A stretch of 48,191 nt of DNA, counting the filler, from Streblomastix strix (taxonomy: Eukaryota): the NCBI GenBank assembly GCA_008636045.1. It is 2 parts of 2 records of this genome, joined end to end, with 100 filler letters (N's around TTAATTAATTAA, not from the genome) between each part and the next. Parts side by side here need not be neighbours in the genome. Positions count along the whole stretch, not along the records: positions 1 to 24,086 come from SNRW01000249.1; 1 more part is not named here. One strand, written 5' to 3'. How positions within the stretch are numbered: position 1 is the stretch's first letter; the number at the start of each line of letters is the position of its first letter. The notes below the pieces were generated by a model. The model saw only the letters and a list, made by a program, of their open reading frames with translations, was not told where the DNA came from and ran no database searches. A program made the position numbers and the translations under genes. This document shows positions 1 through 48,191 of the stretch, one piece after another.

Positions 1-179
1 ATTACTTAGATATACAAAATGATTATGCGTAAATAGTTTGAGTCTGCATTACTTCCTAGAATTATGAGTATGAATTAATGTAATCCGAATGTTACGCTTA
101 AGCTAATTGTTTCAAATAATCGCTTGATGCAAATGACATTTAGATTATAAAAAATAAACAGCATAATAAGTAATATTGA
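1..179 (+). pseudogene. 3' end of a hypothetical viral ORF (partial)
   Basis: Frame 1 is open (ITQIYKMIMRKQFESALLPRIMS...). TGA at 177-179 is in another frame and precedes a T-rich spacer like those of neighbouring genes. Confidence 0.3.
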
Positions 180-199
180 TTATTTTTTTATTATTATAA

Positions 200-409
200 A
201 TGGGTTTTTGGTCTGGATTGAAAAATTTCGGTAGCAAAATACTAGGAGGTATAACTAAAGCTGCAGGTTGGGTCGCTCCAACATTGAATAAGGTATTAGG
301 TACATTAGCAGGTCCCGTTAGCATGATTCATCCTGCGATAGGATCAGCTATGGGAATAGGGTAACGAATAGCTGGTGGTGTAGATCGATACATTAATGGG
401 CCTAGATGA
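200..409 (+). CDS. 69-aa Gly-rich amphipathic protein, putative membrane-penetration (adenovirus pVI-like) virion protein
   Basis: MGFWSGLKNFGSKILGGITKAAGWVAPTLNKVLGTLAGPVSMIHPAIGSAMGIGQRIAGGVDRYINGPR*. One TAA read as Gln, ends in TGA. The N-terminus resembles the pVI helix LWSGIKNFGST. Confidence 0.8.
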
Positions 410-441
410 TTTTATTGGTTTATTTTTTTTTCTACATCAAA

Positions 442-1023
442 ATGGATTAGGACACTATAATTGATATAAAATGTAACTTGAAAAAATTAAATAAATTGTT
501 ATATGAGACAAAATAGCTATTTAATATATCAGTGTAATTAAAATATGATAATGATAAACTTGATAAAATAGATAAAATGCTTTATTAATAGACTCATTAA
601 TATACTGAAATTCTAGAGACCTGCGGTCTGAGCTTACTCTATAGAAGTCAGAATCTTCGATTATCTGCTAACTCTAAAAGAGTATAAAATCAAACTAATG
701 ATGCTGAAAAACAAGAAACAGGTTATCTATAATTTATATATCTACATCATTGCATCGAATAGAAAATCAAAGCAGAAGCTGATAAGTAATTATAGTAAGA
801 TAACTTCAAATAGAAAGTCAAAGAGTATATTGATTAAAACCCTTTTGATAAATTGAATAATATATAATCGTAGATTCTATACTCTTAGAGTATAACTAAA
901 GAATGTATTAATTCAGACATTGAAGGAAAACCATTATCTTAGTATACTTATGCCGAAATTAAACAGATGTAACAAAAATAATATGAATAGGAACATAATT
1001 GTAAAATAATGGAATTCGTTTGA
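442..1023 (+). CDS. Hypothetical protein, 193 aa (viral element)
   Basis: Uninterrupted ATG..TGA frame with TAR=Gln (MDQDTIIDIKCNLKK...CKIMEFV*). Confidence 0.7.
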
Positions 1024-1050
1024 TTTTTTATTATTTTTATCTGAATGTAA

Positions 1051-1365
1051 ATGGATTAGGTCCTATAGTCTTATTAAATCAATGAGTATAGAAATTAAAG
1101 TGAATACTAGAATCTTCATTGTCACGCTAAATAGTAACATTTAATTAATTCACATTACTAACAAATATTAATGATAAAAACATTAATGGATTAACAAGCG
1201 TAATTATAGTAAATAGTGAAGTAAAATAAAGTTATTCTTAAATAGCGAATCATTAATAAACTTGAGTAAATGGGTACATTAAATAGAATATATAATACAT
1301 AAACTAATGAAAGAATATTAAGGGAAGATATTAATGAAATCATTAAAGATATTAATTTACTATGA
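1051..1365 (+). CDS. Hypothetical protein, 104 aa (viral element)
   Basis: Uninterrupted ATG..TGA frame with TAR=Gln (MDQVLQSYQINEY...IKDINLL*). Confidence 0.65.
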
Positions 1366-1401
1366 TTTTTATTTTTTCTATTTATTTTATCAATAGCATA
1401 A

Positions 1402-2227
1402 ATGACTAACCCAACAGCAACTAAAATTACATCCAATAACGAAACATTCACTATAGGAACATATGATGTATTTGAGATAATTATACGAAATTAAGATGGA
1501 TATATTAATGCTACCAAATTAGTCTAATAGATTAATGAAAAAGATAATGCAAGAAAGCATTTAAAAACTGTTACTTAATCATCATTGTATAAAGAATACA
1601 AGTAAACAATTTTTGCAAAAATTAATGTAGAGGGGGGTCGGGACGAAAGTGTCCCAGCCCTAATTGACTATCGATTAATCAATGAATATACTAATGAAGT
1701 AAGAGGAACATATATTAATCTTAGATTAGTTAATATCATTTGCATGAAAGCGAGTATTAAATATCTTGATATAGTTACAGATATAATGAACTCAATTAGC
1801 GAAAATCGCTAATAAACACACTAACTGTGAAGCTAATACTAATCGACTTATCAATCAACTTTAACGTGAAAACATTGACTATAGTAATACAATTTAACAA
1901 ATTGTACCAAGATTAGTTCCATAAGATAAACAATATGATTAAATATACTCAGTTGAACTCATTATCGAAGACATTGATGGAAAGTATTACAAAATACATA
2001 GATTACATAAAAATAGTATCAATAAATATCCTTTAATAGCATAATGATCAGCTATTTACATTGATAATTTACCAATAGCTGTATCAATTAATCATGTCAT
2101 TATGTATATGTTAAATGAAAGAGGTATTAAAATAAAAAAGCTTAGTTTTACTATTCCTGTTGAATAAAATGATGCTGAGATAATGAATCTAATTAGATAA
2201 ACCATTATGGAGAGATCAATCCACTGA
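1402..2227 (+). pseudogene. KilA-N domain protein (frameshift near 1825, internal TGA near 2044)
   Basis: KilA-N motifs IIIRNQDGYINATKL and EVRGTYI. First frame stops at TGA 1828-1830; a coiled-coil/C-terminal region continues in another frame to TGA 2225-2227. Confidence 0.8.
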
Positions 2228-2248
2228 ATCAATTTATTTTTGATTAAA

Positions 2249-3340
2249 ATGGCTTAAATAGGTTTGTAAATAATCAACAATGATAGGGAAAACGATTATG
2301 TTGAATGGATTGCTCAAGCCCCTACTGGATATAGATAATTTTAAATCAATAGCATGAATAATGTACCTCTAAATCTATGCTTCTTCATTAACGATGATTA
2401 TATTGAACTAAGACATGGAATCAAAGTGTTAAATTTGAAGTAATAAATAAAGACTGCAAATGGAACATATAAACTAGGATCTATTAATTAAATCCCTCCG
2501 ATTAGAATTAAAATGAATACTATAATAAATAACATATATATATATTAGATTCGAATAAATAGTCATATCTTAATAAGCCCAGCGTTAACGCATTGAAATA
2601 AACCGATTTTAACGAGTTCATTGACCCACAGGAATAGTATTTCGAACTAGTCAACTGTATTAACTCCAATTCTATTTGTTTCAATAACGGTGTAAATGAA
2701 CATACTCAAAAATAGTAGAATAACACATACAGCTTGAATATAAATAATGGTACAGATATATGTAGTTCTACATTAAACTATATCAATTTACGCTTGGATT
2801 CTATCTTATATCATTATTGGATAGTTGATCCTGATTTAGCAATAGCTTATCGATTTATTCGTCTAATGAGATTATATGAGCCAACAGGCAATAACTTTAT
2901 AACATCTATCGAACCTCTATAGGGAACCGATTAACCTTATAACCTTAATATAACGTATAATTATGGGAAGTAGATAACATTAACGAATGGTAATTTAATT
3001 GAAACTGATACTATCCCAATTAATGTATAATCATTAACGATGTAATAAATTAGCAATAGCATTAATACATTTCTCATTAGAATGATATGTTCATTACCTG
3101 CATTAAACGTATAATAATGGAAGGATATATACACTGAATGTTAACTATTAAATTAGTATGGGTAATATATTCCAATAGTAGCTAATAAATATAACAGCAA
3201 ATCACATTAAAATTGGTACGTTAATAGTATAGTATTATCTAACAACTTATATATACAATTAACCGGTGGACTTGATTTGTATGATGGTAATAACTAAAAT
3301 AATGCTAATCAATTGGCTAATATTACACTCAAGATAATTA
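2249..3340 (+). pseudogene. Putative minor capsid (penton) protein, copy 1; frameshifted and 3'-truncated
   Basis: MAQIGLQIINNDRENDYVEW... aligns by eye with 12135-13602 up to QLTGGLDLYDG..NANQL. Frameshift in the (AT)n run at about 2533-2545; lacks the last ~100 aa. Confidence 0.6.
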
Positions 3341-4051
3341 ATTATCAAGGATAAGAAAAAATTCTATAATTCATTATTCATATAATATTCATTTATAGTT
3401 ATAATATTAATATACATATATACTTATGACATAATACATATATAATAATCAGGTCCCGTATATGATTAATTATTGAATAATCTAATTTTCAATTTTATTA
3501 GGTTGATTGTTTATTGAAACAAATTATAAGGGACAAGAAAAAACATTTTTTATAAAAATTGTTCCAATACAGTAAATTGTTATATATGTAAATGTTGATG
3601 TAGTGATAAACCAATAAAATTGGTTTGATTTTCAAATTGAATATTTTAACAATATTTTTTATATCCAAATAATACTATTAAAATACTAAGAAAAAGTACA
3701 TTTTTTACAAAATATAAATAACTTCTTAATTTGTACAATAATAATTTTTAGGTTTATATCAACATCTTCTACAATGAATATTATATTAATTCAGAAGAAT
3801 CAAATTCTTCTATTAGCATAACGTATTTAATTAAAATTTTTTATTTGAAATTTTTTATTGAAATTTTTTTGATAAGAAAATTATTACATTTTTATAAAAA
3901 TAATAATTTGAAAATTAAAGATGGCTGTTATTATAAAAAATGCGCATAACCTACATAAATAATATTATTTAACTTATTCGAAGATTAGGTCTCTATTCTT
4001 ACAATAATTAAAAAAAATAAGCATTAAATAGAGGAATTAAAGTCCTAATAA

Positions 4052-4345
4052 ATGACTGCTATGAATAGAGCAATGAATTATAAGCTTGGATCAATGGACT
4101 GGGGTAAAAATCCAGTTAATGTGGCTCAATTTCCTTCGAGGGATATAAGCATGAGAATCAATGACAAAACACCATCTTACGTATTAATGAACAAGGTATT
4201 ATCTAAATCAGAGAAAGTAAATTAAGCTAAAATTAAAAAGAACTTCATTAGCGAAAAATAAATGAATCAATAGATCGAGGTATAGAAAGAGCTTAAAAAG
4301 AAGTATTGTAAAAAATTAAAGAATATGAAAACCAAATCAACTTGA
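4052..4345 (+). CDS. Hypothetical basic protein, 97 aa, convergent with and overlapping the pPolB 3' end
   Basis: Open frame MTAMNRAMNYKLGSMDWGKNPVN...KTKST* with TAR=Gln. Confidence 0.5.
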
Positions 4346-7300
4346 GTACATATAATTATCAGCAGTTAATCCATGGATAAATGATAGGCAACTTTAACTA
4401 TTTTAAGCACTATCATCTTAATTTATATTCCTGTTAACGCATTCTTTGTCGATATCAACTTACTCATACATTAAGTCTTTGACAGTTTAACTTCTTACAG
4501 TCAATCAGCTTATTAACCTAGTCTCATGTTAGTTCCTTGTGTTATTTTTCCACTAACGATATTATCAATCACATCCTATTTGTTTATATTATTCTATCGT
4601 AGATTAACTCCTTTAAGTTTGATTACATCTGTCAGTTAATTACGTTTGAATGTATGTATATAGTAATTCTTTGAGGCTAATGCAAACATCTCATTAACTT
4701 CATTTTCGATCGATAAACCTAGTAATTTCTTCTCATCTTTCACTTTGTTCAACCTTTCGGTTCATTTATCACCATCCACAGTTGGAAAAAAGTATTTTGC
4801 GTTAGTGTCATAGAACTACTGGTCCTTGATATCATATTTAAAACCATGGTGTAAGTTATCTTCGTATTATTATTAGTTTGTGCTATTGAGTATAACTTAC
4901 TTACCACTAATTGCCCAATAATCTGAATCAGTATCTCCTTCCACAAAATGAAGCTTCGTCATATCCATGCATTTATACATGAAATTATATATGAAATTAA
5001 GATATCAATACTTTGCATTGTCTAGTGTAAAATAAGTTACTTATAAACATATATTACATTTGCAATTCTTTGGATTAAATTGAACTACATAAAGGTTATC
5101 AGCTAATTTACGATCATTCATCCATGATTACTTGGTATGTGCTTCTATTGTCTTTTCTTTAGTAAGTAGTTTGATCTTGTTATATTTCTCAGTATTCATA
5201 CCATCAGATCCATAAGAAGCGTTTAAAATCATCTTACAAAATTTATCCAAACCACTATTTTTATTTTAATAGCTTCAATGCGTTTCTTCATGAACTAATT
5301 AACGAAAGCATTAAATTTGGTATGCTTATCGAAAGCAACTTACTGTTTAATATCATCGACAATAAAATGACAATCATCAACTAGGAACCATAAGTAATAA
5401 GAGCTAAAGATCATATATTAATTATGAGTAGATAATAATTGATATAATTTCCTTTCTTATTTATCAGTTTTAACTCCTGCTTATTACATCTATTCATACA
5501 TATATTACCCGATAACTGATTTGTTTGATTAATATGATAAATTACGAAATATAGGTGGAAAATTAAGGAAATCATTGATATAGTTAGAATCAATGTGTCC
5601 CTTCAGTTATACAATGAATAGCTATTCTTTGTCATTGAATCTGTTATCAGAGTGAATTATTTTTCTTGGTTAGATTAGATCATTAACTACACCTGTTACT
5701 TATCCACACACATACATAATACCGTTAGTATACTTGTTAAAGGGGTATAATGAGTTAAAATCAACGCTACAAAAATAAGTTATAGTATGATTAGTACTGA
5801 TTACTGTTACAGTTTTGTTCTCATCATTATAGTAATATCGTTTAATGGTGTCAACATTAGCACGATTATAACGATGCATTACATTTGATAGTCCACCGGT
5901 AATGTTACGTCGAATGAGATAATATATTTCATCATTTACAATTGTTTAGGGAAGATGATTAATATTACAATATCTACGGAGTTGAATAAATAGCTTAGTT
6001 ACCTTCTCATCCTTATCTGATTTATAACGATTGCAATATAAACATCAGGGTTAACAGTTTGATTTAGTATGAAGGAGTCTATTATAAATTCTATCTAGTG
6101 TAGGTTTATTATCCATCGTAAATTTATCACCACAAATAACACAAATAGATGATTCGAATAGATTCTTATAGTATTCATAGTCATTAATCGTCACATTATT
6201 GTTTGTCTTACGATGCTTTTGTTCCCTCTATATATTATATCCTAAAACTTTTGAGTTCCAACAGCTTTGAGATAAAATGAAAGGTTTAGACTTAGATTGT
6301 TATTAAGGATAGTTAGTGCTAAGATCGAAATCCTTGTAAACTATAGCATATTTAATAGCATTTGCATTAGCAGCAATGCTCATGAAACTAAGCATATCGA
6401 CATTGTTTTAATAGAACAAATTAATTAGATTGTTTAACGGTTATATCATTATCTGTGTGTCTAATTCATTATAGTGTTACAGATAGTCCCATCTTGTAGC
6501 GTAATTTTTAGCATCATTGTGATATAATAAGTAATCCTCATCAGTCATTATCTTATTCTTCGACATTGAATCAAAAGCATTAATTGGGAAGGGTTATGAT
6601 TTGATTCGTCCTTAATTATAGTTATCATATGTGATACCTTTATATGGAAATAGCCCTTTTGATTCGTTATCTTTATTACCGAAATCCTTAGCGAAACTAG
6701 TTAAATCTGTAGGCTAAGTATAATTCATTGCATCGATAAAAATGATCTAATATTTTATCTATTTATGTTCAACTACTATCTGTTTATTATATTCATTACT
6801 GCAAATGAAGCTTTATATCATCCACTTATCATTATGTAAGTATTTAGAGAATAAGGCTTAATCAAACCTACTAGAGTTGAATCCTATAATTGACACGTTT
6901 TATTTGTAAGGTATTGCTTCATTATTATACTTATTGTCTATTGAAACTTGTTTAGCCTCTTCGAAAACCTACTCAATCCATTATGTTATAAAATCATCTC
7001 CATTGCGTAAGTCAAAATAGATAGTCTTTAAAACTGCAAACCAAATGGAGTTATTATCTTTTTATATTAGTTGTCATTATTATATTAGTCTCTCCATTTA
7101 AGTTTGATAGTTGATACAACGGATAGGAGTTCTAATACTGAAATCCATTAGCTATTACGAATAATCTGATCATTTTTGTTGATTGGTTAACCAAAATATG
7201 TATTAACTTTACGCTCTACTGTTTCAAAATCACATGTAATGTAATATTATGTAGGTTTAAATTATTACTTAGTATTGTTCGCTAATAGATAAGCATAAGT

Positions 7301-8858
7301 TTCATTTTGTTAGATATGAGGGACATATGGGAAAGGTTACTCATCGAGTTTAACTTTCTTAATTATTTTACCGTCATTAATCTTAAATTTACTAATATGC
7401 TATTAATAGTCTCTTTAGAAGTTATTATCCTTAGGGTCAAATGATTATTAATAACAGTGTGGACAATATTTTTATCTCGTTAATCCATCTATATTAGTTA
7501 CATAGAATACATGATAGATGTCTTGATTGTCATTTGAGTCTGAAACCAATAGAATGTTAAATGAAGGAATATTTTCATCCATTGGTTCATCTTATTATAT
7601 AATTGTAGATTCTAGACTCGTAGAGTATATTTCAGTGTTGTCTTCTATTGAAATAGTCTTAAGTTTATTGTATTATTTTCACTCACCTAAGTAATAGAAT
7701 TTACTATCATTGTCATAATAGAATATATTAATATTAATCTTCTTCTTAATAATGAATTTATTCAACTCGTTAACTACATCAAATCCTTTATAGTCATTAA
7801 TGAAAGTATCGTATTACTTCTTCGCTAGATTATAGAATTCTCTCATTTATTTTTTAGCTTCACATCTAATTTGATCAGGAGATACTTTGCCTTTTAATAT
7901 GAATCTAGCATATGCTAACCAAATGCAATTATTCAAATCACTAACTTAATAGAATTGTTATTACTTATGTGATTTATAACGCTTGTCAATTAGCTCTTTC
8001 ATACATAAACCAGCTAATGGAAATCTACTAACTCTCACCATCATTGAATATATGCCAATGTATCTATATTTAGTTTATTCAGTTATTTGAAAATATTACA
8101 TCTCAACTATACAGCTTTTAATGTATAATTTATACTTTGCTATTGTCTCTTAATTTGTTATCATTATAGGAGCATATTATTGTATGTTCTTATCTAACAA
8201 AGGTTAATGATCATAGATAAAGTTACCGTAAGCAAACTCCTCGCTAATTGTACCAAATAAAAATTGAATCTTAAATGCTCTTCAATTATTCTCTTCATAT
8301 ACTGTGTAAATTAACTCATTGATATAACTTAGTTATATGATTTCATTATCATAGTATGTTGATGATACATCGTCATGAACTTAGACTATTTCTTCAGTAT
8401 TATATTCCTATCTAGCTTTTACAATCGCTTCTCTACATTCCTATTATTCCTAAGGTTGAGTGAACAACAAACATTTAAAATAATCAGTTATAATCATCCT
8501 CTCTAACAGTTTAGTCTCTATGTAAATCTATCTTCGCCTATAATTCATCAACCTCATATTAAGTAAAGTGTTATAGTCTAACGATTTTTTATTAAGTCTC
8601 TTTAAAGTTAGTTGCTTTAATTATTTATTTCTAAAATTTGAGTAAGTCTTCCATTATTACTTGATCTTTCAATTGATCCATCTAATTTTCGACCACAAAC
8701 GTTATAACCTTAGTGTAATTAGTTCTACCTCCTCGTCTAGGGAATCTTAATTCGTTCAGTAATTAGGTCTCTCTAGTTTTGAATTATTTAACGGTGCCAC
8801 TTGTAGCTAAATTAAATACTATCAATATGGATTATAATTGTGCTTTGGTTAATGTCAT
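4337..8858 (-). pseudogene. polB: Protein-primed family B DNA polymerase (pPolB), ~1500 codons, with internal TGAs and frameshifts
   Basis: ExoI TCDFET (~7225), ExoII GFNSSRFD (~6870), ExoIII HYNELD (~6470), motif A VDFNSLYP (~5755), motif B KMILNASYG (~5225), motif C EGDTDS (~4930), then IKLKGVN. Confidence 0.93.
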
Positions 8859-9157
8859 TTATAACATAATTAAAAAAACGATAAAAAATAATTACCTTGA
8901 GATAAATAAACAATTAATGATATTAAGTTATTAATGATTATTTTTACATATAATTGATAAAAATCAATTTTGACCCATCGACCTTTTGGTCCAAATGAAA
9001 ATGAAAAAATAATGAAAATAGATTACTAAGAATGATGTTTTATCTTTGTTTACAATATGAATTTGCGTTTTTAAAAAAATTAAGCGTTATAACTTGTTAA
9101 AATATCTGTTTGCGTATATGAATGGATTATTAAAAAATAATTATATATATAAAATAA

Positions 9158-10317
9158 ATGTAAAAATAAATTATTTAATTTATTGAAGATAAAGCGTTCA
9201 AAGTTGATAAAATAAAATTAGTGGATTTCATAAAGAATTTGAATTTTGTTTTTAAAAAATAATTCAACATCAATAATTTAGAGGAATAGTTTGAAGATAA
9301 AACTATTTCTTATTGGTATAAGATTAGTCTTGAAAATTTTTAAAAGTATCATGCTGAACGTGTAATGCACAATGTAAAACCGTAAGTAAAAACGAAGATT
9401 TAATTAGAGCAATAAAGAATTAAGAATCAATTTAGGAGCAAAGTTAAGGATAAAACCGATATAGTGTAATACATTAAATTGAAACCATTAAAGAAATATT
9501 AACATCCATACTTTTCGCCTGAATTAGGGAGCTAGGAAATTGATAAAATATTTATAATGCATCCAACAATTAATAAAATAATTCAATAATATCTATTTTG
9601 CATTAATTTTAGCATTAAGTACTTAGTAATATTTCCAATTAAAGATTAATCAGCAACTGAGCTATTAAAATGTACTAAATAATTAAAATCTAACAAACTT
9701 GTAAATAATATTAGATCTGATGGTGAATCAGCGTTGGGAAGTAAATAAATTAAGGGTTATTTATTAAAGAATGGTATAAATTATTTCAATAATTCATCTC
9801 CTTTCGTTAATAAAAATAGAGCAGTTGATTCGGTAGTTAGAGCGATAAGGAATGCGTTTGAAAAAGAACCTTAGCAAGTGGCTAATAATAAATAATTATA
9901 ATAAGTTGTTGATGATTATAATAACAGAAAACACTCTGCTTTTAAATAAAATTCTCTCCTAAATAAGTAAGTGAGAATGAAGATTTAGAAGGAATATTCA
10001 TTAGATAAAAAATGAAGATATTAACTGATGTAAAGGAATAACAATGCAAGGATAACTTAATAGATTTAAAGAATGATAATATAATAACTATACATCTTGA
10101 TTTGAAAAAAACTGCTAATGGATTTGAGAAATAACGTAGATAATTGAATAAAATAGCAACTTTTATAAAATTTGAGCATGGAAATGTTGTTTGTGAACTA
10201 TTGAAACCATATAATGATAATAAGATTGTTGAAGTAATAATTTATTATATTCATAAGGTTACAAACAATACTGAAACATTAAAAGATAAATATAAGTAAA
10301 CTTTTAAATTAGTTTGA
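9158..10317 (+). pseudogene. Retroviral-type (rve) integrase of Polinton type; frameshift near 9950
   Basis: SQEID...YLFCINFSIKYL...NIRSDGES...NRAVDSVVRAIRN...YNNRKHSAF, matching the rve core layout. Confidence 0.85.
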
Positions 10318-10337
10318 TATTTTTTCAAGATAAATAA

Positions 10338-10660
10338 ATGGACACAGAAAACTTAAACTTTCATAAAAGGTCTGAAGACTGAGGAAATATTTTATTGAAT
10401 AGGAAGCATAAGAAATCGCTAAAAAATAACGTGGTGAAGCTAGGAAGAGAAAACGTTTAAAATAAAAATAATTTGAAGAATAAATCTCTAATTTGTAATC
10501 AAGAATAATAGATATATTAAATAAAACTACAATATCAGAAGATATTTTGGAGTAAATTTCTCAATTAATTTAACCAACTTCAGAATGCAATCAAAGTTTG
10601 GAAACCGTAGGTTTGAGCTCCGCTACCAACTCCGTTGGCGGCATAAATGCTAAGATACAC
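10338..10660 (+). pseudogene. Degenerate hypothetical basic/coiled-coil ORF
   Basis: ATG at 10338 then an early disruption; an alternative frame reads EQEAQEIAKKQRGEARKRKRLKQKQFEEQ. Confidence 0.35.
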
Positions 10661-11700
10661 TAATAAAATATCATTTCTTTTTTTCTTTCAAGTTTATTTT
10701 TAAGTTATTCTTAAGCTTTAATTGATGATATGATTCATTTTATTGCAATCTTATGTGTTTTAGGTTTATCCAAGTTTAATCGATCTTTCTTTGATAACAA
10801 TATTTTACATTACCTTGCTGTTAACGCAACTTAATCAGTAACTTTATAATCAGCTATTTTATGCGGCTCATTAGGATATTTTTCATACAATTGATGCACT
10901 GGTTTTTATCCCTAGTCAAATCCTCCAATATATTATAGATCTTTGTTTATTTCTTTATTATCTTAAATTAGTTATTTTCATTTTTAATTTTATACTTTCT
11001 TTTAATCAATATCCTATTATTGAAACTCAGCTTATGAAGCAAAATCAGTGAATTAATCGGTATTTGTTTCGAATGGATTTAGGTCAAATAAACGCTTTAT
11101 TTAATTTCGATTATATCCTCCAAATTTTTCCATTCTTTCATAATCATTATCATATATGCAGGGATCAGGTACGAACAGTTCTATCTATGAACCAACATCA
11201 TGTGATGGTTAATCAAAACTACCATTAATATTTTGATTATTATCAGCATCCGCTTATTACATAAGTTGTTAAAACTATGGAATTAGTAAATTGCTTACAA
11301 TCTGTTAAGCTTCTTTCTAACTTTCTATTAGGTCTATAGGACTATATCCTCCATATCATCGATTTTATCTAACTTCACCTTTAAATCCTTAAATTCCTGC
11401 ATCAGCTTCTTATAACGAATTAGTCGAATCAACTTCAATAATTTAATTAATAATCTTTTTATATTAACCTCTAGTTAATTTTCCTTAAATAGCTGTAATC
11501 TACTCAATATCTTATAGAATCTAAGGTATTTTACGTACTCATCTTGAATCAATTATCTATTATTTTTGTTTATACTTTTATTTTTTCTTCATATATTACT
11601 TTGCATTTGACGCTTGTGGTTAATTACTTGGTCTTCCTACTTTTTTAGGTTTTGGCTTTGAACCAGTTGATTTAGATCGTTTAACTTCTCTCTATATTTT
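10660..11700 (-). pseudogene. Basic protein with repeated aromatic/aliphatic-GG-aromatic motifs; putative virion core precursor
   Basis: Single frame of ~340 codons with 4 TGAs. N-terminal KRSKSTGSKPKPKKVGRPS; internal YGGY, FGGY, IGGF. Confidence 0.5.
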
Positions 11701-11734
11701 TATTGTATATAATTTATATTTTAGAAATAAAAAA

Positions 11735-12080
11735 ATGGAAACAAAATAATAGCTTAATAAATATAATCCAATCTGTTGGAACATTCTAATTATCATATGA
11801 AGCATTTTGTTTATTATTACTTTGTTGAAATGATATTATTTTTCTAGATTAAAGTATGGCAAAAATAAATTGTGAAAAGTTTATGACTCACTCAGTATTT
11901 TTGAGTTAACTTATATCACGAGCGACAAAAAGCGATCCTGAGATAGAATTGAGATTTATATAAAGACAATACAATAGACGTTTTAAGATAGAATAGTTAA
12001 AAGAAATTTTAGAAATTGCATCTGAGAATAGTCAATCTGCAGTAATGAAATTGATATAGTATTTAAATGAAAGAGCGTGA
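11735..12080 (+). pseudogene. Degenerate hypothetical viral ORF
   Basis: ATG at 11735, early frameshift, then ...SRATKSDPEIELRFIQRQYNRRF...LNERA* ending at TGA 12078-12080. Confidence 0.4.
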
Positions 12081-12134
12081 GGTTTTATCATCTCTGATGC
12101 CGGCTAATTTTGGATTTATTTTTGTTTCAATGAA

Positions 12135-13602
12135 ATGACTAACATCGGTTTACAAATTATCAACTCAGATTCAGATAAGGATTATGTAACATGGCAAACA
12201 ACTATCCCTAGTGGAAGTTAAAGCTTTTAAGTTAATAGTATCAGTAATATTTCAACTAATTTAACATATTATTTGAATAATGATTATATAGAAATATAGC
12301 ACAATATAGTTTCAACTAATGATAGAAAAATATATTATTAAAATCAAATTGGTGAAAATTAATTCGAATATATATTATAGGAATAATTGCCACCAATTCG
12401 GATTAGTTTGAATGCAGCAGTTAATAACGCTTATACTAGTGATTAAACGTTATAAGGATATAAAATTTTAACCTGTATTACTTTACTAAACATTAACTAC
12501 ATTACATAACTTCGCTGATTCGGTTGAGAAATATTTTAGACTATAATCAACTTTGAACAGTTGCGCAATATGCTTTAATAATATAATTAATGAACATGTT
12601 TAAATATTATAGAATAATCAGTACAAATTAAATTAGAATTATGGGTAAGATTTAAAAAGTTCAGCAATAAATTACATTAACGTTACATTCGATGCATTTC
12701 TCAACAATTATTGGATATTTTATACAGCAGTTAATTTTGCATATCGAATGATTGGATTAATACGATTATATAACCCAACTTCAAATAATTACATAACAAC
12801 TATAGAACCAAAGAATTTTACAGGACATGAATTATCAGTACGATACTTATTTTGTAAATAAGTTGATGTAAATCCTATTGGAATATTTACAACAACTGAC
12901 GTATAACCTGTGAATGTATAACAATTAACAATGTCATAAATCATTAGAAACATAAACACATTTCCTATAAGACTAATCTGTTCATTTCTTGCACTTTGTA
13001 TTAAAGAATAAGAAAGCATTTACATAGCAGTTGGAAGAACTAATTACTAAGGATAATTTATCTCATAAGTTGTAACTGAATATTGTTAGTAAAATAACCT
13101 TTATTGGTTTTGTAATGTTATACTATTATCACCAAATCTATACGTACAATTAGTTGGTGGATAAGATCTTTATGATGGATAAAACGAAAATAGAGCCAAT
13201 TAATTAATTTATTTATCATCAGCTATTAAGTAAATTGTTCTCGAAGTATGGTTCTATTAAACAAAATATAATAATTAAAGTTTAGAAGTTGATCTTCCAA
13301 TATTCTGTCCATATATCGGGAATTTTCTAGAGTATCCATAAATGCTGATAATTTGTGTATCTAATTAATTATAAGGAATAACTCTATCATCAACTGAAGA
13401 TAATGGATTCTCAAATATATGTTTCAAATAGAATTTGGTTGATGCACCAGTACTATGGAGATGGAATATGATGAGTTAGTAATGCCTTGTAGGATAGAAC
13501 AAATCGTTAGTGTTTACATTATATGATAATTTTGGTAGAAAAGTACCTATATAATATATGGATATGTATAATAATTTACTTCTCGAGATACAATTTTAAT
13601 GA
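12135..13602 (+). pseudogene. Putative minor capsid (penton) protein, copy 2, ~490 codons, one frameshift near 12470
   Basis: MTNIGLQIINSDSDKDYVTW... is paralogous to 2249-3340. The C-terminus LVFTLYDNFGRKVPIQ...LLLEIQFQ* fits the '(I/L)x(L)xDxxGxx(I/V)...LxLxF' ending typical of Polinton/PLV pentons. Confidence 0.65.
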
Positions 13603-13636
13603 GCTGTCTATATATATTATTTTTATTTTAATCAAA

Positions 13637-14614
13637 ATGTCCTATCTAAAGAAAGCAGAGCAAATTAAATTATTTAAAATCAATAACAAAAACTTTAATG
13701 ATACATTAAAGGTAAACTATCTTAAAGAATAACTCAATGAATATTTAGACAAAATTAATTATAAGAAAAGAGGAAGAAATAACTACAATGATTTGAAGAC
13801 TCATCTAAAATAGATACATTAATATAATCAGTAAATTATCAAAGCAAAAGATCTAATTTAACATTTCAAATAGAATTAATATGATTAAGATTTATAAGAA
13901 TATCGTAGAGAATAATAGTAACAATAAGCAGATATTTACTATGATGATTTATAAGAATAGAATCGATAATTACATTAAGATTTAACTCATTATCATTCTA
14001 ATTAATAAGAACAAGATTTATAAGAATATCACAGAGAATAAAACTAATACGAAGCTAATGATTTCCGGACTGATTATATCATCAAAGAACAAGAGTAAGC
14101 TAGAAGAAATATAGATTAAAAATATGAAGCGTATCTTCAATATTAAACAATTACCAAAAAAAAAGAAATTTTTGATTAAATTTATTAATTTAGTGGATAA
14201 AATGTTAAAGAAATAGATAATGATGCAAGTACTATTTTATATTTTCTTCCTGAGGATATGAAATAATGAATTGCTACAGTTTATAATGCAAGATAAGTAT
14301 TTGATCCTGAACGTGTAATTCCTAAAGCAGAATATAATGGATAACTTTGCGAATTACATTATAATAATGTTATCTAATCATTAAGAGATATAGATAAGTT
14401 TGTTGATGAAGTTTATAAAGAATAATTCCATTAAGCATTCAAGATATAATTCAATTTTGAAATCATTTACGAAGAACATAACCATGATTAGAACGAATAA
14501 GTTCAAGTTAATTATGGATATATATTACTTAGAGATACACGAATACATGAACATACTCCTAAACTTATATAATTTGAAAATAATAATGAAGAGTATAAAC
14601 AATATATTATATGA
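13637..14614 (+). pseudogene. N-terminal (terminal-protein side) fragment of a second, divergent pPolB
   Basis: YNNVIQSLRDIDKFVDEVYKEQFHQAFKIQFNF matches YDNEIIQLSYINELIYTVYEENN*RAFKIQFLF in the N-terminal part of the 4337-8858 polymerase. Gln-rich QDLQEYxREQ repeats; truncated at ~14614. Confidence 0.7.
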
Positions 14615-15334
14615 GGTCAGCTAATATTTTTCAAGATTTTTATAGTAAAAGTGCCCATTTTATAACTTATTAAGAAATTTTACCTTTATAATTTAAATAT
14701 AATACAAATATATTATTCTAATATAGATTTATTATACATAAACTAAGAAAAAAAAATTTTTAAAAAAAATTTTTTGGTTTTATTCATTAGTAAATATATT
14801 TTCATTATTAATAATTTTAATTTTTCTAATTAAAGTTTAATACAATAACCATTAATATCAATTATTTATGATTATTTGGATTAATATCATACAATTAAAT
14901 TTAGCATTATTTAATGATTTTCTTTAATAATTCATAAAATTCAATAAAAAAATTCGTAATTTTTATTTATTTAATTGATTATTTTATTAATTTTATTGCA
15001 ATAACAAAATATAAAGTAAAAATACTTTATTAATCATTATGAAAAGTTGAACTATTCCATTATTTTTTCATCATAGAAGTTCTGCTCTAATACAAAATAA
15101 TAGATGAGAATTTATTAATTAATAATTATATTTATAAATAAAATATAAAAAAATTAGGAAATAAACATTTTCTAGTAAATTTTAGATTGTTGAATTTTAT
15201 TAGAAAATATTTAATTTAATAATGTTTAAAAAAAATACTTTTTTTATTATTTTCTCAAAAACTAGCCTATCAGTATTTTTTCCATATTATAAAAAAGTTT
15301 TATTTACATTCAATATATTTGAATATGGTTGTGA

Positions 15335-15400
15335 CATTCTCCGGAAAAATCATTTTTAAATGTCTGAATTTCGTAAAATGTCTGAATTTCACACAGAATG
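15335..15400. repeat. Probable end of a TA-flanked DNA transposon
   Basis: Two direct copies of AAATGTCTGAATTTC (15358-15372, 15376-15390) ending in ...CAGAATG followed by TA. Partner end not found. Confidence 0.35.
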
Positions 15401-16009
15401 TATATTATTAAAATAATGATATTATTATATCAATTTTATATTTTCTTAATTCAGTCAGCATGAGGAGTCTTCGATTGTAACTTTGACGTTTTACAACTGA
15501 TATTTATTTGTAAGTCCCTTAAATTGATTTTAAAATATTTAATGATTTAATTAAATTTTATAATAATTAATTACATTATTATATTTTAATTCATAACAAC
15601 TCTAATTTGTGAAATAAATTTAAAATATAATAGAATTCGGAAAATTGAATTAAATTTTTATATAATATTACTATTTAATATGACAAAAAAAATGAAACAG
15701 AATAATGATATCAACCACAAATGGAATATATGACTTGTAGATAAAAATTCTTTATCTTCAAAGATATTTGGATGTAAAATGATGAATGAAACTATGATTG
15801 ATAGAAGTGATGATGCTAATATTCCAATAACTATGAAAAATCCATATATTTGATTGATAATAAATGTCCGAAGTGGGTTGTGAAGAAGTAAATTCAAATC
15901 ATCATTATAATGTAACTATAATTAAAAATTATAATATATTAAATACTATATGAATATAAATATATTTAAATATATATAAATATTAATATCTATTATTAGT
16001 TATTTATAC

Positions 16010-16400
16010 ACTTTTGAAGTCTAGAATTCAAAAATCCACTGAAGACATCCCAAATAGAGTTGTACTCACGATAAGATACATTTCAGAGCTGAATCTATGT
16101 ACTATTCCAGTTTCAATGATTAAATCAGTAGCTAAGTTGATTCTTGATCTTAAGAAGAGGATAATGAGAACAAATGCAACATCAGATACAATCAGAATAG
16201 CTCAAACATCTTTAGTAACTATGCAGATAGTTTTCTCAGTTTGTAATGGATCTTTGTAATGGTTAAATTAATATATTAATAACAACAATCCAGCAATGAA
16301 TATAAAAATGATTGCAGCTATTATATATCCATATAATAATCTTACCACAACAAGGGAATATTAATGTCCATAAGAGAGCGAATATTACTGTATGTATATA
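16010..16400 (-). pseudogene. Membrane protein fragment, possibly choline transporter-like (CTL/SLC44)
   Basis: Hydrophobic helices and FVLIILFLRSRINLATDLIIETG, resembling the CTL 'FLRxRIxLA' segment; internal TGAs. Confidence 0.4.
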
Positions 16401-16589
16401 AACTATTAAAATCACTTGCAAACATTGAATTAAAATAAAATATAAAGATATAAAATTGTAAATAAATAATTAAATTACAGCATAATCAAGGTATCATTAA
16501 TACTTTTTGTGAATTCACCATAAATTACAGTATATTCAGGAGGAACCGTTTAATAATTAAGAATTTTGTATTGAATGTACATCTCATTA

Positions 16590-18600
16590 CCAGCGATTTT
16601 GGTAAGAAATTTCTGTTAGTGGCAGCAAAAAATTTTGATTGGCTGCATTTTTTTTTAAATTTCATTTTTTAGCTATTTTCCAATTAAAAACTTTTATTTT
16701 TAATTTTCAACTTTTTTTTTAAAAAAAAATATTTTTTTAAAATGGAAAAATTTTAAAATTTCGGATAATTTATTTTAACTATTTTATTTAATAAAATCAT
16801 CTTTAGTTCTAATAATTTCTTAACAAAATTTCAAAATTTGAAATTAAATTAAATTCTATTTAATTAAAACTGCCATTATTATTTTTAATTATTAAGTTTT
16901 ATTCATTTGAGTCAGTTTATATCGATTTATGAAATTGTTTTTTAATTAATAGATTAATACATTCAGAAATTTCAGGAGATAAATCAATAATATTATGGAA
17001 ATCAGCTCAGCAATTGCCAGGAGATTCTTTATGGCTTTCTTTTCCAACTTTAGTCTCTTGATAAGGAAACACATATGAATATGCAACTATCATTTCAATT
17101 TATATACTTTCTAATGTTCCTTACACTAGCATTCATCCTAATTAACCATGAAATTGAGAAACAAACCGCTCTTTCTTACGTTTATATAAATTAAAAATTA
17201 TTTTCCCATTAATCATTAAATTTTATATATTATTTTTGGTTTGAACTTTAAAAATTACACTTCACTTGGCTGATAATAGGAAAGAACGAAGTATTTGTAA
17301 CAGTTACATTCTTAGATTACATTGATAGTTACATATCATTACATGGAAAGCATTACTATCTAAAGAAATTGAGATAACTTAAGTGTAAGTAATATATATA
17401 AAGTGTTTAATCATATATCTCGTAATCTATGAATGATTTATTCCATTTGTTTCAATTGTAATCACCTTCATTTGACTTTTATTCTGAATTATACGTTGAT
17501 GAAGGTCGATTACACATTAAAAATGTTATCTACCTTGGAGATAACACATTGAAGTGCCTAACAAATGCATGCCAGATTGTGTCATTTCTGTTATCTATAA
17601 TAGCATTCCTTGGATTAATTATTTATTCAATCATTAATGTTTTATTCATATTCAAAAAAAAATTTAAGAATGTTGTATTAATCAGTAAATCAAATGAAAA
17701 AACATAAGACAATTCAATAAATATATGTTGAACTTAATATATTGAGTATGCATCATCTGAGTTCAATGCAATTCTGGTGTGATATTGTTATAATTATTAT
17801 ATCATTGATATTAGTGATTATAATATTCATTTATATTCCATTATATTCATTTATATTCAACTTCATAATTGCAATCCCATGGTTATTATTCACAAGTGCG
17901 AGATTATGCTGTGAGTTTGGATTTACAATTGAAGAAGCTACTCATTCATTTATTCCATAAATTCAATTCTTGATATCAAATGTTGTATTATACATAAGTC
18001 TTTGAATTATATTTTATTCACAATGAATTTTGTTGAAAGCAGAAGATGGCTACTAACAGTTGTTGGACAACCATTGATTGATATATATGGATTGAAAGTT
18101 AAGATGGAGAATAATAATATTAAATTTAAGTCTATTGGAAAAGATAAATGATTATTTAATCAAAATTATGTCTCTGGCTTCATCTATTGTTCTGAATCGT
18201 TTTACATTAAACTTTCTATGTATTCATCATACTCTTTTATCGATTCTTAAATATCTTCTTCTTCATCCGTTCCAACTTTACTGCTATCAGATTCTTCTTC
18301 AGAGGAAGATTAATCACTATCACTTCCATCAAATTCATTATTAAATCTTTCCAAAATTTGTGATTTTGGTTATCAAAATCTGTGTGGCTCGCCTAGCCAA
18401 GCTTCTGAAATTAGTTCAGCATCCTCATCTTTGATCTCCTCTTCTGAATTTAATCCGATTGCCAGAAACAAGTTGAGCATAGGCTACGAAAGACGGTTTC
18501 TAATGGAAGACTTAATCTGTTTCATTACTCTAAATTGTCTATCGGCTTGCGCATTGGAGAATTTTGTGTGATATATATTTTTGCTAACTTCTTTATGAAA
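16590..18600 (-). mobile_element. hAT-related DNA transposon remnant, copy 1
   Basis: Collinear similarity to 30038-32416. Minus strand ~18420-18560 encodes SNAQADRQFRVMKQIKSSIRNRL (hAT C-terminal dimerization motif) followed by an acidic tail. AGTGGCAGC subterminal motif. A second degenerate ORF lies at ~16960-18110. Confidence 0.7.
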
Positions 18601-19719
18601 TGTAGATTCTGATATTTATTTACTTTCTAATTATACATTTCCAAATTTTTAATTTAATAAATTAATTTCATTTAATCCATATTAGATGCGCAAATTTGGA
18701 TCTGTTGGTATTTTAATTGAATTAAAGATGTTGAAGGCTGATAGAATTTCCTTATTTGGAAATTTATTTGTTAAATTAATATGACGCTATTCGTCAATTA
18801 AGTTTAAATAAAGTTTATTTGATCAAACCCGTAAGCAAAAAATTTTTGGAAAATATTTTTGTATCTCAATTATTTATATCAATAAATAAAATTTAATGTT
18901 AGACAAATATGAATAAATACTTTTTTAATTATCCCACCCAAGCTATCCCCTCATACATAAAAGCGCACGATGGTTTACTCATGGATTTCAGAGGGGAGAC
19001 AATGCAGTCTATTACCACAATGCTGACCCTACTTACTAACCCAAGCTTCGCCATATGTCGGCTAATTATGAAATCATTAGGTAGTGGAGATAAATTAAAA
19101 TTAAAGTAAAATAAAATCAACTTTTTAATATAATGATTGGACTCTTAATTCAAATAAAATTCAACTAATAATATTTATAATCATTGGTAACACAAGTTAT
19201 AATGATTAATTTATAAAAATATTCAGGGCATATAGAGCTCGTCTGTTCATGAATTTTCTCCAGATGGTCCATAAATTGCTGAAGCCCTTGAATTGAATCA
19301 TCCTAGTATGATTTAAAAATTAAAATGAAAAAATAAATTATAATAAAAAATTAATTTAAATTTTAGTTATTATCAATGAATATCTTTAAACAAAAAAAAT
19401 TATATTTTTTCAAATTTTCTCGTTTATAAATAATAATTATATGATATTTAACTATATAATTTATTTAAATTTAAATTTGTAGTATATTTAATTGAAGAAT
19501 ATATCAAATATTTACTTATATGACAAACGACAAACATTTATGAATTTCTTGCCCATTTTTTACTATTAAAAATAATGTTTTACATATTTAGATATATATA
19601 GTCTAGAAACATTAAAAAAATATTATATTTTAATCATTTTCTTAATATTAAATTTAATGCATAGATTTATTAATTTTTTTTTACTTTTTACTATAACTAG
19701 AGTTGTATTTTGTATTTTT

Positions 19720-21480
19720 CAAACTTTAATAGATCGTTACTTTCATTGCCATAAAACTAGAAAGCTAGAATATTCATTAAAGCAATAGCAGCTATACAGT
19801 TCGCTATTTTCGTGATAACAGTATTCAATACTTTAGCTTCACAAACTATTTCATCATTACCCTTTCAATTTACCAAATATCATATTTCTCATAATCAAAT
19901 ATACATATCTCAATTACAATCTTAGTAATCAACATTTTCAATCCTTCACTATGTAAACGAATCACTCCACCATTCTGATTCTAATCACTTGTTTCAAATC
20001 ATCTAACACATCCAGACAAGAAAATATCCTGAATTGTGTAGATGAATGAGTTAACATCTGTTGAGAGTGTGTTGCTTTACTATTTATTATTTTATTATAA
20101 TAATAATTCTTGATTATATTATTAAGTGATTGAGATTATACTTGCTGGTTGCTATAGAATCATGAAGAAGAATAATCAATGATTCATTTGCTATTATATC
20201 TTCAAATAAGCTTTCATATATTCCTGTTGAAATATTTCAAAACCATTCCATCACTTTCTTATTAGAAGTTTTTCTAAGACCTTAAACTCCAATAATTCTT
20301 CCACTTCTCAAGTATACATCTTCTACAAATACATTCTATACAACAGAATATCCAATAATAACTGAATAAGTAATGTGCTGGTATTGTAGAGTTATGAGAA
20401 TAGACACAAGGAGCTCCAAATCCATCTTTCACATCTCAATATTACAAGAAATGCATTTCTTCCTTTCAAATCAATAAATCCAACAAGTGCTGATATTTCT
20501 TGCATTAACATATTCAATCTCGAAATTATCATAAAATGTCTTTCACCTCCTTAGACCACAAAATAAGAGAAACTCGGTCGAGTATAGATTTCTATTTCAT
20601 TTATAGCACATATCACAATGTTTATTGTATCAGCACGAGTTTGTGAAAGAGTCATTACTTCATATTCCTGACTTACACTCTATTATTGATTTCTATATGC
20701 GATATAGAAGTTTATTACTAAATCAGCATCATCATTAACAAACAAACATATTGAAAATGAATGTTTCACTTCGAAATATGTCATATTCACATAAATATCT
20801 CCTCCTTTTCCTTTCAAACTCAAATCCGATTCACAATATTTGAATACAACTAATTCTGCTTCAATCCTGCTCTTCTCACATGCATTTACATGGATAGCAC
20901 ATACAAAAGATGTATATATAGCTTCAAGAATAACACCATTCATTAATTATAATTTTCAGTTTAATCCTCCATTCATCAGAGTAGCACTTCCTTTGTCTTC
21001 TATTCTGATATTCGAGATCAAATATTGCTCGAATCTCATAATTTTAGATTTTGATCCAATTTCAATCAAACTTCTCATATATTAGAATTATTTATTATAT
21101 TAATTATTTTATTCATCATTCTTCAAAATATCAACTCTTTCCATTTTCATATCAATCAGAACTACTCCATAAAATGGAACTTCAAATGCAGATACTTTAG
21201 TAATTTCTTCTAAAGGCTATAACCCACAAGCACAAAGTCTTCATAATTCTATTAATCCATATTCATCCATTTGAATAAATACTGATGATACTTCCGAAAC
21301 TTCTGCAATCATATCAGATATATCCAATTGCTAATCTTCAAAGAATAATAAGATGCCAAGAAGAATATTTCTTAGTACTTAACTTCTCCAATTTTCATAA
21401 TATACAGATAAGCTTGATCGGAGAATTCTGTATTTCTATTTTCATCATAGTAAGCAGAACTCAAAGAAAAGAAAGTCTGG
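19720..21480 (-). pseudogene. Degenerate fragment of a large beta-helix-like surface protein gene
   Basis: Long stretches of open frame with FKYCESDLSLKGKGGDIYVNM (GGAIY-type repeat motif); many TGAs and frameshifts. Confidence 0.45.
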
Positions 21481-21499
21481 CAAAGTTCATCATACACTT

Positions 21500-22150
21500 A
21501 CAACGATCCAACTCTAATTGTAGACGCCTGTGATGGCAACACCGACCCACAACTAAAATTGAAGATTCAGATCTAAAATTTCACAATACGCTTTGCAAAC
21601 ACAGCACCAACATTCCCCTATATTGTAGAATTATCACCACCAACACTTATACGCATATAATCATTATCGTATGAAACGTAGGTATTTGAGGTCAATCTTG
21701 TCTATTGTGATGTGCGTGGTAGAGAGATAGGAGTGTGTGGAGCTATGTTTCATGTAGAATAAGGAGATGTGTCAATATACAACTGCACTTTCAGAGGACC
21801 TGAATCTGTTTATGATCTTTCATCTACTTCTCAATATCATGATATCCTGCAAAGAACAGCTGCTGTGTATTGGGGTATTAAATGCTATTTAATATACATT
21901 AGTAATAGATAATACTATGGACTTTACCAACGCGCTAATCAAGTGAGCAATGATTCAAGTTTATAAAGTTTCATTCGAGAGACACTGGAATGTGATAACC
22001 TACCTTTCAAGAACAGAAACACCAACTTTGTAACTGTCTGTAGTATTCTAAGGTGTTGAAGGAAGATCAAGTTTGTGATTGCTATCAACATATACTTTTG
22101 CTAGAGAGTATTACAGTTAGACTTTGTATGTAGGAAGCTCAAATTAATAA
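21500..22150 (+). pseudogene. Degenerate host gene fragment, possibly beta-helix-like
   Basis: GC-richer frame GAMFHVEQGDVSIYNCTFRGPESVY...; disrupted. Confidence 0.3.
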
Positions 22151-22330
22151 TTGTTATTTCTTTCTGAAGCATACATTGTTTTATTTGAAATAATATAATA
22201 ATAAATTGAAACGGAAAATAAAGGCGAATGAAACGAAATTTAGTAAATAAACATATCATGCAAACAGCATGACTTAAAATTAGGAAAAATCAAGATTCTT
22301 TTGCTCTAAAACTTCATTTCGAATAGTACT

Positions 22331-23975
22331 TCATTTTGACTTTATTTCTTTTGTAGTTTCAGATTTTCGAAGTTAGGAATTGTCAATTCTCCTTCTCTTC
22401 CTCTTCGGGGCATCTTCTGGGTTAATATCAAACGTATTGCCGCTGCTCTTTTCTAATAGACCAATGCGATTGATCCATACTTTCGCTTGATCTGGACCAA
22501 TAATTTCGCCATGTTCCTCTTTCATGCTGTTTTCATCATCATCATCGTCATCAACAGAGATATCTGGAGGAGGTTAAATATGATGATGCAGATAAGCTTT
22601 GAAAGGGGGGTATCTGTTCTTAGGAACAATTTGTTTACTTATTGAACTTGAATTAGGATTAATCCAATTGCGCTCATTGAGGGTTGACTGTGGAGAAGCA
22701 TAAATTATTTGATTAATAGAAGTAAAAAATGAATAATTTTTTACGTTTATTATTTGGAGAAGATTTATATTTTATTGTTAGTTATTTCTTTAATAAACTT
22801 TCACACAATGTTCTGTTGTAGATTCTGATTTATGTGTGTTTAAATATTAAGACATCTTTTCAGAAAAGATGTTTATATCTGCTGATGATATCTATTTGCA
22901 GACATCCTATGACTGTGAGCCATAATTTCCAAAAAAAGAGTCAACAATGCTCTTTCCGTGTCCCTCAATCCAAAATGATATAAAGACCTATTTTGGATGT
23001 TTAATAAATTATTAATTGCAAAGAATGTGATACAATGTCATTGATGAATGGAAACAGGGACCTTTATCGAAAAAGAAGAAGAAACGATCTTTGTCTTAAA
23101 AAAATGGACGTTGTAGAAGAGTATTAAGGCAAGTGCATACTTATATTGCATCTTTGTTTTATATGTGAGAATTATGGGTATATGTTAATTCTTATAATTA
23201 ACCAGTTGATGAGAGATTATAACAAATAAACGTTAGTACTGAGACTTTTAAAGGATTGTAGAAATCAGTAGATGTTTATCTTTTCTGAAATTGGAAAGGT
23301 AGAGATTATTTAAAGTCTCCAACGATTATTATTTCGGAATTGGACAGATGTGATTATATGTTTTCGTAAAATGTCTTTTGATCTTTTGCAAATTATTTGT
23401 GGATTTTTACTATTCTTAAGTGAAATGTTTCTTGGTTGCTTCGTGGTTATTATTACTATTTTAATTCCAATTATTTTGCAATTTCACATAACACGCAATA
23501 ATCAGTACCTCTAGACTATTTTACGATAAGACCTTTAATAGAATTGCAGAAGAACGTGTACCCAATCTAGAATTCTGGATACGTTTAATTGTACAGACGA
23601 TGATATTCCTTTAAATTTTGGCTGTAAGTGTATTTATGATATTGATTTTCTTCAGTGAATACGTCTTCAAATTTAAGATTAATTTGCGCTGAACCAAAAA
23701 GACCGTCCCAAGGATCTACTCCACTTTCATGAAATTCTTTAAGTGTCTCTACAATGGAACTTTGCATAACTAATAAAATAATTAAATATAAAGAGTTTTT
23801 TCTTTCAAAAAATAGGAAATTAATTATACCTCGTTTCCCCATGAGAGAAGACTTCTCTGTTTATTCTCTCATGAATTTATAAATCATTAAATTTATTGTA
23901 TCACGTTTGAGCTCCCATTTCGTTTGTCTATTCTCTAATTCAATCTTTTCTTCTTCATTCCTTTTACTTTTTCGA
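22331..23975 (-). CDS. Sola2-like DDD transposase, intron-containing, 5' end lost at the assembly break
   Basis: TDYCVLCE...H, IIVGDFKQ, FFDKGPCF, FWIEGHGKSIVDSFFG. Main exon open with TAR=Gln. GT-AG introns at ~23778-23829 and ~22689-22744. TGA at 22331-22333. Confidence 0.75.
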
Positions 23976-24086
23976 GGAATAAAGGTCCCTGTTTCCATTC
24001 ATCAATGACATTGTATCACATTCTTTGCAATTAATAATTTATTAAACATCCAAAATAGGTCTTTATATCATTTTGGATTGAAGGAC

Positions 24087-24185
24087 NNNNNNNNNNNNNN
24101 NNNNNNNNNNNNNNNNNNNNNNNNNNNNNNTTAATTAATTAANNNNNNNNNNNNNNNNNNNNNNNNNNNNNNNNNNNNNNNNNNN
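24087..24185. other. Assembly gap with artificial TTAATTAATTAA spacer
   Basis: N-run with a central palindromic all-frame-stop linker. Confidence 0.95.
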
Positions 24186-24399
24186 NTAGGTAGATATTGC
24201 AGATTGCTGAGAATTCTTTTTCTAGAAAATCGTTAAAATTATTAACTTTTAATCCGATTAAATTTATTTATTTGAATTGTTGATTTGCCGTCTATAAAAA
24301 ATTTCATACTCTTGTTTTTATTGTTTATGTAAATATTTGTTTAGTTATATAACTTTTTAGAATAAATATTAATTATTCGGAGAACTAGAATGAATTTGA

Positions 24400-25250
24400 G
24401 CACTTAACATATTTATTTAAAGTACTTAACAAGAGAAGAAGTGAAGAAATTGAATCATAATTAATAAATAATGGAAATATATATCGATTTATAGATAATG
24501 TAAAGAATTATGCAAAAAATACCAAAGAAGAGTTAATAAATTAATACATTGATAGAAGAAACCCAAAATCAATGTGGTGCTGGTGAACTTGAATTGTTAT
24601 GAGTTTGAACATTTTTTGTTTCTATTTTGATTAATAAATATAATAAATTGAAAATAAAATGAATAAATCTGTTTTAATTATTAATTATTCAAATTTTTGA
24701 TATTATATTAAATATTTAATCAATAATGAATTAAGATTGTTTTAGATGTTATTTGTTTATTTAATACATTTTAATATTATCATATCAAAAACCATTAATG
24801 AAAATTATTCAATTATTAATTTTGTAATTTAAAAAAGCTTTGCATTTGTTTATACTCCAACAATGTCTCGATTATCACTGTTGAAAATCAAAGCAATATT
24901 TTCTTCTACCAAACCATTTTCTTCAGTTTCAACATTTTTCTCATATAATTATTTCTTCTTTTTTATATCAATTACTTAATTCGATAGATTCTTTAACAAT
25001 GATTATAGAACTTCAATATCGGCACATAGAATATCATCATCCTTACCTAATCCTCCAACTTAACTCATCAAATTTTGAATTAATTTCAACATTTTTAATT
25101 TATTTATCATCCAATCAGTCTCTTTAATATTCGTGAATTTATTCACTGAATTGATTATTTTTAATGAACTTATTTATTATTAAATAGATTCAATAGATAT
25201 AAAATTATTCAATTAATTATTTTCTACAATTTGAATAAAATAAGAGATAA
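24400..25250. pseudogene. Two convergent 3' fragments of a related helical-repeat gene family
   Basis: Plus strand EESEEIESQLINNG...NYAKNTKEELINQYIDRRNPKSMWCW* (~24430-24590). Minus strand ETEENGLVEENIALIFN...NAK (~24840-25250). Confidence 0.35.
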
Positions 25251-26468
25251 GATTTGGTTCAATAGTAACTTAAATTGTAACCAACGATGATTTATTCATT
25301 AATGCAAAAAGAAGAAAAAGAGCTGCATATAGATAAAGAATTGACTTTTTGAGTCAATTAACACACTACTTGAAATGTAATATGATGAAGATTATTACGT
25401 TATTTAATTCATAAAATCGTTATTAAAAATTTTATGAATATTCAGTAATATATGTGCAAGAATATTATTTTAAATGTTTACCTCAATAGCTTATTTTGGA
25501 GTCATAACACAAATAAATCTTGAAAACGATGTAAAATAAAAGGTTGATGATTTAAATTTGAAGATTGATTAGAAATATAACTGGATAAAAGGCAATTGCA
25601 AAATAAATGTATAAGAGAAATTATTTATTCATGAATTTTAGATTGATTTTCATAATAACAGCTTTATTTCGATTAATACTTAAGCTTTCAATAGAAGAAA
25701 GAATTTTCTGATTATTTCTATATCATTTATGCCAAATAAAATGTTGAAAATGTATGAAGGCTCTTTCAAAGAATGGTTTGCTACTGAGTATTGTTCTAAT
25801 TGTTGAATGAAAATTTTTTGTTATAATAATATAACATTTCTATGCATTTATTAAATATATTTTATTTAATTAAAATTTTGTAATAATTTCAAATCTTTGA
25901 AAATTTAATAAAAATGATTAATTTCATATTCTCTGTTTTTTTATTTTCATTGAAATGCAATTGAAGTCGATATTGAAACTGCCTTTTCCTAAATAGATAA
26001 ATATTATTTATTTATTTTTTAAATTATATCTTTTATGAAAGTTGATTGAATATGATGCTTATTGAAAAAGTCAAAAAATAATAAAACAGTAGAATTTGCT
26101 AATAGTTCTTATGCTTTATAAGTTGAATTAATATAAATCAAATATTGGTATTTATACATAATCAAATTGGTTAATAATTTTAAAATTTTCATTTTTGATT
26201 TTGTTTAAATCTTTTTTATTTATTATTTCAAAATTAGCAAATATTTCTTTAAAATATAAGATGTCAGATACAGATTGTAGTAGTACAAATATTAATATAT
26301 ATATATATATATATTCTTTAATTAATTAACTATTAATTTAAGTGAAATATATTGATTTTACAAAAATCTATTTTAGTAGCAATTTTTTCTTTAATTATAT
26401 AATTATATTTATTAAAAAAATAACTTATATTTTGTTAATTATCTATTTACATATTTATATTAGGAAAC

Positions 26469-28479
26469 TAAAGATGAGGATGTCAAATAAAAGTAAGAAT
26501 TACGATCGAAAAAACAAAAGCGAAAACGTGATTCGCTGCCTGCTCCAAACTGAGATTTTAAAAATAAACAACGGAGTCATCGAAAAGTTACAAGCGCTTG
26601 TTCGATAATAAACTTTAAGGTTTATTTGAAAATTTTTTATTAAAATTAATTATTTTTTTGTAGTTAAATCTGTTATGTCATATCCTGGACGAGAAAACCA
26701 ATTCCAGACGATCAGAGATCATGTCCAGATTGGATAACGATAATATATGAGATTTATTCCATGCGATAAATTAGGAGTGCCCATTGTTTCCAACCAAAAG
26801 AAGAAAAGAATTATTTGTAAAAAATTTCAGAATGATATGTTTTGGTTCTGGGAAGATATTAATACAGAAGATTAAGAATAGATAAAGAATCATACTTGTG
26901 ATTTCAAAATTCAATGAACCGTCTAAAAGTCTATGAATAATGTGAGAAAAAAGAGATTAAGGTTCGATATACCAGAATCTACAAATTTTGATATTGAATA
27001 GGAATCCGAAATTGAAGAAATTGCTTGTAGTTCAAATAATTATAGGTTCTATGCGAGTCCAACTCATGCAAAGATATTGCTGATGTATGTTTATGCAGCA
27101 ATAAATGAGCTAAAAAGGTAATACAAGCCTCTATCTTCTCCAAAATTAAGTCAAGATGTAGTGAAATTAGGAATAAAATTTCAATATCAAGAGCTTCTGT
27201 TAAGGAAAGATTTGTATGTTAACTGCACCATAGATGCAGGTACACATGTATGAAGACACTTCACTGTTGGAATTATCATCGTACTTCGTCAACAACTTCC
27301 TCCTTATCCAATTTATCTAAAAGAAATTGTCTGGATAAAAGGCGATCATATCATATTTGTAGAAGAACTACTAAAAATTGCACTTAATTATGGAATTATC
27401 ATTGATAGCATTACAGCGGATGGCGCAATAACATTATAATCTGCATTTCAACCATGATAAATGAAAAATGATGTTATTGGAAACAACAATTAAAAGCAAG
27501 AGAGAAAAATAGTTAAATAATAATAGAATAAATTAGAATAAAAATTTTCTTTAAATGTGTTTTTTAAATAACAATAAATATAAATAATAATTCATCATCA
27601 ACTCTGTCTTTGTCTTCTTTCCAATCTTTCATTCACTCACCTTCTAAAATATATTAATGAATTTAAAGAACAAGTATAATCAACCACAGGGATATAGAAG
27701 ATTTTATTTCGAAAAGTTAATAGAGAATAATATCCAAATCGTATTCTCTCTCCTATTTACTGCAGGTGGATCTAAATATAACGTACTCTAATACTTATAA
27801 TAGAAAACAGAAGATTCATTTACTCACTTCATCTTGATTGAATTTCTTCTGAAAACATATAAAACATTGAAAATTTGTATAATCTTCTTCGACCATTGGA
27901 TTTATTTATTAAGGACTGATCTGCTGATCATATCTCAATAGAACAGATTTTTTCCTTTGCATGCTCAAGATTTTAATCATATGGTGAGTTAAATGTTCAC
28001 AAGAATTACTAATCAAAAGAATGGGAAATAATTCTCCATGAATTGGAATAAGAAAACTATAATCAAATATTCGAGACAAAATTCACTGAACAGATCATTA
28101 TTTCTTATGCGCTATGTCCTTGCGGTGTGGAAGAAATGTCAAGAAACAATCTTCTTTAAAATTCAAGAGATTATACAGATAGTGGAAAGTTTTATCCAAA
28201 TTTATTCAAAGATGTAAAAACAGAAATGTAACTTCCATAAGAACTTTCAAACTCTCAAACATTGCAAAATCAAATGTAAAAATTATTATAATTATAATTA
28301 TTATAAAAGCAAATATAAAAATCATCCTCTTCTCCATAATAGATATAATATTTATCACAGTAATAAACTCAAATTCCATCGCTATTAAAGAAAACAAATT
28401 CATTAATAACAGAAGAATAATCTGAAGAATAAAATTAACCGTAAGAAATTGGATTACACTAGATTTCGGTAAATTCATA
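26469..28479 (+). mobile_element. hAT DNA transposon, left end plus transposase, 3'-truncated
   Basis: Begins TAAAGATG (compare the Ac-type TAGGGATG terminus) and is followed by the transposase frame. Confidence 0.7.
26675..28479 (+). pseudogene. hAT transposase with 5 in-frame TGAs
   Basis: CTIDAGT (D1), SITADG (D2), CLCL (degenerate CxxH), CRW, LLRP. One frame for ~600 codons; C-terminal E region absent. Confidence 0.75.
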
Positions 28480-28726
28480 CACCGCGTAATTCGGATATCG
28501 GCTAATTTGGATTAATTTTTTTGCTTTTATTTTGATATATAGTTTTTTTTATAAGATTTTTTATTAAGAATTAAAAAAAAAATTTTTTTAAAAAAATTTA
28601 AAGAAATTTTTTCTAAAATTTTAATTTTTTTATAAAATTTACTATTTTTTTACATAATCCGAATAATATTTAATTCGAATTAAAAGTTTCGTGCACAAAA
28701 TCACCCGAGTTTTCCGAAATAGAGTG
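28480..28726. mobile_element. Small TA-flanked MITE-like element at the hAT truncation point
   Basis: TA|CACCGCGTAATTCGGAT...ATCCGAATAA...CCGAAATAGAGTG|TA. Imperfect CAC/GTG termini with inverted (A)ATTCGGA motifs. Confidence 0.45.
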
Positions 28727-29784
28727 TATTTCTTTAATAAAATTATTAATAGACTGAAAAGTAATATTTAGAATTTGAAAAAGAACAAATTAATGAGGAA
28801 TAATATTAAAATGAACTATAAAATGGAGAATATTAAAAACTTGAACAGGCAATACCTTCGTAATAAGGAACTATTAAACGAATGGTTCAATTTAAGAGCG
28901 ATTTATCGTTTTAGTCAATAATTGTAAGGAAAAATTGGTGTGAAATTGTCGGATAAGGATTAAACTAACAGATTGACCTATTTGTTCCATAAAAAGAATA
29001 TATTAATTTCTTTCCGATATTATATAATAATTCAAAATTATAATAATAAAACAACGATTTTAAAGGTAATGAAAAATAAATTGAAATATAAAATAAATAA
29101 AAAACTAAAAACTAAATTGATAAAGCTAAGATTATCAAACGGGTAGAAGAACTTTAGGGTGGAACTGCTTTGACAGAAGAGTAGAAAGAATTTTACTATG
29201 AATGCGTTTCATTTTGGGCTAGATTCGCTTTCCACTGAATGATCCGATCAATATTACTTCACTATTATTCTTTATATTAACAATAAATCGATTTTGCAAC
29301 ATAAAATATTATCAAATAATGAAAAAAAAAGAAAAATGTATAATAACTCAGAAATGTTCAATTTTTTAAATAAATATTAGTAAAAATGAATAGATAAATA
29401 TGTTTATATAAAAATAATAAAATAATTGTAATAATTGTATTTTTAATTGGCGTGGTAAGCGATCATGTTTAAAAAAACTTTAAAACCATGATAATTATGT
29501 AACTATTATGCTATATTTTATGTATTCTTAAATGAAATATAAAATTATTTAGAAATTACATCATTTTTTCATGAGATATGGAAGAAATTTAGATTAATTC
29601 ATTTAATGCTAATTCTTAGTCATCCAATGTTGAAAATTCAGCTTAGAAAAAAATGAAACCTTATTTTTGGTAATTTAGCAAATATATTAAGATTGTCATT
29701 TTGTTTCCATATTTTTGGCAAATATCGAGTTTTAATATTTATATATACGATAAACAAAATTACACATTTTAAATTTAATTTTTG

Positions 29785-29900
29785 CTCAATCGGTTCTTCC
29801 TAGCAAATGCCATCTTATTCTGTCCTTGGATCTGTATTATATGTTTCATCTATTGGAAAAAGACATGTTGAATTTTCAAGCAACTGACTCAAGTGTGTCG
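29785..29900 (-). pseudogene. Isolated fragment of the Cys-rich DPR repeat family
   Basis: STCLFPIDETYNTDPRTEQDGICQEEP, the same repeat as in the 34.4-38.5 kb genes. Confidence 0.55.
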
Positions 29901-30037
29901 AATAAAAGAAGATTTTTTAAGTATTTTATATATATTGGAAAAAATGCTAAAACGAACTTTGTTTTACGACATAAACATTAAATTTATTATGGAAAGTATG
30001 CTAATGAGGCTAAAAAAAATTAAAAGATAATTTATTT

Positions 30038-33004
30038 CCAAGGATTTTGTTAAGAAATTTCTGTTATGTAGAAAAAAAATTTTGAGTGGTACCATTATTT
30101 TTAAATTGTATTTTTTAGATATTTGCTAATGGAAAAATTATAAAATTTATGATAATTTATTTTAACTATCATATTTAATAAAATCATCTTTAGAAATAAT
30201 ATTTTTTAACAAAATTTTATAATTTGAAATTAAATTAAGTTTCATTTAATTAAAACTGCAATTGTTTTTTGATTATTAAATTTTATTCATTTCAATCAGT
30301 ACATATCGATTTATAAATTGTTTTTTTTAATTAATTTATTAAACGTTCAGAAATTTCTGGGGATATCTCATTGAAATGTCTAACAAATGCATGTCAGATT
30401 GTATCATTCTTTTTATCTATATTAATATACCTTGTATTAATTGTATATTAAATCATCAATGTATTATTCATATTCAATCATAATCATAAGAATGTAGGAT
30501 TAATCAGCAAATCAAATGAAAAAGTATAAGACAATTAAATAAATATTAGTTGTACTTAATATAATGAGTATGCTTCATCTGTATTCAATGCAATTCTGGT
30601 GCTATATTGTTGAAGTTATTATATCATTGATATTAGTGATTATAATATTCATTTATGTTCTATAATATTCATTTATATCCAACTTTTTAATTGCAATTCC
30701 ATGATTAGTATTCACAAATGCGAGATTACGCAGTGAGATTGGATATACAAATGAAGAAGCTACTCATTCGTTTGTTCCATAAATTCTATTCTTGATATCA
30801 AGTGTTGCGTTAAGCATAAGTCTTTGTATTATATTTTATTTACTTATGAATTTTGTTGATAGTAGAAGATGGCTATTAATAGATGATGGACAACCACTGA
30901 TTGATGTTTAAGGATTGAAACCTAAAACTGAGAATAATAATGATACTTAATAATAATAATAAAATGATAATAATTAATAATAATAATCAAATTAAAATAC
31001 AACATCTAAAGATATTCAAACAAAATAAACAGCAACAATTCAATTCCCTAAAATCAAAGATCCAGATTCAGTAGAACCTTGGGTTAGATTCTTATAACAC
31101 AAAGAATTGAGAGATAAAAGATACTTAGATTATGCAGACTATGTTTGTACAAGAGGATTAAAAAGACAGAAGAGAAATGCTTAACTTCAATTCAAATATG
31201 GAAACTTCATAATTTAATATACAAAGAATAGGATCAATGTTCAATCAATACATAAATTTAAAAGACAATAATATCCAAATTTTTCATTTAGATTTGTGCT
31301 TAACGATATAACAAAGGATAGTAACTCAAAATTATGTGGGTCTGTTAAAAGGAATATGAATGAAATGAATACTTCTATGTTAAATCGGAAGATGGCATAA
31401 GCAGAGAAGTACCATGAAAGTGCTAAATAAGAAATGAAAGATTTCTTTGAAAATATGACAAGTTCACATACTAATTTTGATATAAGATATCGATATTTGA
31501 TGCAGATTGTTGAATTTGAGCAGAAATCGAGATTCTACTATGAAGAGTTGATGGTGCTATAACCAATGAATGCAACAGTGCTTCCTAATTATGCACATTT
31601 TCTTAAGTATATATCACGATGATAATAAAGCTGATATTATCTTATAACATACAGAGGTGCTTGAAGAAGAGAATACTCAGAGTCAGAACTACTCAAAGGG
31701 TGATAATATCGCACATGCAACAGATACACTTATTTTGAATGCTGATATTACATCATCAAATAAAAACAGTTATGAACCAAAAAGTAAATGAAAGACTTAA
31801 CGCAGATAAACTTGATCAACCAATTGCTATATAGAACAACAGCCAGAAATCGAGTAATAGGAAGAAGAAAAGAAAGAATAAAGAAGGTCATAATGAATAA
31901 GTAGGTAGTTCAATAGCAGATCTAACTTGTAGATAAGTTGAAGATAATTCATCAATGAGGATCTTATTAATGAGATAAGTAAAAGTAACTCTTTTTATAT
32001 ACATTGTTGAACATATTTTTGGTGCTGTATAATATTAAATTTATATTAATTGAAAAAGATAAATGATTAAATTTGATATTATATTTAAAAAATTATGAAA
32101 TTTTATAATAATTAATATATAAAATAAATGCAAAACTTATATATTTCATATTTTTTTAAATGTTTATTTAGTCAAAATTATCACTCTGGCTTCATCTACT
32201 ACTCTGAATCTTTTTACATTAAACTTTCTATATATTCATCATACTTTTATATAGATTCTGACATATCCTCCTCATCATCCATTCCAACATCACTGCTATC
32301 AGATTCATCTTCAAAGGAAGATTAATCACTATCACTTCCATCAAATTCATTATTGTTTCCTTCAAAGAATTGTGATTTTGGTTACAAAAATCTGTGCGGC
32401 TCGCCTAGCCAAGCTTATGAAAGTGAATTTGGAACGTTTGAAATAAGAGTAAAGTTGCAATGATGTTTCGAATCAATTTCTTACTTAATTCTAAATTAAT
32501 ACAGAATAAAAAACAGAAAATTTAAAGAATCAAAGAAAAATATATCTCGACTTATTATTTACAGCAAATTTTGCAAAAATAAAATAAAAATTATAATAAT
32601 AATAAAAATATTATTAATAATAATAATAATATAAGTAATAATAATAATAATAAATTATACTTCTGTTTGCTTTTAATCTTTTTTTACATTTTACCTAATA
32701 TAAAAATAATTATATTATAAAAATTTAGAAAAAAATTAAATATGTAAAATATTAATTTAAAATTTAGAATTGAATATATCAATTAATTTTTTAAACATCT
32801 CTAAGATATATTTTTTTCTAAGCAACAGACATTAATTCATTGATCATTGTAAAAACTTGTAGACAATACAAGTGTTAAATTTTTCCTTTTAAATTTTTGA
32901 AAATTGTACAAACTGAGATCATGAAAAATAATTATTTATTTTTTGAAAATTTAGAGTGGCAGCAAAAACGATCCTAAAATGGCTGCTGCCACTCAAAATA
33001 GTCC
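30038..33004 (-). mobile_element. hAT-related DNA transposon, copy 2, internally deleted, with an embedded host gene fragment
   Basis: 30038-30940 and 32050-32416 match 16590-18410. The right end has inverted GAGTGGCAGCA/TGCTGCCACTC motifs and ends ...AAAATAGTCC|TTAA. Confidence 0.7.
30960..32045 (+). pseudogene. Internal fragment of a TmcB/TmcC-like (TPR-containing membrane) protein gene
   Basis: Long open frame PKIKDPDSVEPWVRFLQ...AEKYHESAKQEMKDFF...SRFYYEELMVLQPMNATVLPNYAHFL, then a frameshift, a K-rich linker and a hydrophobic helix. Confidence 0.55.
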
Positions 33005-34406
33005 TTAAAAAAATCAGTGATCTGGATGATGATTGATAAAGTATGATGTGGTGAACCTCAGCAATCAATGCACTCCTTGCAAGTGAAACTACTCTGGCGC
33101 TGTCGGCATAAACGTGTGACATTTCGTTTGGTTGTTTTTCAGCTAGTTCTGAAGTAGACCACAGATTCTCGTATCGTCATTTGTTTAATTCTACTTACCT
33201 CCTCCAATAATACGTAGTACGATCTTACATTTAAATAGTTGAATTTTATATATAAGGTTAAAATTAAAAAAAAATTTGAAAAAAATAATTTTGATAATAT
33301 TATTTAATAACTAACTGTAGAGCAATAACTTAGGATATAAATTTATTCATTAGGTGTATAATTATTCATTTAACAGTGTTCTTCAGGTATTTGACAAAAG
33401 ATATTAGAAAGAAAAAATAAATAGTTTTATAATGTGGAAAATTTTTCACTTTAGTAAAAACGTCAAAAAATGCATATTGAGAAGAACTAAAAATAAAGAA
33501 TGAGTAATTTAAATCATAGATTGATAATAGAAATTGAGGTTTCCCCTTGGCATTAGATAAATTTATTGTATCAAAATGATAATGAATGAGTAGATCTAGA
33601 TAAAAATTTAAAAGTGGAAAAAAATTTTCTCTAAAAAGTAATCGTTTAAAAATTTTTAAAATTTTAGATACTTATCAGTTATAGGATAAAACAAAAGAAA
33701 ACTTAATTTAATTTTTAAAATATATTATTCAAGCAAAAATATCTCTAAAAAAACGAAATGATTCTTGAAATGTACCTAACATATATAATCCGTTAATTTT
33801 ATTTGCATTGATAGCAAATTAAGCATATTTTTTAATAATTTTTTGAATATTACCATGGTTCTATTTTAATTATGTAAATTAATAAATTAAATAAATAAAT
33901 AATAATAATTTTGCTAAATATTTTATATTTATTTGAAATTTGGTTGTGCACATGTGAGGTAATTGATCTTTTAATTTTCACATTTAGCATCTTGAGTGTA
34001 GATCATTCAAGCTTCTATAAATAAGTTCAATATTAAATTCTGTAATAAAATATCATATATGTATAAAATATTATACTTATTTAAAATATAACCTTAATGC
34101 TGAAAAATAATTAACCAATAAAGTTTTTCATTGTTTAAAAAACAACATAATCTTCATTAAAAATAATAGCTCAATATTCAGTTATTTTATTAATTTTTCC
34201 TATATCAACGATGCTAAAAACAATTATTATATATGTATATTAAAATTAAGTAAATTCAAATTTCAATTTGTTATAAAAAGAAACTGAGTTTTCTTGATGG
34301 TTTTAAATTTAATGTCTATAAAATTTATTACCGAAATATGAAATATACATCTTAGATTGCATCAACTATTATTACCATCTGATATTAACGAGTTGTCGTT
34401 AGAGAT

Positions 34407-35020
34407 TCACCACATTGACATCAGAGGGATCAACATCACGGCAGCAATCACACTCCATAAAGCCCTTATTGATCCTGAAGTATCTTTTTCAGTTTCTGGA
34501 TCATTGCAAATACCTCCTTCAACAGTCCTTGGATCTGCCTCATATGCTTCTATGTCTTCTATTGATGGACATGAACAAACAGATGGCAATGTAGTTTCAG
34601 TAACATCAGCGCATTTATCAGGATCCTCTGGAATTGGTTCTTCTTCATCCTTATAATTCTCCAGATTGAATAATACTGACCCAGTATATTATCCAAACTT
34701 ATAGTCTATCTCATCCATATCCCAATGACAATCTCCATATGAATTAGGAACTGCCTTAATCCATTCATTTCCTGCCCAACCAATAATTAGTTCTCTGTCT
34801 TCATTTAATCTGACAACACCAGTTCTGAGGAGTAACTTCTTGAGTGTAACTGCATCAATGTCGTAGAAATAACTTTCTTTAAAACCTTTCATATATGATT
34901 TCAATACTATTTATGTGTCTACGCAAATTTATTTTCAGTTAGGCATATCTAACTCAAAATAACATACGAAAGCATTTCCAGTAGGATTTTTTTCCCACCC
35001 CATAACTGAATTTATTTTGA
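34407..35020 (-). pseudogene. 3' part of a DPR-repeat surface protein paralog
   Basis: LKKLLLRTGVV...LIIGWAGNEWI, one CSCP...DPR...GGIC repeat and the hydrophobic tail SGSIRALWSVIAAVMLIPLMSMW*. One upstream TGA; no 5' part found. Confidence 0.7.
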
Positions 35021-35227
35021 TATAACAAAGGAAATAACTAAGTTCTAGTTCATTGAGTGTATTTAAAACAAAGTTAAATTCTAGTCAATACAAAAATAAT
35101 AGCTACTTCATACAAAATAAAATGGGAAATATAAAAAAACTATATGGCATCAAACAGATCGTCATAACTAACAATTATGATAAATACACATTGTATCTTG
35201 TTAAATTATCAAGTCAATGTTTGTGCT

Positions 35228-37655
35228 TCACCACATTGACATCAGAGGGATCAACATAACAGCAGAAATCACACTCCATAAAGCTCTTATTGATCCCGAA
35301 GCATCTTTTTCAGTTTCTGGATCATCTGGGAGTGGCTCATCATCGCAAATACCGCCTTTGACAGTCCTTGGATCTGCATCATATTCTTCTTTATCATCTT
35401 TAGATGGGCATGCGCAGTCTGTTTTGCTAGTTATCTCCGTAATCACATCACATACAAACTTGTTGCATGCTCCACCTTTCGCGAATCTTGGATCATATGT
35501 AAGCGCTTTTACTGATGGCACTGGACATGGGCACTCTTCCTCAGTTGTCTGTAGAGTAGCTTCTGTCTCACAATCAATTGGGTTAGATTTAGGATCTTTA
35601 TAACAAAGCCCATACTCATTTTATGATCTTGGATCTGCATTGAATGATGTGGAATCAGCAGCTGGAGGGCACTCACATTGGTATCTGCGTGTTGCTGAAG
35701 TAATCTGACTAAAGCAATCAATTGGCCGAAGTGTAAATAAGGATCTGGCGAAATGACCAGAAAAATTAGTTTTATCTTTCTTCAGTACTCCATTTTCGCG
35801 ATAGAAGTAAAGCAAATTTTCACCTTCAAATCCATAATACACTCTTGGTCCTGTAACACCTGGAGAATCTGCTAACACTGGACCAAAGAACTACAATCTC
35901 ACTTTAAGTTCATCTGGATCTAATGTTCTAAATTTAATAAAGATTCCTTACCCACGAGAGGTTGAATATACTGTTTCTTGTGGACTATTTGGGCACATGA
36001 CAGGGCACGCCCTTAAATCTTCTGTTCCATAACATTCCTCGGGTACCACACCTCTTATAAATGTAATATATTCCCAACTGGGGACTTAACCAGATTCTGC
36101 AAATATATTACCGTATTGAGATTTTGTTGGATGGCAGTTCCTGATGTACCAGTATGATGGTTTTATATTGTTTGTACTATTGTAGGCATATAGTACGGAT
36201 GCTTAGAAGTCGTAGAACATCTAATCTACGTACTACATTGGTCCCATTTATTCAGTGCCATATACATCGCTGTTAACCCAATTAAGATTTGAAAAATCAT
36301 CCAAAGGCTTAATCATGTCCAGATTACCAAATTCATCAGCTTTAAATCTTTCTGTGCCTGGAATGAGTTCAACTTCTAACTCTTCGCCACCATATTTGAG
36401 AGAATCACCTTCAATATATTGCTGTTCGAATATCTCAGTAAAGTAAATTCCACTACCGCAAATACCTCTATATTATGCCCTTGGATCTGATTCATAAGCT
36501 TCTTTATCTTCTTTATCAGGACATGGACAGTCTTCTTCAGGTGTATCATATGCGAGGTCATGTTCGCAGTCAACTGGTACATGAGGTGGTGCAATATAGC
36601 AAATACCTCCTTCTGAAAACCTTGGATCTGAATCATATGCTTCAGTATCTTCTGGATCTGGACATGGACATAGATCCGCTGATGTGTTACGCTATATATC
36701 ATCTGTGCAGGTGATGTACTAGTGAGCTACAATATATTCGTAAATTGGTGCAGTCTAATTCATTGTATTAACTTTTGATTTCAACACTCCATTCTCACGT
36801 TATATGTAAAAGAAGTCATATCCTTCCCATCCGTAGTATAAACGATCATCGTGGATATCAAGTACAGGCCCGAAGTTTGCAATTCTTAACTTTAATGCAT
36901 CTCTGCCCATCGTACCTCCATTTGTTAGCCAAAAATCTTTCCCATATTTGTTTTCTGCAAATGTACCTACTTCGCTTGTGGTGCATTCAGTCCGGCATGT
37001 TCGATTTTCTGATGCTTCTGTCCCATAGCATGCTTCATCGATTACACCTGCTAGGAATGTCATCTTAGTCCAATCCTTGACAGTGCCATCTTCATTGAAT
37101 AACTCAATTGAAACGGTTTCTATTCTTGGCTGGCACTCGTAGAGTGAGAGGTAAGACGGAACAATGGTCTATTTCTTGTATAAGTACAGCACAATCGCCT
37201 GAAAGTCATAAAACCCTTTGTTAACATACTGTTTTGCTCCTACCGTTCCTGTTTCAAAGACTGCACTTTCTTTCCATGGAAGAATAGTAAGGTCTGGTAA
37301 AAGGTTTAGATTACCATTAGTATCAGGCTTAAATCTTAATTTTTCATCGGTCAACTCTCTAAGAGTTACTATGTACCATGATCCAGGGAGTTTGAGCTTC
37401 CCATTTTCAAAAGTATACAGTGGAAATGATACACTATCGTTGCTTTACGGCGGAACTATAGTGCTCAGGACCGCAAGTCCAAAGGCAAGTAAAACAATTA
37501 AGAATGACCTGAAAAAATATGAATAATAGTATAAAATTGATTAGTTCAAAAGTTATTGTATATTTTATATTAATTGTTCTTGTTTTGTCCATTCGCGGAA
37601 TATCACAAATTTACACTATCATAATTTAAACATATATATCATTAAGCGCATACAT
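35228..37655 (-). CDS. Secreted/GPI-type surface protein (~760 aa): signal peptide, two degenerate papain-like domains, five Cys-rich DPR repeats, hydrophobic C-terminus
   Basis: 37507-35228 is 760 codons (including the terminal TGA) uninterrupted with TAR=Gln. Begins SFLIVLLAFGLAVLS after a TTTTCAG acceptor at 37509. First exon is uncertain. Confidence 0.88.
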
Positions 37656-37779
37656 GTTGATTTTCTAAGCAATTTACTCAAGTTTGGCTAAGGAAAAATT
37701 TCTCGATCTGTCCCTTTAACTGGAAATATTTTTTATATTTATCTGTATAAGACATTTCTTATTCATTTCCTATAAAAAA

Positions 37780-38780
37780 ATTGTTGTATTTCTGTTTCTT
37801 CAATCATTATGACATCAATATGACCTCTTTGGAACCTCGCCACATTGACTGCTGAGGAATAAACACCACAGCAACAATCACACTTCATATAGCTTTTTAT
37901 TGATACTAAAACTGTTTGAATCGGTTCATAAATACCACCTTAAATAGTTTTTTTAGATTTGTTTCTTTTTCCATTAAATCATTTTTAGATAACACTGACA
38001 ATCTGTTTAGAGTGTTATCTCTAAATATGAAAGCCTACATTTAACCGTTTTTTTATCTGAATTGTATGTTTCATCTGTTGGTTCAAGATATATACAAACT
38101 GATGGAGAAGTTGCTTCTTTAATATCATCGCATTCAAATGGTTATTAGTAACAAAGTCCAATTTGATCCGTTCTTGGATCAGAATTAAATGATGTTTTAT
38201 CTGCAACTGGAGAACATTCGCAATCTTTTCTAGATGTTAACGATGTAATCTTAATTTCACAATCAATAATCGAATCAACATGTTACTGTTAAAATAAGTA
38301 GTTTCCTTATTTTCCATTGTATAATCTTGGTTTAATAACATTTTTCATATAAATATGTACAAGTCCAAAATTTGCTATTCTTTCTTTAAGTTCTGTTTGA
38401 CGCATTGCTTGTAGCAACGAACACATTTGCTCCTCATCTTCGTTTCTATGGTGAACACCATCTTAGATATTAGTAATATGGTTTGCAGTCTTTTTTATTA
38501 TAATTAATTGTAATGTCTAAACTGCAATGTTGATTTATATTATATTATTATAAACTAAATTTTTGTTTATCTAATTTATATGCGAACTTATGAATTATTA
38601 TGAAATTAAATAATCTATTCATTTAATTTGATGGTTCTTTAGATTTTAAACATAGAGTAATCGTAGCTATCCACTTATCTGAAATACAACCTTTTTATTC
38701 TGAGACTGTAACCTATGGCAATGGATCCAGTCAACGAAACCCAAAATATTCACAAGGTGTTAAACATAACATTAAACTAT
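37780..38780 (-). pseudogene. Degenerate paralog of the DPR-repeat surface protein
   Basis: ELKERIANFGLV and IDCEIKITSLTSRKDCECSPVADKTSFNSDPRTDQIGLCY, closely matching the 35228-37655 product; disrupted. Confidence 0.7.
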
Positions 38781-39281
38781 TTAAAAAAAATAAATTAAAT
38801 TAAAAATTTAACTTTAAACGCAAAGGAAAAAAATTGTTAATAACATATTTATCATATTAAAAATGTTTGAAGTAGACTGGTTAAAGGATAGTATTAAAAT
38901 TGAAAGATAATAAATAAAATTTAAAATTGTTGAGCGATTATGGATGAATTAAGTAAGTAAATATAAGAAGAAATTAATACTATTTAATTAAATAATTAAA
39001 TATATCAAATAGAAATGTAGTGCTGTCATTGTCAAATGTTAAAAAATGTAACCTTAATAATCAAAATAAACTAAAAATACTGCAAATGAAAACACTTATA
39101 GGGAGGGATTGAACCGAAATCTTCTGCAAATAGATATATATTGGAGAAGCATGAAGTTCATGAGGTGGGAAAAAGGTAGAATTCCAGATACATGAATAGC
39201 TACGATAACCTTCCCATTTCATTATGATATTATCTAGCATCCACGTAATCTGGACTACGTTCTTATTCTGAGACTTGATCA

Positions 39282-40250
39282 TCATTAAAAGCTTACCAGT
39301 GTATCCATCACTGTATCATTTAAGTTCATATCATAGTGAACAGCCATAGTGCTAGGTCCATCTTTATGTCTAGATACCCTGTTGATCTCTTGGATTGTAG
39401 CCCCTTGATCAATACTTTTAATGATTAATGATTTACGGACTGAAGTAACTGAATTCCCTTTCATTATTCTAGATGCTTGCATGATAATATGTGCAGCTTT
39501 GGAAAAATATTCATAGGATGAAACGTTCTTGTTCTTAAGTCGCCATCAGAGTGATTTATCTCGATCTTCTTTTCTACTTAAACCAATCCAACTACTAAGC
39601 CATGTTGTAGCGCACACCTTAGAGTTAGACAGAGGTCTGAATGTCACAGATAAATAGTAATTATCACCTTTCAATATTGATGTACTTAAATGCCATACAT
39701 TATCTTCCATCATGACTACTGAGGCTCTATGAATTTCAACTAAACGAAGAATAGAAAATGCCATAATTGAGGATATTATGCATCCTAAGTGTTTTTATTC
39801 ATTTATTCTTTGTTTAATATCAGCTCATTTTTGTATATGCTTCAGAAGGATATCTAACCAATAAATTGGTTCTTCCTTTCTCTTCTTCATTGTAGCTGCA
39901 AGGGGTTTTTCATAATCAGCTTTAGTGCAAACCCATTTATTCTCTCTTCATGGAAGCATTGGATCCTGAATAACATCTCCAATGCTGTTCAACATGCATT
40001 CTAATTGGCATTTATAGCATATACTGAGATTTGTAAGACATTAAAGTTCGATAAAATTGTTTCTGTATCTTTTATAATTTTCAAAACTTCCCATGACATT
40101 CCAGATTTAGTCCAGAACTCTTCAAACTCTCCTATTCTTTACCTATGTCTGCTCCAAATGCTATGCCATCCATCAATAACTTATATTGTTGCACCATCAG
40201 TGAATTACCTTTTCGAAAGTATCCATTTGAACGGTTCCTCTCCTCTGTCA
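39282..40250 (-). pseudogene. Tyrosine recombinase of the DIRS element
   Basis: ILRLVEIHRA (R), TSVRKS, SRHK, VHYD (Y); internal TGAs; stop at TGA 39282-39284. Confidence 0.85.
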
Positions 40251-42160
40251 CCTCTAATCGAACTGCGAGTAACTCGCCTGGTGGAAGATGCTTTTTAGCT
40301 TTCCTCATCCTAACCCCTGGTTTCAACACGTCTGCGCTTTTTCCCAGGTTAACATAATTGGTTGATAGCTCCATCAGACTTGGCCACCATGATTGGGATG
40401 GCCAGCATGGCACTACAATTAATGCTGTGACATTCTCGTCCCTGACTTTGTTGAACATTGTTAGGATCATTGGAAGTGGAGAGTGAAGGTACGGTAGATC
40501 TCTCTTCCACGTTAGCGACATGCAATCTTATCCCATTGCCTAGCTGTCAAGAATCATGTTCGCAAATTGTTTCAATTTTCGGTTCCTCCTGTTTGCAAAC
40601 ATATCTGTTAATGGTCGAATCTTTAATGATCGCAGAGCTTACTCGAAGACTTCTTGGTGTAGTGAATAACTCACTAAGGTAGCTAATTTGGATATTAGGT
40701 TCGGGATCCTGTTTGTTACTCTTTGAATGTGGAATGTGTGAAGCTGGAGGTTGAGAACTTCTGCTGTTTCTAGAGTTCGATCTACAAATTTCGTGAGTGC
40801 TACGGCAGCTGAACCCCGATTGAAATTATATGCAGCTAAGCTATTATCTGTCTCGATCTTAAGTGATTTTATCTATCTTTCTTTTAGGTAACTCACTGAT
40901 TGGCAAAGCGCGCAAAGAATAGCTGCCGCATCTCTCTGATTGATGCTAATAAGATGCCAATTCAGGCATCAATTGCCCCAAAACCAAACCTCATGAGCCG
41001 AATCTTGCAGTTTCAGCGTTGCTTCCCAATCTGTAAGACTCGCATCTGTTGATTATGTAGCTTAAGCTAAGGCTATTATAGCTTAAATCAGTTTATTTCT
41101 TGCTACCATCGACTTCCACCAGAATATCTCCTTCAAAATCTACATATTCGGAGATGCCAATGCATTCCAACCTTTTTGCAGAGCTGTCCATGATTCGATC
41201 TTATTTAACTTCTTCAGTTTGATTCAGCTTCTCTTAAATAATAGTCGCAGGAAATTAAGAGACCCGATGAAACTAGCCAGGAATCTCACTTTCACCATTT
41301 GATAATACATTACAATCCTTCTCCATCTACTCAGCATTTGGTTTATCTTCTTTTGTCTACTAAGAGTCATTGATAATTGATCTTAATTGGAATCTATCTG
41401 CTATTCTAGAAACTTCATTAACATTGTTGGTTGAAATACCGACTTGTTCATTGATATTTTGAACCCAAAGTTTGTAAGAATAATAATGATTAGCTATTTC
41501 TTGCAGATCAGTTCTTCTTGATTCTGGTGTGAAATGATGATATCGTCGCAATATGCAATGATTCGGACATGAATAACTTCTCTGATGAATTTTATCACTG
41601 GAAGAAGAGTCTTATGAAAGATGAGTGGAGCATGCTTGACCCCGAAACACATTGCTTTATTTTGATAGTATTTATGATTGAAAGTGAAACCGAGGAATGG
41701 TCTGAAATCTTAATCCACTTGGATATGATGAAAGGCGGACTCTAGATCGATTTTACCATGAAGTCCTTGGGTTGCAGTAGTTGTCAAAGACTTTGAATAT
41801 CTTCCATTTTGAAATGTGTTGAATGGAGATGTTTATTCAATAGAGAGCAATCTGTTATCATTCTCCATTTTCCCTGATCATTCTTCGATATTGCATAGCA
41901 AGAACTGATCCATTTCAGTTAATTTAGAGACACTTCCTTGACTATTTCTTCCTGCAGCTCCTTCGAAATTAGTAGATCTAGTGCTTCTTAACTCTCTTTA
42001 GATCGACTCTGAATAGGAATTGTCATATTTGAATGTAGGCTAGATGATGATTGCTTGTTTATCCAGTATGCTTTTATACCCCTAGTTATCAGTGTTTCTG
42101 CTTTGATAAGTTTCCATATATTCATAAATGGATCAGCCTTCCGCCTATTACCCATTTAGT
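40130..42160 (-). pseudogene. Reverse transcriptase-RNase H-methyltransferase-like ORF of the DIRS element
   Basis: RT: WRMITDC, DLESAFHHI, MCFGVKHAP, AYCDDI. RNase H: TDAS, ETDN, FHIP. MT-like: DMFANRRN...YLHSP...LIVVPCWPSQSWW. Frameshifted. Confidence 0.9.
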
Positions 42161-42601
42161 TTGAGTCTGGTGATCGTCTAGTAGGTATTTGATGTGATTA
42201 GAAGAGATTTAGATTGATGGATATTCTCTACTGAGTTAGGAATCTATTGTAGTTTGATAGCCAGTTGTTTGAGGAGATTATACTTGTAGTTGATGAGAGT
42301 CTTGAAGAAGATTGCCAGATGATTACTGACCTGTTTGATAGAGAAAATCTGTTGATAATTACTGGATAAATTCGGGTTTATTTTCGATGTTAGGAAATGT
42401 AATACCTATTGGGGAAGTTGACACCACTCTAGCTGGATCTCTAAGCCGATTTTGATGATAGATATTTTATTGTTCTGTGTTGATTGAATTTGATTATGGA
42501 GTGTACATTGATTCTTGAATATAATCTTCTAATTTACATTTATTTTTCGGATTATTCATTATTATTTTATTATGTGAATCCATCTTACTCTTTTTCTTGT
42601 A

Positions 42602-42807
42602 TTGCAGGGTCCAAGGGACCGTCTCTCCAACGCACTTCACCAACTGCTTATTGCTTTGCAAGGTCCAAGGATTTCTCATCCCGACATACTGGCTCATTTT
42701 CTCCACTTTAGTCAGGGTCCAAAGAGATTCTATCCCGACGCACTGACTTAATTCTACTTTCATTGGCTTTGTTTGCAGGGTCAAAGGATTGGACATCCCG
42801 ACGTACT
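42602..42807. repeat. Four imperfect 35-bp repeats (periods 54, 54, 63 bp) encoding a peptide repeat
   Basis: Units like TTGCAGGGTCCAAGG...ATCCCGACG(C/T)ACT start at 42602, 42656, 42710 and 42773. Minus strand reads (Q/K)(Y/C)VG....(W/L)TL. Confidence 0.8.
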
Positions 42808-43079
42808 GCATTAGGTTGATCACCTGCAATTGATGGAATGTATTTAATTGTAATAACTGATTAATTTAATTCAATTGAGAATGTTTAATTATTGAATTTG
42901 ATTTGAATCCTTCCTCATAATTATTCAAATTTTTGGGGTGAAGTTTTTTTTACAGAAATACGCTATTTAGGGATAGTGAATGGTACAGAGGGGTGTGAAG
43001 TAGAGGTTTAGTGTTGTATGAAGTGATTAGAGTTGGATTCGGATCCTGGCAATCAGGTAGAGTTTTATCATCAGTACGA

Positions 43080-43680
43080 TTCGAGTAATTATTGAATTTG
43101 AAGCTCTTTGGCTTAAGCTCGCAATTAAATCCCCTCTTGGTTTGAATCCGAAATTTCTCTTATTCTATCTCTTCCTTCCTCTGTTCAAACAATTATATCT
43201 TGTAAAAATGTTCCCAAACTTTCTTCCTCCAATATTTATTTATTTCCCAGACTTTCTTTTGAATCTTTCTTTTGTTGGCAACGATAGTACATCCTCAGCT
43301 ATAGGACCTTAAAATACTCCTTTTAACCTTGACTCTCTTTCAACCTGTGAATCAGCAACAGATACATACGAGGCTTCAAAAGCTTTAAGCATCCTTCCTA
43401 TTAGATTATTCGTTTCATTCCTTGCTGCTTCATTAATCAGCATCGCCATTTCTTAAATAACTGCCACTATAGATTCTAGATATTTCCGTGCATATCCAGG
43501 TCCTTCCTCCTTCAGCAGAGGTCCAACTTCAGGCATTGGAAAGATAATATTGGCACCATCCCTAGCGATTTCCTCAAAAAGCTTCTACCTCGCGACTGGA
43601 TAGAGTGTGTAACTTAGCATATCAATTATCGATGCACGCTTCAACAGCAAACCTTCAAATGTAGTAATGAGATCCTAAAC
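43080..43680 (-). pseudogene. gag-like ORF of the DIRS element (partial)
   Basis: Open helical frame (...FPMPEVGPLL...AFEASYVSVADSQVERESRL...) upstream of RT. Assigned by position. Confidence 0.55.
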
Positions 43681-45973
43681 AACCTTCTTGATTTATATGT
43701 TGAAATAGATTCTTAAAATATTCAGTATTCTTCGAATATTTAAAATCACATTAACATACTAAGTATCTTCTATCATCCTGATCTAAATGAGTTGGATCTA
43801 AATGATTGAATACTAAAATGAAATTCAATAAGTTCTTTCCAACACGTGAACTAGAGAATTTCGTATGAATTTCTAATGTTGTATCTGTAATCAATGGTTT
43901 TAGCTTATCAATCTCATGTCCAATTGAGGCACTGAATGTAATAAGCCCATTATGCATAATAAATATTCTATTACTCAAGATAGAATTGAATTAGCCAGTC
44001 ACTGATGTTAATGAAGTAATATTTTTTAATGAATATCCAGATACTAACTCAGACAGTACATCTGTGAAAGTATTTTTACCACAGCCTTATCCACCTCTTA
44101 AGATCATTGAAACACGAGTCTGTTATTCTTGATGTTATTTTATTAATGCAAACCATTTCAAAATATATTCATAAACAGTTGTATCTCTGGAAAAAGTTAC
44201 ATATTTTATGTGATCAAGATAAGATTGTATTAATTACATGTTAATTTGCTTTAATCAATGATATTTCCAGCATTAAAACATAGAAAACACATCTTGATCT
44301 TTACTTTTAAACTCAATTTTCTTAATTAAGAATATCGAATTACATGTTATAGCTAATTACCACAGTGCTTTAGACTTTTTTATATTAATTGAGCTGGAAT
44401 CATGTTTAATATATCTTATGCACATGATTTGCTTTTCCAAACGAAAATATATTTCTTTTCAAGATTATTTTATTATTTGTATAAGAATATTACAATATCA
44501 GAGTGTATGTATCTCATTATCTTAGTCATATCAGATATAATATCTTCAACACACTCATATTCTCCTTTATTAATCTTAGTTTATATATCTACTAACTCAA
44601 ATCAGTCAGTTAAATCAAAGTTATTAACTGTACTTTTTGCTAGATCAATGAAATCATCATCATTCTAAGACTTACTACTTGGTTATGATTTAATATCTTC
44701 AGATTTTACTTTAATTGGTAAGTATTCACTATTGTTATACTCTTCGTTAGTTAATCTAACTAATTTCTCAATTTAATGATGTGTACATGATCTTTCAGCA
44801 AGTCTAATACGAATTCTACCGAAGTTTGATCTAGCTTTGATAGTTAGACCATGAATTTAATTAATTTTATTGTAAGCTTCTTTAGTCCACTGTAGATCAA
44901 CATCAGCAATTGCTGCCATTCCATTAACTGATGAAAATAACTTAAATAGAGTTGCTTCTTTATCAGATTTAGCAGCAGAATTATGAATAATTAGATTTCT
45001 AAGGCCATTTATTAATATATCAGCTAAATAGTTCGTCATATTAACATTTTAACTTGCTTTATAATCTTATTCTGGCTATTCATAATATTTATTACGCTAA
45101 ATATCAAATCCAAGTATTTCAAATACCACTGATATGAGATCTAGATTTTTCTTTTTATCAAATTTTATTTTCGTTTTCCCTAACTTCTTGTATTTAAATA
45201 CTTGATTTGATTATTTTGATTATTATATCTTATTTACTGTATCATATTCAAAGTTTTTGATTCTTGAATCAGGTAAAACTACACATCTCCTACATTCATT
45301 GCAATCTACACAAGCAAATATATCTACATCGTACTTCTCAGTAGATATTTTTTTTAACAATTAAATTCCCAGCAAATGAAATTATAGGATCCATAATACA
45401 ATATATAAGTAAACCTCCATGACCAGTTTTAACTAAGACTACGTTTAATTCTGATTGATAAATATTCTCTACGAGTTCATTTCTTATGGGATTTCTCTCT
45501 TCTTCACTTAATTTCTTGTCAATATCTACATCAACAATAACTAAGTATGGATAATCAGCAATATTTATAGCTTTACCAGTAATATTCCTAGTTTTTAATG
45601 GTTTTTATTACTCATCATCATCATCTAATGGAATAATTTCATCATTGAATTTCTTGAAATAACATAATTATATCAATTTCTGGGAAATTCTTGGAGAAAA
45701 TTCTTTAGATGTATAATAATAATAATTTTCCTGTATCGCTTTAATTTACTTTATAAGCCTATTAACTACAAATAAATTAAACTCTTCTAATGAATCATTA
45801 AGAAGTGATTCAGCTTCTTAAAGCATCTTATTATAGTCAAATTGCAATCAATCAGCCATTTTATAGTAGCATTCATGTATTTCTTATAATTTTGCTTGAG
45901 AATACTATGAAATTTATGATTTGATTTCTAATTCATCGGGAGATAATTATGAAACTTTTGAACTTTGTGCCAT
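43680..45973 (-). pseudogene. AEP primase-polymerase fused to SF3 (D5-like) helicase; disrupted and 3'-truncated
   Basis: VIVDVDI and VKTGHGGL-IY (Prim-Pol motifs), Walker A LRGGQGCGKNTF (~44070-44100), KLKPLITD, DRRYLV. Confidence 0.88.
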
Positions 45974-46293
45974 TTTGCCATCTACTTAAAATGATGTTTT
46001 TTAAAAAAAAAGATTAATTAAAAATAATAATAAAAAATATATAAAAAGAAATAAATAATTTTAATAAAAAATTGGAAATTAATTATTTTTAATAAAAAAT
46101 AAGAACTTAAATGTCCTCTAGCACCAAGCACCACGACGCATCAAATTAATTTTAATTTTCTTATTTTTAACTAACTTAATATATATAAAATAGGATCATT
46201 AATAATTATTAAATCCGCAAAAGATATTTCTTATTGATTTGTCATTTATAATTTATAAAAATTAATTTAATACACATCTTATTTTTCTATCTT

Positions 46294-48191
46294 TCATTCA
46301 ATTCTAATCATAGTTCCACCAACTTCACCAATGATTTCAAAGTTTTAAAACCTATGGATCAGGCGCATCATCAAAAGTAAATCTAATGATAGCATCACAG
46401 AGATAGTGCATCTAGGGAGTTATCTAAGCATATGTTGGAGTAGGATATGCTCTTGTTGCTATAAATGAAATAAGATTGTTTTGATTTTCATCGGCACTGA
46501 ATTTAATCAATTCTGTACCGACAATTCTTTCTGTTAAACTACCTGTAAGAGACACTTAAATATTAGTTCTGGCACCCATTTTAGACGCATTGTATCCTCT
46601 CATGAATGAATCATCAGTTCCCATCATCCATACAAGCATGAATTTATGAGGATAATTTATTTTTACTGCTTTACTTCCTCGATATAACGTAGTATTATAG
46701 AAGATACTCTCTCTCTTAGTAGTTATTACCCATATGACCATAATAATCATTATCTGCTTCATTTATGGTTTGATTTTGGAAATTCAATGAATGATATAAA
46801 TCTGATTGTACAGAAATTAAGTCTTATTCAACAATGCATTCGAGCAATTATGAAGAGACTGTTGAATTCAACGATGTATATTCTTATTAAATTAGATGCC
46901 GCAGATCAATTTCCAAATTGAACTTCTAAAATAAAATAGGGAAAAACCAAGTTGGTTATTAATTCATTGCAAATGTAATAAACATAGCTTTTATGTTTGA
47001 ATATGACATTATACTTTACATAGAACCACCACTAGCTACGAATCCTCGAAATGGGAAATTAATTGATTATGTACGTATAATTTACGTTGGAAAATTCAAT
47101 ATTTTTTGAGTTCTTACCATATCAATGATAGTTACTTCATTCTCCATATTGAAACCAACATTATAAATATCTAATTTATTAAATCTTGCATCTTTAATTT
47201 AACTTATTGTATTTGTAGTCATTTTTTCAGTAGCTAGTTTTCCTTTCATATTAACAATTCTTACGCTTTGTGGAAGATATGAACCTCCTGCTGTATTTAA
47301 TAAGTAAATTATATCATGTTTCTTCGGTGGAATTATTTAATAAGCTAAATAATCATTTGTTACTAGATTATACTTATTCAATCATACAACTTTCAAATCT
47401 TACAAGAAATTTTAAGTCCATAACTATAAATGTAGCGATGCATATTTACGTGTTAACACTGGAAATGAATTGAAAATAGGTTTTAACTAGTTTAAATCAA
47501 GAACTTCAGCAATTGTTTTATCTAATAGAAACTTATAATTAAAACTTGCAGCAGCAAACTCTGAAACTGGAATTTTTAAGAAGATTCCACAATGTCTTCT
47601 TCCTCTAACTATTGATTTTAATGGTGATACATTGACAGAATTATTTATACATAAATATGATAATGAATTTGCAGCTATAACAACTTATTCTCTAGCATAA
47701 ATTGATGATTCCCATAGTTTTGTTTTATCTTTACAGATTGCAATTTATTAGAATGGTCCACAAGCTGTTGAATAACCAAGCCATAGCTTAATACGTTCAA
47801 TGGGTTCAATTGGTTATTAAGTTGGTCCAGCACTTATATACATAGTTTGAGTCCAATCTGCTTATGGATCATCTTGTCTATTGAAATTTACTATTGATCT
47901 AGCGTTAGTTTCAGTGTCATTATTTGTTGGATGAGCTGTTTAAATAAATTATTATGCAAATCTCTCTATAATGATAGTGACTTACCAACTAACTTAACAT
48001 GATTATGCCATTGAACAAGTAGTATTATCACTTGCACCTAATGGAGCTCTAGTATATCTTTATCCATCACTTGTTAGTTAAGATACAGGTTAATCAAAGA
48101 ATTCTTATCTACTTAGTTAGAAACTCTATGGATGAATTGATGATTATCTTAATACTTCTGACATTGCTGAATAAGTAGATATATAATCATA
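46294..48191 (-). pseudogene. Probable major capsid protein (double jelly-roll), more than 620 codons, frameshifted, 5' end outside the window
   Basis: Beta-strand-rich sequence: GPFQQIAICKD..LWESSIY, FNSFPVLT, NIKAMFITF, C-terminal PQMHYLCDAIIRFTFD..EVGGTMIRIE*. Call rests on size, composition and context. Confidence 0.6.

Follow-up and report, generated by a model that had tools for sequence, protein, structure and literature searches.

Adenoviruses rupture host membranes during entry with the help of protein VI (pVI) (PMC8310329, PMC2841620, PMC4113798), and this process is the basis of the analogy drawn in this work. The lytic part of pVI is its amphipathic helix (PMC8310329, PMC2841620). 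The lytic residue L40 is located at the aromatic N-terminal start of this helix, through which pVI also binds hexon (PMC8310329). In the virophage mavirus, the capsid protein is cut at a GG site and the first released fragment, MCPC1, holds a predicted amphipathic helix proposed to act in endosome rupture; the same paper also proposes a scaffold role for the tail, and the lytic role is a proposal only (PMC6048507). Current proposals for membrane crossing by Polinton-like viruses and virophages include lipases, SLATT pores, and this mavirus tail helix (for the tail, PMC6048507).

Small genes of the pVI-like or membrane-active kind have already been proposed in Polinton-like viruses. For MELD viruses, a figure legend labels one gene VI and describes it as similar to adenovirus core protein six, and the small membrane-active genes Cupiennin, PLA2X, and GasderminX occur in related viruses (PMC8502044); LO6 of adomavirus was proposed earlier as such a gene (10.1101/341131). 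The Macc class (membrane-active capsid core proteins) is a polyphyletic, prediction-based label (10.1101/2024.03.25.586562). As in the Macc proteins of adintoviruses and MELD viruses, some of which are annotated as pVI-similar, the gene described here encodes a small predicted membrane-active protein in a virion gene module, a comparison made by description. Streblomastix was not found in the examined part of the adintovirus supplement. Our partial literature search revealed no description of this peptide family or of a motif shared by pVI, virophages, and the peptide.

A Short Peptide Gene Next to a Capsid Gene in Streblomastix strix

Streblomastix strix is an oxymonad whose endogenous viruses use a table-6-type genetic code (PMC10120064). 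The window analyzed here (the whole stretch of 48,191 nt) consists of two contigs joined at a run of N's (positions 24087-24186). At positions 200-409 (+), we found a stand-alone gene for an amphipathic peptide of 69 amino acids, which is an intact ORF under translation table 6 and contains a single TAA codon (codon 55, positions 362-364) read as Gln. Under the standard code, this ORF ends after 54 amino acids and is missing from the list of standard-code ORFs of at least 60 amino acids. The initial annotation, which described an intact 69-residue ORF hidden from standard-code ORF calling, was therefore right on this point as well as on the start of the ORF. Since the contig carrying the gene is 24,086 nt long, the gene is located only 200 nt from a contig end.

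The exact peptide sequence has already been deposited in NCBI, UniRef, and nr, and the gene is thus not unannotated; in its 15-member cluster, the 14 named members are hypothetical proteins of S. strix. Of 43 candidates from a single-sequence search, 41 clusters had E ≤ 10; every one of these reached E ≤ 5e-9, and 38 carry the name Streblomastix strix. In addition, the GC content of the gene (42%; GC3 25%) differs markedly from that of its flanks (10% and 18%). The matching clusters and this contrast in composition indicate that the ORF is a gene and not a chance reading frame.

The neighboring gene begins at position 139 on the other strand, 60 nt from the peptide start, and only its first 46 codons (positions 2-139, -) are present before it runs off the contig end. 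Their translation shares 87% identity with residues 1-46 of P0211, which belongs to a set of 65 long S. strix homologs; UniRef names eight of the 65 major capsid protein. In the Atlas, P0211 groups with double-jelly-roll capsids by features (0.95-0.96), and its predicted structure matches capsid clusters with TM scores of 0.45-0.58 over 359-470 residues. Based on these features and the predicted structure, we identified the neighbor as a major capsid protein gene. Our own AlphaFold2 model of this protein was poor (pLDDT 41) and three fold searches matched nothing; a Pfam scan of 29 members detected no capsid family, and capsid searches of viral contigs confirmed none of 289 and none of 593 candidates. 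Six accessions of this capsid family were absent from the examined part of a supplement on S. strix endogenous viruses, and the S. strix capsid that it does show appears by eye to belong to a different family (PMC10120064). Judged by its capsid gene, the element that hosts the peptide is an endogenous Polinton-like virus.

The two divergent start codons are separated by an AT-rich spacer of 60 nt (positions 140-199, 10% GC), which is likely the shared promoter region of both genes. Six adjacent locus-tag pairs of peptide and capsid genes were found on contigs of equal size. Among 58 extended S. strix gene models (at least 95 amino acids), 19 hold a stretch antisense to the capsid gene, parsed as lying before the peptide in 17 of them, and none holds a capsid-sense stretch. 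The head-to-head layout is kept in many S. strix copies.

The C-termini of the S. strix capsid proteins (P0194-P0258) show a GG-x5-G end without a tail in 29 of 35 intact ends; this end might be either a relic or an active cut site. At the end of the second contig (46303-48191, -) lies another capsid gene of this family, in frameshifted form, together with a D5-like helicase fragment (43655-44254, PF19263, E 3e-15).

Other Genes in the Window

Downstream of the peptide gene is an ORF without assigned function (442-1023, +), which also occurs 3' of the peptide in other copies and is fused to it in three S. strix gene models (P0139, P0146, and P0154). Sixteen other gene models run from the peptide into a repeat-rich protein that by eye is possibly fibre-like, with a weak tail-needle match in one of the two models scanned. 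The ORF at 442-1023 is followed in the window by a KilA-N domain ORF (1402-1830, +; PF04383, E 1e-13), its end apparently affected by a frameshift; a homologous model covers the continuation at 1817-1993. The same contig carries a fragmented family-B DNA polymerase-like gene (5229-7678, -), recognized by eye from motif-like stretches and without significant match in Pfam, PHROGs, or PDB, and a retroviral-type integrase-like ORF (9122-10015, +; Pfam rve_3, E 0.065, below the curated cut-off). The matches of both are below cut-offs, their membership in the same element is unproven, and the element is cut by the contig end.

Several additional features were observed. Two related-looking ORF regions (2249-3429 and 12081-13602, +), possibly minor capsid genes, had no match in Pfam or PHROGs. 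A 555-amino acid ORF without clear family (22331-23998, -) adjoins a 108-nt inverted repeat (22960-23067 and 23979-24086), which stops at the contig end and is possibly an assembly artefact. Dispersed duplicated segments of 96-300 nt, 75-88% identical, are present at 16741-18410 and 30128-32422. Host-like genes arranged in tandem at positions 34407-38618 (-) carry Cys-rich repeats, end in a hydrophobic C-terminus, and are surface-protein-like (the one scanned had no Pfam match), and a degraded retroelement with a reverse transcriptase domain (PF00078, E 1e-19, 41224-41877) occupies a region of higher GC content at 39989-43824 (-).

Distribution of the Peptide Family

A profile of 25 family members was searched against 1.84 billion protein representatives (E ≤ 0.001), which gave 91 matches. 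Most of these are S. strix-type gene models as judged by sequence; the others are seven short proteins from metagenomes and a small number of unrelated repeat proteins. With a wider profile (88 matches among 2,435 candidates), a second branch, mostly of 69-83 amino acids, was recovered from metagenomes; 29 of its members, which use the standard code, were aligned. The family thus comprises dozens of copies in S. strix and a second, standard-code branch in metagenomes, and the conservation of the ORF among related elements that the initial annotation looked for is indeed observed. Among the S. strix-type copies whose start is intact, 35 of 47 contain the pattern [LI]K[ND]FG[SK]K, as do 28 of 29 members of the second branch; exact WSG[LI]KNFGS is present in 29 of these 47 copies and in none of the 29 second-branch members. 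Many of the S. strix copies are decayed; the window copy is intact while several of its neighbor genes are frameshifted.

A metagenome search for the peptide yielded five loci, one of which (L005) was dropped as a chance match within an unrelated ORF. L001 is an independent 23-kb standard-code element (16 of 23 kb examined) with two tandem peptide genes, and L002 likewise has two. The L001 element also encodes a P-loop ATPase, a fibre-like gene of 1,400 amino acids, and a capsid protein that is homologous to the S. strix capsid family (hhalign 99.8%) at 26% identity; its peptide genes do not adjoin the capsid gene but are located 8 kb from it. The second tandem paralog (L001:6060-6281 and L002:450-704) keeps only the first helix, followed by a Lys/Pro-rich stretch, and, to judge from the S. 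strix gene models P0042 and P0105, one subfamily may have this tandem arrangement as well. When viral contigs were searched for the peptide using three alignments, no candidate stretch could be confirmed (0 of 121, 0 of 247, and 0 of 197); prokaryote genomes were likewise negative (0 of 57). Among 11 loci with a stand-alone MG[FL]xxx[LI]K[ND]FG start, none was a short family member, and several were longer phage-type proteins that begin similarly.

Predicted Helix and Conserved Residues

AlphaFold2 modelled the peptide as a helix spanning residues 2-66 (pLDDT 66). Residues 2-37 (positions 203-310, +) are predicted to form an amphipathic helix, with a hydrophobic moment of 0.37 that was attained by only three of 10,000 shuffles; for residues 2-19 the moment is 0.41, attained by 100 of 10,000. 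The amphipathicity expected in the initial annotation is therefore borne out, and so is its statement that the helix is already N-terminal without cleavage, since it begins at residue 2. The moment of this copy (0.41) is lower than that of the virophage tails discussed below (0.55), which in turn is lower than that of the second branch (0.68). No transmembrane-type window was detected in the peptide, the mean hydrophobicity of the sampled 18-mers being at most 0.49.

Gly2 is kept in 40 of 47 S. strix-type copies and in all 29 second-branch members, and residue 3 is Phe in 46 of the 47. When a PROSITE-type N-myristoylation pattern was applied to the family, none of the 47 S. strix-type and none of the 29 second-branch members fit it, and the suggested myristoylation of Gly2 is not supported. 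ILGG and IAGG had also been put forward as maturation-protease sites. Using the protease consensus of the mavirus capsid paper (PMC6048507), we found that, of the 47 S. strix-type copies, 23 have [MIL]xGG at residues 14-17 and 26 have it close to the C-terminus; the first site is absent from all 29 second-branch members, and conserved maturation sites are hence not supported. Partial Pfam scans of ORFs in the window and in L001 (16 of the 23 kb of this contig) showed no maturation protease.

Comparison with Adenovirus Protein VI

The initial annotation was based on a match of WSG(L/I)KNFGS to pVI, and this match is genuine: pVI chains in PDB read WSGIKNFGS or WSGLKNFGS at residues 41-49, identical at eight or nine of nine positions. 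In pVI, this segment is located within the lytic amphipathic helix, seven residues past a GG site. Both proteins are encoded by separate small structural genes; however, pVI has 233-279 amino acids, with a cleaved N-terminal propeptide, further domains, and a C-terminal protease cofactor, whereas the peptide has 69.

When the first 22 residues were searched against PDB, six of the seven matches at E ≤ 10 were pre-protein VI (best E 0.16, residues 40-52), a value that is not significant; the whole peptide had no pVI match at E ≤ 10. None of 25 family members matched the Pfam family MCPVI (PF02993) at E ≤ 10, compared with E 3e-66 for a true pVI. With the 25-member profile, six of 12 PDB matches were pVI (E 0.57-4.2), and with the wider alignment pVI ranked last of 24 (E 9), after designed coiled coils, tape-measure proteins, and cecropin. 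A 30-residue profile of 32 pVI sequences, a set chosen by motif and thus favoring a match, scored the S. strix copies at a median of 21.5 bits and the second branch at 5.4 bits, and one phage decoy reached 24.1 bits. The pVI match is thus equalled by a phage decoy. After removal of the first 18 columns, pVI and the family matched at 0.3%.

At the sequence level, the likeness to pVI is real but short (about 12 residues, ending after about 12-19) and confined to one branch of the family. We consider common descent of the peptide with pVI rather doubtful.

Comparison with Virophage Capsid Tails

We back-translated the motif and scanned 2.9 million viral contigs, which yielded 44 loci: 36 adenovirus pVI loci (one confirmed by Pfam, the rest by shared flanking sequence), three C-terminal tails of Sputnik-type virophage capsid proteins, and five phage near-matches with Thr for Ser, among which the scanned one of a group of three is a tape-measure protein. 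The motif common to pVI and the virophage tails corresponds to residues 3-14 of the peptide (positions 206-241, +), and in the virophage proteins it comes after the GG where the mature Sputnik chain ends.

To avoid circularity, 29 virophage capsid loci were fetched by capsid-core patterns; five were cut by contig ends, leaving 24 complete tails. In 22 of them the alignment begins at profile position 2, and 19 follow immediately upon a GG. Dropping the three motif-selected loci and one near-duplicate left 20 tails. Because the core-pattern query was seeded by motif-bearing proteins, this sample represents one virophage clade; it covers Sputnik-type tails other than those of Sputnik and mavirus themselves. 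The values given here are pairwise. Common to such tails (L050-L076) are two GG sites, an amphipathic start, and an end rich in Arg; a His-Pro kink is frequent, and several tails contain Cys-Gly-rich inserts.

On the S. strix profile, the 20 tails scored a median of 19 bits versus -0.4 for reversed sequences. Conversely, a profile of these tails found the peptide ORF at 29.7 bits in the six-frame translated window, where the next best score was 8.0. The same profile gave 29.0 bits for the S. strix branch, 21.2 for the second branch, 16.4 for pVI, and 2.7-18.1 for seven motif-selected decoys. In a pairwise alignment, the match between family and tails reached 98.4% across 47 columns, compared with 3.8% for the reversed control. 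When the first 18 columns were removed, the pooled profile still matched at 72.6% versus 7.2% reversed, but neither branch alone kept a signal (0.9% and 15%). With the motif removed, HMM scores dropped to about 1 bit on the S. strix profile; on the profile of the second branch, they were about 4 bits, and its reversed controls reached 7.6-9.0. Most of the tail signal lies within the first 15-20 residues. No virophage capsid or pVI was recognized among the 91 matches of the 1.84-billion-protein search, whose cut-off of about 36 bits is above the tail match of about 30 bits.

Judged by these profiles, the virophage capsid tail is a closer match to the peptide than pVI. The two share the same motif in the same register, beginning at the first residue after GG, over 47 columns that include a His-Pro kink, and the match holds for both branches. 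On the other hand, the virophage tail is fused to the capsid protein, freed by a protease, and ends in a basic stretch, whereas the peptide is a separate gene on the opposite strand and lacks a basic end. The capsid cores of the S. strix elements and the virophages do not align. Similar motifs are found in phage tape-measure and other phage proteins (L085:1202-2830, L009, and L028) and in a fungal repeat protein (P0117), with up to 18.1 bits on the tail profile; these similar helix starts suggest that independent origins of the motif are possible. The likeness may reflect convergence of amphipathic helices, and we regard the chances of common descent with the virophage tails as evenly balanced. 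As for the link to the adenovirus entry machinery drawn in the initial annotation, a motif of about 12 residues remains, and the closest relative found is the virophage tail.

Possible Function of the Peptide

Three findings point to membrane penetration: the gene is linked to that of the capsid, the peptide shows an amphipathic pattern, and it matches the tail just behind the virophage maturation cut. By analogy, we lean toward the view that the peptide is a virion-packaged membrane-penetration peptide of an endogenous Polinton-like virus, which would help entry. It would be coexpressed with the capsid gene from the shared 60-nt spacer, bind the inner face of capsid trimers, and be packaged in the capsid. 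Uncoating would free the peptide, and its Gly-rich chain, Phe/Trp-rich at the N-terminal helix, might insert this helix shallowly and rupture the host vesicle membrane, as established for pVI. The peptide start codon sits where virophages have their GG cut site, so the N-terminus would be free without protease action. The S. strix capsid ends a few residues past GG without a tail, and the free peptide would take over the part that the tail plays in virophages. The proposal of an endosome-penetration protein thus keeps membrane penetration as its best reading by analogy, given a conserved, amphipathic, cationic, and capsid-linked peptide, and loses pVI as the closest relative.

Tight linkage to the capsid gene would also suit a capsid scaffold or internal cement peptide, whose helix binds the hydrophobic inner cavity of the trimers and drives assembly without lysis. 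The assembly scaffold proposed for the mavirus tail (PMC6048507) and the binding of pVI to hexon via the same helix (PMC8310329) are consistent with this, and scaffold and lytic roles are not exclusive. However, the peptide is cationic and Gly-rich with a single acidic residue, its conserved part is the aromatic N-terminal helix start that carries the lytic L40 in pVI, and among named Atlas clusters it lies closest to cecropin (0.78) and pVI (0.75), with neither value reaching lead level. A role in assembly alone therefore appears unlikely to us.

Membrane activity might instead serve exit, with an unpackaged late peptide that permeabilizes host membranes for release of progeny. The late structural-module location and the cecropin-like composition would fit such a peptide equally well, but both best matches are components of the virion and acquire their N-terminus through maturation cleavage, and the lack of a transmembrane-type window among the sampled 18-mers also argues against it; we consider it improbable. 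Least probable of all is a host-domesticated antimicrobial peptide directed against the bacterial symbionts of the protist, or a DNA-binding core peptide: the cecropin cluster, the intact state of the window copy among frameshifted neighbors, and the net charge of +6 might suggest either, but the sequence shows no apparent signal or pro-region, copies of the gene are found together with the capsid gene, many of them in a decayed state, standard-code viral elements contain relatives, and the basic residues are few and spaced along one helix face.

Evolutionary Implications

Taking the peptide as a membrane-penetration factor, a single ancestral penetration helix of the Polinton-virophage-adenovirus lineage may have been kept in three architectures: a cleaved virophage capsid tail, a pVI helix behind a propeptide, and a protease-free gene accompanied by a capsid with a GG stub. 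We offer this scenario tentatively and think that it is more probably wrong than right. If it were true, the free peptide would be a minimal and directly testable form of the entry machine.

The peptide family provides a short, synthesizable candidate for the membrane-crossing factor of Polinton-like viruses. If the shared motif is homologous, it would trace the origin of pVI; if it is convergent, it would mark a preferred sequence solution for the starts of membrane-inserting helices. Conservation of the peptide beside the capsid gene argues that the endogenous elements of S. strix made infectious particles.
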